The notes beneath the pieces were generated by a model. The model did no database searches. It worked only from the letters and a program-made list of their open reading frames with translations, and was not told the DNA's origin. This document shows, one piece after another, positions 1-64,000 of a stretch of 64,000 nt of DNA. Position 1 is the stretch's first letter; every line of letters begins with the position of its first letter. The DNA is from Rotaria sp. (lineage: Eukaryota): assembly GCA_905250055.1 (NCBI GenBank), contig CAJNOF010000002.1, forward strand, positions 5,986,240 to 6,050,239. The letters are read 5' to 3'. The position numbers and the translations under genes were made by a program.

Positions 1-2800
1 TGGAGAATTCAAAGATACATGTTTTTTTTTTTAGAAAGAAATTGCTTCTTCACATCTTAATATTATCGAAATATATGCAAAACACTGAGATGTTCATTCA
101 TTTATCATAATGGTTGAGCAGAAAGTTTTGAAACAACATGTTTCTTCATTTTTCGAGCAGCTGAGATGGTCAATAGAAGTTATAAAGTAATAGTTTAAAA
201 TCAGAATTTTTATTACATTCATATTTTAAGAATTATGAGTCGATCCATGAAAGATCTAAAAATAAAATTTGGACAGATTTCAAAATACAAATGTACGGGA
301 TAGAAGTAAAATTTATTTTAAATATATCAAAAGAAAAAGCAAATATTTTTTCATAAAATGATATCTTGATGATTAGTTTTCCGGAAGGCATCTATCAACA
401 GTACAAGTTTTGACAAGAAGCAACAGTGACATGCTTGTCATGCTTTGCAAAAGCATACATTATTTGCTGAGAAGAACGTCTATTCTTTAGGAACTGATTG
501 AAAACGTCATGCAACGGCATCTCTACGTTAGTAATACGAAATTCTTGAAAAAGCACCATGGTAATAATTTCAACACAAGAGATACGACCGTATCTTTTCT
601 CTATGGATCTTTTAGTTGTAACTTTCTTCGATCAAACGTTATTTTTAGACTTTTCACAGATATTTACTCATAACTTCAAAAATATAAATACTGACCAATT
701 AAATCGCTAGAAAATTCTGTCTTAAAAAAATTCAGTCCATTTGTTATAACTCATAGATTATGTTGACTTTTTTTTTCAATAAATATATAAATAAATTATC
801 TAATAATGTAGGAATTTTATAAAATTTCCTTTCTATTACTTATATATGTTTAATATAGCATTTCTCTTTAATGATTTGATTAAAAACCACGTAAATCAAA
901 TCATATATCACAAATGCATTGAATATATTAGAAAAGATTGAAATAAAACATAATTATACAAAAAGATATGTTTTTTTGTTGTTGTTTACATATACATATA
1001 TATATATTAATAAACAAATAACGAAGTATTAACAACAGTAATAGTATTCGTTGTAGTAATTTTGATTTTTTGTAACGAACCATCATGAGTGTATGGTACA
1101 AGATAAATCTCAGAAAACTAAAATAATGAAAATTTTACAATAAAATTAAGTCTTTCTTTTTTTATTTAAAACGAACCATATATTTACTCATACAAAGTAA
1201 AATTGCATTGATAAATGACCAGAGTGATAAGATTAAAAGTAAAAATGTAGCTGTAGCTAATGTCCATCGTTTGCAAGTCATTTAATCTGATTTTTCGAAC
1301 GAACTTTATCATAGAAACTAAATTAATACAACCAATCACATATGATTAACGATGCCTCTAGTATATATTGACTTTGATTGGTCAAAAAAAAATCTCCTAG
1401 TTTTTTTCTTTACTTCGTCAATAGGTGAAGTGTTTAGCCTTGTGCTCTCTAGAAAAATTATACTGCATTGAAATTTGAATAAAGTTTACGTGGGTCTTCA
1501 CTTATTATTTTTATTCATCCAACAAAACTTGTCGCTAAAATGTTTTGAAAATGCATAAGTCTAACGCATTTTATGTAGCGACTTCTATCACATCTGTCTT
1601 GCTTCAGTAATTTCATAAATATACTATTAAAACTACTTCTTTCTTTTAGTTTTTATTTCAATATAATTTATAGTCAAGACAGTCAAATCCTAATCTCTAT
1701 TAATGTCTTTTAATGTGACTCAATCGAAATATATTTCTTATTTTTAATAGTCGATAAAATTATTTTTCAATTGCTGAATTAAATTTAATTAGTTTCTTTA
1801 AAATATGCATGAAATTTTCTAGTAAAGACAAGGTCTTTATTACGTAGTCTTTAATATATTGATAGGTACGTATTCATTTGTTAGTATGATTTAAAAAAGA
1901 ATAATTGAATTGTTTCACACTTTCTTTTACAAAATAAAATTCTTATGCATACTCTCAAGGTTACATATATATATCTATAGAATCAAAAATGAAATTTGTA
2001 TGTCAAATAGAAAGTAATCCTTTGATAAATATACATATTTTTCGTATGAATCATTTATCCATGTTTTCTTTTCCGATGCTGTACAAACTTTCTCTTATTC
2101 TTTTCACTCATCGTAACTATTTTTAGTTATATACAATATAAATTGTCGTTTATTTGACACTTCTTGTTCTTGATATCATGATAAAATAGTTGTTTATTAT
2201 GATATTATTAATAATATATGATGATTCATCGAAGACAATTCATTTCTTTCGTTATTTCGATTCTTACTAATATGCATTTATGTCTGAAGCAAGTGTAGGC
2301 GGGAGTCGAGCGTTTGCCCGCCAAGTGTACATATATACACATAAATAGACTCATACGAGCGTAGAACACGACAACAATGTCGACGGCTTACTCATTGTAC
2401 ATATGCATCGACATAAATTTCTCAGTAAGAGAAAGAAAAAAAAAACCGCACAATAGTTACTCAAAAGTGTCGCCTGTCTGTCCTTTTTCGTTCTTTTTTT
2501 TTTATACTTCTATTCTTTTTCTTCTATCGTCGCTTAATATGCACACAAGGCAATAGTGGCCAAAAAAAGTAGAGGAAAAGAATCTATGTATATGTATGTG
2601 TAACATACACACACAACGTTGCGGTGACGGTAAGAGTTTGCATTTGCATCAAATAAAAAAAAGAGAAGAAAAACCCTGAAAAATACTTCAAACACTTGTT
2701 TATTCGCTTATCAATATACTTTGAGCTACATTAACAATATTTTATCTGTGATATCTTTTGCTTATATAATATATATTCTTCATATTATTCTATTTTCTAG

Positions 2801-5800
2801 ATGGCAAAAATGCGTCATCTTCTATCAATTCTATCTATAATATTATTTATTAAAATAATTCATAGTGAAGTTACATTTGACTCTATATGTTCACCTGATG
2901 TAGAAGTTTCTGGAATGTCATCAACAGATGGTAATGATGAATATTCAATAGATGTATCAGAATCAAGATTTTCATCTGACGATGAAATTTCAGGTAAGTA
3001 ATGATTGGTCATATATATCGATTGATTTTGTTTTTTCTTTTTTTATTATCCTAGTGTATTTAAGACAAGTCCGTCCAAATTATGGAATTAATGAATTTGT
3101 TGTAGCTGCATTTGATCATGATGGAAATGTTGTTGGTCGATTTGATGATCCACAAATAGGAAATTTAGATGTAAAACATCATACATGTTCAAATGGTGCT
3201 ACTGTAAGAGTTTTGTTTAAAACGCAAAGATTTGTTATATATATACATATATATATATTTGGTTTATTTAGGCTGTTTATGCAGATCAAGTCGATAGTCG
3301 TGGTTATCGTGAAATTCCTTTAAAATGGATAGCTTCTGGTGTGCATCAAAATCTTGATGAAATTACTTTTAGGTAAATGAATTAGATTTTCCTATATAGT
3401 ATAATTTTTTTTTCTATTTTTCATTTTAGAGCAGCTGTTGTTTCAAATCGACAATTATATCGAGTAAAAGCAGCTCCTCTAAAACGAGTAAATATTGTTC
3501 TGTATTTTATTTTTTTGATAATAAATTTTATTAATTGCTCTTTGTTTTTTTTTCTCTTTGTTGTACAAAGCGTTTACCACCTGGAGCAAATCCTTATTCA
3601 CACGATCAATCAATTAATATTGATCATTGTGGTGAAACTCAAGGTTGTTTAATTGTTCCACAACAATGTCATAATTCTGCTAAATGTGAATATGTACTTT
3701 CATGGCAAGGTCTTGATGAAAATAAAGCTAAATTTCATATTGTTGCAAGAGTACAAGGTTTTGCTGGTGTTGGATTTTCAAAAGATGAAAGACGGGTAAG
3801 AATAAAAGTTAACTTTGACGTTTGAACATGTTCAACTACCGATACTGTGAGATGATTTTAACAAATTCATATGAATCTAAGGAACAAAAATATGAGAAAT
3901 CTGAAATTCGCCAAAATTTTAGTTTTTAATCTATTTGCATACTGTGTATGAATTAATGTTTTAGTTTTTTCTATACCGATTATGTTTAGAAATGCGTGAG
4001 GTCAGTACCATGGCAACAAAGAAGTTGTCGAGATTATGAGAAAATAGTTGTTCCTACCATAACTGAAAATTATAGTTAAAGATTCTATGATTTTTAAGTG
4101 AATTATCGTAGGAATCATAGCAATCATAATATGATTCAATAGTGATGATCTAAAAAATTACTAATGATCGTCGAATAAATAAATAAATAAGTATTGAAGG
4201 ACTTTTCGATGTAAACACTAGAATAGTTTTTTCTCAACTGAGAACAAATTAGACTTACTGAGGCCATAACTAGTACCACTAGAATAGAAGTTATCAACAT
4301 AAATGGAACACAGTTTGAAATTCAAATCGACACTAGACTTACGATTTATCTTACTATTTTATCTATCTATCGATAGTAATATTTGACATAGTCAAATTTC
4401 AACAAAGTTTTATTACAAATCCTTCATGAAATATGAAGAGCAAAAAGCTTAATGAGGCATACCGATAACCATTATGGATTCCATCTCTAGTTGCTGCGAC
4501 CAGAAAATTTTGGTTCCGTACATCGTTAATCATGTCACTCAGAGCTATTGTATAGAAAATAAACACATAAAAACTATGATAAAATCAGCGGTAAAAAAAT
4601 AGTTTTTATATATTGACAAACTTCAACAACTATGACATTCTTCAACTCTTTAGAAATTTCTTGTCGTTTAATGCCGCAATATTCTCTATCAATTATCGAT
4701 AATCTACAACTATTAAGAGAACAAATAAAGTTTAATTTTTTTTCTCTCATTAGAGTTCCAAAGTAAAATAATGAATTCAATCTTTTATGTGTTTTGAGTA
4801 GTTGCTCGTGGAATGATGATTCTAAGTTTATAATTTTCAAAGAAGCTTTTTTTTCCGTTCATTCAAGGGTGATGATCAAGTTATTTTATGTGCAAAAGAT
4901 ACTCAAGGTCATGTCAATGTTTATAATATGTTTGTTAGTGTTCAAAATCCACAATATGTTTTTCGCGGACGCCCATCGTATGGTTTACGAGATGCGGAGG
5001 GCTATTCTAATGGATCACATATTATTTGTAAATTCGAAAAAGATTTATCACCACATACAGATGATTTAGTTGAAAACGACGGACGCAATCAGGGTAGAAT
5101 TGATCAAGATAAATTAGTTGATTTACGACAGCCACATTATATGTATCCAATTTTTTCGGAGGCAGATTTATCGACACCACAAGGTATGTAAAATATAGTA
5201 GAAAAATATGATAAGATGATGCTTTTGTTTTAGGAATGCGTATCCCTTTTCAAGATATTTCAATTGTTGATAATCATCCAGTTAATTTTCAACGTCGTCT
5301 TTTGCAAAAATCACATCCAGCAGCGGGTTCTGTTCTAGCTAAAATTCATGGTAGAATAAATTAGAATGATTCAAGTATTTTATTTTGTTTGATTTTGTTT
5401 TTATCTAGCTATTTTGAATATAATTGCTTGGGTTCTTCTTGCATCAGCTGGTGTTATGGTTGCTCGTTATTTTGATTCAATTTGGCCTGAATATGAACGA
5501 CGAGTTATAGATAATACAGGTGCTGTAACAGTAGAACAAGTTCCAATACGTCGACCATTTTCGTACTTTACAGTAATTAACTATAATAGTTTTCTTTTTA
5601 GTTACAAATGATTGTATCTATTTGTTTTATTATTAATAGATTGTTCCTCCTATTATGGGTATTGTAGCTATATTAACATGGATTGCATTTTTTTGTATTC
5701 TTTTTGAACTCAACTGGCAATGGACACATGGAACACATCATATGTGGCATTCAATTCTCGGTGTTATTGTACTTGTTTGTGCTTTTCTGGCCGTATGTAA

Positions 5801-6683
5801 AAAATTATTTCTATTAAATTATATGATACAAATGTTTGTAAAGTTGAAAAAAAATATATCAATACGTTAGACTACTCAGTTTTAAAAAATTTTATTTCAA
5901 ACTAGTGTTTACTATTGATTGTTTTGCAAACTCGAAAGAAAAGTCTTTTTCTATTCAGTGTATAAAATTATATTTAGAAATATAGTTTAATTTAAAAATA
6001 ATGTCGACACAGATATTCTTGTAGTCATTTCTAATATGTATTTAACTGAATGAAAAATGAAAACATCAAAAGAAAAAAAGAAAGAATTATAATTCTATTA
6101 AGATATTATTCATGTTTAAATTTTTTTAGCCAATTATTGGTGTTTTACGACCAGCATTTCGTACAAAAGCTTATTGTGTTTGGTATTGGATTCATTGGTT
6201 AATTGTTTCATTAGCTCATTGTCTGGCTATTCCGGTTATATTTTTGGGCATGGATAATCGTCGTTTAGATTTATGGACATGGTGTTCATGGTTATTATTT
6301 GGTTGGTGTATATTTCATTTTATTGTTCAACTTATTTTTGAAATTCATGCTTGTTGTTATGTCAGACGAGAATATGAACGTAAGGGAAAATTTTTAAATT
6401 AAAAAAAATAAAACAAAAGATATATTGATTTACTTTGAATTTATGTTAGATGTTGAACAAGGAGATCCTTATCTGGAAAAGAAAGCAGGTCAACATTTGA
6501 GACGTGAACATGTACCGGTAAGTCGAAGATTTCTTATTATTACAAAAAAATTCTTATTTTTCATTTTTTTTTTATTAAAAGGGTGAAACATGGAAACCAG
6601 CATTGTTAGGTATTTATTTATTTGTCACATTAATTGTGGTTATTATTCTTATCCTTGCTATTATCTTTTATCAAGGTTATTAG
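2801..6683 (+). CDS. Ferric-chelate reductase 1 / SDR2-like protein with signal peptide, reeler, DOMON and cytochrome b561 domains; 12-exon model
   Basis: Exons (approx.): 2801-2993, 3055-3203, 3272-3372, 3430-3487, 3571-3795, 4868-5183, 5234-5350, 5409-5572, 5640-5792, 6130-6379, 6450-6517, 6582-6683 (TAG). All junctions are GT-AG and the phases are consistent. Exon 1 encodes an N-terminal hydrophobic signal (MAKMRHLLSILSIILFIKIIHS). The DOMON-like block is CGETQGCLIVPQQCHNSAKCEYVLSWQGLDENKAKFHIVARVQGFAGVGFSKDERR. The C-terminal multi-TM region has His-rich cytochrome b561 motifs (WTHGTHHMWHSILG, AHCLAIPVIFLG). Confidence 0.8.
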
Positions 6684-9600
6684 ACCTTGCATTTTTTTTC
6701 CTTTAAATATAATAACTTTAATCTGACTAATCGAACATTTGTTTGTATACTGCGTGAGCAATAAGAGGAATATACTCATATTGTGTTTTTTTTTTCATCA
6801 GGATTAGATTAGACAAGAAGTGTGTCTTTTATTGTAGAACATTTTTTTCTTGTTTTTTTTTTAAACAGTATTCTTATAATAATATTCTGGTTTTGCTTCT
6901 CCGTTTTCTTACATGTGTGACAGTGAATATTTGAAAAAATAAATTTTCCTTTTGTTCTATAGTGAAGAAAAAAGATTTAAAGTGTTTATATACGTATAAA
7001 TGAAATTAAATGAAAGATTACGATGAGACAAGAAGAAAAGATTTGATGTCATTAGACAAGTTGTTCGAAAATATATTGGCAAAATCCAAGAAAAATGGGA
7101 CGTGACCATATTGTCTCTTTTAGATCACATCTAATTAAATTTAATTAGTTAATTAATAAAAAGGTAATTAGAAAATAACTTTCTAAATTTATGATGAATA
7201 AGTCCAAGAATTTCGAACTCGATTCCATATCCAAAACTATATCTATGGTGAAAATTTCAGCAAGATCAGAAACCAAAAACTTGTTTCTACCAAAACCGAT
7301 TTTTCAAAGGAATGCTCATATTCTAGAATGAGACTCTTTATTTAACTATCATCTCAAGATCTGCAATAAAGGTTTGTATCATATAAAACTGATTTTTAAA
7401 TATTTCATTCAGTAATATGGGAATTTTTCGTTTCTATATTCGTACTCATTGACATCACTAACAACAAATGCACACAATGTTGTGTGAAATGTAAGCATAT
7501 TCAGAAAAAACTTGGGTAGTGATTTTGTAGTCTAAATAATTTTCGACAAAACTGGCAACTTAGTTTTCCAGAATACTACCTAAAATTGCAATATTTGTAA
7601 ATGAAAATGCGTGTAGTGAAAGCTTTTGTTTTTATTTTGGGTCACATGGCTAAGATTAGTTTTTCAATAATAATTCGGCGTCAAATAATAGGTCTATAGA
7701 ACTGAGTTTTTTCAGGGTATATGGAGTAACTCAACATACATTTGTTATAGAGAAATTTCAGAATCTAGAGAAAATTACGTATAAAAAATTGCTCTAATAT
7801 TTCACAACGAATATCTATCATTAATAGAATTTATGATACTTTTAAATGGATTTATATAAATTTCATTGAAGCTATGAATGAACAAAAAAAAAATATTGTT
7901 AAAATATTTCAATTAGTTATAATTAAGATGGATGAAAAATTTTTGTTTTTATTATAAAATTGGATAATTGTGCTTCATATTGAACTAAAAATTATTTGTA
8001 GCGAATTATATTCTTGTTTTGAAGACCACGCCTCACCTAAAGGTACAGTCATAAAGATAGTCAAACGGGTTTCGTCAAAGTCGAGAATAGATCGAAGATG
8101 ACACATCACGACCTAAATGATGTGTATAATTGAGATGAAATCCAAAAATATCGTCAAACAACTTAGCATATATGAAGAAGAGTTTTGGTAAAAATGAGCA
8201 AGAACTACAGCGATTATATAACGGAGTAATTGTTGTTAAGCCACGTAGTTTTATCATCAACAAAGTGATTAAAAGTGATCCATAGCATAAATTGATAAAG
8301 TTTTAAAATTTTGAACAATATTTTGATAATTTCATTATCATTTTTGATTGATTATTCCATCCATTCATAAGTCTCATAATTACATGTTAATTATAAGGCT
8401 CGTTGACTTGAAAAAAAAACTTGTGTTCATTAAATTATTTATGAATTTTCAATTGTTGTAATCTTTTACATTGAATATTGAAGCAAATTCACTTTTGTAC
8501 AGATAAGAATTCTGTATGTATTATATTTAGATATGTTTGAAATGTGATAAAACATAAAGAAAATATTGTTTTAACTTCTTTATCGGTTTCTTTTGATAAC
8601 GATTGATAAATCAAACAGGATCTCACTGAAATCGGTTGTAAAATGTTGACATAATATAATAAATATTAATATACGCATATGCTTAGGTCGTACCAAAAGC
8701 AGTCGCGAACGTACTTTACTTCATATTTTAAAGCTGAAAGAAACTTTCTCTCTATATCGAGTAATAGTGAATACGGCACCCTATTTTTTCTTGTGCGATA
8801 ACAGCATTCGTCAAATAGCATCATAATAAAAAAATTATGATGAGAGGTATTTGTTATGATATGTGACGACAATATCAGATCATATTTGCCTTCGACATAT
8901 ATTCTTTTGGTAATCTTTTCTTTCTTCCCGTTCTCTCTGTGATACCTACCCGTTTCTAATGAGAGATTATATATTCATAAAGATCTATCGCATTAGTTTG
9001 AATCGAAAGGTATGACAAAAAAGCTACGTTCAACTAATTCTTCGGATCTAATACCATGTGATTTTTGATTATTCGATTTAATCAAACAAAATCTAAGTAA
9101 TAAAAACGATTGAGAACCATTGCAACGTTCTGTAACAAACTTCATGAATTCTTTATATAAAGAAGAGTATTAAAAAAAATTCGATAAATAGGTTGAACGA
9201 GTACCATTATGTGTGGATAGTCAGTGTGATTTCTTCAAACACTCAACGGTAGAAAAACTTGATGAATAAGTTTCTGTATACCTTTTCATGTACGCTAATG
9301 TACATATATGAAGATAGGTAGACATCAAAGAAGACGAGAAAAGAAACTGCTAGCGCAAATCTCTGTGGGATTAAAATGTAAAAAATGATTGGAGCTCATC
9401 GAGTATGGGTGCGGATCTAGGAATTCTTAGATCCTATGGGAGAGTCCAGGTAGGATTCAGTAAGTTCTATTTGTGACAGTTTATCGATCCCACCTGTTAT
9501 TGCCTATAGAGAAAGAAGTGTAAATTTTTACTCTATATACTGCTATTAGATCATGTCTCACAAAGAGAGAGGCGAAGATCAGGAAGACGATACACCATGA

Positions 9601-10989
9601 AGACCAATAGAATTTGATGTTGTTGTCACATATCATAACAAATAGCTCTGAACGCATTTATATTATTATGACATTAATTGAATAATGATGCAAGATCACA
9701 GAAAAATAAAGCGTCGTTTTTACTATTCATTCATATAAACAGAGAGTTTCTGGAAGCTTTTTAAGCTGAATTACATTACTTTCACCACTACTTTTAATGC
9801 AACGTAAGTATATTCTTAGGCTTGATCTCATTAAGCATACAAAGAAGCTTTTTTTAAACTTTACTATTGGATATAAATATTTGTTTTGGAAGTGTAATAC
9901 AACTAAATGGTAATTAATCAGTATTATTCATATTCAAACTGATACAATTTTATAACCACACTATTAATGATGATAAGAAGATTAGAGTGGCAGGACTTAC
10001 TAAGTCAAAATTTATTTCATCTATATGTCAGTCACGTGCTTTGAGTTTTTGTTAGTTCCTATTTTAAGTAAAAGTTTTCTAATTCAATGATAATAATATT
10101 GGATTGTTGATATGATTCTTTTTCTAGATAAGATGTCTCTAATTGAATATTTCAAAAGATAACATAGGGTGTACATTTTTGAAGAGAAAAAATATCTTTA
10201 ATTTTTACATAAACTTAATGTAATAAAATAATTTGTCCTTACATCAACATAATAAGATAGTTTTAAATTTGCAGAACTGTATAAGTCGAGTACTTACTTG
10301 TTGAAGAATATAGGTGGTTTTGAAAAAAATTTGAAAGAAAATACAAAGTAAATAAGCAGTTCCTTATTCTCTGTATATAGATTCTTTACTATTTCAGGTA
10401 TTCGTTTTTGTATTCTTTCGAGAAGAAATAATATGAAAAAGAAGCACACCATCACTTTTACCTTTTAATCTTATTTATTTTTGTACCGTAGATTTATGTG
10501 TTTTGAAAATTGAGAGGTAAAATCGCACAGACGTCAGCTATCAAGTATAGTTAATACTGATTTATATGGTCTTCATTTATCACCTTATGCTCTCTAGTTT
10601 TCTCTGTATTCTCTATATTTTATTCCTCTGCCGACTTATTTTCTTTCTCTGCTACCATATACATGGGCGTTTTTCTCACCAACATAACTATTCTTATACT
10701 TAACTAAATTTTCTCTTTTAATAAATGCTCGTGATGTTAGCGTCAACAGATGACACTCTATGACGCTCACTGTCTATATATTTTTGTCATGAGTTTTTAT
10801 CTTCCTATTTTGACACCGTTCTTTGATTTCTCTCCCATTGGTTTCAGCCTCCTAAGTAGTTGTTGTTTTTCTTCTTCTAGGAGTGATCAATTTACATTTG
10901 CGGAAATTTATTAAATCAAAAAAGTACATTGTGAACAATTTAAATTTAACATAAATAAAATTTTTTTTATTATGAAAATTTAAATTGAT

Positions 10990-11246
10990 TTAAATCGGAT
11001 TCAAATTCAATAAAAAAATATTTGAATCCAATTTTCATCCATTTAAATGAGTCTAAGCCCGATTCTCATGCATTTAAATCCAATTCAAATACATTTCAGT
11101 CTATTTAAACGCATTAGAAGCATATTTAAAACGATTTAAATCCATTTAAATTGGACTTAAATACCTTAGAATCGGATTTAAACTCATTTAAATGGATGTA
11201 AATTGGATTGAAACCTATTTTTATTGGATTTGAATCCGATTTAAAT
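10990..11246. repeat. AT-rich imperfect palindrome P1: roughly 80-bp arms at about 85% identity around a roughly 100-bp centre, built from TTAAATCGGATTCAAAT-type motifs
   Basis: The left arm 10990-11069 is the reverse complement of the right arm 11170-11246 by direct comparison. Surrounding low-complexity AT-rich sequence runs from about 10935 to 11300. Confidence 0.7.
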
Positions 11247-11672
11247 AAGTTTAAATTAATATATTTTAAATTTAAATTGTTGGAAATTTAAATTAAAAAT
11301 AAATAACAAAACAATGCCATTCCTATCTTCTTCCCTCTCACATCAACATCACTGTTATTTTCTCTCTGTCGTTATTATTATTGCTTTTTTATTCTTCTTG
11401 TTACCTTCATCATTATTGTTATTATTCACGTCCTGTTATATGTGTTTTTGCTTAGTTAACACATCCGAGGTAATTCGAGTCTCTTAGAAAATATCTTTAA
11501 CAGATGCATGTTCCTGTACATTCATCTTCCGATAAATGCAACCGTTAGCCTTTTAAACGAGGTTTCCTGAGGATATTCGAGCATCCTCGAAAGGGAGTTT
11601 GAACATGGTCAAAAAAAAGAATTTTTTTTTATCTCATTCGATTCCTTGAAAAGTAAGGGTATGATATTTTTT

Positions 11673-12083
11673 CAAGGGGGTAAATGCAGACGCCTAGCAC
11701 CCAGCACCTGCTCAGCACCTACAGCACCTACCAGCACCTACCAGTACCTACCGGCACCTACCAGCACCAACCAGCACCTACAGCACCTACAGCACCTATT
11801 AGCACCTGCCAGCACCTACCAGCACCTACCAGTACCTACAGCACCTATTAGCACCTGCCAGCACCTACAGCACCTGTTCGGCACCTATACCGCATTTCAC
11901 TATGAGCACCTACGGCACCTTCAGCACCTGCAACCATTGTTTCATTATCTTAAGTACTTAAGACAATAGAATAGTTGTTGAAGATGCTGAAAATGCCGTA
12001 GGTACCGTAGGTGCTCATAGTGGAATGCGGTATACGTGCTGTAGGTGCTGAGCAGGTGCTGGGTGCCTGCACTTTCCCCCTTG
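11673..12083. repeat. Nested hairpin element with 8-bp terminal inverted repeats (CAAGGGGG / CCCCCTTG), palindrome centre at CTTAAGTACTTAAG (11949-11962), asymmetric arms
   Basis: The right arm 11956-12083 is the reverse complement of the distal part of the left arm. The left arm is extended by a tandem array. The ORFs at 11646-11969, 11950-12159 and 12011-12199 are translations of this repeat, not genes. Confidence 0.7.
11696..11930. repeat. Tandem microsatellite-like array of AGCACCT / ACCTACCAGC units (about 25-30 units)
   Basis: Visible periodicity CAGCACCTAC/CAGCACCTGC repeated through this span. It is present only in the left arm of the hairpin. Confidence 0.8.
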
Positions 12084-12430
12084 TATTTTTTTTAATTTTC
12101 AGAATCTTATGTAACAGAGCTATAGGCTTGACAACAAAAGGAAGTCTGAAAAGTCGCAAAAAACACGTTTTTCGACACCTTTCAGTATTTCGCCTTTAAC
12201 TCCATCATTTTTCATCCGCTTCTTTCGTACAACGTCTGATTCGAAGGAGCGTATCAAACCGAACAAAAACATTTTGTATGAGGCTTTCAAAAAGTGGAGT
12301 CTTCAGAGAGAATAAAATTAGTTTTTCTCAAAAAGCTCCAGTTTTGTTTGGAACCAGCGTGTTTTCATTGCAAACTGTTTTTCGAGGCTATACAACTCGA
12401 ACCCATGTAAAAAAATAACCGGAAAAATCA

Positions 12431-12579
12431 GATTTTAATCGATTTTTTCCTGATTAATAATCGATTATAATGGCACGATTTTAATCAGATTTTTATCTGA
12501 TTTTTATGATTAAAATTGAATTAAAATCGTGCCATTATAATCGATTATTAATCAGAAAAAAATCGATTAAAATCGATTG
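12431..12579. repeat. Near-perfect palindrome P2 made of AATCGATT-containing units
   Basis: The reverse complement of 12431-12482 equals 12528-12579 apart from one mismatch. The central loop is about 12483-12527. Confidence 0.8.
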
Positions 12580-12944
12580 TATGTAAAAGTTTATAAAAAT
12601 GAATTAAACTCGAGTTGCTCTCAGTTTCTTACCTGGCTGCCTTTCAGTCAATTTTCATCTATTATTGCTTCCTAATGCATTTTAATCTATCTTTCTCTGT
12701 TTTCCAATTTTAATCCACCGTTACTTGTTCTCCGATTTTAATCTTGCTTACCTGTTTTCCCATTTTAATACATTTTTACCTGTTTTCTGATTTTAATATT
12801 TACTTACTGGATAATCGATTTTAATCATTTGCTTCGAAAACAGGTGGTTTTACCAATATTCGAACGCGAAACCCTAGTTTTCCCATGAGTTTTCTGTATT
12901 CTCCGTGGCGAGAAACCCTTAGGCTGTTGCCAAGCTAGTGCCTG

Positions 12945-12966
12945 ACATGTATACTAAAATTGGAAC
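12945..12966 (+). other. 22-nt segment nearly identical to the conserved 5' region of U6 snRNA (ACATGTATACTAAAATTGGAAC vs U6 ACATATACTAAAATTGGAAC); fragment only
   Basis: There is an exact 17-mer TATACTAAAATTGGAAC. The U6 ACAGAGA box and the 3' stem are not found downstream, so this is not a functional U6 gene. Confidence 0.35.
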
Positions 12967-13577
12967 TCCTATATAAATTGAATCACTTGAGATTACGCAA
13001 TTACATAAGTAATCGATTAAAATCCGGAGTAGTCGATTAAAATCAATTAAATCCCATACTAATCGATTAAAACTCACATAAACCCATTAAAATCTGTTAA
13101 ATCGAGAGATTAATCGATTAAAATTGATTGCAGTATTAATCGACAACTTGTGTCCTTGTAAAAACAATTAGCGTAATCGCTATGGAAATAAAATGTGAAA
13201 CATACAAACCAATTCTCATTGACTTCATGCAAACTGACATTTTCATGCATATTACGACATATTTCCTTGTCATTCCTCTTCTTACACCAAAGAATTTCAA
13301 AAAGGCAACACTCAATAAATACTACAGTAAAATATTACTTATAGATGCTTTCTGAGAGTGTTTTTGAAGACGGATCTCACGATCTGCGTTGAATCTTAAC
13401 CCTATCTCACATGGTTCGTGATGGATACAAACCCTATTTTCCATATCTCGGGTGTGGAGGGGTGAGAGTCACGCTCGAAATTTCCACCCCATATATACTA
13501 ACGATCCTTTCATATTCTGTTTCATAATAAACAATTATTTCGGATTTTCGAAAAGAAACTCGATCCTTCTGATGTTT

Positions 13578-13985
13578 TTAAAAATAACCGATTTTAATCG
13601 ATTACTAGCATCAATTGATTAAAATCGATTCGATTTTTAATTGATTATCTCCGATTTTATAAAAATAACTAATTTTAATCGACTGTTACTAATAATCGAT
13701 AAAAATCGATTAGATTCTTAAATCAATATTCCGGACTTTATAAAAATAACTGATTTTAATCGACTGTTACTAATAATCGATAAAAATCGATTAGATCCTT
13801 AAATCAATGTTCCAGATTTTATAAAAATAACTGATTTTAAGCGATTATTCTAATTAATTGATTCAAATTGATTAGATTTTTAATCGATTACTTCGGATTT
13901 CATAAAAACAATTGATTTTAATTGACTCTTACTTTCAGTCGATTAAGATCGGTTAGACCTTTAGGATTTTTTTGAAAGTAATCGA
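13578..13985. repeat. Tandem array of 5 copies of an 82-bp unit (unit begins ATAAAAATAACTGATTTTAATCGA), rich in the palindromic octamer AATCGATT
   Basis: Unit starts are near 13581, 13659, 13740, 13822 and 13903. Degenerate TAATCGATTAAAAT repeats also occur at 12980-13140. Confidence 0.75.
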
Positions 13986-14078
13986 TTTTTTACACAAATT
14001 TAATCAAAATCGCTTCTTTTAATCGATTTTTACCGATTTTTTAGCTGTTTTTTTTATATGGGGAATAGAAAAATCTAG

Positions 14079-14677
14079 TATAGGGTATCTTGTAGAGTGC
14101 TTTGCGCTCTACAAAATCTATATGAGAAATTCGAGAAAAAAATGTCACATTTGATCGTAATTTGAAAGACAAAGGAGAGAAAAAGCACCTTCCTTCCATG
14201 TCCAAGTTTAGAACAAGCAAAAAAAACTTGATCATTGAATCATTAAACACTTATGTTCAAGAAAAATCTATGTGATATTCGGCATCAGCGCCAAAAAGTG
14301 AGTCAGGCAGCACGAGTTTCGTTAAAAATAACTTCTTTACAAAATTCATCCCTATTCCATCTAAGCTTCTTTTTTTTAAACTTTTGTTTGGGGTCTCCCT
14401 CAGGTGAATTTTGTCTAAAAATTATTTTAAATGAAAGGCATATTGCCTAACTCACTTTTTGATGCTGATGCCAAATATGACATGGGTTCTGCTTGAAAAT
14501 GAATGTTTAATGATTCAATGATCGAGTTTTTTTTCGCTTTTACTATATTTTTATATGAGAAAGATGTGCTTTTTCTCCCCGTTGTATTTCAAATTACGAG
14601 CTGATGTGACTTTTTTTCTCGAATTTCTTATACCGATTTTGTCGAGCACACAATTCTTTACAAGATACACTATATCC
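14079..14677. repeat. Imperfect palindrome P3 (about 600 bp, arms about 85-90% identical, centre about 14377)
   Basis: The reverse complement of 14430-14677 aligns with 14079-14300. The inner stems GCATCAGCGCCAAAAAGTGAGTCAGGC and GCCTAACTCACTTTTTGATGCTGATGC face each other. The ORFs at 14041-14250 and 14253-14450 are artefacts of the palindrome. Confidence 0.75.
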
Positions 14678-15021
14678 GATTTTCATATTCAACTTTCATA
14701 GCCTCGAAAAACTCATTTTTTCCCTATGAAGACTTCACTTTTTGGAAACCTCATATAAGACTATTTTATTCAGCTTGATAAACTCTTTAAAATAAGACGT
14801 TGCACAAAAGACGCGGATGAAAAAATGATAGAGTTAAAGGCGAAATACTGAAAGGTATCGAAAAACGTGTTTTTTTGCGATGTTTCAGACCCCTTCTTAT
14901 TGTCAAGGTTATAGCTCTGTCAAATAAGGTCCTGAAAGTGAAAAATTTTTCCATACCCTTACTTTTCAAGGAACCGAATGAGATAAAAAAAACAAAATAT
15001 TTTTTTGACCACGTCTCAACG
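14678..15021 (-). mobile_element. Dispersed repeat R1, copy B (inverted relative to copy A; lacks the nested hairpin and has a roughly 55-bp internal deletion)
   Basis: Its reverse complement aligns with 11597-11672 plus 12084-12407 of copy A. Weak similarity continues to about 15060. The ORFs at 14787-15146 and 14875-15087 fall within it and are not credible genes. Confidence 0.65.
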
Positions 15022-17439
15022 ATTCTCAATAGGCTGGTCGAATCTCTCTTAAGCACTTTATATATTAATATCCATTTCAGAAGATGAGTATTCTTGGAAT
15101 AACTTTTGATAGGAACGGATAGAGATCTGTGGTTTTCACCATTCAAAAAAGAGAATGAAACTGCACTGAAACTTGAATATCAGATTTCTCTGGGAAGTTC
15201 CCTAAGAATCATTCGTCAAGTTTTTAAAAAATTAAGGCTTTTTAGTAGGCTGAGAAGGTGGGCTTTTCATCAATAAATCAGAAACAAAGACAATTTTGTT
15301 GAAAAATCTGCCGAAAACACGAAATAAAATGTTAATAACTCTTGATCAACTTATGCTTTCAATGCCAGACTTGTATATATTATTGGTCTTTAGTCAAGGA
15401 TTCGGGTGCACAAGTGAAAGTTAAGTTTTCAAAAGTTTTACATTTGACAATTTTTTGCGTTTAAGAAGTTTGGCCAGTGGCTTCGACACAACCTGCCGGA
15501 AAAACTTGATGTGCAAGGTACGATGCAGCTTCGTCTCCTCGTTCAACAATGAGAATCGCATATCTCTATTGTGTTCATATCAAAAATTATTTCAAAAATA
15601 CTCCGTCGCCTTTTAATTTGAAATGGATATTAGTATAGGATATGACTGGCCTTGATTTACTTCAACTAAGAATAGACATCTTTCAATATCACTGATCATT
15701 AGTACAAATGAGTAAATTTCAAGATTTCTGCTGGGCTTTATTATTTCTTTTGGTGGTCTGCTAATTATCTTATTGCTTTTGCATCTATGAAACTCTTCGC
15801 TACAGACTCATTGACCAATCAGCATTGTACCATAGATCATTCAGATCTCAATGAGCACAAAAAAAGTTAAACGATTAGCAGATCTAAAATACATATTGTC
15901 AATTCACGAAGAAATCTGCAAGTTCACTTACTGTGAGAAAGCATAGATTATCCATTAAAGCAAATTCTAATAAGTCTTAACGATACTGAAATCAAACACT
16001 TAAAGCATTATTTAATGCACACTCATTAGGAACGACAAAAGTGCAACATAGGTGAAAAGAGAGAAAAAGAAAGAACTTCGTCTAGGAGTTTAAGTAGGTG
16101 GTTAGACCAATATATAGAGACATATTTAGTGAAATATGTTAGGTAGATACGTAACTGGTTACAGAGGTTGATTGCTACACAGTTTCGAAAGTAAGCTAAT
16201 GAGTAAAGAGAAACATCTATCTTTCTGCGCATCAATTATTAATGTTATATGAATCGAACATAGAAACAAGAAATTCATGGAAAAACATAATAGAAAAGGC
16301 ATTAAAATAGAGAAAAATAAATCAAGAAGCGTGTCAATACACGGGGAACCTGGATATTTTAGGATATCAATTATAAGAATTTGTAATGCATAAACTGCCA
16401 AAAATGTTAGCTCGTTTAAAAAGTGATCATTTTCATACCGCACTTTTTTGAACGCTTTTGGATGACCATCTGGAATTGCGGTTAGTGCTCGAGAACATTG
16501 GAAATTTATCTAGCGTTTTCATGCTTTTTTCTCTTTATCTACTTAAATGCTGTTATTTATCTTGCTATTATTTTGATTTGTTTTCTTATTTCTGAATCTA
16601 GAAAAGAAAAACAACCATCTGCTTCTGTTGTCTATGTTGATCTTCAAATTAATCGTCAAATACACATTAAACGGAACATCTATATGCATTGTTCACTTTT
16701 TTCTTTACCAATTAAAGACAGCATATCCATAGAGAAAATGAAAAACTCGATAGCCATTATTTCTGTCACATTAACTTCATCGTGATATTAATTGATAATC
16801 GCTATTATAGACTTACGAACGGTGAATCTTATCAGAGAGTGTTACTTGTGTTTATCGTTGGGGTATAAATACTGTAAAAGCTGTGTTTTATTCACTCATA
16901 AGAAGAGAAATAATAAGGTTTGATAAAAATAGTGAGTGTCTGTTTCATGTGTGTATGAGAGAAATAAAAATTACGCGCACTGCAACGCAGATGGTTTGTT
17001 ATAGTTATCGAATATGAAATGTTTAAACCTAAAATAAGATGACAGCGCTCTAGTCGTATTTTCGCCGAATATAAAACAAATTGTCACAAGTAGATTTGTT
17101 TTATATGTAAAATAGGAAGCTGTTTACAGTATTTATTAATAGTTTCTTAATAGATAAACTTAAGTAGCCCTCTATAACCGTGCTTACTTCGCAAGAGCTC
17201 CTAAATATCTTGTTAATTATCATAAACGAGCATTGGAATGTTGTCAGTATCTCTTGTAAATATGACGCATTAGATGAGCTTAATTATTCATGTAAATTAC
17301 TAGTCAATATTATGGATCTGACTTGAAACACATTACATAAGAAGTCTTAGGTGATTCTCGAAGTATAGGTAAGAATCATTTAGTCGATAATAGTGTAACA
17401 CTCCCGATTGACTGGCATTCATACATGATATTCAACCTT

Positions 17440-17700
17440 CCCCTATCGTTCACTAGTATAATATATATTGCCTTCACCTTTATATTTTAACGCTGCTATC
17501 CTTACCCTATTGGTCTTCTACATCTATTCTCTCCTTGGTCTCATCTCCTTTCTTTTTTATCCTCTCTTGTTCTACTTGCGCGTAAGAGCGCGTGCTTTGT
17601 ATTTAAATGATACGGTTATACGATATGAAGGAAGAGACGAAAGCATATCTCTATCCACACTAACATTTAATCTTTCAAAAATCGTCACAAATAGTCTTAC
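17440..17700. repeat. CT-rich dispersed repeat, copy 1 (shared with 45480-45860)
   Basis: Shared blocks TGTTCTCTCCTTGG(T/C)CTCATC ... TTTAAATG(A/T)... GATATGA(A/G)GGAA...ACACTAACATT...AATCGTCACA. ORF 17468-17716 is a translation of the repeat. Confidence 0.5.
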
Positions 17701-18861
17701 ACAAGAGAAGCATTAATACTTGCTAAATACCTTCAGAAGATTGGAATTAAATTGAAATATTCTAACACGTATAGTAGTGACTTGTCATGAGTTAACGACA
17801 CATACAAAGTATTGAAAAACACCACAGATCTCTGTATAGAAGTGGAAGTCAAGGAAATATTGACTACCAGAAAACATACTCTGAAGGTAGTTTTGAGTGC
17901 TGTAATCGATTCTATTCGATAAAATTAAACAAGAGATATCAATAGTATTCCATTAAATGGTAGCGAATTATGAAGTAGTACATTTATGTTGCATTGTAAA
18001 ATATCACCATGCACGACTATATACGAGCCGTATTCTTTGGTGTTTGAGTACTGAACAAAATTATAACAACAACACTTTGTCAGTTTTTTTCTATAATATC
18101 AGATACTTAGCTCAAAATCAAATAGTGATTTGAATAACTAACGAAGTTCTCTCCGTAATAGGTTCTATACCAAGGTTACACTAATGGACTATGAGATTCA
18201 TGTTTCTGAAAAGTCGAAAACTGTTGTTTTGCATGTCCCAGAATGCGTTATGGAAACTATTTTTTGAGTGTTCTACGACAGATGGATAATTCTGAAGGAA
18301 ACCAAGATTCGTCACACATTCTATAAGATGTTCTTAAAAAGTTACGCTCAGGGTGAAAAGAAAAAAATTGCAAAATCAATCAAGAAGAATGTTAAAAATC
18401 AACCAAAACAAAGCGTACTGTAAAAACTGGTAGTCAAGGAAAAACGTTCTGCAGTCTTTTAGAACTTGAACAAAATTGTTTTCGGTTTTTTAGAAACTTT
18501 GCTCTCGAAGCTCATCCTTGAAGCTTTGGAATAGAATACATTTGAGAGAATGAACTTCATTGACTATTCTAATTACTATATCATTAAGGTTAGATGTTTG
18601 GCATTGTAGAAAAGAAATCAGATATATCTTATTTTAATGTTTTTTGTCCAGTACTGCATCTTTAAGACAGTGTATAGCAAGAAAAAATTACAAAAAAAAG
18701 ATTGAGTGCAATACTTTTTTAAAATCAATTACACAAGTCTGCAGCATTTTAAAAATACCTCACTACATCTCTAAAACTAATGATATAGTGTATACAACCA
18801 ATAACAAGTATTTTTAACGGTTCATAGCAGATTATTTACAGATATTTTCTTCGAATTACTA

Positions 18862-20554
18862 ATGGCAAACGGTTGTGAATTTGAATTTATGGAATACATG
18901 GATGAGCAGTCCATTGATCCAAATTTAATATGCAGCATTTGTCATAAACCTCTTAAGGATCCAGTTTGTACATCATGTGATCATACATATGGTCGTGCAT
19001 GCATCACACGATGGCTCAATCAGAATGACATTGGTTCATGTCCTATGTGCCTTAAAAAGCCCTTGTCGATTAATGAACTCACTCAAGCTAGTCGTCCCTT
19101 ACGTAATATGCTTGATCAACTTCGAGTTCAGTGCCTATTATGTACACAAACTGGTTTACAACGTGGAAACTTTGTTGATCATATGAACAAGGTTTGTCCA
19201 AAATCTGTGATTCAATGTCAAGCTGCTGACATCAAATGTCCTTGGAAAGGACCACGTGATGAATTACAGAATCATATGATAGCATGTGTTTTTGAACCAT
19301 TGCGACCAGTATTATCTACACTAATTGCTGAAAACCGACAACTTATCGATCAAGTTCAAAAACATGATAATGAAATCAAGGCACTAGCACAAAAGATGTA
19401 TCAGTTACAAAAGAGTAAGTCAATATTTTTGTGAATCATTAAAGCAAACGTCTGGCATGTGAGATTGTTGTTTGTTTAGCAGAGAAAAATAAGTCCAGCG
19501 ATGAAAGTGATACTCAATCAGTTTCGGAAGTCTCCGTCGATGGTACAAATCAGAAAGAGGAAGATGCTATATACATAAGGAATCTACCTGCTACTGTCAA
19601 ATTTAATGATATATTTGATCAGTTTTCAAAAATTGGACGCATCAAGGTATAGTTATGGTTATTATATGTATATATAACAAGTTTTAGATTCTTACAATTT
19701 ATATCAAACATAGTCTAAAATGAGTGGACAGGATGCGAATAAACATGATTAAATTTTGAGATAGGTGGAGGATTAGTTCTGTTCATCTCGGTAACTGATG
19801 TTCATAAAGATGGATAAGATCATAACTGTTTTCACTTTCTGTTTTACGAATATCTTGATGTTTCTTTGTATTCAGCAAAAGATTTTGCACTAAATATAAT
19901 TATTTGTATTTGTTCAACTCGATGCAGAGAATTTATTCTCTCAAACTATTTGCTTGCAATTCGACGAGACATATATTACATCTGAAGAATAGTTGCATCA
20001 CTAAAATGGTTATGATATGATATTTGCTTATTACTTGGTACTTTGATATTTTTTAGTACAATCCGAACACTCAGAAAACCGAAATATTCATTTTTAAAAA
20101 TCCAACAAAGAAGAACGGCCTGTGCAGCGCAAAAGTAGTCTATGCTAACAAGGAATCGGCCGCTGCTGCAGTAGCGGAATACAATGGTATATAGTGTCTT
20201 GAATATATGTGGAGTAGTTCAGTATTCTTTTTTATGCATAGGTAAACATATTCCACAATGGAATACACGTCTTCAAGTAAATATATCATATGCAACGAGA
20301 AAGAATTTAAGCGATTGTGGAAAAGCCAATAATCGTAAATAGATATTATTAATCATATAAATAGTAGATTTTATTCTTATTTAGAAGGAAACATTCATGG
20401 GCATCAGGAAGCTAAAGTGATGGAAGAAAGCAAAGAAGTTTCAAACAAAGACAAAAAGGGTTCCGCCATGGTTGATCAATTAGAGCCACAAATCGAAGAT
20501 AATAAGGCAGAAACTAAGAAAAATACACGGTCTGTTAAATACTGCTACAGATGA
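18862..20554 (+). CDS. RING (C3HC4) plus TRAF-type zinc-finger plus RRM-domain protein, probable E3 ubiquitin ligase with an RNA-binding domain; 4 exons
   Basis: Exons: 18862-19414, 19480-19646, 20057-20186, 20385-20554 (TGA), all GT-AG with consistent phases. The RING is CSICHKPLKDPVCTSCDHTYGRACITRWLNQNDIGSCPMC. The TRAF-type zinc finger is CLLCTQTGLQRGNFVDHMNKVCPKSVIQCQAADIKCPWKGPRDELQNHMIAC. It is followed by a coiled-coil and an RRM with RNP2-like IYIRNL. Confidence 0.7.
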
Positions 20555-20904
20555 AAGCTTATTTCTTTTTCTTTGATTAGTTCACATCGACGTAATTTTC
20601 CTCGTGTTGACAAACCAACAAGTTAAAGTTAAACTAAAATAACGCATTGAAACAACACGAAACAAAATGAATACTTTTCATCATTAATGAACTTTTATTA
20701 TATTTTCTCTTTTAAAAATTAAGTCTTCTTTAACCTAATTTCAACAATTTTTCATACATCTTAAATGTTTTAGTGAAGTAGTAAAAAAAATATTTTAATT
20801 TTTATCTAATCTTTGTGGTTTATCTTTGTTTCGAAATAACTAACATATGATATTATAATGTTCACTTTTCTTCAACTTATTCATCAGTAATGATAGTCTA
20901 TTAA

Positions 20905-21000
20905 TAGGCATGGAAGAACGTTGGATACTGTTTTTGTCTGAAAGGAATTTGATCCCGTCTATAAATGCTACCGGTAAAGATCGAATCCGATGCCGCATTG
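20905..21000. repeat. Short dispersed repeat shared with 25147-25240 (CATGGAAGAACGTTGG...TGTCT...AAGGA(A/T)T...GATC)
   Basis: Direct sequence similarity. A second shared motif ACACTCGCACTC occurs at about 21723 and about 25283. Confidence 0.35.
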
Positions 21001-22621
21001 TTCTGGAAGCTAACGTATTTCATGCGAGAACGATCGCATGAGACTTGGTCGTTGTCAAATTTCGGATCGGATCATACCAGAAAAGATCTGATCATTTTGT
21101 TAAGTGAATATAATAAGATCGTCGCGGACTTTGAGCATTAAAGAAGCCAGAAGATATCGATTTCCACAAAAAATAGTGTTGAATTTCAACGTAGAGTGTA
21201 AGTGTGGGTGAACAGTGCCAAGGTATCTGTGAGTTAAGCAAAGATTCTCACAATTGCTCATATCTGCATTCACCTATACCCACGTCTACACTACACATAT
21301 AAGAGAAAATTTCACAAAAATTCAGTATATAATACCAACGAAATTTCTATAGTTGCAGAATTTTCAGAAATTATCGGAGTGATATTTGCATCGCTAAGAT
21401 TGACATACATAAACTGGAGAAGCCCACCTCCGACTTCAGAACAAGTTCTAGTAACTAGGATGAATTCGGTATTTACGGAAATTTTTCCTGAGATTACTGG
21501 TGAGCTTCTTCCGTGTATTTATGCCAAGGTGAGTGATACTAATAAAAGACTGATGGTTTTGGAAATATCCTTGATTACCAAAATTACCATAATTTCTTTA
21601 GTAATTTCTAGGTAGTTTTGACAATTTATTTGCTATATATTGTAAATTCAAGTAATTTTTTCCAAGCAATGCGAAGCATTAATCAGACTATATCAATAAA
21701 GTGAGTGTAGATCTGGTTTTTATATTAACTAATACTTACACTCGCACTCACCTACATCATTAGATTACAATTATATTCAAAATTATCCAGTCAATCCAAT
21801 ACAAATAAGTGAAGCGCTGACAACTTAGTAGTTGGTTTTTACGCAAGCAAAGAGAATAGTATTAACTAAAAAGTATCGCGTAGATAACAGGCTTAACTAC
21901 TCTTTTCAAATAGAATCATATTCGCAGTAGAAAAAATCACTGGGTAAAAACAAACTGTTAAGGAAATATATTCTTTTTAGGAAATTTATATTACTATTAG
22001 TATTGATAAAGTAATAAATTTGAAAATTAACATATGTAGTACTGGTGAGTGTTTGAGAAAACTAGCTTCTCTAGTGTATCTGCAATAGGATATTGCTTTA
22101 GAATTTCTTCATTTTTTGATATGTTGTAGAGAGTAATGACTTAAGTACTCTCTCAAATTTTTAGCAAGAATCGATCACTTTTCTAGCATCATCATTGAAA
22201 ATATATACAAATGAGTTCTTTGATGAAATATGGTTTTCTGGTTTTTCTAATTTTTTTCTGTAAAATTTCTTTGAAAAAAGAACTTTTTCTTTTTCAATTG
22301 AGGTATGTTTGACTTCATGCCGTTTTAATCATGATTCACAACAATTTCTACTGCTATTTACAGAATTTTCGAAATTTTTTAAAATTATAAATGACATATA
22401 TTGCTATTCCAAAACAGCCACATTTTGTTCTTTTTGACATTTAGTTAATAAAATGTTGGTTGAGCACGTTCTACACACTAACTATGCAATCTTTCACTAC
22501 TGTCACTAGTGATAGACCTCAACAAGTTCTATTGTTTGATGTATTTTGTTCATTTTGTACCACTCGAAGAAAAAATTAGTTTTAACAGAAAATTGTCTTT
22601 TTTCTATGATTTCTGAAATCT

Positions 22622-23122
22622 GTTTGAACATGCTGGTGTCATCTCGATAGGTTATACTTTCTCAAAATGTAAAAAGTGTCAATTATTCATACACATCCAA
22701 TATTCTTTTTTTTCGAATGAAAGAAAATTGTGTGTAACTCAAACAAAATAGCCTTATCCGAAATGTTTCTCCTATTATTTTTTCTTAGAGAAAAATTGAA
22801 GCTTCCCCCGCTTTCATCCAGACGCTTCTACCAATTGAGTTGAAATTTTTCGTATAGTAAATAGAATCAATTGGGAGTGTGTAGGTTTTTTTATTCTTGA
22901 AATATTGCTCTGATGGTTTTCGGTATATCTTATAAAATTTTGTCCTAGGAAAAAACACGTTTTCTGATAAGGCTACAATTATCTCAGTGTTCTAAACGAA
23001 GAAAACAGTATTTTTTAAGAAAACATATATATACATCCCGATTCGCTTCTGGTTGCTACAAAAAATTCATTCGTAAAGAATGAGTTTTGGCTGTTTTCGA
23101 GGGGGACAAAACTCGAACCCAT
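22622..23122 (+). mobile_element. Dispersed repeat R1, diverged copy C
   Basis: The start (CTGTTTGAACATG), internal blocks (AAAAAACACGTTTT, CGCTTCT...) and end (TTTTCGAGGGGGACAAAACTCGAACCCAT) match R1 copies A and B. Overall identity is lower, roughly 60-65%. Confidence 0.45.
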
Positions 23123-25512
23123 TTTTGGCACTTGCACCCTCTATATCTCATAGAAGAAAGCATCCAGAAAATCTGAATCTATGATAATTTTGACACTACT
23201 GATCGAAATCTACCTAACCTGAAAAATTTCATAAGTTTTTGTTGAACCGTTTTTGAGAAGCTTGGGAAAGGGGGTGCCCTTAAATATGATAAACTCTTGG
23301 TGATGTCAAAAGCAAACCAAAGAAATGCAGTTGTGATGTTGAACAAAGAAGAATATTTATATAAATCAAAAGAAATTCTTGATGATAGAAAAAGCGTTTA
23401 AGAAATTAATGTACGATTCTACTGGAGGAAATGTACAAATTCTCATTTCATTTTGCTTAAATGAAAGAAAAACAAAATAATAATAAAGAAAAGCTACAAA
23501 GCAATAGGGCCTAAAACTAAGACCTATTATATCGAGTTATGATTCTTATAATAATAATACAACCAAATACCTACGAAATTTAATAATTGCAGCTATACCC
23601 AAAACGAAATCATTCATTTAACATTCATCTGGTTTTACTGATAAAATTGGCTAAATAAAAATATTTATGACTTGATACATTCATTAAGCGTCTCAACTTT
23701 ATTTACTAGTGTACTCCAAGAAAAAGTCATATCTATTGCGTTTAAGAAAACATGACATATCATGTTAACGTTGCAATAGATTATGAAAATTTAAATCAAC
23801 TCTTTAAATTTTGTAGAATGAAAACTAATTTGACATTTAATCATGAAAATTATGATTAAAAAAATGTGAGGATGGGTAGTTCTTTAGCAACCACAATGGC
23901 TCATGTATTGATGAGTGATCGTGAGAGTCAAATTTACAACTAGAAAGAAAAATATAAAATTATTTGATTGTCATGTAGATGATATGTTTATTATTGTATA
24001 TAAAAATCAACGCGATATTAGATATTTTGTTAAGTAAATGAACGAAATCGAACTATCTATTAAATTTAGCGGTGAGATGCAAAATAATAATAAACTTCTT
24101 CGTCTGGATGTTATCGTGATGAGAATGAACATGGATGTAATTACATACTTATACAGAAAACCCACTGACACAGGATTATATCTAAGATGGAGCATCCATC
24201 AATCCAGAAATTACAAATGAATCTAAATAAATGTGTATGCATTCGTACAAACGGAATCTGGACTACAGTTTTTTTCTTTAAAGAACACTTAGTATATTAC
24301 AAATGGATATTAATTGAATATTATAATAAAAGGCTACAAGAAGTGTTGAATTAAGTAAGAACATCAATAATATTCCACCATCATCTAATACTGAAAAAGC
24401 TTTTTATCTCAAGACTATATTATGATGAATTGTCAAAGATATTAGACAATAGCATGAAAAATTTATCACAACGTGATAAGAAAAAAAGGTAGTTTTGGTT
24501 TTAAAGCAGGATCACATATTTCATCAGTATTCAGTCAAATATATATAGTGGATCTCATGAGTCAAAAAATCTAATTTAGAAATTTAATTGTAAAAATTAC
24601 AATTGCTATTAAATCGGAGAAACGCTTTCGAGTGTCGACAAACGAAAAGAAGAACATGAAGAACTATTTGAAGAAAAAACCTACTCCACAATAGAAGAAG
24701 CTCACTCAAATTATGGGCATGAAAATGACTGGAATGCTGAAACGATTGCACTGGCATTGGAGGATACAAATAGAATTATGAAAAGAAAGTCTATGTATAG
24801 GGTACTTTCAAAAGAAAGAACAACGTGTTTATTCTCAAAAAAAAATGCTGAACTGAAAGCTTTTTGGGAACAAATAAAAGACACATGTGCTTGTTGTGAA
24901 CCGTTTAAATTTATAATAATTCATACAGTAAACCGGCTTATATTGTTTTGCATTTTTCATAGTTTGTTTTTTTTTTATCTATTTTAACTTTTCTTTGTAT
25001 ATTTATTTTTACTTTTGACTAGTGATTTGAATAGGTATTCACGAAATTGTTGAATATAAAAATGTTTCTATTAGTATATATTATTCGCTTATTTTGTAAA
25101 ATGCTTACCTTCTTTAACTTATACCTCAGTAATTTAAGCTCATCTATAGACATGGAAGAACGTTGGGCATTATCTTTGTCTTCAAAGGATTCAGTCTGGT
25201 TGATGTATTCTACTGGAAAAGATTTGATCTGGTATTGACCGATTGCGTTTCTTACTCGTACTCATTCACTCATACCCGCATTCACACTCGCACTCTCAAG
25301 TAATGGAATATGCTTTTGATCATCAGTCACTGAGAATATCTAATACCTAATAACATCTGTTGATTTCCCTTGCATGAGTTTTATTGATTAGTCTTGATTC
25401 GAAAACACAACATCTAGAGTTTAAAAGCAAGTAAGATAAGAGTCGTTTTCACCATAGTGCTGTTTTGTTAATCATGTAAATTAGGACGGCTACAATAGAG
25501 AGAAAGCAACGA

Positions 25513-25917
25513 TTAGAGGTGACAGAAGTCGTCGGAAACATTACTCACTCTGAATCTCATGATGATATGAATTTCGCCATGGGATGACAATCCAAGCATT
25601 GCCGGTAATTTTACCCATTCATCATATTTTCCATCGTCGAAGACATGTTTCAGTTTAATTTTACACTTGCCAATTGAATCTTTGTCGCCAACATCGTCAT
25701 CGTAGACATCAAAATGAATGACATCGTCGCCGTCATGAATATTGAAAGTAAATCTTTCATTCCAAACGGGATCATTCGTATTGGAAATAGTTGTCGTCCG
25801 TTGTTTGTACTTTTTATCCAAATAGACTTCTACATAAGCATCGTTTTTACCAAATGTATCTTGATCTTTAAGACGACGTCCTTCTGCAACTACTACTTCG
25901 AGCGTACCGTTAGGCAT
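25513..25917 (-). CDS. Small single-exon C2-domain protein (134 aa), Ca2+/phospholipid-binding type
   Basis: Complete ORF MPNGTLEVVVAEGRRLKDQDTFGKNDAYVEVYLDKKYKQRTTTISNTNDPVWNERFTFNIHDGDDVIHFDVYDDDVGDKDSIGKCKIKL... This is the canonical C2 beta-sandwich signature, with Asp-rich Ca-binding loops. GC content is higher than the flanking sequence. Confidence 0.7.
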   Translation of the reverse strand: MPNGTLEVVVAEGRRLKDQDTFGKNDAYVEVYLDKKYKQRTTTISNTNDPVWNERFTFNIHDGDDVIHFDVYDDDVGDKDSIGKCKIKLKHVFDDGKYDEWVKLPAMLGLSSHGEIHIIMRFRVSNVSDDFCHL

Positions 25918-25954
25918 GGTGTGTGCTGATTTATGCGACGATCAAGCGCACGAC

Positions 25955-25966
25955 TCCTTTTTATAT
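25955..25966 (-). promoter_or_regulatory. TATA box (AATATAAAAAGGA on the minus strand), about 40 bp upstream of the C2-domain gene ATG
   Basis: Plus strand reads TCCTTTTTATATT. The complement matches the TATAAAAG consensus and is positioned appropriately for the gene at 25513-25917. Confidence 0.35.
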
Positions 25967-28900
25967 TCATGTAATAAGAGTCAATAGTTATTTTCTATCC
26001 ACTCATCAATCTTCGATGAATCATTCTATTTTTCTTCGTTTTGCCTCAAGGTGACTTGTCAGAAGCAAAGAATCATGTACGTTAAAGGAAGCTTCATGTT
26101 AATCTACAATAAATATTGATGCAGTGGTGACGCACGTATATCATATAGTGCAAATAGCAAAAAAAACGATGATTAAAATTGACATCCTATCTACCGTCAA
26201 CATAAAAAAAAGCAGCGGCACTCTTCGTATAAAGCGTATTATATATCAGTCAACATTCTGCGAGCTTGAGTGACAACATATTTTGAGCAGTAAAAAAAAG
26301 ACGATATCGTTGGAGTTTTTTTTTAATAAGCATCAACTTTTTCTATCGATGACTCATGTCTAACTTTGATTCTTCTATTAACTGGGATGCTAAACATAAG
26401 ATAAGCATTGCTTCATGATCAAAGAGCATAATATAGTCAATTATTAACTTTAAGATAAACCAAGTTGACGGTCCATTCAATCTCAGTTATGAGAGAATGG
26501 TGTTGAATTGTTGATAATGTAAACATAGCTTGATATCCAAGAACAGGTGATTACACAACAAGACGAAGCTGCCTTTATTTGTCAATTAGATTTCACTGCT
26601 CAGATTGCCTAAAAGTATGGACAACGAAAGAGAACTCAGCACGGTTCACAAGGTGAAAACACTCTGTATTCATATTATAGGCAAATCTTTGATCAGTAAT
26701 GCGTATGAAATACTCCGAGAAAGACAAGCATGTTGTCAATGATTATTGAATCTTTGCTGAGAAATTATTTAAAGAAATTAAAAACGGAAAACAATTTGTT
26801 AACGAAAAAAGCAGTTCGTAGCATTTTATTGGAATATCTGATTCATTCATTTCATTTCTATTACCTGCATTGCAGCAGTCAACTTTACTGCTTCGATGAC
26901 TCTTGATTGCCAATAGGTGCGGAGGAAACGTGTTATAAAGCAATTAAGGCTTTAAAAACTTCGTGGAAAACACGTCATTTTCGGTGTCAGGACCGAAGCA
27001 ATTCTGAAACATATCCATGAAACGAAAAAGAATATTGTCGTTCTATTACAATACATAGCTACTTATCTTCTACCTTCATTACAATAGCAGAAACAGCTAT
27101 CGTATACTGAAAACTTAATATCAATGCATCTTTTCTTTTTTAAATCCTGTGGCTTCGAGAGAAAACTCGACTCTGACACGTTATTCAATCTTTTGATCGT
27201 ATAGACACTTCCAAAGTTTTCGTCCCAACTAGTTTGATGAAAATAGCTCGTTTGTGTGGTATCATCCATCTTTATGTTCCCACTTACACTTTTAGATATC
27301 GATTAATTCTAGTCTGATGAAGCAAAGCAATTTTTTATTTATCCGAATATGTATTATCATCGATTGATATTTAGAACATCGAATTTTTCTAATCGAATTT
27401 CTCCGCAGACGAGACTGCCTTATCTATTTTTTTCTTGGAATCTATTCGATTCGGTTTTTTGTTGCAACGAATGAACACCAACGTGAATTTTATCTTGACA
27501 CATATCCTGTCATCTGAGAATGATAAAGAGTCAGTGTTATATAATTAATGGAGTTATATCAGGAGTATTGAGCTTTAATTAGTTTTATAGAAATGATGAG
27601 GGCTCAAGCTTGGGTCCGTTCGAAGAAATATGAGGAAAAATCAGAAAGCTGAAGATTTATCACTCAAAGTATTTTCATAATTATAGGTTCTTTTCCTATG
27701 CCGGTGCTAAGATTTGCCTAGAACCAGAATCCGAGTTTAAGCGACAGCTGGAAGATATAATTTATTGAGTGTTTTGCACTAGACTCGATAGTCAAAGATC
27801 TAATCATAATATTTCAACATGTCAACAATAGTGAGGTGTCCCATTGAGTCATACCTCATGCTCACGTCTATTCACAACCACACTGACATGAAATTAATCT
27901 TCGTTATATACTTCTCACAAGAGCTAATGAATGAATGAAGAGAAGTCATACTGAGTAGAGAATCTGGAGAGGTTATTGTCATGAGCTCATACGCATTGTA
28001 TCCAATAAGTAGATAGAGAGCAGATGCAAAACGATTCATAGTCTAATCGAGTTGTAACGACTCTTTGAAAAACAAATTTTCCACCGAAAATTTTTATTAA
28101 AAAGAGGACACAACGTAAAATTTGCATCAATAGTCACAACTAATGGTAACAAAAAGAGATTGAAAAGACGTCGTGTGGTAATAAAGCGCGCTAAAATGTA
28201 TGCTTTGTCTGGTCAACTACGAGAGGAACTCAGTTTCGAGTAGTCAGTAAGAATACATTATAGTAAACTAATTAGAGAATGAAGTCCATTACGAGCCTTC
28301 CTTGAACTAAGACCAATCGCGTCTTGCTAGAAGAAAGCACAGAAATCATCACTGAGAACATAACCTCAATAGACGAGATTGTGTTTATATGAGTCATGTC
28401 CACAGTACCATCTTCGCAGTTGCACTTTACGAGATCATAAAATATATCGTTGAAGAGAACGAGATTGATTTTAGGCAGGACTATTGAACAAATTTGATGT
28501 ACCATTACAATTTTTTTTCAATATTCGTGCCTGAAAATGGATCGTGAGCCCATTTGTTATTTTTCGATCTTCAAACGAATCGAATTATGATCACTTAGGA
28601 ATGAAGGCAGAAGTTCATCGTAGTAATGTATCTTTATCATACAGATCTATTGCAGTGCCCTTCTTTGCCATGATCATTTAAATCCTAGGTCCATTAGATG
28701 ACGGTGGCAGTTACATAGTCATAAAAAAGCATGAATTGATAATCTTCACACTCAACTGATTTTTTTGTCGTCATATGTACAATCAACTTCTCTGTTCAGA
28801 ATTTCGATAGAACATGCTTCTAGATGCGTATTACAGAACTAAAATTTGCATTGAAGGAAATTAACATGCTTGCAGAATGGAATGCTCGCGATTTTCTAAT

Positions 28901-31023
28901 AAATATTTTGAAGAGCAGAAACATTAAAAAAATACAAAAGACTGATTATATAGCAATCACTCTCTTTGAAAACGGCAAATTTCGCTTGACAGAAACAGCG
29001 AATGGGTTGTACAGCCAATGGCAATATTAAGATCCATAAAACACTCAACAATATTGTTCAGCGCAATATTGGAAACGTGTTTAATATGGAACGTCTATAC
29101 CGTGCCTACAACAAGATACTCGAATTAGCAGGTAAGAACTTTCCAAAACGTTTTCAAACGATATTGGTTATATTAGAAGACTGTTAATTTTGTTGATATC
29201 TGATAGTTTAGTAATATTAAACGAGAAAGATAACTTTTGACTCATAGAAAAGCCTAATTTATCAATTGTTTTGTTTTAATGTGCTCTGAACGTAATTAAC
29301 GTACTATGCAATTCCATCATTACATCATTGTCGAATACCTAGGTGTCCAAGTAGTGGAAAGTATCTGCAATATGCTGGATGTGGCGCATCCAAACTATCT
29401 AGCAGCAAACCAATTAGACACAGGCATCTTTTATAGTGTGTTCAATTTTATGATTCAATAATAAGAACACTTTTTCACTTTTGCTTTAATTTCATTCATA
29501 TTGTTTCATTCTTTCTTGACTGTCTGTCTCATAACACTGTCAACAAAATCCAGGAAAGTTACGATAGAAAATATTGAGTTTTAGATGAATAAATTTTTGA
29601 TTACAATGTTTATCAAAAGTTTTGTTTTTGAGTTGATGATAAACATATTTAATTACTTTTAAAAACTGAATATCAGCCTGAAAATATAATTTGATATATA
29701 GAAAAGAATATTCTTCTGGAAATATATATATAAATGATATATTCCTTTAAAATACATAGCATGAAGAGAAAGATTGCAAAGCCTTTAAACAATGCTCGAC
29801 GTTAAAGTAAAGTTTGGTTGAATAATTTCTCTCTTAGAAAAAAATTTAATAAACTTTCTATTAACTATCATATCTATTAATTGATACTTCTTCTACATTC
29901 GAACTTCCTTACATTTTTTAACAAGTTTTATTACGTCAGAAGCTTCATTAAAACGACTATTGCATCCCAGATAGTTGCTTCCGTAGCATTGCGCGACTAA
30001 CGATGAGAATGAGGACGAGATCTACGGCTAGTTTCAGAGCGTTTTCAGTTGTGTTTTTTTATCTATAAATAACAGTGCTAATATAATTACACCAGAAAGA
30101 AAATACCACTGATGAAAAATACACTTTTTTTTTTACTTTATTTTCCATAGATTTCAAAGAAGTAAAATTATGCGTTAAACTTTAAATATTTTTCGTATTG
30201 AACTCTGTACAACTTTCATATACATCTGTGAAAAAGATCAACGTTATAGCAACAAATCGTTGATCTGCTTGCGAGAAAATATATCAATTGAACTTAAAAG
30301 TATTTACATAGACTTATTAAAAAGTACAAGATGTTGTATTTGAAATTGAACATAAGTTAAAGACCATATTTAGTTTATAAAAAATTAAATATCAGAAAAT
30401 TTTTTTTCTTGGTAATTTCTATTAAATTCAGATTCTATCACTTTGTGTAAGTTAAAGAGTTTTCTCAAAATCATCTTGTCTATTGATATCAATGCATTAT
30501 GAAATCATCGTATATGAGTAATCATGAGAAAGTAAAGAAAATATGATTATATGAACATAAACTAATATTACTGCTATGAATGTCAAATTTGTTCTATTCG
30601 AAAAAGAAATATTGAAATTCTTTTGTGAAATATTCAAAACTTATAACAGAACGAAATTAAGTTAAATTAAATGCTTAGTTTATTGACATAATTTCCTTTA
30701 TGTATAGCTTAGTCACTCACTGCATGATATTACTATATATAGTATTTCTACGTATATTACCGAGGCCATATTGTAGTAATGAAGAAACTTGTGCAACTTT
30801 TTTTTTCGTTCTCTCTTGTGCTATGAATAGAAAAAAAAATAAACTGACGTCAAATAGGGTTGAGAATGACTCAGTTACTAGTTAAGAAGTATGCATCATG
30901 TTTTTTGCTACATATCTCTATCTTTCACCATACTCAAGCAATCAATCTTCGTTGGTGTATAAAAAGCACAAGTTGCAATCGTCTTAAATCACATATTATC
31001 ATAGCCAACTGTTGTAAACAAAA

Positions 31024-31538
31024 ATGACTCGATCAAATAAAGCTGCCTCTTCCGAACAGATGAATGATGAAAATCAAATAGGCGTAAGTGAAAATACTCA
31101 ATGTTGATCAAATTGAATATGAATTTTGATTGTCTTTTTTAAAGCCATTTTCTATTGTACCAAAGTATGATTGTCCTCATTTGGGTGATCACGCGTATGT
31201 ATTACTTCAATCGACTCAATATGATGAACATCATCAACCACCTTGTGTTGATTGTAATAAAACACAAGAGAACTGGGCTTGTCTACACGAAAACTGTAAT
31301 TATGTGAGTCATTTTCGTCAACAATCAAAATAGATTCATACATTTATTTCCATTATTCTATTAGATTGGTTGCTCTCGTTATCAGCAAAAGCATATGTTA
31401 AATCATCATGAATCAACTGGACATAATATTTGTCTTAGTTTTTCAGATCGTTCAGTCTTTTGCTATGCATGTGATAGTTACATTGATAGTCCTCAATTGC
31501 ATAGCCTTAATCGACAACTAAATCGTGTTTCTTATTAA
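31024..31538 (+). CDS. Small zinc-finger UBP-type (ZnF-UBP, ubiquitin-binding) protein, about 130 aa; 3 exons
   Basis: Exons 31024-31083, 31145-31303, 31365-31538 (TAA), with introns of about 60 bp. The Cys/His spacing CPHLGDH...CVDCNK...WACLHENCNYIGCSRYQQKHMLNHHESTGHNICLSFSDRSVFCYACDSYI matches the ZnF-UBP fold. Confidence 0.75.
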
Positions 31539-34500
31539 AATCAAACAATTAATAACAATATAACAATATAACATTAATATATTTTATTATTATTATTTTT
31601 TAATCTTGTTGTTTTAATAAAATAGTCCAGAGATTGATTTGATGTCTGTCTTTGTTGTTCATAGCATAAATGTGATTTTAACAAACATCTGAAGAGAAAT
31701 TGTTTATCTATTATTAAAGATCTATGTTTATGAAAATTTTCTTAAAAAAATAGGTTTTGAGTACTAATCACTTCACATATATAAAAATAATGAAAAGAAA
31801 CGAGTTTTTGAAGAATTTTTGAACTATAAGTTGACTCTTCCTTTTTCATATCATCAATGCTAATATATTTCAATTTGAAAAGTAAAGAATATCATTTCTT
31901 CAAATTAAACTGTTTGTATGGATTATTATCTCTTAAGAAATAGTATCACTACGTTCTTTAGACATTCTATATGAAATATAAATAATCAAACGAAATAAAT
32001 ACTTGTCAATAATATCTAACATTTGTGTATATGTCTGAGGCAGAACTATCAATCATATTCATTGTCGATTCTATGATAATCTAATAATAAAATTTTTCGA
32101 TGACATGTTCATATCTATTTTTCATTATTCATGTAGTTTATTTTCAACTAAATCGTATGACAAAGAGTTATTTCTTCTTATCATCATCGACTTTTTTGAC
32201 GTGTGACAATGACACTTGATAATAAAAAGAAATTGACTAGTGCAGGCTGGAATAAGCTGAAATGTGAAATGCACATGTATCTATTAAATTTATAATATTA
32301 TAAAACAAAATTTATATATTAAAAAATCTTTACAAAATGATAACTCTTCTATAAACGTATAGAACTATGAGAATAATATATTATTAGCTATTGAGATTTA
32401 TAGAATCATTTACACGATTCTAGAAGATTCTGATTACTCTTTTTATCTATACTCAAGTTTTGTTTTTTTGTAGTTAAACTGCTTCCTCTTCTGCAGGATG
32501 AAATCAACTATACTTATTAGTTTTTATATAATGTTAAAATTAGGAGAAAGTCAAATCATCGTTAGTTGAACTGATACTCAACAGCTATCTTTGGAAAATG
32601 TATCTGTGATTTCTAGGATATTTAATTAATAATGAGAAACAACGATAAAATGAGAGACTTTGCTCAAATGTTTTAAGAAGACTTCGTTCATAGTTTTTTT
32701 CGAGTATTTGATTGAATATGGCTGAGTTTCCTTGTCATAGCTAAATTCTTTGCAACAAGAAGGTTATATTTTTGTTTTTCATTTTGAAAGTTTCTGATGA
32801 TAAAGCTTTGAAATCCACTGAGAACATTCATGTTGTAATTAACAAATGGAGCTATTTCGCTCCATTTATTGAGACAAATTTACTTTCAATTGTATTCTTA
32901 GATATGGAGAAATAGCAGAAAATAATTTACTGTTTTCCGTTTATTTAACAAAGTCTTTATCCTAATTGAAATTCAAATTATTTTCTATATGTGGAGAAAC
33001 TAGAGTTTTGAAAGGCTTCACTTCTAATTAAATGATAAATCATATCAATTTAACGAAGTATATTGCATTTTCACAACTCCAAAAGATGTCTAGTATGATG
33101 AAAATAATTATTTATAAATAAAGCACATTGTTCTTTCTATTTTGATTACATCCATATGCGGATTATATGTGAACAAATTTGATTCATCCATTATGAAATA
33201 TATTGATACCAAACGACATTTTAATCAATCAACAAGTTCATCATCTAGTCCTTTCCTCGCTGAAACGTTGGCTTTGATTGAAGTATATTAAAATCGTTTT
33301 AAATTTTCGTAATATATTGGAATTGCAGTGAAGATGTTATGACAGACTTTTCAGCTAGTACGCTATTGAGAAAAGATTTGCCGTATTCTACTCAGAGTCT
33401 ATAAAAAAAACACTGCTTTGGTTTCTAAGTTGTGTTGTTGTGAAACCAATCAATTCGCTTGGATTATCGGAGATTTACAAGTAAGAAACAGCATCTAAAT
33501 GTTATTTGATCTTATAGTGTTAGAAATATCCAAGATAGCTAAAATGGAAGAAAGCTAATGTATATTAGTATTATTGGCCGTAGCCTATAGAAAAACTGTT
33601 CAAAATCGGATAAAGAATTATACTCTGAAGGCTTTTCTAACCGTCTGCCATAACATCATTAACACTAGTCATTGTCGAATTAGGAAATAGACAACTTAAG
33701 AAATTCGTAGAAATAACATAAAGTTTCTCCGAAGAGTCCATAAAATCGATTTCTTTTTCAATAACCTTATCTGATGATTGGAAGGATTCATGTCTGCAGG
33801 TTTGAGTTGAATATACATTCAATAAATGCATAATGATAGGCTTATGCGTCAACTTAGATGATTACTTTGATCTATTTTTGCAGCATTTAAATCACGCCAC
33901 CTTTTGTTTCCTTTGATTCATTGGTTGAAGCTAATAGGTCAATCATATTTTTTTCTTCTCTGTTTGTTATTTCATAACACTGATGAACATGGTGTGCAAG
34001 GTTTAAAAAGTGATTCACAGTAAAAATGACATAGAGACGATCACAAAATAAAGTAACACACATTACACACTCGCTTTTCTTCGTTCGGTAAGCATTTATG
34101 AAAGAGTTTTGTCAGGTTTTTTCTGTTGATGTCAAGCTCACCATATTTTTTTCCAATTATTTGCGCAGTCAAGCAATTCCATACAAAATGCGCCGGAAAT
34201 GCGTAACAAAGATGACCATCTTTCGTTACCAGTCTCTGTTTTTGATGATCAAAAACGTGAGAATCAAAATTGAAAGTGAGAAAGTACATTACGCTTGCAC
34301 ATAGGCCAATAGTGTGTTACGATCCGAATTCGTAGATTTCTGGTTGGAATACTCCGAGAAATGGGAAGCAGGAATTTGGTAATCAGATTTATTGGTCGAT
34401 TTTTTCCAGTTCCGGCTAAAACCAGTCCTACTTCATTCATCAGAACAGCCACTTTTCTACCGACTTTCTTTGACATATAGAAATCTCATTATCATCCACC

Positions 34501-34751
34501 AACATCAATTATATCAAACCGTTCAAATGTGTTTCAGAAAGTACCTGTATCTATGTTTTTGCCGACTTGATTTTTTTTCTTAACGCTCGTTTTCTTACCT
34601 TTTTCTACTTTTTTCGACACTGTAGAACTATCATTTCTATTCATATGCAGTCATTGAGTGTATGCATCGGACGAAGATCGATAAAATTTTGGAAACAGAT
34701 GTAAATTGAATTTCTTTTTGTTCTATTTTAGTTTTAACATCCGACGATAGG

Positions 34752-36650
34752 ATGTCTTCTAAGAGTTTATCAGCTCAGATGGGTCCTGTTTATCGTATTC
34801 CACCTTATTATTATATTCACGTATTAGATCAGAATACAAGTGTAACGCGATTGGAAATTGGTCCACAAAAGTTTTTTAAACAAGATAATGAGACAATAGT
34901 TTTTGGGCCCGATAAAATGATTACTCTACCACCCAGACATTATTGTGTTATTGAAAATCCCGTTGTTAAGAATGAAGATGATCAAGCACAATTCGACAAA
35001 AATGGTCAGGCAAAATTGTTGCATGGTAGCCAAGATGTTAGACTGGAAAATGATTATAAAGAACCATTTCCATTGTATCCTGGTGAAGTATTAAAACAGG
35101 TATTTGGAACACCTTTATTGAAAGTACAATTCAACAGTATCTGTTAATATTATTTCAGGCTGCTACACTTTTAAAATATGTTGCAGCTAATTCAGCATTA
35201 AGATTAAAAGCCGTTTTGGATTTTGACGATAACGGAGAACAGCGAAAAGCTGGAGATGAATGGCTATTCGAAGGACCAGGTAAAGTAACTATGCATTCAG
35301 TTATAATTCAGTCGGAAATTTGCTCGATTCATGATAAATATAAGTCATCTGTACAAATATGTTGATTTGTTAGGCACTTATATACCACGCAAAGAAGTAT
35401 CCGTTGAAGAACATATTGCAGCTACCGTGATTGGTCCAAATCAAGCACTAAGATTAAGTGCTAAAAAAGAACTTATCGATCGTATGGGTCAACGCCGTGT
35501 GGCGGGTGAAAATTGGTTAATAAAACAATTAGGTGCTTATTTACCGATGGCTTATGAAACGGTTGTGAGCATTGAAAATGCCTATGTTGTAACAGATAAA
35601 AAAGCATTACATTTGCGTGCACTGAAAACATTCATAGATGATTTTGGCCAAACAAGAAATAATGGTGACGAATGGCTCATCACAAAAGAACAAACAGAAA
35701 CACATATTTTGAATGTTTATGAACAACTCGTGACAATTGTTGATATAACAACATTCAATTCAAGACAATATTGTGTCATCGTAAATCCAGTTTCATGTAA
35801 GAATGTTAAATGTCAAACTATGATCGCAGTTATTATGATTTCTATTTTCTTTTCAAGGTGATGGTAAAAATCAATGGGGCAAGAAGAAATTAGTCGTTGG
35901 TGACAAATCATTTTTCTTGCAACCTAACGAACAATTAGAGAAAGGAATTCAAGATGTGTACGTGTTGTGTGAAGACGAAGGTATCATAGTAAAATGTATC
36001 GAATCGTTTGGTGATGAAATAGACAATGTGACTCGGGTGCCAGGTAAGAGAAAAGAATTTTATTATCCTTTTAGTGTAGAGAAATCATCTGCGGCTAGAT
36101 TCTAACTAGACAAGAATTAAATCTGTCTATTCTGTATGGGAACTATTTGCATCTTTTTAAGGTGACAAATGGGTGATAAGAGGACCAAGAGAATACATAC
36201 CACCGGTTCAAGTTGAAGTGTTACAAAAAAGAAAAGCGATACCTTTGGGTACGGTTCTTGATGTTTTATATCTTGTTTATTTATGTGATACTTATCTAGA
36301 TGAAAATGAAGGTATCTATGTTCGAGACTTGAAAACTGGCCGTGTTCGTGCGATTGTTGGTAATACATACATGTTAACACAAGATGAAGAACTGTGGGAA
36401 AAAGAATTACCACTAAGCATAGAAGAATTTCTTCAGCGAGATTCCTTAGTTGAAAGACGTGCCAAAACAACAGTAACATCATCGTTGCAAACGACAAAAC
36501 GTGACAAATCCAGATTAGTTACATATCGAGTACCCCAAAATCAAGCCGTCCAAATGTATGATTACAAAGCGAAAAGTTCAAGAATTATTTTTGGACCAGA
36601 ATTAGTCATGCTAGGACCAGATGAACACTTTACATACGTAAATCTCTCTG
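34752..36650 (+). CDS. MVP: Major vault protein, N-terminal about 520 aa (MVP repeat domains); 6 exons, 3' part of gene not found
   Basis: Exons 34752-35099, 35159-35279, 35374-35796, 35858-36043, 36162-36248, 36300 to about 36650. The translation is colinear with vertebrate MVP. For example [13 protein letters not shown] matches [13 protein letters not shown], and [66 protein letters not shown]...VEV...[35 protein letters not shown] and VQMYDY...S..IFGPELV.LGP are all shared. After FTYVNLSG the reading frame runs into hydrophobic junk and a stop at 36790. Confidence 0.9.
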
Positions 36651-39169
36651 GGTCTGTTCATGTTTCTTTATTTTTACTTACTTTTCTTTCTTTAGTTTTC
36701 GTGCTCAAAAAAGCTGTCAGCAACAAAAAAATATTCTTTTCTGCTATCCTTGTATTTGTGTTGTCCCTTATTTTACGTCGCTTTATTTAATAAACAAAAT
36801 AGAAAATGATTGAAGAAAGCTATCCATGAATAACAAAAGGCTTTTAGCAAACCTAGTCTACTTAGGTGCCGTGACACTTTGAACGAATTGAAAACATGCA
36901 TCTTAAAACTAACATACCCACAACACAAAAAGACGTTTCCTTCAAGATATCTACGCATGAATAGATGATCATGCATATTGGCATTATATTATGCTCTGAT
37001 TATCAGGAAAAACAATTATAATTTTTCGTTGAAATCAAACGAACTTTGATAAACTAATTGAGGATATCTTACATCATTTCTTAACATTTTTCATATACCA
37101 TACTTTATACGAGAGTGAGTACAAGTAAAGCAAATGATAATCTTGGTTTGTAATCATTTAAATGAAAAAAAAATAGAAAATTGAATATGATTGTGTGCTT
37201 TTAGAATAATGGAACGAAGCTAACACAAAAATACAAATATACAAGGTTCTCAATCATTGTCTCGATAATATCAACGAATGAAATATCGATGATAGCTGTG
37301 GATCAGGCTCGAGTACTATTGATTAGATCTTATGTAATGTAATTGCATACTTATCTTAAACAGATTTTTAGTTGTATATGAATGATGATATGAAATACAA
37401 TATACAATTCAATTAAAATACTAGTTTTAACCTCTATATGAATATGAAGTTACAATACTATGATTGTGAACAAAGATGTCTTTGACAATTCAAATAGTTG
37501 TACTGTTGTAATTTAGAATCATGATGAATTGTTGAATTCTCTATCTGTAAAAATAAAAAAAACCGTAGTGAATAATAAAACATACAATCTCCATAAATTG
37601 TCATTATATGTTCATGCATATTTTTTTGACAATTGTTCCTCTAGAACAAAGCAACTTTCTCAATGAGCAAGAATCAAGTCTTGAATTTCTAATCAATGCC
37701 TCGAAAATAGCCAAAAAACGTATTAGTAGACTATTGCTTTAGCCACTAATCGAATTAGATTTATGATATTGCTAGATAAAAAACCTATGTCTATTATTCA
37801 CGGGCCACAATACTGATACATTATTATTTATTGTAATGTTTTAAATTAAATCTGTCAAGAAATTTGTTGAATACCCTACATATTTTACGCCATGCTTTTA
37901 TTTGCATCTCTTATTTCGAATGTTTGAAACTTTATTAGTCATTTTTTTCTAATTCATCATACGATATTGTAAGCAAGTTGGTTTTTGTAAAGCTTTTACT
38001 TAGTACTAATTTTTGAGTGTTTAGATTGTTTACAGATGAGCCAAAAAACAACAGAAATATAGACATATATGTTTTGTTAATTCCATTGGTCAATAAGAAA
38101 AGGAGAACAAGTGATTTGCAAAGATTTCAATTATTGTACAAGTTTATATAATCGATGTGAAGTTCGCACAACCGAACAAGACCGTTCGTAAAATATTTTA
38201 CACTTAGGTTGTTGAAGTCGAGTAAGAATGAGAGTGCTTTGGTGCATGTTGCCAAATATCTTCACTCAGTTGTCGTTCTTGTAGATCTTTTAATACATCT
38301 AGCATTCCGAACTCATCTCAATTTGTCGTGTTCACTGTGCATCGAACTAAACGAATATTGCAACATAAATTGAATAGAACTCATAGATTGATATTTAACT
38401 CAAAACAGTAAAAGATGAACAATCAATATTTTAATAAAATTTTCAACAAATAAACCACGAAAAAAAATCCTTTTCCAGACCCTGTCACAGTTGTCATTTA
38501 ATCAATATAAACAGCGTAAATTGATCAAGTTATAACTTGAACAATAAATAATTCATGTTAGTTTTCTTCGAGTTGATCGAGATATCTATTAGTGCATTAA
38601 GATATGCAGCCATGGAAATAATACTTATTTACAACGACCTTATTTGCCATTTAATTCAATGCTTATAATGATAACAATGTTAAATTAAGAATATAATGAG
38701 CGAATAACAACAAAGCAAACAAAAAATTGGGCTTCCATAAAAAAAAAACAAGAAAAATTTCTGTTTGCAGTGCGGAAATATATTACACAAAACTTTACTT
38801 TGCTGATCGATTATCTTCAAACAGAACTCTAATAGATGAGAGATTTTTCAGTTCACCTGTTTTGTATGTATTACTTCAGATATCATAGACGAATGACTAG
38901 TTTATCATAAACAACCATAAGTGACTTAAATATATTCATGCATGACTAGATCATTAGTTAAAGTTCTATGTCGCAATAAATAAAAAACAATAATGATCAT
39001 AGTTCTCTATTTACATATGTCAAATTGAGTTTTTAAATAAGCATCGCAATTGTATGTACATAATGAAAATAAAGTGACATCACTTACGAGGAAACGATTC
39101 CAACTGTTCAATCGGTCTTTTTTCAAATATATAAATTTGTATGTGATTGAACTACATTGATTTCAAATA

Positions 39170-40615
39170 CAGGGTTGCCAACTGTCCAGGTCTCGAATGG
39201 GATACATGTCGGGTACAACTTTTTTCCAAATGGGATACAAAATATTGTTGTTTAAAACAAAAGAAATTCTCATAAAAAAATCAGCGGACAACAGTATTTT
39301 TAGTCAAGAAGGTCATATTCCACGTGCTGTATGCAGGATACTATCTGAAATATTTAAGTTCAAGCAAAGAAGTTCTCAATCAGGGATGCACCAGTCATTA
39401 GCTTCCAGAAAAGTCAAATCTCAGAGGACCTTAGGGCATGAGACCTTCAGAAAGCAAAAACAGCAGGGAGATCGCTCAGCCAGCTGAACTCCGTTTTAAT
39501 TATTACGCAGTTCTGCATAGAAAACACCAAAATATCAATTTTATGTTGCTAAAATTCGATTTTCCTTAAAACCCTGGGAGATCGTACTTTTCCACAGTCC
39601 CATCGCGGGGTCTCACTAGCAGCAGTTGCGATCCAGCTCAATTCTAGTTTCGGGAATTTGTGAGATCGGAACTGATGCATGTCTTTTCTCAATTATAACT
39701 ATCTTCGTCACATTTCTATTCAAGAAAAAAAAAATGTTCATTTAAAACAAATGCTTGATATTCATTGTACAAATTCTTCCCGACTGGTATTTCTTTATGG
39801 TGTCAGTGGATGGATCATCATTGTTTCACTTTTTTCAGGTTCAAACTAGTGCCTTTTGTAGACAAGATCAGAATACAGTTTTTCATAATGTTTAATTTTT
39901 TTACAATAAGATCTGTAGAAAATCGAGCTACTACTCTGAGATCGTCTCTCGATTGAAATAAAAGCTTGGTTGAAGCGGGGCGATGAGATCCTGTATTTCT
40001 TCCTGTTACATTGATTATCAACCATCAACATGCTTCTCGTAAACCAAAGCAAGATGCACCTACTTCTACTTTGAAAACTAAAAAAAAGAAGTGTCTGGTT
40101 TAAAATATAGTAAGAGCACAAAGAACGGCTGCAGGTTCTAAAATGAATATGTGGCTACAAATGACGTTCACTGTAGGAATTCCTTGCTAGCTAAGTCAAA
40201 GTCAGAAAAAAGTAAATTACATGGACACGTTTTTAAATTATATGAAGTTGCTCCTGATATGAACCTCATCATTGTATGAATAGGGTTAGATGTATGGACT
40301 CATCCGGTGGGGTCAAGAGAAGCGCCTCATTAACGTTAGCAAACACAGGAGTAATACATCACTCAGTACCAACTGATTTCTGCAATTTTCGGTGGCTTTT
40401 CAGTGAATAACAATCACCCATACTCACCGAAAATCATAAAAACGACCAATTGGCTGTTAATCCACTGATCCGCGCTCTTTTTTTTTATTCTGATGAAAAG
40501 ATGATTTACATAGTACCAATGAAAAAGTGCAAATGGGATACAAAAACGCGTACCCCAGAGGTACACATTTTCGTGGGGTGCTGTACCTCAAAATGGAGTA
40601 CAGTTGGCAACCCTG
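39170..40615. mobile_element. Non-autonomous DNA transposon-like element (1446 bp) with perfect 16-bp TIRs CAGGGTTGCCAACTGT, plus a subterminal direct repeat AAATGGGATACAAAA at both ends
   Basis: 39170-39185 equals the reverse complement of 40600-40615. The interior has only short ORFs (39197-39487 and others) with no recognisable transposase. No clean target-site duplication is seen. Confidence 0.6.
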
Positions 40616-40617
40616 GT

Positions 40618-41659
40618 TCACACTTTTATACAGATTTTAGTACTAGTTGTTTTTAAGGATGAAAGACAAGATAAATTTCTCTGAATTTCGTCATTAATTT
40701 TATAAGTATAGGCAGCCTGTAATGGATTTTGATCCTCAAATTTATTTGCACAGCCTTCTTTATCTTGTGCACATCGTACAAATAAATCTAAAAACATGTA
40801 ATTAACATATTTATCATATTTAACAAGGTCAATAAAATCTGTTGGAACAACAGAATCAAGTATAACACCATCAATTTGTTTTTCATTTTCTATTAAATGA
40901 AGATATCGTTGTAAAAGATAAGTTTCTTGACTTGAACCCATTGACATGACACGTTGATTTGATTTTAAATGTTGACGATTAGAAACAACGTTTAATACAT
41001 ATTGTAGATCACGTCCCATATTTGTAAATGCATCATGTTTTAAACGATATTCATGCTCTTTTATATATGATAAACAAGATGAAAAGTTTAATAATATTGA
41101 TATTGGATATTCTAATAGATCACTTTTACCAACACCACGTTTATCCATCGCATATATTGTTATAGCACCATTATATTTAGATACAACACGAATAGCTTCT
41201 GATTTTAAAGTCGATATTGGTATACCACCATCTCCTATATAGTAGATAGACAAAGATATGTGACAAATTTAAACATAAGATATTACCTGCTATTCGCTAT
41301 AATTGATGACCTATATTTTCACTTCCATTTATGAAATATCGTTTGATAAAGATTTTTATTGTTTCTGTACAAGTTGTTAAATTTGTAGTTATAATCAAAT
41401 CAATAGGTACATTGACAAACATATATTGAGCATGAACATTATTGCTTGTTTCAATCTAAAGATATTTGAATGAAATCGAAATAGACCTTGGATTTATACG
41501 AGTCAAACATACTCCATTTGATAGAACAGGACAATTGAACCAATTTGGTTGAGCGATGGGAAAGTTAGAAAGTGGTAAACAATCTTCAGATGTAACAATA
41601 ATCGCAATAATCAGCAGTAGAAAAACTACTTTGCTCACAATAGTACAATGCATTGTCAA
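40618..41659 (-). CDS. Secreted protein of uncertain function with weak alpha/beta-hydrolase (S28/PRCP-like) resemblance; 2-exon model
   Basis: Exon 1, about 41659 down to about 41480, encodes the signal peptide MTMHCTIVSKVVFLLLIIAIIVTSEDC with donor GTATAA. Exon 2 runs from about 41228 down to 40618, with acceptor TATATAG. The segment IYAMDKRGVGKS ... RVMSMGSSQETY resembles the S28 HRYYGES ... GGSYGG region, but the GxSxG nucleophile motif is not intact. Confidence 0.4.
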
Positions 41660-42361
41660 TTTTTTTTGCGTACATTGAAAAAAGGCAAAATAAATAGTTA
41701 TTCAGTAAAAAAAAATTCTGTCATGTCATTTAAAAGGATTAGTACATTAAAGAAAGCAAATACGTAATATATGAAATTAATCTTAATACAAAAGGAATAA
41801 ATAGAAATGCTCTTTTATTTTGTTGATATCATATATTATTTTATTGACTCATGTGGGTGGTTTCTTATGCATAATCATGATTAGATAAACGTTTATAAAA
41901 GAAAACAGCATTTAACCAGCATCATAAGTACATTAGTATTGGTTCTTTAAATTTTTGTTTTTCAAAATAGAAGAAAAAAAACTTTTACTATCAAACATTC
42001 AATTAATAAATTGAAGAATAATGCAACAATTAGAGCTTTTCAAAAAATATTAGCAACGCTGATCTTTGAATACAGTGATAAAATAAGTTTGACTTTAGCA
42101 TTAATTTGAAATCATTTCTATCTCAAGCTATATTGATCATATATAAAATCATTTTTTCAAATCACTAGCTTAATTACTAATCGTTTAAAAAAATAGCTTC
42201 TCAGACTGTCAATCACATTTTACTTTCTTTTAATCTTCTATTCAACATTATGCTATTTCTGTGTTTATCAATCTATAATCGTTATCTAAATCTTTATTTT
42301 GACATTACTTGGCGTTTATTTTGTATTTACTATTATCATTTTCAACCAAAGATTTTTCAAT

Positions 42362-43441
42362 ATGCATCGTACACGTTCAATTTCAATTATATTATTTATT
42401 ATTGTTCAATATTTCATTTTTGTTAATAGTCAATGTCCATCTAATTTCTTAATAGAACCATGTTTATGTATCGAGAATAATTCATCAAATAATCAGACAG
42501 TACTCTATTCAATTTTAACAGAAACGATTCCAATTCGTCAAAAATCAATTATATGTGAACATATTAATAATTCATTCTTGGATTTACGTTCTATTTTTAT
42601 TAAACTTAGTATTGTCTTAACAACAAATAATCAATCGAATAATCTTACGAATTTTAATGATTTTCTTTTACATAATACACAAATTAATCATTTATCAGAA
42701 AATTTTTTTGGAAATATTACTTTTTCAAATATTTTATTATATCATAATCGATTATTAAAGTCAATTGATGTAAATGCATTTAATAATACACAAAATTATG
42801 TTGAAGTATTTAGAACTTTAAATACAAGTTTATCAGACAGTGATAAATTATTTATAGTAATAAGAAAATTTCATAATTTAAAATTTTTCAGTATGGAAAA
42901 TGATGAACTACAATCCATTCCCGATTATGCATTCAATCATACTGAACTTCGATATATATGGTTAGGTGTTGATTTTCGACAAACATTACAACCACTTAAA
43001 CACATTGGTAAACATCCATTTTATAATGTACCAAATTTAATATCATTACGAATTTTTTCATCTTTACTAACAAAAATTGGTAAATATTCATTGGCTATAT
43101 ATAGTAGACGGTCAACATCAATTGTTGATGATTTGAATCATATGTTATATATTGATATTGGTGGTTCAATGTTAAATGCTTCTAGTTTCGAACCAACATC
43201 ACTTACTCGTTTTCGTAATCGACCAGTTTTTTTACGTCTTTACAATACAAGTATTGATTATTTGGATGAAACAATATTTCAACCTTTTCTTGAAACACAT
43301 CCATCATCATTATTAGGTGTTCAAGATTCGAATATTAGTCGAACATGTGACTATAGATCGTTATGGATTAAAGATGAATATTGTACAAATATCAATTGGC
43401 GTGAAAATCGAGTATATGGAACTCCATGTTGTTCATTGTAA
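42362..43441 (+). CDS. Single-exon secreted Asn/Leu-rich leucine-rich-repeat protein (about 360 aa)
   Basis: ORF 42299-43441. The probable true start is the ATG at 42362 (MHRTRSISIILFIIVQYFIFVNSQ, a signal peptide). It has repeated LxxLxLxxN-type segments and many N-glycosylation sequons. No database identity can be claimed. Confidence 0.5.
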   Translation: MHRTRSISIILFIIVQYFIFVNSQCPSNFLIEPCLCIENNSSNNQTVLYSILTETIPIRQKSIICEHINNSFLDLRSIFIKLSIVLTTNNQSNNLTNFNDFLLHNTQINHLSENFFGNITFSNILLYHNRLLKSIDVNAFNNTQNYVEVFRTLNTSLSDSDKLFIVIRKFHNLKFFSMENDELQSIPDYAFNHTELRYIWLGVDFRQTLQPLKHIGKHPFYNVPNLISLRIFSSLLTKIGKYSLAIYSRRSTSIVDDLNHMLYIDIGGSMLNASSFEPTSLTRFRNRPVFLRLYNTSIDYLDETIFQPFLETHPSSLLGVQDSNISRTCDYRSLWIKDEYCTNINWRENRVYGTPCCSL

Positions 43442-45479
43442 TTTGTTAAATAAACAATCGAACTTATTCGCTGGTTGTATAATTATAAATATTGAGTATT
43501 GAGTTCGGATAATCATCCTAGTAATAATACTGAGTTGGATTTTCGAAACATGCGCATGGAACGAGAGATAAGGACTTCGAAACAAAACGAGTTCTGTCAA
43601 GTTCATTACATTCATATCCTTCATACTTAATAAACGAATGAAAAAGTTCAGAATTTCTTATATCTGATGGTTCTATTTTGAGTATGAAAACATATTTTGA
43701 TCCAATGTCAAATGTTTGCAAAAGATGCTTTCCTTCGTCATTATTAATTTTCTTCTATTTTTATTTATCGATAAGCACAGCTTTGTCTTGCCATCAACAA
43801 TCAAAATCTGGCTGCCGTACTTATATTAGTTTCTCAACAGGTGAGAGTGTATCAAATATGTAAAACTCTTCTTATTCTACTTAGCATTATCGTTGAAAGC
43901 TATATAGACAATAATTTGAATTAAACATTATTAACCTTCTAATTAATTCTAGATTCTCAATTTAATCTACTTAATTTCGTTATTTGTTATGATTTTCCTT
44001 AGGATAACTTGAAACATGCGAAGGCACCAAAAGCTTCTGACTTTATGAGAATATGCGTGTACATCATCTTAACACATATAATCACTCACATCCTTTTACC
44101 TTGTCATTATATGCTTAATCATATGTTATTTTTCTCTTATAATGCAAACCATCAAGTAGGTCAAAAAAGAAGACCTTCAATTAAGTAAATATTTCTTAAT
44201 GTAGATCTAATGGATCGTCTCATTTTTATTATCATATTAGTTGCATCGATAATTTCACTATACAAACTTTTTTATATATTTATAATGAATTCATTTTAAT
44301 TAATCAGTTTTCTAGTTATCGTTTTATTGTCTTTTAAATTATTGAAGTTATTTATTTACAATACTTGATATACATTGATCAAATTAGTATGATTGGTTGG
44401 ATTGGTTTTTGACAAATAACTTACAGTTTTGTTTTGATGCTACAGTCATGATATGATATAGTAGTGAAATGAAATACTAAATAGATATTATTCATATTAA
44501 CAAAACTGTTTCATAAACTATAATCTTACATATTGTAAATATCGCTACGGTCAAATAATCGATAAAATACTAAAATTGCAGATTAAATACATAAATCAAT
44601 AATGGTATATACTATTGAGTTGCTTTCTTAACATACATATAACCGTTATCAAGTTGAATTTTCGTCATATTAGTTTGTTCTCAAGACATTAATTTTTTTA
44701 TGTCGTATTTCAAATAGTACTAGATTTTAGAAATAATTACAATTAACTTTAAGACACCTTAAAAACGCTTTTAAAAATTTTTGCTAAGTTCTTTACTGTT
44801 AATTTGCTTGACACCAAATAATACACTTTTAAAAATTTAAAACATTAAATAGTAACACAGAAATTTTTCCGATAAAATATATTACAACTTCAGATTCAAA
44901 ACTATTTTTCATCTATCTATAATTCATCATATACTTGTATCTGTTACTCTCTTGTATACAAAGAAAATAATAAAGAAAACGAAAATGTTACAATAAATTG
45001 AAGACCATATGTTAGTTCATGAACGTGATGTTCACGAAAACATGCTATATTAAATACAATAACGCTACCGTTGACAAAGAGGACGATAATTGATATGAAA
45101 TATCAGAACCAGTAGAGTGAGATTTAGTCAATGTAGGGTGTTGGAGTTCATACAGAGCACACACAGAAAACACTGTGAAATAATTGTAATCTTCATTTTT
45201 TCCTATGTAGATTGCTTTGACCAATATATACTTAAATAATAGTTAAACTGGTAACTATTATCAGTTTTTCATATGTGAATTATACTAATTCATAACTTTG
45301 TCAACATATTAATCAGAGTTATGAATTTAATTGAACTTCAGTTTCTCTTATATTCATGATTGTGCCAATAGGCATCTTATCTTATGTGAAGTCTTTTCTT
45401 TCTTAGTATATTGCTATACAATCAATGATACGTAATGTTCATAATCGTGTTACTGTTACGTTCATCTATGCATGATTGA

Positions 45480-45860
45480 ACCTTCTTCTCATTCTATATC
45501 GTTATTCACTCATATATTATATGTATTGTTCTCATCTATCTATTCTTACGTTATATCCTTACTCGATTGTTCGTCTATATCTGTTCTCTCCTTGGCCTCA
45601 TCACTTGTTCATTCTTACATTGTTCTCTTCATGGCCTCATCTTCTTTTTTTGCATCATCACTTATTCTACTCGTGTATATAAACGTGTGATTTAAATGTA
45701 AACGGGACGATTGTATGATATGAGGGAATAGAATACAGTGTATCACCATCAACACTAACATTCTTTATATCATTAATCGTCACATGACGATGATATGATA
45801 TGAAGGAATAAAATCACCAACCACACCAACATTTCTTCTATCATTTTTTTCGTCACAATG
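45480..45860. repeat. CT-rich dispersed repeat, copy 2, with an internal duplication of the GATATGA(A/G)GGAA...CGTCACA block (about 45700-45850)
   Basis: Aligns with 17440-17700. The ORFs at 45472-45690 and 45476-45682 are repeat translations. Confidence 0.5.
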
Positions 45861-46879
45861 ATAGTTTTCAATTTCCAACGATTTATCGAGATTCGTTCAA
45901 AGAATTATTATTCATATATATTGAACATTGAAATCTTTTCTAGTGTTTCAATCAATTAAGTTTACTTTACATGTCTTAGTACAATAGCTTTCTTATATTA
46001 ATTAGTTTTACGGGCCTTCTTCCAAATCAAGCTATAATCTTTTCTTCAAGAATTGCTACTCATATCTTAAATGTGTTTATTATTTCGATTGTAATATGTT
46101 TTGCAACATCAACTTTAAACGTCAATATTTTATTTAATCAGACTAGTTTAATTGCAAGATTAGTTGTAGGATAGTGATTATTTTATTCTTGTTCACATTA
46201 TTCAAATTACTTTTTAGAAGTATTCAATAATATAAATTTATTCAATTTTAATTTAGAATAATATGCTTTAGTATAACTAACCCTAAATATTCTTTGAGAA
46301 AAATTCAGTTTACGAAGTTAACATCACCTTCATATGGCCTGTTGAAATTTATAATTTTTCTTATTAATACGATTCATTCATTTTTGAGGCTATTCGTCAT
46401 ACTTCAAAAGAGTTTGATATTCAATTTTATTAACGAAAACCAACTAATCATAGATGATTAGTTTGAATGAAAAATTTCTATCGAAACATCGATGAAAATT
46501 ACTCACTGGTGCAAAATGAATTTACTGGTATTTCACAACATGCTGGTAAGGACAAATTTTACTCGTTCTCTTACATCGTGAAACTTTTAATATAAATCTT
46601 TTTACAGTGGATTGCAAACGTCTAATAGTTTCTCTCCTCGTGGATTATAAAAAATGTCATCATCAAATGATGCAGTTCCCAATAATATTGAAATTCTCAT
46701 GCAAAAAATCAATGCTAAAACAAATGCAGATAAACTTTCAAAATGTACAATCGATCTACGAGATGCACGAATAGATCCATGTGAAGATTCATCAGTTATA
46801 GCTGAATTATTTGTCATTACATTAAATTATAAAAACAAGAATGATGATGTGGCTGTGGATGTGGGTGTTGAGAGAAGAC

Positions 46880-47230
46880 TTACACCCACCATCATACCTA
46901 CAGCAGCAGGATCCTAGTCGTATCTTGTCGTTTCGTGAGACTGGAACCGAACTTCACAGACGAGTTTTGAACGGCCGGATGTGGGCTTCGAAACCAGTCC
47001 GTAAACGACAGTATACGGTTCGTATCCTGTCGCCGTCATAAATCACTGAAACCGCATTCCTGAACCGTACCGGAAACAGGCATCCGTATCCGAACATCGC
47101 TTCCGAACTCCAGAATTGACAGGAACTAAGCAGGAAACGGATGCAGGAACCGATTTCGGAATCCTGCTCTCGGAATTCGCTGGGACTCCACGAGATCCGA
47201 TGGTTTCCCACCGTACGTCTTTGACCTGGG
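46880..47230. other. GC-rich (about 50%) island of unknown nature in a roughly 30% GC background, with iterated GGAACCG / GAAACGG / CCGAAC motifs
   Basis: Base composition and motif iteration seen directly. There is no match to rRNA, snRNA, tRNA or known TE signatures that I can recognise. The ORFs at 46841-47041 and 46954-47211 have no recognisable domains. Confidence 0.3.
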
Positions 47231-48082
47231 CTACTTTATAGATTACTAAAGAATCAGTTCGGTCATTAAAACATGATCATAAACCAAACGATACATGAAA
47301 AGCATTAGGAAGTGCATAAATTGATAGCACAAGTCCATCTTATTCACAACCAAGTGATATTAACGTTCAATTGAAGCCCATCATTTCTCATAATTATGGA
47401 AACAATGATTGTCATACATGAAATGAATTCAATATTATTTTAGACATGCTTTTTTCTTCAACTTTATATTCAAATCCGAATATATTTATAATAAAAGTTC
47501 AAAGATTAAATAACAAATATTTTAGCATGCAATCCTTATATGAAATCTGTACAAATAATTAGCTTCGGACAGCCGGAATACAGAGAAGCATTCTTTCGTA
47601 TTGAGTAGTTCTGCTTTCGTTATTTTTCCTAATTTATTGTCCCATGGACGCTCATTCTTCCGATTTTCATCCATTCAGCGCATGAGTTTCTTTGAGTATG
47701 TACACAACTCATACAAGCATTCAAATATTTGTTAATGGAAAGTATGTCTGTGCATGTCAATATTGAGAAAAAAATGTTGCCTAGGGTAGTAATAATACAG
47801 TTTAAAAACTCGATGAAATTTATCAAGGCATACATGAAAGTCACTAAAAACAGTAAAACCAACTTCATCTAAATGATGACCATGAGTCTCACATTAGAAT
47901 TGTCTTTAAGAATTTGAAAATAAAGAAAAGATGAATTTAATCATTGCAAGAAAATGAACTCGAATTACGATCATTATGTCGAGATATAAAAAAGAAAAAG
48001 ATGAACTTTTTTCAAATATTATTTTTTGATCTGTATTAGAACTCTTTTATGAAACCCACAATAGAAGAAAACGATCATATCT

Positions 48083-48598
48083 AACATTGATAAATACTCT
48101 TCTTTCACTTAACTTAATATAATAATTTACTTAACAAAAACAGAAACATAAAGCTAGTGATGTTTCGTATCTCGATAAGATGCTTCGTCAGACATTAACA
48201 CAAACATAAAGCACATAACTTAGCATACAACAATTTATACAAGTGGAAACATAGCAAACTAAGAACAAACAAACTAGGCTATTTTCTTCTTTTTCTATCA
48301 TTCTTTGATAGTCATACGGAAAAACAAGACGGAAACAGTGCCAGCTACAGAGGGAGTTAATCTTTTTCCGTATCACTATCAAACAATGACTGAAAAAGAA
48401 GAAAATAGCCTAGTTTGCTTGTTCTTAATTTGTTCTATTTCCACTTGTATAAATTGGTGTATGTTAAGTCATTTGTTTTATATTTGTGTTAATGTCTGAC
48501 GAAGTATCGTATCGAGACATGAAACATCACTAGCTTTTTGTTTTTGTTGAATAAATTATTATATTAAACCAAGTGAAAGAAGAGTATTTATCAATGTT
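48083..48598. repeat. Long imperfect palindrome / hairpin (about 516 bp, arms about 250 bp at about 80% identity, centre about 48341) flanked by 15-bp direct repeats AGAAGAAAACGATCA (48063-48077 and 48629-48643)
   Basis: The mirror ORFs at 48188-48382 (-) and 48305-48499 (+) encode near-identical peptides, which is diagnostic of an inverted repeat. Direct comparison of the arms confirms it. Confidence 0.8.
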
Positions 48599-51500
48599 GA
48601 ATATCAAATCAACCTTTTTAACAAGATAAGAAGAAAACGATCAATTTAATCTCTTTCGCCATTCAGTCCGATTCATCAACAGTACGTAATCACATTTTTC
48701 TCAACATATCAAGCAAAATTATAATAAAAAATGACTTGAGATGTTTTACTTTGAAATCATATCTGCTGGATTTTCTGTGGCAGATTTTCAAAATAATTTT
48801 CGGTATGTGTACTTTTCGATATTCCTTGAACATAATCTCATATTCATGTCCTCACCCTTACAATATCTGTTTTTTTCTCACTTGATTTAATCAAATATTT
48901 TACAACATCAGACAAATCAGTTATTTATTCTGATTTTCATTGTTACAAAATTTGATAATAACAAATTTATGTTTATCTCTTCTGTAATTACATCGTTCTT
49001 ACTTGTCTTTTTCATCTGTATCTTATCAGCACATGTACAGAATGAGAAAAAGGACCATACTTATGACAAAGAAAGAAAAAAAATTTATGGTTGAATGATA
49101 ACGATTTATTTTTCTTTTGAATGCAATTTATATCGCTTTTCGTCACCCGCGCTTCAAGCAGGCTTATGCACATACAAAGGATACGACTATTATATTGAAG
49201 TAAAAGGATAGACAGTGTTGATACAAGCTTCGTTGTGTTATTTATCTCATAAAAAAAATCATTATGATATAAGCTGTACAACGACAAAATAAGTAATCGC
49301 GTATAAAACGATTTGGTAATGAAAGAATGTCCTTGTTAATGAGTGATCATAATACAAAAAAGAAAAGGTAAAAAACAGTCGTGTATTAAAAAGGACAGTA
49401 AGTATTATGCTTTACAATTTTTTTATTTCATATTTGAAATTGAGAAAATTTAAACGAAATATGTGTTACTACTCTAAGCATTTGATCATGATTACCCAGA
49501 TCCATCAAAACGGATTCGTTTATAGCACGTTTTCAAAATATAAACATTGAAAAAATGATATGTGCATGTTTATTCTTCTCGTAAGCGAATCGTATAATGA
49601 CTGGCGATAATCCTATGAGTTTAAAAATACTTTGATAAAGTAGTTAAAGTTAAAGTAGCATCCTTCAATGTTAACTTTCGCATAATCAAAGTTGAAATAA
49701 AGATTTTCTCACAACAAAAAAGTTTCTTTTGTGGAAACATAAAACTCAAAACTTCGAGAAATCGATATCAGATTCGGACTCCACCTTTCCCACAAACTGT
49801 ATTGAAAAAACGTTTTTTTTCCTAAAAAAATCTCTACTTTAACTTAAAGTCAAGTTAAAGTGGCAACTCTAATGCTCAGTGTATACGATGTATCACAGCC
49901 ATTTAAGTCTATTAGTGAAATATTTGTAAAGAGGGTGTGTTTGTGCAGTTTTTGTTGCTCAAAATATTCGAAGTATACAATAAAGTAGTCGTTCACAAAC
50001 TGGGCTTACTTTGATGATATAGTTACATGGATACAATTAATTTTTAGTTGTAAGACACTATTTAGTATCGTACACTTAAAAGGAAACAGATGTTTCAGAA
50101 AATCTTAAAAAAAGGTTTCTACAATGGAAACAAAGTCGAAATCCTCTTTCAACTTCTTCTTCCAATAAATGTTTCCTAACCAATTTCACAATGAAAGTTA
50201 CAGCAAAGGATGGGTGTGATATGTTATTCTAGTCATGACAATCAGTCATATTAACATGTTTCCATAATACAAAACGAACTTTGCAATCTGATATGCCAGT
50301 GCATTCCAACAAAAAAATATTGCTAGACTATAGGAAGCTTTCAACTAAAACAGTACACTAAATGCACATATATACATCAGTTCACTAACAAAAACTCTGT
50401 TTCTCTCAGGATGATGCACAGTTTTTACATATTCAGCGCAAAGATAGTTCATGCTGCACATCCACTTTCACTGCTGGCAGTATACCACTGGTCAAAAATT
50501 GTCGAAATATATGAGTAAATATATTGATCGATGTAGTCGATAATGTAAAATAATGTCCATTATTTACATTATCGGCTACAATGGGTTATCTAAATAAATT
50601 ATTATTTTTTTCTTTTATTTAGATCCGTATAAACATTAACTAGGTAGCAAAATGATGAAGCAAAGAAGAACCAAAAATTGCTAATCATATTAACGATTCA
50701 TAGTCTTATGAATCTTGCAATAAATGCAAATCCACATAAGCAACATATTGGGTTAGTGAGTTTTGTTAATGAAAAGATTTCTTATTTTTTATACTTGTAC
50801 ATCGTAAGTTGTTCTTCAGTAAAACCTAACCTTGATTGAAATTTTTCTCAGAAACAGTCATATTCCTCTGAAAAATAACTTATGACATATACACATAAAA
50901 AATAAGATATTTTATTAATAAAACTCACTAAATCAATATGCTGCCCATGAGAATTTACATTTATTCTTAAATTCAAAAGACTATGGATCAGTAGGTTCGT
51001 ATCTTGATCCTACCGGTAATTGCATGGAACACTTGCGATATAATCGATAGTTTCCACATCGTTCGGGAAGTGGTTTCGTAAACAAAATTATGAAGTCTAA
51101 ATGCAGTAAAGAAGTATACAAACGTGACAGTAAAATGAAAGATAGATAGATATATGTATTAAGGACTTACATTTGTTGAGTTTCTGATTGGTAAATAGCT
51201 CTCTCTATGAGATATGACAGCTAAAAAAACAACAGCTCTGTGTGAAATCTGGAAGAATTATTTACAACATGTTTATGACTAGGAAACTTTCAGTAATATT
51301 TCTTGCAATTGTTCGATACTCTAAAGTTATGGCAACATTCCAAGACCTTCACAAGTTTTCTTAGAAACATTTTTTTCTTACAGTGTTTAGAATAATATAC
51401 GGTCATTTTTAAAATGAACGCTTCAATCTGGGATAAATTTTGGGGGAATAGATTCAGGAAATAAAAGTACGACTAGGTTTAGGGAAATCGAAGTATATAC

Positions 51501-53447
51501 AAGGAAATAGGCATAGATGTAGTAGTATACGTATAAAGAGAAGGATTGATATATATGCTTAGTGAGATTACATTAAGAAACTTGAAAAAAAGAAGATTTC
51601 GATTTCGTTACAAAATTCAGAACCTTTTGAAGTTCCGTGTGAAATTTTTTCCTTATGCACTCTTTTGATAATCAGTTTTAAGGTTAATTGAAATCGTTTA
51701 GGAAATTTATATGCCTTCACTAGATGCTTTATGAAAATGCAACGCATAGAAGCCTCTTCCATACAGTTTTTAGAAAGAGTATATGAAAAGGTTTGTGAAA
51801 GGGCTTACGAAAATTTCATAAATGGTAAAAAAAAGAGGGGCTTTTGCACGTTGTGATTTAATGAACTCTTTAGAATTTTATTATTGTACAGTGTTGTTAC
51901 AGTGAGAAGAGAAGTGTCTGTTAGTGTGCTAGAAATGTATATGGACGGTATGTGAGGCTGGATGAGGATCTAGAGTTGTAATGACACAGAAGAACAACTT
52001 CACTAATTCAGACTCAGAATTTCATCCATACTTCCAGTAAAACGATGCTTTATAAATCATCATACTTTACTGATATACATAGAGCTAATTTTCAGGATTT
52101 AATTAATGCAGAACTTAACAGCAACAAAACATCGATTTTTGAAACTAAGAACAATCATTTTTCTAATAAGTTTAGCACAAAGAGTTGCAATTACGTAGTT
52201 TACTTGAAGGAGACGCGTTTAAACATTCATAGTGACTATTTACAAAAATCTGGTCTTAATGCATTAATGCAGCATCTTTCACGAAATTTTATTTATTTCT
52301 CTTTATTCGCTTAGATGAGTACTAAAATTATATGAATTAAATGTTTCATATGTACATGCATTGTAGCATCCTAAGAAACTGCTCGGTGTACCTTCTTGTT
52401 TGAACGATGCTTCCGCTAGTATACTGACAGATGCTGCGATCCATTTATAAATGATTCTTACTTAAAAATAGTTGAAATGTTTTTGGTGAAGGCAAAAATA
52501 TGACTTGGAATTGCTATTTTTTTTGTGCAATCTATTTGAAAGAAGTTTCAAATAAGCTTCTGCTATTATCAAAAGATCCAGTCTATTCAATCGAATCAAA
52601 GCTAAGATATTTCAACTTTTGATTGTAGCGGCTATTGCCTGATACACTCCTCAGAATAAAAATATTTTCTTATCGGCCTTTCAAGTTATTGAATGGCATG
52701 AGGAATGTATTTAGTATTTTATATTATAAAAGCTAGTCTTGTCCAAATTTAAGTTTTGAAAAAAGAATATGCTACCTATTCATGTTTTCTGAGATTTTTA
52801 CTAAGAGAACCTGGTGAAATATATCTCAATATTAGTGTAAATAGATATGCTTTACATGAAGAAGGATGACGAGGTATAAATTATCAGAATATTAATGCAT
52901 TTGAATAGATCCTGATACTTATGTTCTTACAAACAGTGGTAGGATTTTACTTCGGTCTCGTTTTAGAATGCATTCAGCAGTTAAAAGATCAATGTTGTTT
53001 AGTATCTTTTCTTACTTTCAGGAGTGAGTTAAGCAAGACTCATGGGGTAAGAAAGTGTTTGCATTTCTAAGAAATATACCTGCAATACAAAAGCTGATAG
53101 CATTATCCCTATGAGATTCAAATGTGAAACGTGATGTAACATTTGTTACTAATCACGCGAGTGTTATGTTATTTGGTTTATCTTGGCACTGATTTTTTCC
53201 AACATCTTTTACTTAATTCTTGAGAACTACAATAGAAAAGAAGTTTGTCTATTCTCATAATATGTTAGTGATATATTATCGACGGTAGGATATGGAAAGC
53301 GTCTGATACGGCCTGTGATAGTCGTTGAGAGGAGAAAGAGAAAATCTTTAAATTTCTATCCCTATACACTTCAGCATTTCTTTTAGATCGTGTTTCACAA
53401 AAAATAAACAAAGCACCTGAAATAGACTTCGACTCATCTTTTTCATA

Positions 53448-54458
53448 TTGAAAATGCGGTACGATCTAAAATTCTTCATTACGGTTACTGTTGGAAGCCT
53501 ATTACTGATGATTTGGTGGCGGTTTTTTCTTGACTTACGACAGCCGTCGCCGAATTCTAAGTCCCTCGATAAGACACCTGGATTGTCAAAAGATTTGTCT
53601 ACTCTATCTAATGCAGCTGGCAAATCTTTACCAAAACCACGTCTGATCTTCAACACGTCTGCTCGTTATATTAATAACAGTTTAGAATGTTGGACTGATG
53701 ACGACTATTTGCACTGGAAACAAGGTGATTTTTATCCACCTGGTCAGTCAAATGGTTCAATTGCCTTTATGATCTTGACTGGTGATAGTAACTTACGTAC
53801 TCGCTGTGATGTCATTATGTGCACATTCGGCGTCACTATTCATCCATCACGACTCTTTTTCGTGGGTGAATCATCATCGGATAGACGAGTACCAATTTAT
53901 GATGTGGTTGCACCCGACACACCGAGACCAGTTAACATTTGGTGGAGCAAGCAAAAAGTCACTCGAGGTTTAGATGTTGTTATTAACATGATTAATAAAA
54001 TGGCTGACGGCACAGATATCAAGTGGCTTATGGTAATGGATGATGATACGTTTGTTTCTCCACCGAATTTAAGATTAGTTTTATCGGATTATGATCCTCA
54101 ACAACCGCTAATGATCGGAAACGCATGTGAAGATCGATTTTGTGGTGGTGGAGGCTATGTTTTTTCAAGAGCCTTATTCGAAAAATTCCCTCCATTCATT
54201 TTGTCGTGTTACCCAAACAAACCAGGTGGATATAGTGATATGGTTGTGCCTCGATGTATCACCGCTAAAACTGGAGTTCGACCGACCGATCGAAGAGAGT
54301 TCAATACTCAACCACCAGACCACTATACTACACGAGATGTATTAGCCGCTCGACCAAATGGATTCGGGAGAGCTGCTACTTTTCATTATCTGAGATTGCC
54401 AAAAAACTACCTAGACTTGTGGAGACTTCATCAAGCGTTTTACCGGGATGGAACATAA
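53448..54458 (+). CDS. Fringe-like / glycosyltransferase family 31 protein, type II membrane topology (336 aa), single exon
   Basis: The N-terminal TM segment is FFITVTVGSLLLMIWW. The DxD-type motif WLMVMDDDTFVSPPNL is followed by the GGGGYVFSRALF block typical of Fringe/C1GALT1/B3GLCT-like GT31 enzymes. The ORF is complete with a stop. Confidence 0.65.
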   Translation: MKMRYDLKFFITVTVGSLLLMIWWRFFLDLRQPSPNSKSLDKTPGLSKDLSTLSNAAGKSLPKPRLIFNTSARYINNSLECWTDDDYLHWKQGDFYPPGQSNGSIAFMILTGDSNLRTRCDVIMCTFGVTIHPSRLFFVGESSSDRRVPIYDVVAPDTPRPVNIWWSKQKVTRGLDVVINMINKMADGTDIKWLMVMDDDTFVSPPNLRLVLSDYDPQQPLMIGNACEDRFCGGGGYVFSRALFEKFPPFILSCYPNKPGGYSDMVVPRCITAKTGVRPTDRREFNTQPPDHYTTRDVLAARPNGFGRAATFHYLRLPKNYLDLWRLHQAFYRDGT

Positions 54459-56502
54459 TCAAAACTACTGGTTCTTACCTCTCTGCTCCTGTTTCCATTT
54501 GTTGCAGTGTTTCGTTTATCAAATAACTGAATCATATGCAAAAAAAACTTGGATGTGGATGAGAGTGACAAAATACCATGACATGTTTTTCACTATCGCT
54601 AAAGATTCTCATCATATCGAAAATAATTATACATGTTCATTGTCCAAAAAATTACAAGAATCCTAATCTATTCTTTTGTGTATCGAATGCTAAAACTATC
54701 TAGAATGAATTATATAATTGTGAGTTAGTGAACAGGTATTGAACTGTATGTCGAAGTCAGCTTCTCCTAACACTAATGTGTACTTTTGAGAATCAATCAT
54801 GTTGCATCAACTGCATATTATCCTCTATTCCAAATGTAAATGGTCTAGCAAAGTTAGTTTTTAGGATCTGAAAGAAAATAAAGTATGGATGATTGAGAAT
54901 GAAAGATGAAGAATGAAATAAAGTATTTTATTGGATGAAATGTACGTTTTACAAGCTGATCATCAGTAGTCATTAATTTATATCAATGTTAATGCTAAGC
55001 CAGTACCTCATACACAAAGGTGATATGTGGATTGCAAATTTATTTTCGAGATTCCAGAAATCAAAGCAATTTTTTTCCTTGTTCACGAACACCATAACAA
55101 TAGTAATCATTCTGATTGAGAACGACAGATATTCAACTCTGCCAAGATTAATCATAGTTTGTCAAAAAGTAAATTTAGATAAAAAGGACTCATGACAACA
55201 AACTGCTTTAATGATTCAGTTAGATGATGGATCGAATGATTTCTAGTGTAACCAGTAGATTACATGATTGACCACACTGAAATGAATGGAGAGATAAATG
55301 ATTGGTCACTTATTCTGACTGATTTAAACAATCAGTAAATTTTTATATGAATGAATATCGTTAGACTCATCAATATTCGATAACCTGATTGACAGCAAGA
55401 TGAACATGTCAATAAGAGTTTTATTAAAAATAGTTTGATTGTCACAAGAGCCATTTACATCAAATAAAATTTGGCATTCATTTTTGTTCAATAGTGTTGT
55501 TCATTATTACTTGGAAGCATATATTAATGAACAAGTGTTTAAATTATTGTTTCTCTTTGTTGCTCATCGTTGAGACAAGTGTCGCGATTAATTTTATCTA
55601 ATGTCATGCAACATCAAACAATGAATCTATAATGACATCTCATAGTATATTTTATCCTACTTTCAAGATACTTTGGTTGTTCAACATGTTCTTTATTCCA
55701 TCAATAATCATAAATCAACATGGTATTGCTTTGTTCTGATACAAACCATCACCATTCGTCGCATAGAATTATCTTCTTATTCAAAGAGAAGCAACTGCTC
55801 TGGAGTAAATTTATTGCATCGTTTTGAAAAGTCGAACGACTTGGTTGAAATCTACTAAATTATGAGGAGATACTTGTTTCTTTGGGGGAAGACTTTCATC
55901 AATTAGTTTTTTGCTCTATTATATCTATACGTCGTTCGAATAACATTTTTTTGCTATGTGTGTTTGAAAGAAGAATTTTAAAAAGAAAATCGAGATCATG
56001 CAATATTTCAGCTTGCTTGTGAGTATGATCATCGTTAATTCATAATTTGAAGGCACGTAAACATTCATGGAGAAATATTATTAAATTTTATACGTTCAGA
56101 CTCTGCATGTACAGATCATTTCAGAGAACAACATATTGACAGAAATGATGAGACTTTCGACATTTAAAAGATTCCTCTATCGATAACAAAGTTGGACAAT
56201 CTAGGAAAGTATTAACAAGATATGGGATATAGGTGTGGATGATAATGAAGAGATGAACCAAGCCATCATGCATGTGTACACTAGTACCTGTCAACACCTC
56301 ATACATCTACATATTCGCTCTTACCTCGAATCACCTTGGTACCAGTGACACACGATGGAGTCTCTACTGAGTTGATTTCTGGTAGCGAACGCGAATAAAA
56401 TAGTCATGAGATTTGTCTTTCATTCAATCGTGATGTATTCGAGAATGAAAGAGATCAAGAAAAACAAACTAAATGTCTTTTTTGAGTCGATTCAATTGAA
56501 AA

Positions 56503-57081
56503 TCATTGAATACGATGATTCTGACGATCGAAGGACAAACCTCGGGGAAAGTTGAACTGATTTGGTGATTTTCCTTGGCCATTTCCACCGACAACGACTG
56601 TGTTCTGTTTCGCTTTTGGAGGCCAATGAATCACTCGATTATTTGCAGAATCTGCCACATAGACGGTACCTAAAGCATCGACGAACAGCCCCTCAGGATA
56701 CGACAATTGTGTGAGCGATTTTTCTTCACCTTTACCTCCAGCGACGATAATCCCTTCTGTTGCACCTATATTCCATTTCATCACACGATGATTGCTGAAG
56801 TTTGACACGTAGACAGCTTCTTGTCAATCGACAAAGAGATATCCTGGTGCTTTGAGTTGATTGAGACGAGTTCCTTTACCATACCTACCAGCCACGAGAG
56901 TTCCATTCTTATCTCCTATTTCATATCGTCTTACTTCAACTTTGTCAGTATTAGAGATGTAGATATATCTCTGACCATCCGTAGCCAATCTAAAATACCC
57001 GATGTTGTCGAAGAGATTTTCTCCTTGAGTTGTGTTATTGAGACGAGACCATCGTAAGACTCGCTGATTATGCAAATCCAA
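56503..57081 (-). pseudogene. NHL-repeat (beta-propeller) coding fragment interrupted by an in-frame TGA; likely a pseudogene or gene fragment
   Basis: The two minus-strand ORFs 56824-57081 and 56503-56808 are in the same frame and are separated only by a TGA (plus-strand 56824-56826). NHL signatures are VYVADSANNRVIHW, IYISNTDKVEVRRY and VYVSNFSNHRVMKW. There is no in-frame ATG upstream of the first NHL ORF and it abuts a minisatellite. Confidence 0.55.
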
Positions 57082-57104
57082 GGGGGAAAAAGCAGATTTT
57101 AACC

Positions 57105-57185
57105 CCCGAAATCTCTGGAAATCTCTGGAAATCTTTTGAAATCTTTAGAAATCTTTGGAAATCTTTAGAAACTTTTAAGAATCCT
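57105..57185. repeat. Minisatellite, about 8 copies of a 10-bp unit GAAATCT(C/T)TG
   Basis: The repeat reads GAAATCTCTGGAAATCTCTGGAAATCTTTTGAAATCTTTAGAAATCTTTGGAAATCTTTAG. Confidence 0.85.
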
Positions 57186-58908
57186 TTGGCCCTATAATGA
57201 CGCATGTTACACCAATAATACATCAGTGAACTATGGAGATTCAATGGAATTTGTATTGACCGACTTTCATATTATTGTACTGTTACCGTTATATCTCTAA
57301 TTTTTCTGCAAGAGAAAGAACCTTTTCAGCAAAGAAGGAGTACTTTTTTTTATAAAGGTTGTTGAGAATACTCAAGTAAGATTGGGTAAACATTGCATTG
57401 CAATACATGACAGATTAATTAGAAAGACCATAAAGTTTAAGACAGAAATAATTCTTTATAATAAAATGTTTTGTTTGATAGTTTTCATCAAGAATTCTTC
57501 TGCTATAGGTTGAATGATTCATTGTAATCAGCTAAATGTAACTCAACTGAATCATAGATTATAACTCATCTTTTTAGAAAATAAACATAAAATCATGAGT
57601 GATAAACCGTCAGTGGTGTTCCAAAGGAGTGTGATTGAAAAGCTGATCATGAATGTCAAACTTTCAACGAAGTAACTTAACACGTTTCGGTTTTGTAAAA
57701 AAAAATTGTCTACATATGGAACTCAATATGCAAAACTTAAAATTTTTTCTTTATGAACACGACGAACAATTTCAAAAAGTGCATGTGACACAAACTATCA
57801 CCCCCAGTAGAGACACTTATATTGTCAGTTAAGGAAATGAAACACGTTGGGTGCAGAGTGAAGGTCTCCCTACCAAACTTATAAATTTAAAACATTAGCT
57901 ACTGTTGCTGTGTGCCGACCATGATATTATAGTTTTACAATGTTAGCAGTATATATAGCATGATTAAAGCTCAAAGTTTCAGCAGATTCTTTAATTTTAT
58001 TTTTTTGATGAAAGGAAAGAGATGATGAGATGCTTTAGATAAATACGTATGTTTCATATTTAAAAAAGAGATTGTAAAAAATATCAAGGGAAAAATTTAT
58101 GTTAGCAGCAATGCCAAATATAAGGAAAATAGATCCGAAATTCTCACCTTGATATATTTTTCAAACTTTTTTCAAAAATATGGAGTCAATCTTTTAATGA
58201 TTCTACTCGAAAAGTTCTATTTAACCATTAAGAGAACAGAACAAGAGATCTTACTGAAATTTTTAGTTTTGAGCATCTTGCAAACACTAGAGACAGCTGA
58301 AAACTTGAACATCTTGATCGGTACACACTGACACGGTCTAGAATTTTAAACAGGCTAATTTAACGATAAGAACTTTGAATTTGATTCAAATGTGTTTAAC
58401 GACTCTATTTGTCAAATCATCCACAAAAGGTGATAAATACGAAAAGCAAATGATGGACAACTTGCTGGCAGAAATTATATTATCTAGGATAATACCACTT
58501 TACATAGAAGTAGATTTTTGACAAAAGGAATAGCTAAAAGTCAGCTGAACCTTCTTTTTATTCTTACGACCCTAATGCCAAATCTTTCTGCCATGGTTGA
58601 GATCTGTATCAAGCTTCACAAGTTTAAAGAAATAACTCTTTGCTTCAAATGAGGACCGTAAAATGTACCACACTATTATCAATAGCCAAACTACTTATCT
58701 TTCATTTAGTAAACGGTAGTCCAAATAGTATTAATCTAATAATGAGATCTTGTTTAGACGCCGAAAATTTGGACTTTAGATTCCAATTCACTACGGGCCA
58801 CTAAGTCTAGTTTGTTATAGTCTTGCCGGATGTATGTTTAATGTTATTAGAGTTCTGCGAAATGAAGAGTAAAAGAGGCATCGATTGACATCTATTCTTT
58901 TATATATA

Positions 58909-60161
58909 TCGGGTTGGTGCAAAAGTCTCCGCCGATTTTTTTCTTTTCAATGTTTCATGATTTTATTGAAACAAAATGTCACTAATCGAAAACATATATA
59001 CCATTATTGTCTATGACATACTCCCATCTTTTAGGCAAATCGAGAATGCCATCTTCAAAGAATTTCTTTGATAAAGACGAAAAGAAACTCTCGAGGTCCG
59101 ATTTTAGATGTAGTCGATCATCAAAATGCTTTTTCACCAGGTGATTGCGGAGCGACCGGAACAGATGATAATCAGAAGGTGCCAGATCTGGTGAATATGG
59201 TGGATGAGGTAAGACCTCCCTCCCTAATTCTTCCAGCTTCTGGCGAGAAACTTTTGAGATATGAGGTTTTGCATCATCGTGAAGCAATCGAACTTTTCGT
59301 CTTTCTGGACGATTTCCTTGTAGTGCAATTTTCAAATTCTCAAGTTGTTTGCAGTAAAGCTTCGAGTCGACCGTGGTATTAGGTAGTAGAAGTTCCCAGT
59401 AGATAATACCTTCGAAATCCCACCAGATCGGCAGCATAATTTTTTTCGAATGCAGGTCGTTTTTTGGTTCAGGTTCAGGCAAATCTTCAGGATTGACCCA
59501 TTGACGCTTGCGTGTATGGTTGACATACAGGATCCACTTTTCATTACCAGTGACAATCTGCTGAAGAAACTTGTGTCGGTTGCGTTTTGACAACAAAGAA
59601 TTGCATATGGTGATTCTTTGCTGTATATTGTCCGAGCTTAGTTGATGTGGAACCCATGTTTCAAGTTTACTAACTTTTCCGATTTCATGTAAATGCCGAT
59701 CGATGGTGAAGTGATCGCATAGAAGCATAGCTGATAATTCACTGGTAGTTAATCGTGGATTGTCTTCGATCAGGACTTTTAATTGTTCAATATCAATTTC
59801 CAGAGGACGTCCACACCTTGGCCGATCTTCCAATGACATATCACCTTCCCGAAATCTTTTAAACGAATCTCGACAAGTGCGATCAGCAACAACACGTTCA
59901 CCAAGTGCAGCACATATATTGTGCACAGCAGCACTTGCATTGTTCCCCAGTTGGAACTCATACAAAATGCAATGTCGAATATGAATAGAAATCTCTGACA
60001 TATTTTAATATGGAATGTAAAAAAAATCGGACATTCGTTAATGTCACATTATAGTACTACACAGGCGGTATCAAATGTGCAAAAACCACGCCTGTATAGT
60101 AGCGCTAGATGGCTTTAAAAGACTTTCAAAAAAATCGGCGGATACTTTTGCACCAACCCGA
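58909..60161 (-). mobile_element. Mariner-family (cecropia/Hsmar1-like) DNA transposon, 1253 bp, with 34-bp TIRs and TA target-site duplication; apparently intact
   Basis: The left TIR is 58909-58942, TCGGGTTGGTGCAAAAGTCTCCGCCGATTTTTTT. The right TIR is 60128-60161, its reverse complement with one mismatch. TA sits at 58907-58908 and 60162-60163. The TIR resembles Hsmar1 TTAGGTTGGTGCAAAAGTAATTGCGG. Confidence 0.9.
58982..60001 (-). CDS. Mariner transposase, full-length 339 aa, DD34D-type (HDDAKPH third-Asp motif, WVPHQL, YSPDLAPSDYHLF)
   Basis: Uninterrupted ORF colinear with Mos1/Hsmar1 transposases, including the HTH N-terminus, WVPH..L, GDEKWI, HDxAxPH and PYSPDLAPSDYHLF. Confidence 0.9.
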   Translation of the reverse strand: MSEISIHIRHCILYEFQLGNNASAAVHNICAALGERVVADRTCRDSFKRFREGDMSLEDRPRCGRPLEIDIEQLKVLIEDNPRLTTSELSAMLLCDHFTIDRHLHEIGKVSKLETWVPHQLSSDNIQQRITICNSLLSKRNRHKFLQQIVTGNEKWILYVNHTRKRQWVNPEDLPEPEPKNDLHSKKIMLPIWWDFEGIIYWELLLPNTTVDSKLYCKQLENLKIALQGNRPERRKVRLLHDDAKPHISKVSRQKLEELGREVLPHPPYSPDLAPSDYHLFRSLRNHLVKKHFDDRLHLKSDLESFFSSLSKKFFEDGILDLPKRWEYVIDNNGIYVFD

Positions 60162-60522
60162 TATATTAACAAAACCTCAAAAGTTTTATATTTCATGAAA
60201 AAAAGAGCTCAAAGAAATATTTTTGGAGTACTAAATCGATGAAATGTCCATCTTCATCAACTTGTATATTGTCTCATGCAGATTATAATTAGGTTTGGTT
60301 TTAGAAATAATTAGTAAAAAATTTAGACTTACTCGGAATTGCTGCATATACTCTGGTTCAGAAATACTCTCAATAGAATATGGACTTTGCAGAATTTCCA
60401 TCGCAGTTTTCATCTTAATGACGTAGTCATACTCAAGATTTAATCTCAGTATCAAGAAATATTTATGACTCTGGATGAAAGTGAGCATTAGTAAAACGAA
60501 ATTATCATTGCTAGACTTATGA

Positions 60523-61491
60523 TGCGGCCAACTATCCGACTGGTTTGAAGTCAAAAGCGGTGTTCGCCAAGGGTGCACAATTGCCCCGGATCTGTTTCTA
60601 GCACCAATGGACTGGCTGCTCCAACGAACCGTACACCGAGGGTTGCTCGGCGCTACACTGGGTAACGAAGTATTCACTGATTTGGACTTTGCGGATGATG
60701 TAGCACTTCTAGCCGAGACTGTGGAAGCAATTCTGCTGGCATTGGAGGTCATGCAGCACGAAGCTCGCCCGCTTGGCTTAGAAATCAACTGGCCAAAGAC
60801 AAAAATTCAAGAAACCAGAAGCGAAACGACTAACAACAACGCACTATCTGTGGGCAGCCACAATGTGGAAGTGGTCGACTCATTCGTCTACTTAGGTTGC
60901 ACGATTAACAAAACAGGCAGCAGCATACCAGAAATCACCAGAAGGATTGCAATCGCTCGAAACTGCATGAAGACCCTGGACAAATCCATCTGGCGCTCAA
61001 GCATAGCGTTACAGACCAAAATTCGTCTTTACAACTGCTATATATTACCAGTTCTTCTGTACGGCGCGGAGACCTGGACAATAACTGGCTCGGTCGAGAA
61101 AAAATTAGATGCTTTCGACAACTGGTGCCTTAGACGAATTCTCCACATACCATATACGAAACACATCACGAACAAAGAAGTTCGTGAACGCACCGGCCAA
61201 CCTGAAATTAGCACAACTATCAAAACTAGACGACTACGACAATTCGGACATATAGCCAGGGGCAACCCCCTCTCCGACCATACCAGAGCATTGCAAGCAA
61301 ATATTAATGGGCCACTAAGTGGATGGAAACGCCCTCGTGGCAGACCACGCCACACGTGGATCCGCTCCGTCGAAGACGACCTACGTCCATTCAATCTAGG
61401 TCTTTTCTCCGCCTGGAAAAATGCTCAAGACAGGCAAAAATGGCGTAGTCTTGTAACGAAAGCAACGTCCAGTAGGATACGCTACAGATGA
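60523..61491 (+). CDS. 5'-truncated non-LTR retrotransposon (RTE-like LINE) reverse transcriptase, C-terminal RT domains
   Basis: The frame opens after a TGA at 60520. The RT motifs are FEVKSGVRQGCTIAPDLFL, FADDVALL (the YADD box), LEINWPKTKI and YLGCTIN. GC content is much higher than the host. The antisense ORFs at 60231-60788 and 61038-61394 are spurious. Confidence 0.8.
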   Translation, partial: CGQLSDWFEVKSGVRQGCTIAPDLFLAPMDWLLQRTVHRGLLGATLGNEVFTDLDFADDVALLAETVEAILLALEVMQHEARPLGLEINWPKTKIQETRSETTNNNALSVGSHNVEVVDSFVYLGCTINKTGSSIPEITRRIAIARNCMKTLDKSIWRSSIALQTKIRLYNCYILPVLLYGAETWTITGSVEKKLDAFDNWCLRRILHIPYTKHITNKEVRERTGQPEISTTIKTRRLRQFGHIARGNPLSDHTRALQANINGPLSGWKRPRGRPRHTWIRSVEDDLRPFNLGLFSAWKNAQDRQKWRSLVTKATSSRIRYR

Positions 61492-61620
61492 TGAGACTTA
61501 TGATGAGATTGAAGCATAAGCTTAGATTCAACCCTAATACTTTGAAATGACTAACATTACCATATTACTGTATGATTATTTTGTACAGAATAATCAATGA
61601 ATTCAAAATTTTGAAGTTTT
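60523..61620 (+). mobile_element. RTE-like LINE fragment (RT ORF plus short 3' UTR); its 5' end is truncated about 360 bp downstream of the mariner
   Basis: See the RT CDS above. The 3' boundary is not resolvable by eye. Confidence 0.6.
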
Positions 61621-62735
61621 AAAGGAATGTGTTATACTTAAAGATATTAGGAAGAACAGTATTACTGCTTATTAGCTTGCATGCGAGCGAAATCAGTCTT
61701 TTACTACACACAAACTTTTAGAAAGTTCACTAGAGAGCCAAGCTCACATTGGAGCTATTCAGCATCTGGTATGTCTTCATAAGTTGTGTGGAATACTACT
61801 CAAAACTATCTCAATGATTTTTCCTCTTTATTATCTAACTATGTCGGTAGATTAGGAACAAAGAGTTTTGTTCAAGTTTCATGCCCTCGTATTGTGTATG
61901 AAAAATTCCTGTAGAAATGGACATGCTAAATTTCTGAATAGGATTTTAGTAAAGTGGTCCAAGTTATATTCAAAATAAATGGAATATTTGCGCCAGAATT
62001 TGACGAGTAAGTTTTTGTTAATTACATAGTAACGTAAGTTTTTATGTCAAAGAAAGATACATAAATAGAAAATGAAGCTTAAAATAAACATGAAAGCTCA
62101 TCTGAGCCGCAATATCTCAGGTTAGTTATAAAAGACCTTACATAAGAACAGAAAGAAAATAGGAATTACTGTGTGCAGCAAACAGACAGGCTATCAACCA
62201 AATACCTATAACGAGACTTAGAGTAACACTCTTTTGTTAAATTTGAGCAGCATCTTTTTCTGATTCAGAAGAAAGTCAGCAGTTCATAGAAGTTTCTTTT
62301 AATATAAATTATTTAATGAATTTCGATGTAAAGTACGAAACCAGGAACATTACTACGTCTCTACAGCTTAGAAGAGCATTAATGTGGATAGGTCATCTTT
62401 GTTAGAGAAAACCTTGTGCTGGATTGTTTCACAGAAATTGAAGAATATGAATCTCACAATGCTTCTGATATCAAAAGAAAAAGATCTTACATAATAATTT
62501 TCCGATTTCCATAAGTGGCTTATCAAAAAAATTGTCACAGTAGAGTTTACAAGAGTCATTGTTGCACACTTGTGATTTATATTTCTACTATACAAACTAA
62601 AACGCCAATAATACTGCGTTAAATTTCCCAGCCATCTTATTCTATTTATAACATATATTTGACAGTCAATTTGAGAATACGAAACCTATTTTAATTGATT
62701 TCTTCGTACTATTGGAAATGTATTGAACGCAGGCC

Positions 62736-63387
62736 TGCAGAATCTGCCATAGCTTCCTTGCAGCACACAAAAAAAACTGAAAAATTTCCCCAACTTTCAC
62801 AAACGTACGAGATAGAATATCTCTTCATTAAAAATGTATGTTAAAGAAAATAATTCTGTTCTTTTTTGGATTCATGAGTTTTTTATTCAATGAATAAGAT
62901 GGAACTACAAAAAAATTAGTATTGTTTTTGTTCATTTTATTCAGTCGTAGAGGTAATCCGATAGTGATGGTAACTTTTCTGCTTCTTGCCGTCTCAATCG
63001 ACTGATGACTAATGACTCGGACTTTATCAACTTCCATCGTTGATATCAGATGTGCAGAATCTGCCCGTCTACATGCACGCGGGTGCGAGGAAATTTTTGA
63101 AACATTATTGACTGCAGTAAAAGTTTTAGGAAATTATTGGCTGTAAGAAACAGAGGTGCAGAATCTACCCTCATGCGCGTACAATAGTTTCCGAAAATTT
63201 TTAATTTTTTTTGGAAATGCTCACTACTACTACTGCTGAGGGAAATATTTTCCTCTTGTGTGAAAGTTTTTTATTTTAGTGGCAGATTCGATACCTCTGA
63301 TATTTTCCCTTCTCAATTTTTCTCAAAATTCTGCCGAGAAGTCCGTTTTTCCCAGCAGCGCCGCTGCAACCTATTGGTAGATTCTCC
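62736..63387. repeat. Cluster of the 13-bp palindrome GGCAGAATCTGCC (6 copies/variants in both orientations), with two adjacent roughly 100-bp tandem units each beginning GTGCAGAATCT(G/A)CCC...CATGC(A)CGCG
   Basis: Sites are at 62736, 63052, 63155, 63281 (rc-like), 63327 (rc-like) and 63376. The tandem units are about 63052-63150 and 63157-63260. Confidence 0.6.
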
Positions 63388-64000
63388 ATCTCTGGTTGAA
63401 CGAGAAAATGAATCACTTAACATTAAATCTTAATCATACGGAAAATTAAGGAATCGAGATTGACGAGGATCGAGAATGTTGACGCATAGTAGCTGGCTGC
63501 TGTTCGTTAAGATTCATTTTAGTAGATGTCAACAGAAAATAGAAAAGTACGATGTCTTCGCAAAATGATCGTCCCAAGCAATAAAATAAATATTTCTTTC
63601 TACATTAGCACATGTTCTTGAAAATCAAAGTTTGAAAGAGAATATAGTAGGTCACAGGAGGCGAAGGTTAAGTCAAGTTTGGTGAGTGGTCAAGCGAATC
63701 ATGGTAACAGACACTCTTTGTATTGCATATTAATATGGAACTTAAAATTAAATATCAAGTTTAATATTTTTTCACCTAATACTTTATTCAGTTAAAATCA
63801 AGTGAAGAAGTGATACGTTGAGGCGAATGCCATTTAGTTTTACCTTTTGTCATCCACGAAAATCTATTTAAAAAAAAACATCGATTTCTTATAAAGTTTG
63901 ACGAAACATAAGTGTGGTCGAACAATTTCAGTCTGTATTAGGCTTCGAGACATTCACCTCTATGATTTATCAGTAGGCACACAGTATTTCAGAGAAACAA

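Follow-up and report, generated by a model that had tools for sequence, protein, structure and literature searches.

Near-perfect palindromic MITE families occur in AT-rich invertebrate genomes, for example 'PAL'/Cele in Caenorhabditis elegans. The Drosophila Foldback (FB) element makes a 9-bp target-site duplication, hAT elements have termini with the consensus YARNG, and in the subterminal regions of En/Spm elements one motif is repeated in both orientations. [quoted passage not shown] Between 19 and 45% of bdelloid genomes has been classed as 'repetitive', mostly as simple or unclassified repeats, and under 1% of the unclassified fraction was called MITE (PMC7943196).

The window considered here, a stretch of 64,000 nucleotides, comes from the bdelloid rotifer Rotaria sp. 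Silwood-1, and a RING/TRAF open reading frame within it (18862-19434) shares 99% identity with a protein of Rotaria sp. Silwood1. It contains a nest of six inverted-repeat elements in 4.7 kb of non-coding DNA, and the same nest is present in three further Silwood-1 assemblies at 98.8-99.8% identity. The six are very probably unrelated, non-coding derivatives of class II (cut-and-paste) transposons, specific to this lineage and lying in an intergenic spacer. The parts of the nest, with the evidence for each in brackets, are as follows.

10935-11296, no strand: P1, palindromic element of 362 bp (self reverse-complement match, fold)
11572-15046: R1 foldback, apparently two inverted arms of one element (arm alignments)
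11572-11672, + strand: R1 left arm, outer part (local alignment to 14952-15046 in reverse complement; BLAST 84%)
11673-12083, no strand: the hairpin, a putative hAT-like non-autonomous transposon within the R1 left arm (termini, target-site duplication, empty site)
12092-12398, + strand: R1 left arm, inner part (global alignments; BLAST 82.2% over 241 nt)
12402-14062, + strand: E2, non-autonomous TIR element of 1661 bp (second copy, termini, target-site duplication)
12426-12578: P2, palindrome inside E2 (self-BLAST, 87% over 154, E=6.9e-47)
12679-12798: 28-bp array of E2 (tandem repeats)
12840-12990 and 13140-13575: conserved unique parts of E2
13005-13140: inverted motif block of E2 (motif orientation map)
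13575-13957: 81-bp tandem array of E2 (period 81, 4.8 copies, 79% matches)
14063-14690, no strand: P3, palindromic element of 628 bp at the centre of the R1 foldback (self-match, fold, junctions)
14691-15046, - strand: R1 right arm, uninterrupted (BLAST, local and global alignments)
15063-15635, no strand: P5, inverted-repeat element of 573 bp (termini TAYTAATATCCATTTCA, TA flanks, self-BLAST)

Palindromes and inverted pairs were determined by comparing the region with the window in a self-BLAST, and DNA folding z-scores by comparison with dinucleotide shuffles. By both measures the four long palindromes of a preliminary description of this DNA are present far beyond chance, with P1 (z=-13.3), the hairpin (z=-10.5), P2 (z=-16.9) and P3 (z=-19.8) each folding more stably than every shuffle. 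The limits given there hold for the hairpin, whereas the termini of P1 lie nearer 10935/11296 than 10990-11246 and P3 runs from 14063 to 14690 rather than from 14079 to 14677; P5 is a further, weak palindrome that was not listed. Each of the six elements has inverted termini that match. Target-site duplications were found for the hairpin (8 bp), E2 (3 bp, at two sites) and P5 (TA), and a convincing one was sought without success for P1, P3 and R1. The palindromes are unrelated to one another in sequence and do not copy the neighbouring host DNA.

The inverted R1 pair is likewise far beyond chance by self-BLAST, with 12089-12327 matching 14945-14706 at 82.2% (E=1.5e-61) and 11599-11674 matching 15019-14939 at 84%. 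Its bounds, previously 11597-12407 (+) and 14678-15021 (-), are corrected to 11572-12398, with the hairpin inside, and 14691-15046; the left outer terminus lies somewhere within 11572-11599. When the hairpin and P3 are excised the left arm aligns lengthwise to the right arm in reverse complement, apart from about 56 bp of the left arm (about 12331-12386) that have no counterpart in the right and have the direct repeat GTTTTTC on either side. When E2 and P3 are excised the arms abut (GAGGCTAT-ACAACTC / AACTTTC-ATAGCCTC), and the complete absence of host DNA between them supports nested insertion. Without its inserts R1 would consist of two arms, each about 350-400 bp long, joined by a loop of ~7 nt, and to judge from these alignments the pair does act like opposite arms of a single foldback-like insertion. 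R1 had been called a dispersed repeat, a term that finds no backing in an nhmmer search, which returned just this pair from the window and nothing from ~320 kb of other Rotaria loci. Target-site duplications that might have been expected near its outer ends come down to a degenerate pair, TCCTGAG / TCTCTTAAG, with 7-9-nt similarity. A tandem-repeat scan showed no array in the sequence of R1 itself, the sole array in its span being that of 10-bp units carried by the hairpin.

That hairpin has the termini CAAGGGGGTAAATGCAG / CAAGGGGGAAAGTGCAG, outer arms at 11673-11730 / 12083-12033 (82.8% by self-BLAST), an inner palindrome at 11858-12062 (75.2%, E=1.4e-36) and a subterminal array of the 10-mer CCAGCACCTA repeated 17.9 times (11701-11875). 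It is flanked by a target-site duplication perfect in 8 of 8 positions, TATTTTTT at 11665-11672 and 12084-12091. The R1 right arm constitutes a paralogous empty site of equal length, colinear with the left arm minus the element and one copy of the duplication. The termini begin with CAAGG, which we take to fit the YARNG consensus, and together with the 8-bp duplication this marks the hairpin, on sequence grounds, as hAT-like. The motif CAAGGGGG is found at both of its ends and has three occurrences in the window, where 0.15 would be expected; a related solo terminus, CAAGGGGG with the 10-bp array, is present at 57079. The hairpin differs from a complete hAT system in that a transposase with matching ends was not found: the window contains no hAT open reading frame, and no CAAGGGGG terminus lies close to the hAT gene of Silwood-2 (loci L009/L010).

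E2 lies at the junction of R1 and P3, flanked by the duplication GAA (12399-12401 and 14063-14065), with termini CCCATGTAAAAAAAT... / ...ATATGGG. Of the motif AATCGATT the window contains 19 copies where 3.9 would be expected, and 16 of these 19 fall within E2, between 12437 and 14028; both the 28-bp and the 81-bp units contain it. The AATCGATT arrays and the tandem array (period 81, formerly given as 82 bp) had thus been seen correctly, but they and P2 are parts of E2 rather than independent features, and what were taken for subterminal tandem repeats of the R1 element belong to E2 instead. The copy number of the array differs across assemblies (3.8, 4.8 and 5.4 units, of which 4.8 is that of the window). 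A second copy of E2 was found in Silwood-2 (L004, 3997-5593) at a non-orthologous site, 89% identical over 1419 nt; it has the same termini as the window copy and a perfect 3-bp duplication (CAT/CAT), and neither R1 nor P3 adjoins it. The 3-bp duplication and the many copies of GATTTTAATC, in both orientations and close to both ends, recall En/Spm (CACTA) elements. Despite this duplication at both sites, assignment to CACTA (CMC) was rejected on the termini, which are CCC(A/T)TG (CCCATG/CCCTTG) and not CACTA, and assignment to PIF/Harbinger on the duplicated triplets, which are GAA and CAT and not TWA.

P3 matches its own reverse complement at 75.5% over 641 nt (E=2.7e-115) and has the termini GAATAGAAAAATC / GAATATGAAAATC; the triplet that E2 duplicated as its target is the first 3 nt of P3, and the tandem-repeat scan shows no arrays in its own sequence. 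Its arms are more diverged (75.5%) than those of R1 (82%) although P3 must be the younger, so that arm identity is no clock; the elements were therefore already imperfect palindromes at insertion.

P1 and P5 are separate elements that flank the R1 complex. P1, which stands apart from it, matches its own reverse complement at 76.6% over 363 nt (10937-11294, E=2.6e-71), has AACAATTTAAATTTAA at both ends and shows 10/21/52-bp periodicities in the tandem-repeat scan; its flanks carry no clear target-site duplication. It is made largely of the palindromic octamer ATTTAAAT, with 11 of the 17 sites of the window inside it. P5 is flanked by TA at 15061-15062 and 15636-15637, and such flanks carry little weight where the GC content is ~30%. 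The site is uninterrupted in R. sordida, where TTATAGCACATGACT corresponds to ...TTTA[TA-P5-TA]GGATATGACT in the window. The TA/TA flanks and this empty site would suit a Tc1/mariner-derived MITE, although the termini of P5 do not match those of the intact mariner at 58904-60166.

Further evidence comes from the orthologous spacer of R. sordida, which lies on a contig (L011) with no Ns. Positions 10735-15627 of the window (4.9 kb) correspond there to about 570-590 bp, in which none of the six nest elements is present; minus its elements the window spacer measures ~490 bp, near the size of that in R. sordida. Homology restarts 3 nt past the outer end of the R1 right arm (15046), and TTAAGCACTT (15049-15058), between R1 and P5, is colinear in R. 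sordida. The putative empty site of R1 is recognised by a 10-nt colinear match, and the excised alignment scores just 145 against 143.5 for the best control. A different insertion, of 4.7 kb, lies nearby in R. sordida. The scaffolds of Silwood-2 were joined with the guidance of a reference and have single-N gaps, and absence from them is not usable as evidence.

The preliminary description was right that the nest has no coding capacity. Its longest open reading frame is of 119 aa, none of its reading frames has a Pfam hit at E<=1, and the concatenated set has no match in a protein collection of 5.8 billion sequences. No tRNA genes were found in the nest and Rfam gave zero hits at gathering score. 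Second copies were sought in the window and in ~320 kb of other Rotaria loci, in part redundant between assemblies, and none was found there of R1, P1, P3, P5 or the complete hairpin, so that the case for the mobility of these elements is a structural one. R1, P1 and P3 would on this basis represent mobile families. Scans of metagenomes, viruses and prokaryote genomes with one or two exact blocks (R1, E2) gave no match.

The nest elements share with MITEs their short length (0.36-1.7 kb), lack of coding sequence and inverted termini, often with the whole element a hairpin; they show target-site duplications where testable (8 bp, 3 bp, TA) and sit in non-coding DNA, nested in each other. They differ in that E2 (1.66 kb) and R1 (~0.8 kb) are at or over the usual size, in that high copy number was seen for no nest element (two copies of E2 are known), and in that no matching autonomous partner was found, the termini of the mariner at 58904-60166 being unrelated. 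The likeness to Drosophila FB lies in long inverted arms that make up most of R1, P1 and P3 (P1 and P3 being palindromic end to end), in short reiterated motifs (the 10-mers of the hairpin, ATTTAAAT in P1 and the 28- and 81-bp AATCGATT units of E2) and in an array that varies in copy number between assemblies. In contrast to FB, the duplications here are of 8 bp, 3 bp and TA with no 9-bp one observed, the arms of R1 and P3 are not built from tandem repeats, and there is neither an FB-type coding copy nor sequence similarity to anything retrievable.

The inverted R1 arms bracket the block, the whole of which is missing from the R. sordida site, and its interior is without host DNA; all this would also be expected of a single composite Foldback-type transposon (11572-15046) with the R1 arms as its true ends and a core made up of E2, P3 and the hairpin. 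Such an element is very unlikely, however, given that the Silwood-2 copy of E2 has termini and a 3-bp duplication of its own and stands away from R1 and P3, that the hairpin is bounded by a separate 8-bp duplication and is present in one arm only, that the tandem repeats belong to E2 and not to the R1 arms, and that neither the composite nor R1 turned up a second time in the window and the ~320 kb of Rotaria loci. The Foldback-type or composite structure put forward in the preliminary description thus survives in the R1 pair as the probable arms of one foldback-like insertion, but not in the interior, which is not a core of R1's own. Repeated nested insertion, also suggested there, is supported by the termini and target-site duplications of the hairpin and E2 and by the abutting arms. 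Desiccation in bdelloids entails frequent double-strand-break repair, and inverted duplications left by fold-back repair in a fast-evolving spacer could give rise to local rearrangement debris. Silwood-1 is listed among the desiccating bdelloids (PMC7943196), R1, P1 and P3 are without detected second copies or clean target-site duplications, and the different insertion in R. sordida indicates fast spacer turnover. Debris is nevertheless a highly improbable account of a nest in which three of six elements have defined inverted termini and perfect 8-bp, 3-bp (two sites) and TA duplications, E2 recurs at a second locus in another species, the hairpin terminus is found again at 57079, and the palindromes are neither related to one another nor copied from adjacent host DNA.

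Compatible with nested insertion as the origin is a role as a source of hairpin or small RNAs. Transposon nests usually feed piRNA/endo-siRNA clusters, and read-through of the palindromes, whose predicted hairpins are very stable, might be diced and silence matching transposon families. The Argonaute, Dicer and RdRP families are expanded in bdelloids (PMC7943196). The chance that the nest is such a locus seems slender indeed, since the only Rfam matches, which fall far short of gathering score, are structure-only ones to plant miRNA models with long hairpins, and E2 alone is common to the nest and the Silwood-2 and R. sordida loci examined. The two E2 copies are 89% identical over 1.4 kb, while orthologous DNA round neighbouring genes is only 69-84% identical. 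That E2 moved horizontally or was very recently active in both Rotaria lineages, that the nest is a dsRNA or small-RNA source, or both, is an unlikely proposition; horizontal transfer would be read from a single copy pair, for which contamination or constraint on E2 may account instead.

If nested insertion is the origin, the foldback-like R1, ~0.8 kb long, would have entered the spacer, the palindromic P3 would then have gone into the R1 loop, and the 1.66-kb E2 would have landed exactly at the R1/P3 junction, duplicating GAA. The hAT-like hairpin would have entered the left R1 arm, duplicating TATTTTTT, and P1 and P5 would be separate insertions in the same spacer, in each case at any time relative to P3 and E2. 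Each element may have been mobilised in trans, its terminal and subterminal repeats being recognised by a transposase whose gene lies elsewhere, and the palindromic look would arise because such elements are little beyond two inverted ends.

Bdelloid rotifers are a test case for the fate of transposons without sex. In most respects this is an ordinary transposon nest for an animal genome, made up of kinds of element already known, and it changes no concept. The locus shows base by base that some unclassified Rotaria repeats are palindromic non-autonomous DNA transposons, mutually nested, and their termini and target-site duplications (hAT-like 8 bp, 3-bp type, TA) could seed family annotation. 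Were the nest indeed a source of dsRNA or small RNA, it would aid an asexual animal with expanded RNAi machinery in silencing these families.

Of the readings of the repeats at 10935-15635, the best supported is that non-autonomous cut-and-paste elements of different families form a nest, and it is thus repeated nested insertion, the second alternative offered in the preliminary description, that the evidence supports. The GC content of the window is about 30% and intron-split animal genes are present.

Genes and other features of the window
34.7-36.8 kb, major vault protein exons
in the window, a C2-domain gene
in the window, a Fringe-like gene
18862-19434, a RING/TRAF gene
58904-60166, a Mos1-type mariner
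60607-61491, + strand, a reverse-transcriptase fragment ORF adjoining the mariner

The RING/TRAF ORF shares 99% identity with a protein from the bdelloid rotifer Rotaria sp. 'Silwood1', with ever more distant matches in Rotaria sp. Silwood2, R. sordida, Didymodactylos and Adineta, and the locus recurs in three other Silwood-1 assemblies at 98.8-99.8% identity. The nest is therefore non-coding eukaryotic DNA, lying 3.8 kb upstream of the RING/TRAF gene.

A BLAST search of 10500-15600 against the entire window, together with repeat finders, reproduced everything listed in the preliminary description, namely the palindromes, the inverted copies of the repeat R1, the octamer arrays and the tandem array, with P1 and P3 both somewhat longer than first stated.

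Repeats of the nest, with identities
10937-11294, palindrome P1, matching its own reverse complement at 76.6% over 363 nt (E=2.6e-71)
11673-11730 and 12083-12033, outer arms of the hairpin, 82.8%
11858-12062, inner palindrome of the hairpin, 75.2% (E=1.4e-36)
12426-12578, palindrome P2, 87%
14063-14690, palindrome P3, 75.5% over 641 nt (E=2.7e-115)
12089-12327 and 14945-14706, inner block of R1, 82.2%
11599-11674 and 15019-14939, outer block of R1, 84%
13575-13957, tandem array, period 81, 4.8 copies

In DNA folding, the four palindromes gave z-scores between -10.5 and -19.8 relative to dinucleotide shuffles. The window has 19 occurrences of the octamer AATCGATT (3.9 expected), 16 of them within 12437-14028, and 11 of the 17 window sites of the palindromic octamer ATTTAAAT are inside P1.

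The absence of coding capacity first reported for the region was borne out. The longest ORF is 119 aa, ten ORFs gave no Pfam match at E<=1, and a concatenate of the thirteen ORFs that reach 45 aa in R1, E2 (12402-14062) and P3, made so that ORFs called spuriously elsewhere on further copies of the elements would be detected, returned 8000 candidates from the protein collection, none of them significant. A SINE or structured-RNA origin was rejected, as scans of the region found no tRNA genes and no Rfam family reaching its gathering score. With relaxed thresholds over 10700-15700, only plant miRNA-precursor models (MIR161, MIR7723, MIR530 and others) fell on P1, the hairpin and P2 at about 20-60% of their gathering scores; these are generic, structure-only matches to long hairpins and are no evidence of miRNA genes. 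Exact-pattern scans for conserved blocks of R1 and E2 gave 0 matches in metagenome contigs, viral contigs and prokaryote genomes.

The hairpin (11673-12083) has the termini CAAGGGGGTAAATGCAG and CAAGGGGGAAAGTGCAG and lies between two perfect 8-bp direct repeats, TATTTTTT, at 11665-11672 and 12084-12091. Removal of the hairpin and one copy of TATTTTTT leaves a length exactly equal to that of the uninterrupted R1 arm. An 8-bp duplication and termini fitting YARNG are the signature of hAT elements, and the hairpin has both. The terminus CAAGGGGGAAAAAGCAG recurs once, at 57079, followed by a 10-bp tandem array at 57108-57175 (GAAATCTTTG, 6.9 copies); this solo end resembles that of the hairpin in terminus and architecture although its repeat unit differs, and no partner end for it was found in the window. 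The sequence CAAGGGGG occurs three times in the window against 0.15 expected.

The right copy of R1 (14691-15046) is continuous while the left (11572-12398) is split by the hairpin, so that 11599-11674 and 12089-12327 match neighbouring parts of the right copy. With the hairpin removed from the left side and P3 from the right, the two sides align end to end and differ by a single 56-bp indel flanked by GTTTTTC. When E2 and then P3 are excised the junction reads ...GAGGCTAT-ACAACTC / AACTTTC-ATAGCCTC..., so that the arms, free of intervening host DNA, meet at a loop of roughly 7 nt. Because the arms abut in this way, the R1 pair is best interpreted as a single palindromic element about 0.8 kb long, of which each copy forms one arm. 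The earlier proposal of a composite element with ends formed by a dispersed repeat found no support, although the R1 pair is itself foldback-like. nhmmer found no further copies of R1, P1, P3 or the hairpin in the window and the other Rotaria loci examined. A single foldback spanning 11597-15021, with arms running from R1 into the AATCGATT arrays, was dropped, as a copy from Silwood-2 identifies the inner part as the inverted termini of E2.

This copy, 89% identical to window 12402-14062, was found in Silwood-2 loci around the orthologue of the RING gene (L004 3997-5593), where it lies in its own 4.2-kb contig with unrelated flanks and with nothing else of the nest beside it.

Termini and flanking triplets of the two E2 copies
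window copy: left CCCATGTAAAAAAAT..., right ...ATATGGG, flanked by GAA and GAA
Silwood-2 copy (L004): left CCCTTGTAAAAAAAT..., right ...ACATGGG, flanked by CAT and CAT

The termini of the two copies and the duplicated triplets at both pairs of junctions therefore mark E2 as a genuine element, 1.6-1.66 kb long, which has terminal inverted repeats and duplicates 3 bp of its target site. It is unlike CACTA elements, having the wrong termini, and unlike PIF/Harbinger, having the wrong target. Features originally described as separate, namely P2, the arrays of the octamer and the 81-bp array, all proved to be parts of E2. Besides P2, whose 56 central bp the Silwood-2 copy lacks, and the 81-bp array, E2 has a 28-bp array, an oppositely oriented block of the same motif, and two unique stretches that are conserved. 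Counting both orientations, E2 contains the motif GATTTTAATC 24 times. In three Silwood-1 assemblies the 81-bp array numbers 3.8, 4.8 and 5.4 units (the arrays compared being L001 4787-5096, window 13575-13957 and L002 1677-2116); in Silwood-2 it numbers 4.8. The differences among the Silwood-1 assemblies are either true length polymorphism or an effect of array collapse and expansion in assembly.

The right copy of the GAA duplicated by E2 forms the first three bases of the P3 terminus GAATAG, the opposite terminus of P3 being GAATAT. To the right of R1 lies a further inverted-repeat element, P5 (15063-15635), with termini TAYTAATATCCATTTCA and TA flanks, which is compatible with Tc1/mariner. 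Derivation of P5 from the mariner of the window was rejected, the termini being unrelated. That mariner is apparently intact: its terminal inverted repeats, 39 nt long, are 97% complementary, and its ORF of 339 aa for a Mos1-type transposase (58982-60001, - strand) is uninterrupted. The ORF is absent from the record as an annotated protein, the nearest proteins being 82% identical and from other sources, and a search started from it found no annotated Silwood-1 mariner proteins; the element may have been recently active. Two other palindromes were seen in the window. One, at about 48066-48610, has arms up to 89% complementary, is unrelated to those of the nest and is accompanied by a 14-bp direct repeat, GAAGAAAACGATCA, at 48064-48077 and 48630-48643, unusually long for a target-site duplication; the other, of about 295 bp (50695-50989), has 93-nt arms that are 76% complementary and is unrelated in sequence to the other palindromes.

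Both flanks of the nest are colinear between the window and the R. sordida locus L011 (10x assembly, locus without Ns), L011 3462-3993 matching window 10217-10735 and L011 4562-5284 matching window 15627-16291. This conservation of the flanks is at the nucleotide level only, with stops in every reading frame. For the 4.9 kb of window between these points R. sordida has about 570-590 bp, and the non-element spacer of the window, about 490 bp, is near that size. On realignment after excision of the elements, the 16-nt piece between R1 and P5 (15047-15062, core TTAAGCACTT) is colinear in R. sordida, and the P5 site is uninterrupted there (TTATAGCACATGACT, against ...TTTA[TA-P5-TA]GGATATGACT in the window). 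For R1, an exact colinear match of 10 nt and an alignment score of 145 against 143.5 for the best control modestly suggest an empty site. On this outgroup comparison the nest would therefore have arisen after the split of Silwood-1 from R. sordida, or have been lost from R. sordida. The spacer that holds the nest has gained or lost other DNA in the R. sordida lineage, where L011 5284-10031 is about 4.7 kb against 83 bp in the window (16291-16374).

Silwood-2 locus L006, with 428 bp for 6.95 kb of window, was considered as an empty site and rejected, single-N joins lying exactly there. In all three long Silwood-2 scaffolds (L004 7994, L005 7831, L006 7659) such a join lies upstream of the RING/TRAF gene at a distance of about 2 kb, the shorter contigs also all stop there, and beyond the N the assemblies differ completely, though two derive from sister animals. 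Silwood-2 contigs were ordered and scaffolded on the Silwood-1 reference with RaGOO (PMC7943196). Because of the joins and this scaffolding, the Silwood-2 scaffolds are uninformative on presence or absence there, and the contig bearing E2 was probably placed there owing to E2 itself. One more small palindromic element directly follows the join in L006 (7660-7800). No copies of nest elements were found in further Rotaria loci reached via RING/TRAF paralogues.

Target-site duplications thus flank three of the elements, E2 has its second copy and R. sordida its empty sites. We infer that R1, P1 and P3 were also mobile, and that R1 would have taken P3 in its loop and then E2 at the R1/P3 junction, the hAT-like element entering the left arm. 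Each would have been moved by a transposase supplied in trans. Transposases of hAT and En/Spm elements bind subterminal repeats, and by analogy the octamers (ATTTAAAT in P1, AATCGATT in E2) and the 10-mers of the hairpin may be repeats of the type so bound. Insertion into pre-existing elements does the host no harm, which accounts for the nesting. The elements work like both MITEs and foldback elements, but there is no support for placing them in the Drosophila FB family proper, duplications here being 8, 3 and 2 bp as against 9 and the R1 arms lacking tandem arrays. Arkhipova & Meselson 2005 (PNAS) reportedly deals with bdelloid DNA transposons. For these same assemblies, MITEs are reported to account for a small share of the unclassified repeats (PMC7943196).

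The locus is an ordinary transposon nest, and what is new is its unnamed family members. The only mildly unexpected point is that E2 is more alike between species than the surrounding orthologous DNA, its Silwood-1 and Silwood-2 copies, at different sites, being 89% identical over 1.4 kb as against 69-84% for orthologous coding and non-coding DNA near neighbouring genes. This likeness, seen in a single pair of copies, could stem from horizontal transfer or recent shared activity, or else from constraint or contamination.

What the first reader, a model, noticed from the sequence alone, without database searches (positions are those of the whole stretch)
48063..48643. Solitary long hairpin of about 516 bp flanked by 15-bp direct repeats in a gene-poor stretch
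The two arms are about 250 bp at about 80% identity with a short loop. They are flanked, though asymmetrically, by the direct repeat AGAAGAAAACGATCA. This is the structure expected for an endogenous hairpin-RNA (hpRNA/siRNA) locus or a foldback MITE inserted with a long TSD. The mirror-image ORFs here are artefacts of the palindrome, not genes.
Basis: seen in the sequence. Interest (0 to 1): 0.6.

Follow-up and report, generated by a model that had tools for sequence, protein, structure and literature searches.

The report
Old palindromic insertion in rotifer spacer
A real 528-bp imperfect palindrome, bracketed by an exact 15-bp duplication, sits between two genes of the bdelloid rotifer Rotaria sp. 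'Silwood-1'; it looks like an old, single-copy foldback-type insertion that is decaying at the neutral rate, is one of many such palindromes in this genome, and shows no sign of being a working hairpin-RNA gene.

Summary
The arms are 48077-48324 and 48363-48604 (216/242 aligned positions match, 89%) and the loop is 38 nt. The exact repeat AGAAGAAAACGATCA touches the left arm and lies 24 nt beyond the right arm. Folding is extreme (-294 and -307 kcal/mol, z about -35).

The window is Rotaria sp. 'Silwood-1', a bdelloid rotifer. The hairpin sits in the middle of a 10-kb gap with no called gene. It is present in both haplotypes and in two further individuals.

Nothing suggests function:
- All 13 allelic substitutions in the arms leave one haplotype unpaired, and none is compensated.
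- The arms diverge at about the regional rate.
- G:U wobble does not favour either strand.
- No RNA family, protein relative or second copy was found.

It is not solitary. The window holds seven self-palindromes, and about 150 kb of Rotaria DNA holds 18. Only this one has a significant flanking repeat.

Best reading: a 551-bp foldback insertion with a 15-bp target duplication, now a neutral relic. That duplication is longer than any I know for a cut-and-paste superfamily, so the integration route is unresolved. Genomic copy number, an empty site, transcription and small RNAs could not be tested. Interest is low to moderate.

The parts
48063..48077 (.). Left copy of the exact 15-bp direct repeat AGAAGAAAACGATCA (putative target-site duplication). 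Its last base is also the first base of the left arm.
   Evidence: identical in both haplotypes
48078..48628 (.). The 551-bp segment between the two repeat copies, the putative insert. Its extreme ends form a 5-bp inverted repeat, TATCT...AGATA.
   Evidence: and the sequence
48077..48324 (.). Left arm of the palindrome (248 nt).
   Evidence: 216/242 aligned positions complementary to the right arm
48325..48362 (.). Unpaired central loop (38 nt, richer in G+C than the arms).
48363..48604 (.). Right arm of the palindrome (242 nt).
48605..48628 (.). 24-nt stretch, CAAATCAACCTTTTTAACAAGATA, between the right arm and the right repeat copy. It has no partner on the left side and is the source of the asymmetry.
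48629..48643 (.). Right copy of the exact 15-bp direct repeat.
48305..48499 (+). 64-aa ORF that mirrors the one on the other strand. It is an artefact of the palindrome, not a gene.
   Evidence: no protein relative among 5.8 billion; no gene called here in any assembly
48188..48382 (-). Mirror-image 64-aa ORF on the opposite strand. Also an artefact.

Best explanation
The feature is a relic of a single insertion. A 551-bp non-coding foldback (palindromic) DNA segment, 48078-48628, entered a staggered break in intergenic DNA of the Rotaria sp. 'Silwood-1' lineage. Fill-in of the stagger duplicated 15 bp of target, AGAAGAAAACGATCA.

The insertion happened before the two present haplotypes diverged and probably after the split from R. 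sordida. Since then the segment has drifted neutrally: the arms have fallen to 89% complementarity and nothing maintains the pairing.

Shown:
- the palindrome
- the exact bracketing repeat
- presence in both haplotypes and several individuals
- neutral-looking decay
- absence of any second copy or gene homology in the material held

Inferred:
- that the repeat is a target duplication
- that the segment arrived already as an imperfect palindrome, that is, as a copy of a low-copy foldback or MITE-like element
- that it has no present function

The integration enzyme is unknown. A 15-bp duplication is longer than those of the cut-and-paste superfamilies I know and lies in the range made by target-primed retroelements or by repair-mediated capture.
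For: Structure:
- The palindrome and its fold are real and far beyond chance.
- The 15-bp repeat is exact and sits at 0 and 24 nt from the arm ends. It is one of only two repeats of 15 nt or more at 300-900 bp spacing in 64 kb.
- The ends of the segment next to the repeat copies are themselves inverted: TATCT...AGATA.

Distribution:
- It is present with the same boundaries in haplotype A (window, L001, L016) and haplotype B (L002, L013, L014).

Evolution:
- Arm-to-arm divergence is 10.7%. Allelic divergence in the arms is 13/490 = 2.7%, and the regional level is about 1-5%. The structure is therefore older than the haplotype split and evolves at about the local rate.
- All 13 allelic differences in the arms break a pair in one haplotype. 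None is compensated.
- Mismatches are 19 transitions to 7 transversions, with G:U counts of 7 (+ strand) and 12 (- strand).
- If the arms had been identical at insertion, two 15-bp target copies would stay identical only about 18% of the time ((1-0.107)^15, my arithmetic). This mildly favours arrival as an already imperfect palindrome.

Class-level support for insertion:
- Two R. sordida palindromes have flanks that align to this window. Neither has an arm copy at the orthologous Silwood-1 interval.

Copy number:
- Short-read contigs run straight through the hairpin (L014). It is therefore not a young high-copy repeat.
Against: - No second copy was found in the 64-kb window, in about 90 kb of other Rotaria loci, or in two metagenome scans. 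The family character of a transposable element is therefore unproven.
- A dispersed palindromic family was detectable in the same small sample (L007 5631-5830).
- A 15-bp duplication fits no cut-and-paste superfamily I know (own knowledge).
- The palindrome does not reach the right repeat copy; 24 nt lie between them.
- No empty site could be recovered. The apparent deletions in L012 and L013 are scaffold gaps. Synteny with R. sordida ends at 46849.
- None of the other 17 palindromes has a comparable flanking repeat.
Confidence: 0.5

Rival explanations
1. De novo snap-back product. The palindrome was made at this site in one event, with perfect arms at birth. One route is target-primed reverse transcription of a roughly 310-nt RNA whose cDNA folded back and copied itself. 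That would give rc(arm)-loop-arm-tail between variable-length target duplications. The other route is fold-back synthesis while a staggered double-strand break was repaired.
For: - The layout is exactly what a snap-back cDNA predicts: left arm = reverse complement of right arm, a unique loop, and an unpaired 24-nt tail only on the side where priming would start.
- 15 bp is typical of target-primed retroelements (own knowledge).
- The repeat begins with a purine/A-rich run (AGAAGAAAA), so the opposite strand ends ...TTTTCTTCT at the presumed nick, like LINE endonuclease targets (inference).
- It is single-copy in everything searched.
- Reverse-transcriptase elements are present in the window and in related loci.
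Against: - There is no poly(A) or simple-repeat tail before the right repeat copy.
- A perfect 15-bp repeat beside arms that differ by 10.7% has only about 18% probability if both date from the same event.
- The 5-bp terminal inverted repeat TATCT/AGATA is not predicted.
- No source copy of the arm was found.
Confidence: 0.22
2. Functional hairpin-RNA (endo-siRNA) locus. Whatever its origin, the region is transcribed. The 250-bp stem is diced into siRNAs that silence a target gene or transposon through the expanded Dicer/Argonaute/RdRP machinery of bdelloids.
For: - Either strand would fold into a near-continuous 240-bp stem, with perfect runs of 28, 26 and 22 bp.
- Bdelloids have expanded RNAi gene families (PMC7943196, read).
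- The locus lies in an unusually long gene-free gap.
Against: - There is no conservation signal. All 13 allelic changes break pairs, none is compensatory, and the arms diverge at the regional rate.
- There is no strand preference in wobble pairs: 7 versus 12 among 19 transition mismatches.
- There is no homology to any gene in the held loci or in the protein collection.
- Rfam gives only sub-threshold, strand-symmetric miRNA-like hits (40 bits against a gathering score of 96).
- Six other palindromes in the same window look no different.
Confidence: 0.1
3. Local inverted duplication with a coincidental repeat. One arm is ancestral sequence and the other was copied from it by a replication template switch. 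The 15-bp repeat is unrelated to the event.
For: - Unique palindromes are very common in Rotaria spacers: 18 in about 150 kb. The other 17 lack flanking repeats.
- The first bases of one R. sordida palindrome arm seem to continue the homology with the Silwood-1 flank.
Against: - A chance 15-mer exactly bracketing the palindrome is improbable, about 1e-3 or less empirically.
- Two R. sordida palindromes have no arm copy at the orthologous Silwood-1 interval.
Confidence: 0.1

Closest known systems
Foldback / palindromic MITE-type non-autonomous DNA transposons (Drosophila FB elements, palindromic Cele-type repeats of C. elegans, Stowaway/Tourist-like MITEs)
   Same: - It is short, non-coding and A+T-rich.
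- Almost the whole element is one long imperfect inverted repeat.
- It is bracketed by a direct duplication of target sequence.
- It lies in intergenic DNA.
   Different: - The duplication is 15 bp. Known superfamilies give 2-11 bp (own knowledge).
- No other copy was found.
- The arms have none of the tandem sub-repeats typical of FB.
- The right arm stops 24 nt short of the duplication.
Drosophila hpRNA loci (hp-CG4068, hp-CG18854, and others) that yield endo-siRNAs
   Same: A long inverted repeat with a short loop that would fold into hundreds of base pairs of dsRNA.
   Different: - Known hpRNAs are homologous to their target genes and are defined by small-RNA reads.
- No target homology was found here and no small-RNA data exist.
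- The pairing decays at the neutral rate.
Inverted structures made during target-primed reverse transcription (L1 twin priming; inverted terminal repeats of Penelope-like elements)
   Same: - The flanking duplication is of variable-length type and falls in the 7-20 bp range.
- Sequence lies in inverted orientation between the duplications.
- There is an asymmetric unpaired 3' tail.
   Different: - Twin priming inverts but does not duplicate.
- No reverse-transcriptase remnant, hammerhead ribozyme or poly(A) tail is present.
Fold-back inverted duplications and templated insertions from double-strand-break repair or replication template switching
   Same: - The palindrome is unique and single-copy.
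- It occurs in a genome where such palindromes are frequent and unrelated to each other.
   Different: - Those processes are not expected to give a clean 15-bp direct duplication of the flank.
- Templated insertions are usually far shorter (own knowledge).

Membership tests
MITE / foldback DNA transposon | Terminal inverted repeats | tested here: met
   Arms of 248 and 242 nt are 89% complementary. The extreme ends of the insert are TATCT...AGATA.
MITE / foldback DNA transposon | Target-site duplication of a length typical of a superfamily (2-11 bp) | tested here: not met
   The flanking repeat is 15 bp and cannot be shortened or extended. The 2-11 bp range is from my own knowledge.
MITE / foldback DNA transposon | Many related copies in the genome | tested here: inconclusive
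   No second copy was found in the 64-kb window, in about 90 kb of other Rotaria loci, or in metagenome scans. The whole genome could not be searched. A different palindromic family was detectable in the same sample.
MITE / foldback DNA transposon | Small size and no coding capacity | tested here: met
   The insert is 551 bp. It holds only mirror ORFs, which have no relatives.
MITE / foldback DNA transposon | Filled versus empty site polymorphism | tested here: inconclusive
   The hairpin is present in every haplotype that covers the site. Apparent absences are scaffold gaps. No orthologous site exists in the R. sordida loci.
FB-type foldback element | Arms built of tandem sub-repeats | tested here: not met
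   TRF finds only an 11-bp repeat of 1.9 copies in the arms.
hpRNA / endo-siRNA locus | A long inverted repeat able to form an extended dsRNA stem | tested here: met
   MFE is -294 and -307 kcal/mol, z about -35.
hpRNA / endo-siRNA locus | Transcription, and 21-23-nt small RNAs from both arms | not testable with these tools
hpRNA / endo-siRNA locus | Sequence homology of the arms to a target gene | tested here: inconclusive
   No match was found in the window, in the held loci or in the protein collection. The genome as a whole was not searched.
hpRNA / endo-siRNA locus | Selection that maintains the pairing (compensatory changes, reduced divergence) | tested here: not met
   All 13 allelic changes in the arms break a pair and none is compensatory. 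Arm divergence of 2.7% is about the regional level.
miRNA precursor families (Rfam MIR6426, mir-2001) | Score at or above the family gathering threshold | tested here: not met
   Scores are 40.4 and 38.7 bits against a threshold of 96, on both strands alike. There are no hits at gathering level.
Target-primed retroposed insert (LINE/SINE/Penelope-type) | Variable-length target duplication of roughly 7-20 bp | tested here: met
   An exact 15-bp duplication. The range is from my own knowledge.
Target-primed retroposed insert (LINE/SINE/Penelope-type) | A 3' poly(A) or simple-repeat tail, or a recognisable RT, SINE-promoter or ribozyme module | tested here: not met
   The 3' end reads ...CCTTTTTAACAAGATA. 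There is no tRNA, Rfam or hammerhead hit.

The most novel reading that the evidence does not exclude
The hairpin and the many other mutually unrelated long palindromes in Rotaria spacers are not transposon families. They would be products of snap-back synthesis, made during break repair or target-primed reverse transcription in bdelloids. Those that are transcribed, possibly including this one, would feed the expanded Dicer/Argonaute/RdRP machinery as endogenous hairpin RNAs.
Probability: 0.1. Interest if true: 0.6.

Novelty: new member of a known kind. Interest (0 to 1): 0.25.

Why it matters
For this locus, little: the best reading is a decaying, functionless insertion in a spacer.

Two points could interest specialists:
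- The bracketing duplication is 15 bp, which matches no cut-and-paste transposon superfamily I know. If other copies exist with the same duplication length, that would point to an undescribed integration route in bdelloids.
- Long, imperfect, mutually unrelated palindromes occur about once per 8 kb in the Rotaria DNA examined here. Two R. sordida palindromes sit at intervals where the two species carry unrelated sequence. A genome-wide census could show whether they are low-copy foldback elements or scars of break repair in animals known for surviving DNA breakage.

Tried and rejected
**Empty site among individuals.** L012/L015 (RSIL806) seemed to lack window 46710-51178, and L013/L014 seemed to break at 48727. 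These are scaffold joins or contig ends: a single N at L012:14507, an N-run at L013:16360-16417, and contig ends in L014 and L015. Rejected as evidence of absence.

**Empty site in R. sordida.** Three loci were fetched (L005, L019, L020). Synteny stops at window 46849, inside a ubiquitin-domain gene, so no orthologous site exists there. The homoeologous Silwood-1 region (L006-L011) aligns only up to 43533. The last look-up (P0079) gave contigs that reach only about 2.4 kb upstream of the Fringe-like gene.

**Copy number.**
- Window and loci BLAST found none.
- Two exact-pattern scans of metagenome contigs gave nothing and one chance 37-nt match, L018.
- A protein search with the 73-aa open frame of the hairpin found no candidate.
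- An attempt to sample more of the genome through the window's mariner transposase failed, because that product is not on record.

**Arm asymmetry as selection.** The right arm has 3 allelic differences and the left 10-11. This follows a regional gradient of heterozygosity that falls to zero right of about 49.8 kb. Rejected as arm-specific constraint.

**Extension of the direct repeat.** Motifs like AAGAAAAGATGAA occur at 47918 and 47988. No other match to the 15-mer exists with up to 2 mismatches. The alignment beyond the 15-mer is weak, and TRF finds no array. Rejected.

**Relation to the mariner in the window.** The terminal sequences are not similar.

**Literature.** No paper in the library describes hairpin-RNA loci or these palindromes in bdelloids.
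Full report
**1. What is there**

The sequence at 48063-48643 contains a long imperfect palindrome.
- The repeat finder reports two collinear inverted blocks, 48139-48324/48363-48548 and 48077-48146/48535-48604, each 89% complementary.
- A global alignment of the left half with the reverse complement of the right half gives arms 48077-48324 and 48363-48604. 216 of 242 aligned positions are identical, there is one 6-nt indel block, and the loop is 38 nt.
- As RNA the + strand folds to -294 kcal/mol and the - strand to -307. Shuffles average -98 and -110, so z = -36 and -33. As DNA the MFE is -185 kcal/mol.
- Perfect duplex runs are 28, 26, 22, 19, 17 and 16 bp, then shorter.

The direct repeat AGAAGAAAACGATCA is exact at 48063-48077 and 48629-48643.
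- The left copy overlaps the first base of the left arm. The right copy lies 24 nt beyond the right arm.
- No other match to this 15-mer exists in the window, even with two mismatches.
- Only two exact direct repeats of 15 nt or more at 300-900 bp spacing occur in the whole window. The other is the low-complexity CAAAATAATAATAAA.
- About 1 in 1000 random placements in this window gives 13 nt or more.

The segment between the repeat copies (48078-48628, 551 bp) begins TATCT and ends AGATA.

The two 64-aa ORFs, 48188-48382 (-) and 48305-48499 (+), are mirror translations of the same palindrome.

**2. Where the window comes from and what surrounds the hairpin**

ORFs in the window encode several animal-type products: major vault protein repeats, a RING/TRAF protein, a Fringe-like glycosyltransferase, a mariner transposase and a reverse-transcriptase fragment.

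The Fringe-like ORF is 100% identical to a protein of Rotaria sp. 'Silwood-1'. Its contig, GCA_905250075.1 CAJNOP010000018.1, matches the window base for base.

According to PMC7943196, this species has a 10x haploid assembly, a 10x diploid assembly and four single-individual assemblies. L001 and L002 are two contigs of GCA_905250075.1 that differ by about 1% here. I take them to be the two haplotypes of the diploid assembly. This is my inference: the accession itself was not in the text I read.

Called genes end at 43441 (an LRR protein) and resume at about 53508 (the Fringe-like gene). The hairpin therefore lies in the middle of a 10-kb gap with no called gene. No tRNA and no Rfam family at gathering level is present in the window. 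With permissive thresholds the tip of the hairpin gives sub-threshold miRNA-like hits on both strands alike: 40 and 39 bits against a gathering score of 96. That only restates that it is a hairpin.

**3. Related loci**

The hairpin, with the same boundaries and identical 15-bp repeats, is present in:
- both 10x haplotypes (L001 = window, and L002)
- RSIL801 (L013, and L014 which carries the same allele and which I take to be from the same individual)
- RSIL802 (L016)

Two alleles exist: A (window, L016) and B (L002, L013, L014).

Apparent deletions or breaks in L012/L015 and L013/L014 coincide with N characters or contig ends. They are assembly joins, not empty sites.

In R. sordida (L005, L019, L020) collinearity with the window ends at 46849, inside the first exon of a ubiquitin-domain gene. 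The orthologous site of the hairpin is therefore not in these loci. The homoeologous Silwood-1 region aligns only through the LRR gene.

**4. Does anything maintain the structure?**

Between alleles A and B the arms differ at 13 paired positions.
- In every case one allele forms a Watson-Crick pair and the other does not: 8 are broken in A and 5 in B. No pair changed on both sides.
- Watson-Crick pairs number 216/242 in A and 219/242 in B. The ancestor of the two alleles therefore had about 224/242.
- Allelic divergence in the arms is 13/490 = 2.7%. Windows between 43.5 and 49 kb range from 0 to 5.2%, and heterozygosity falls to zero right of about 49.8 kb.
- This gradient, not arm-specific constraint, explains why the right arm has fewer differences than the left.
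- The 26 arm-arm mismatches are 19 transitions and 7 transversions. They would be G:U pairs in 7 cases on the + strand and 12 on the - strand. That is no significant strand preference.

The structure thus behaves as neutral DNA. With 10.7% arm-arm divergence against about 2.7% allelic divergence, it is several times older than the haplotype split. Intergenic identity to R. sordida is 75-80%. If the arms were once identical, the palindrome is therefore younger than the species split.

**5. Copy number and relatives**

No part of the arms matches anything else in the window or in the other loci held. Two exact-word scans of the metagenome collection gave nothing and one chance 37-nt match. The open frame through the hairpin has no protein relative. 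Short-read contigs run through the hairpin without breaking (L014), so it is not a young high-copy repeat. The full genome could not be searched with these tools, so a low or moderate copy number remains possible.

**6. It is not solitary**

Self-comparison of the window finds six more self-palindromes: 10937-11294, 11858-12062, 12426-12578, 14063-14690, 50532-50580 and 50695-50989. Across the roughly 150 kb of non-redundant Rotaria DNA held I counted 18.
- Arms range from about 23 to 317 nt, loops from 1 to 71 nt, and identity from 76% to 97%.
- They are unrelated to each other.
- Only one, L007 5631-5830, belongs to a dispersed family with copies in both species. All of the long ones are single-copy in the sample.
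- None but the present one has a flanking direct repeat longer than 9 nt.
- Two R. sordida palindromes have flanks that align to this window. The corresponding Silwood-1 interval holds unrelated sequence and no copy of an arm. At class level this argues for insertion rather than duplication of ancestral local sequence.
- From memory, inverted repeats at about one per 5 kb were reported for C. elegans, so this density is not unprecedented for an invertebrate.

**7. Interpretation**

The simplest account of the anatomy is an insertion: a single target copy of AGAAGAAAACGATCA was duplicated when a 551-bp palindromic segment entered a 15-nt staggered break.

If the arms had been perfect at that moment, the chance that both 15-bp copies are still identical is about 18%. 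This mildly favours a segment that was already an imperfect palindrome, that is, a copy of a foldback or MITE-like element. It argues less for a palindrome created in the act of insertion. The terminal TATCT/AGATA points the same way.

Three things argue against a classical MITE:
- the length of the duplication
- the 24 unpaired nucleotides at the right end
- the lack of any second copy

A snap-back cDNA made during target-primed reverse transcription would explain the 15-bp duplication, its A-rich start and the one-sided tail. It leaves the missing poly(A) tail and the perfect duplication unexplained.

A functional hairpin-RNA locus is not excluded. It has no support beyond the fold itself, and the evolutionary pattern is neutral. 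I put the relic-of-a-foldback-insertion reading at about 0.5, the snap-back origin at about 0.2, and a functional hpRNA and a coincidental repeat beside a local inverted duplication at about 0.1 each.

**8. Verdict**

In kind it is a new member of a known class, a foldback-type palindromic insertion in spacer DNA. Interest is low to moderate. The unusual 15-bp duplication and the high density of unique palindromes in Rotaria spacers are the only points that merit a genome-wide follow-up.

Noticed in passing
window 10937-15640: A dense cluster of repeats: self-palindromes at 10937-11294, 11858-12062, 12426-12578 and 14063-14690, an inverted pair at 12089-12327/14706-14945, and an 81-bp tandem array at 13575-13963. 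It may be one complex foldback-like element.
   Followed up: partly
window 50532-50580 and 50695-50989: Two further hairpins lie 2 kb to the right of the target, in the same gene-free gap. One is 49 bp at 96%. The other is 295 bp with arms of about 125 nt at 82%. Neither has a flanking repeat.
   Followed up: partly
window 58904-60166: An apparently intact mariner element: 39-bp terminal inverted repeats at 97% (TATCGGGTTGGTGCAAAAGT...), flanking TA, and an uninterrupted 339-aa transposase ORF at 58982-60001 on the - strand. The exact protein is not on record as a called gene.
   Followed up: partly
window 60607-61491: A 294-aa ORF with a weak reverse-transcriptase (RVT_1) match next to the mariner. 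It is probably a retroelement fragment.
   Followed up: no
window 46850-47230: A block of about 370 bp that looks much richer in G+C than its surroundings (by eye, not measured). It begins exactly where collinearity with R. sordida ends, inside exon 1 of a ubiquitin-domain gene that is complete in R. sordida. It has no other copy in the held loci, and its origin is unknown.
   Followed up: partly
window 27822-42120 versus L019 8565-9670: A 14.3-kb Silwood-1 segment carrying the major vault protein gene is represented in R. sordida by about 1.1 kb. Most of that 1.1 kb is a 628-bp palindrome (L019 8895-9522), so a palindrome sits at a large indel or synteny break.
   Followed up: partly
L020 2538-3242 versus L019 455-2237: A 705-bp R. 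sordida palindrome carries, in the other haplotype, a 1069-bp insertion in its loop. The insertion has GAACCGAAC-rich terminal direct repeats. It is a polymorphic insertion of an unidentified element.
   Followed up: partly
L007 5631-5830, 9211-9320, 11814-11910; L006 4680-4829; L005 720-796, 5455-5608: A short palindromic repeat family with several dispersed copies in both R. sp. 'Silwood-1' and R. sordida. It is a bona fide MITE-like family, unrelated to the target hairpin.
   Followed up: partly
window 43508-55500 (L001 versus L002): The two 10x haplotypes differ by 0-5.2% per 250-bp window (mostly 1-4%) up to about 49 kb and are identical from about 49.8 kb onward. This is either a loss-of-heterozygosity (gene-conversion) boundary or a collapsed part of the assembly.
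   Followed up: no
L003 2545-3549, 10001-11005, 12208-12897: The RSIL806 scaffold shows three tandem Fringe-like genes where the window has one. Some joins are single-N scaffold gaps, so this may be partly an assembly effect.
   Followed up: no

Follow-up and report, generated by a model that had tools for sequence, protein, structure and literature searches.

Comparison with described mariner elements

Mos1, from Drosophila mauritiana, is a structurally characterized active mariner whose residues D156 and D249 are ligands of the Mg2+ in the active site (PMC5481204). In Hsmar1, the first Asp of the catalytic triad is D155, and the D155A mutant is catalytically inactive (PMC5714172). SETMAR, which carries an Hsmar1-derived transposase, has a DDN triad, altered at the third position, and still shows some nuclease activity (PMC4036204). 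A bdelloid mariner has been described previously, Avmar1 of Adineta vaga, which has intact ORFs and is listed in the elegans subfamily; assignment to a mariner subfamily is based on at least 40% amino-acid identity to its members (PMC4161770).

The DNA analysed here is a 64-kb stretch (64,000 nt, hereafter the window) from the bdelloid rotifer Rotaria sp. 'Silwood-1'. It contains a single mariner copy, at 58909–60161, which is referred to below as the Silwood-1 copy. Very probably this is a full-length mariner (Tc1/mariner, DD34D) with complete ends and a transposase that is likely dead, making it a young, non-autonomous relic.

The subfamily comparison took in two solved references, Mos1 and Hsmar1/SETMAR, of which the latter was the better match. 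The likeness to Hsmar1/SETMAR extends over the HTH domain, the WVPH(E/Q)L linker and the DD34D catalytic domain, and the DNA-binding domain scores 82.5 bits against SETMAR/Hsmar1 vs 53 against Mos1. Protein identity to the Hsmar1-derived SETMAR transposase is 41.4% for the ORF and 44.9% for the clade consensus, barely above the values for Mos1 of the mauritiana subfamily (38.3 and 41.3%, respectively), so the 40% criterion does not discriminate between the two. The cecropia type proposed in the initial annotation is thus plausible given the SETMAR identity, but it is not established, as Mos1 is nearly equal; from these alignments, a cecropia assignment is weakly supported.

The Silwood-1 copy also resembles SETMAR in having an Asp-to-Asn change in the triad, although this lies at the third position in SETMAR and at the first here. 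It differs in lacking a host-gene fusion and any sign of purifying selection, and its host is a rotifer. With Mos1 it shares collinear motif boxes, a TA duplication, short terminal inverted repeats (TIRs) and a transposase of ~340 aa; Mos1 differs in a 4-residue insertion before HDNA and in having D156 where the Silwood-1 copy has N153. The TIR core of Mos1 is not known to be related to that of the Silwood-1 copy. Avmar1, compared by description only, is likewise a mariner with intact ORFs in a bdelloid host. Its subfamily listing suggests a different lineage, if the Silwood-1 element is truly cecropia-like.

Ends, target site and transposase ORF

The Silwood-1 copy is 1253 bp long, with its bounds trimmed against relatives, and comprises the following features (window coordinates).

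58907–58908, no strand: TA target-site duplication, left on the + strand and 3' in transposase orientation; read directly
58909–58942, minus strand: 3' TIR, TCGGGTTGGTGCAAAAGTCTCCGCCGATTTTTTT read inward; from the inverted repeat, with bounds from the alignment of relatives
58962–58967, minus strand: AATAAA poly(A)-signal-like hexamer in the 3' UTR, 15 nt past the stop codon
58982–60001, minus strand: mariner transposase ORF, 339 aa, uninterrupted; ATG at 60001–59999, stop codon TAG at 58984–58982
59291–59530, minus strand: Pfam Transposase_1, partial DDE domain, aa 158–237
59840–59986, minus strand: N-terminal HTH DNA-binding domain (Pfam HTH_48, aa 6–54), including the private replacement W46S at 59864–59866
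60002–60127, minus strand: 5' UTR, from the 5' TIR to the ATG; from the alignment of relatives
60128–60161, minus strand: 5' TIR, TCGGGTTGGTGCAAAAGTATCCGCCGATTTTTTT read inward; from the inverted repeat and the alignment of relatives
60162–60163, no strand: TA target-site duplication, right on the + strand; read directly

The inverted repeat arms (58904–58942 and 60128–60166) are 97% complementary. The TIRs themselves are 34 nt and have a sole mismatch, at TIR position 19, where the 5' TIR has A and the 3' TIR has C. A 15-nt TIR core, GGTTGGTGCAAAAGT, occurs at only two sites in the 64-kb window, both in the TIRs, against a chance expectation of 0.06. This core is exactly that of the Hsmar1 end, and to this extent the close TIR similarity to Hsmar1 noted in the initial annotation stands; overall, however, just 22–23 of 30 positions match the published Hsmar1 end. 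The family-consensus TIR (TTGGGTTGATGC...) has one fewer match in the 15-nt core, and hand counts gave four and five mismatches between the two Silwood-1 TIRs and the 19-nt SETMAR-binding core. TA flanks both sides in all eight related elements as well, but alone it carries little weight because the surroundings are TA-rich (ATATA). The AATAAA hexamer is kept in eight of nine aligned elements, counting the Silwood-1 copy, and is a putative polyadenylation signal.

The ORF aligns with the 339-aa ORFs of relatives without a single gap, and with Mos1 over residues 9–336 (E = 7e-73). A Pfam scan identified HTH_48 (8e-20) and Transposase_1 (1.6e-27). The TA duplication, short TIRs of the about 28–35 bp type, overall length of roughly 1.3 kb and single ~340-aa transposase, whose paired HTH domain is N-terminal and whose DDE/D domain is C-terminal, are traits of the mariner family. 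The initial annotation was therefore right to recognize a DNA transposon of the mariner family whose ends are intact and whose transposase frame is open: the 34-bp TIRs with one mismatch (58909–58942 and 60128–60161), the flanking TA duplication (58907–58908 and 60162–60163) and the 339-aa ORF without frameshift or stop (ATG to TAG, minus strand) were all confirmed.

Relatives and copy number

The Silwood-1 copy belongs to a bdelloid/metagenome lineage (P0001–P0006, L001, L002/L011, L012/L021 and L019), to whose members it is 77–84% identical in DNA along its full length, TIRs and UTRs included. These relatives have a 339-aa ORF with 76–82% protein identity and are flanked by TA duplications. 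The nearest sampled relatives are at ~84% DNA identity, with dS of about 0.5. T2C and A10G are lineage-specific changes present in both TIRs of the Silwood-1 copy, which therefore derives from a distinct sublineage. Some relatives are 99.9–100% identical to each other at different insertion sites (L002/L011 and L012/L021), and have thus been recently mobile.

No protein more than 82% identical was found in a collection of 5.8 billion proteins, where an exact-protein look-up was also empty, and a metagenome search aimed at more similar or disrupted copies returned none above 82%. The host-genome survey covered about 64 kb plus three loci, and one copy lies in the window. A scan of viral contigs found no possible transfer vectors. 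No evidence was found that bears on recent horizontal transfer, the nearest sampled relatives being at 84% DNA identity (dS ~0.5).

The catalytic triad and other private replacements

The catalytic positions were located in the alignments and are as follows.

59171–59173, minus strand: codon 277, third catalytic Asp (Mos1 D284), kept, in YSPDLAPSDYHLF
59273–59278, minus strand: codons 242–243, D242 (GAT, second catalytic Asp, kept) followed by N243D
59543–59545, minus strand: codon 153, AAT (Asn) at the site of the first catalytic Asp; GAT in relatives

The D,D(34)D spacing is present, with 34 residues between D242 and D277, aligned to Mos1 D249/D284. The first Asp, in contrast, is lost. When aligned with the solved structures of Mos1 and SETMAR/Hsmar1, N153 (TGNEKW) falls opposite Mos1 D156 and Hsmar1 D155, and the residues flanking it are identical to those around the SETMAR Asp (TCDEKW). 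The change, D153N, is a single GAT to AAT transition. This column is D in all 24 aligned relatives and GAT in all eight DNA relatives; among 113 homologues with a locatable motif, it is D in 111, Y in two and N in none. The signature of three catalytic Asp residues, which is a functional test and not one of descent, is thus broken at Asn153; membership of the mariner family by descent is unaffected, while functional competence is probably lacking. By analogy with Mos1/Hsmar1 biochemistry, where the cited mutant is D155A rather than an Asp-to-Asn change, the Silwood-1 transposase is most likely catalytically dead. A total loss of all chemistry would go further, as SETMAR, with its DDN triad, keeps some nuclease activity.

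Five further private replacements are present: W46S and R87S in the DNA-binding domain, and S191P, N243D and W261R in the catalytic domain. All five sites are invariant or nearly so in the 24 aligned relatives and identical across the eight DNA relatives; N243D converts the invariant HDNA to HDDA. At columns invariant in the other 24 sequences, the Silwood-1 copy has three private changes (R87S, D153N and N243D), vs none or one in its clade mates P0001–P0006. The lineage relatives keep the first triad Asp and the other invariant residues, whereas the Silwood-1 copy does not. When the diverse 25-sequence alignment was scored for lone deviations at a 90% threshold, the tally gave no discrimination, with distant lineages deviating equally often; the informative analyses were only those at 100% invariance and the DNA comparison within the close clade.

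The initial annotation had proposed a candidate active copy with all hallmark motifs kept. WVPHQL and YSPDLAPSDYHLF are both found in the ORF, but the first Asp is Asn and HDNA has become HDDA. The motif HDDAKPH, given there as the third-Asp box, is the second-Asp box; the third Asp, D277, lies in PSDYHLF. Loss of a catalytic Asp had been named in that annotation as grounds for abandoning the active-copy proposal, and Asn153 is such a loss.

An autonomous mariner, potentially or recently active and moved by its own transposase, would agree with the complete TIRs and TA duplication, an ORF collinear with those of relatives, the retention of D242, D277 and the YSPDLAPSDYHLF box, and the conserved AATAAA. 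Sister lineages have been mobile elsewhere, as described above, and bdelloid transposable elements (TEs) generally show recent activity (PMC7943196). This reading is nonetheless highly improbable, given the Asn at a position whose Hsmar1 equivalent is inactive when mutated, the five additional replacements at invariant or nearly invariant residues, the lack of a second copy in the window or of a protein above 82% identity among 5.8 billion, and private changes that look unconstrained by codon position and by the ratio of nonsynonymous to synonymous changes.

Substitution pattern and constraint

The family-wide dN/dS is 0.07–0.18, and the lineage was probably under purifying selection through most of its history. 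The private changes of the Silwood-1 copy at sites invariant in six relatives (n = 34) are spread evenly over codon positions (12:10:12), with 23 nonsynonymous and 11 synonymous, vs 34:22:58 and 52 nonsynonymous to 62 synonymous for the pooled private changes of relatives (Fisher p = 0.031). Its private-change rate of 0.061 in coding sequence is on a par with both its own noncoding rate (0.050) and the rate of a clearly dead copy in R. socialis (L019, 0.059). Three of four intact relatives (L001, L002 and L020) have coding rates of 0.024–0.042 vs noncoding rates of 0.050–0.089, but the contrast is not uniform because the fourth, L012, shows no difference (0.043 vs 0.042). A relative-rate test that set the Silwood-1 copy against L001, using four outgroups, counted 24 vs 9 nonsynonymous changes (p = 0.0135) and 12 vs 16 synonymous changes. 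The signal of relaxed constraint in these sequences is moderate, because the excess of nonsynonymous changes was not significant when only one outgroup was used (35 vs 23, p = 0.15).

The TIR mismatch, one per 68 nt, is in line with about 1.5% decay. A later phase of roughly 1.5–2% unconstrained change, with no stop or frameshift yet, probably followed the period of selection; D153N broke the triad, and more hits fell at W46S, R87S, S191P, N243D and W261R. To remain free of indels and stops after 1.5–2% neutral change would be somewhat lucky (about 5%, a rough estimate), and some of the private changes may predate the Silwood-1 insertion. Through its nearly perfect TIRs, the Silwood-1 copy might still be mobilized in trans, should the genome encode a working transposase of this lineage at another locus.

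The intact ORF, in spite of the private divergence, could also indicate a gene under selection, in which a dead transposase is kept as a dominant-negative poison subunit or TIR-binding repressor acting on its own family, or has been domesticated for DNA binding, like the DDN transposase domain in SETMAR. What inactivates the triad is a conservative, SETMAR-like Asp-to-Asn substitution, and in Hsmar1 a dimer containing a single D155A subunit still forms but stalls at nicked intermediates (PMC5714172), so a dead subunit could interfere with active ones. Such retention is very unlikely here. Private changes that are even over codon positions and 2:1 nonsynonymous are the opposite of purifying selection, and W46S and R87S strike DNA-binding residues that a TIR-binding regulator should retain. 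In addition, the TIRs and target-site duplication are still present, a truncated LINE fragment adjoins, and the copy has no gene call with such a product in the protein collection. It would be similarly surprising if the ORF, with its NDD triad, were expressed and its product dimerized with, or competed for TIRs against, a functional transposase of the same lineage, acting as a natural dominant-negative brake on mariner mobility. If true, this would be of theoretical interest as TE self-limitation in an anciently asexual animal.

Insertion site and assembly

The insertion occupies an intergenic TA site in DNA that bears TEs, next to the truncated LINE fragment. An empty insertion site was sought in two further sequences. 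The partner contig from this assembly (L009) differs from the window at 43–49 kb only and is identical beyond; the element region is collapsed or homozygous across the two pseudohaplotype contigs, which are not independent because they are identical beyond about 50 kb. In RSIL806 (L010), a different wild individual, similarity ends at window position 57112, at a single-N scaffold join in a 10-bp tandem repeat. This break, 1.8 kb upstream, marks a gap in the assembly, and its reading as absence of the element was rejected. An Rfam scan of the window gave no hits. Bacterial promoter and terminator scans of the window gave counts at shuffle level, with models that are irrelevant to a eukaryotic host.

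The base calls of the Silwood-1 copy come from one 10x linked-read assembly in which the pseudohaplotypes are collapsed here. With a single assembly and two contigs that are not independent, D153N could be a sequencing or assembly error, the true copy encoding Asp. This is extremely unlikely: errors in an Illumina-based consensus are rare, and there are 22 other private nonsynonymous changes, including the five replacements listed above, so the conclusion rests on more than this single base. The preferred reading remains that of a relic with complete ends and a probably inactive transposase.

Implications

An open frame and perfect ends do not prove transposon activity, and each catalytic residue should be checked against a solved reference. 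The Silwood-1 copy has little import beyond annotation, being an ordinary, recently decayed copy. To what is known of bdelloids it contributes a single further example of an uncharacterized mariner lineage, found widely in Rotaria and environmental samples. Intact relatives with D153, such as P0001 and P0002, would be far more promising than the Silwood-1 copy as an active element or as a tool for rotifer transgenesis.

Structure of the element

The window contains one copy of the mariner element. Alignment with eight related elements places its ends at 58909 and 60161 (1253 bp, 34-nt TIRs), and the element is oriented on the minus strand. The TIRs and TA duplications listed here were read directly on the plus strand.

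58907-58908, unstranded: left TA duplication
58909-58942, read on the plus strand: TIR, TCGGGTTGGTGCAAAAGTCTCCGCCGATTTTTTT
58982-60001, minus strand: transposase ORF of 339 aa, ATG to TAG, the sole long ORF of the element
60128-60161, read on the plus strand: TIR, AAAAAAATCGGCGGATACTTTTGCACCAACCCGA
60162-60163, unstranded: right TA duplication

A repeat finder returned inverted arms of 39 nt with 97% complementarity (58904-58942 and 60128-60166), which extend 5 nt beyond the TIRs because the TA-rich flank is palindromic. The TIRs differ from one another only at TIR position 19. Their 15-nt core occurs twice in the window (chance expectation 0.06), both times in the TIRs of this element. The ORF contains the Pfam domains HTH_48 (8e-20) and Transposase_1 (1.6e-27) and, in a search against solved structures, aligns end to end with the transposase of Mos1, the Drosophila mauritiana mariner (E = 7e-73). 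The initial annotation is therefore confirmed in its anatomy and coordinates (34-bp TIRs with a single mismatch, flanking TA, 339-aa ORF), on which repeat finder, alignment, ORF and Pfam agree, and in its identification of a mariner, by the Pfam domains and the Mos1 alignment.

Loss of the first catalytic aspartate

The same search aligned the ORF with the catalytic domain of SETMAR, a domesticated Hsmar1 derivative (E = 2e-59). In both alignments IVTGNEKWILY of the window copy lies opposite an Asp-containing motif (IVTGDEKWIFF with D156 in Mos1, IVTCDEKWILY in SETMAR), so that the first Asp of the triad is replaced by Asn153. The second is D242, within HDDAKPH and opposite Mos1 D249, and the third is D277, within PSDYHLF and opposite Mos1 D284, with 34 residues between the two. 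HDDAKPH, previously described as the third-Asp box, is thus the second, and it departs from the invariant HDNA by N243D; with Asn153, this contradicts the claim that all hallmark motifs are retained.

Column 153 is Asp in all 24 relatives in a 25-sequence alignment that includes the window copy. Codon 153 (59543-59545) is AAT, as against GAT in 8/8 DNA relatives, a single transition. Of 120 listed homologues, 113 have a motif that could be located; in these the column is Asp in 111, Tyr in two and Asn in none. In Mos1, the side chains of the three Asp residues coordinate the catalytic metal ions, and Mg2+ is held by D156 and D249 in the strand-transfer complex (PMC5481204). The D155A mutant of Hsmar1, altered at the equivalent residue, is catalytically inactive (PMC5714172). 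By homology with Mos1 and Hsmar1, the window copy would lack autonomous activity. It is very probably a young, structurally complete but non-autonomous mariner, with a transposase unable to catalyse cleavage or strand transfer. The candidate active copy of the initial annotation, an autonomous element, is highly improbable, since the loss of a catalytic Asp, which that annotation had itself named as contrary evidence, is what was found. If this genome encodes a working transposase from the same sublineage, that enzyme could still recognize the near-perfect TIRs.

Private substitutions and constraint

Three columns that are invariant in the 24 other sequences are altered in the window copy (private changes R87S, D153N and N243D); its close clade mates (proteins P0001-P0006) have 0-1 private changes. 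That D153N is a base-call error is barely credible, and the conclusion of inactivity would stand even so because of the other private replacements.

A whole-element DNA alignment was made of the window copy and eight related loci (L001, L002, L011, L012, L019, L020, L021 and L023). Pairwise dN/dS in the family is 0.07-0.18, indicating strong purifying selection overall. Restricted to sites at which six relatives agree, the comparison yields 34 private changes in the window copy, distributed 12:10:12 by codon position; 23 are nonsynonymous (including W46S, R87S, D153N, S191P, N243D and W261R) and 11 synonymous. Pooling the five intact relatives yields 34:22:58 by codon position and 52 nonsynonymous to 62 synonymous (Fisher p = 0.031). 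The private-change rates of the window copy, 0.061 in coding and 0.050 in noncoding sequence, are treated here as equal, and the coding rate is close to that of the Rotaria socialis copy L019 (0.059), which is obviously dead, with 37 gap columns and 15 in-frame stops in the window-copy frame. In three of four intact relatives (L001, L002 and L020) the rate is lower in coding sequence (0.024-0.042) than in noncoding sequence (0.050-0.089); in L012 there is no contrast (0.043 and 0.042).

In relative-rate tests against L001, synonymous changes number 31:31 with one outgroup and 12:16 with four, and are treated as equal. Nonsynonymous changes number 35:23 with one outgroup, which is not significant, and 24:9 at positions conserved in four outgroups (p = 0.0135). 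Our reading of these sequences is that the lineage was constrained over most of its history and then passed through a short unconstrained phase. The nonsynonymous excess of ~12-14 would correspond to some 16-19 neutral substitutions over 1020 bp, or ~1.5-2%, with which one mismatch per 68 TIR nt agrees. As ~5% of random substitutions in the ORF would give a stop, an ORF without stops is unremarkable after 16-19 substitutions, while the absence of indels is somewhat lucky.

Hsmar1 heterodimers stall with one dead subunit (PMC5714172), which speaks for a selected dominant-negative protein. Selection for such a protein, or for a domesticated one, is nevertheless very unlikely here, as the substitution pattern is unconstrained and substitutions fall in the DNA-binding domain too.

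Relatives and subfamily

An exact-product look-up found no gene with an identical protein on record. The closest of 1491 homologues in a collection of 5.8 billion proteins has 82% identity, and a metagenome DNA scan found no nearer relative. Of the DNA relatives, L001 from an ENA assembly is nearest (84.1%; dS ~0.5), followed by L019, the pseudocopy from R. socialis (83.5%). Compared with the family consensus TTGGGTTGATGC…, the window copy carries two lineage-specific changes, T2C and A10G, in each TIR, which indicates that it comes from a distinct sublineage and that part of its private divergence is older than the insertion.

The loci L002 and L011, from different samples and with different flanks, differ only by one T-run indel, and the pair L012/L021 has 99.9% identity. 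Six contigs, from six samples, carry an identical P0001 protein; the 90%-identity clusters of P0002 and P0003 have 714 and 732 member sequences, with representatives from ENA assemblies. The sister lineages are thus clearly mobile elsewhere. In L002/L011, L012/L021, L001 and P0001-P0003 the DDD triad is intact, with 99.9-100% identity at different insertion sites in different environmental samples; such lineages would be far better active-element candidates than the window copy. A piggyBac-type transposase fragment (DDE_Tnp_1_7; L001 178-702, minus strand) lies ~2.1 kb upstream of the L001 mariner.

Subfamily was assessed against two reference transposases, SETMAR and Mos1. Identity to SETMAR is 41.4% for the window ORF and 44.9% for the clade consensus; identity to Mos1 is 38.3% and 41.3%, and Hsmar1 and Mos1 share 35.8%. 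The rule of thumb of 40% identity within a mariner subfamily (PMC4161770) does not discriminate for this copy. The DNA-binding domain leans more clearly to Hsmar1 (82.5 bits against 53 for Mos1). The cecropia-type label of the initial annotation is kept as a reasonable lead, rather than as demonstrated membership. Its claim of a TIR close to Hsmar1 holds for the 15-nt core, which matches the published Hsmar1 end TTAGGTTGGTGCAAAAGTAATTGCGGTTTT at every position; overall, however, agreement is 22-23/30 positions, with 4-5 mismatches (hand count) in the 19-nt core bound by SETMAR. The sequences compared gave no sign of recent horizontal transfer, and a scan of viral contigs found no relatives of the mariner.

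Genomic context

GC content of the window is ~31%. Besides a Fringe-type glycosyltransferase ORF (53448-54458, plus strand), which is 100% identical to a Rotaria sp. Silwood1 protein, the following features were found.

18862-19434, plus strand: RING/TRAF zinc-finger ORF, ordinary host gene
25513-25917, minus strand: C2-domain ORF, ordinary host gene
34752-36790, plus strand: major vault protein exons (Vault, Vault_2, Vault_3, Vault_4), ordinary host gene
56506-56823, minus strand: NHL-repeat exon, ordinary host gene, one flank of the mariner
60523-61488, plus strand: 5'-truncated non-LTR reverse-transcriptase fragment (RVT_1 4.7e-10, FADDVALL box), other flank of the mariner

The reverse-transcriptase fragment lies 360 bp from the mariner, with local GC of ~0.40 against ~0.31 elsewhere. 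A 10-bp tandem repeat, GAAATCTTTG, is present in 6.9 copies at 57108-57175 and again at 20900-20951 of L008, ~400 bp past the window end and beyond the mariner and reverse-transcriptase block; one minisatellite thus brackets a TE-bearing segment of ~7.3 kb. In the wild individual RSIL806 (L010), an assembly gap falls at the tandem repeat 1.8 kb upstream of the mariner, as a single-N join exactly at the repeat, followed by unrelated sequence. RSIL806 has three Fringe-type genes (L010 2545-3549, 10001-11005 and 12208-12897; 97%, 90% and 98% DNA identity to the single window gene). Its assembly is RaGOO-scaffolded, and the triplet reflects a tandem difference in copy number, or else homoeologous contigs that reference-guided scaffolding put in the wrong place. 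A palindrome of ~530 bp (48077-48604; arms 48139-48324 and 48363-48548, 186 nt, 89% complementary, with an extra 70-nt outer pair) sits where the two pseudohaplotype contigs diverge most, and may represent a foldback or a MITE-like element.

Contig CAJNOP010000018.1 of GCA_905250075.1 has a sequence identical to the window. That assembly belongs to the 10x linked-read set of Nowell et al. 2021 (PMC7943196). A second contig (L009) is identical to the window past 50 kb. DNA transposons make up ~2.5% of bdelloid genomes, with low-divergence copies across all TE superfamilies and insertion-site polymorphism (PMC7943196). An intact-looking DNA transposon at this locus falls within this picture; the TE content of this genome has already been surveyed, and the window copy adds one member to a well-known kind of element.
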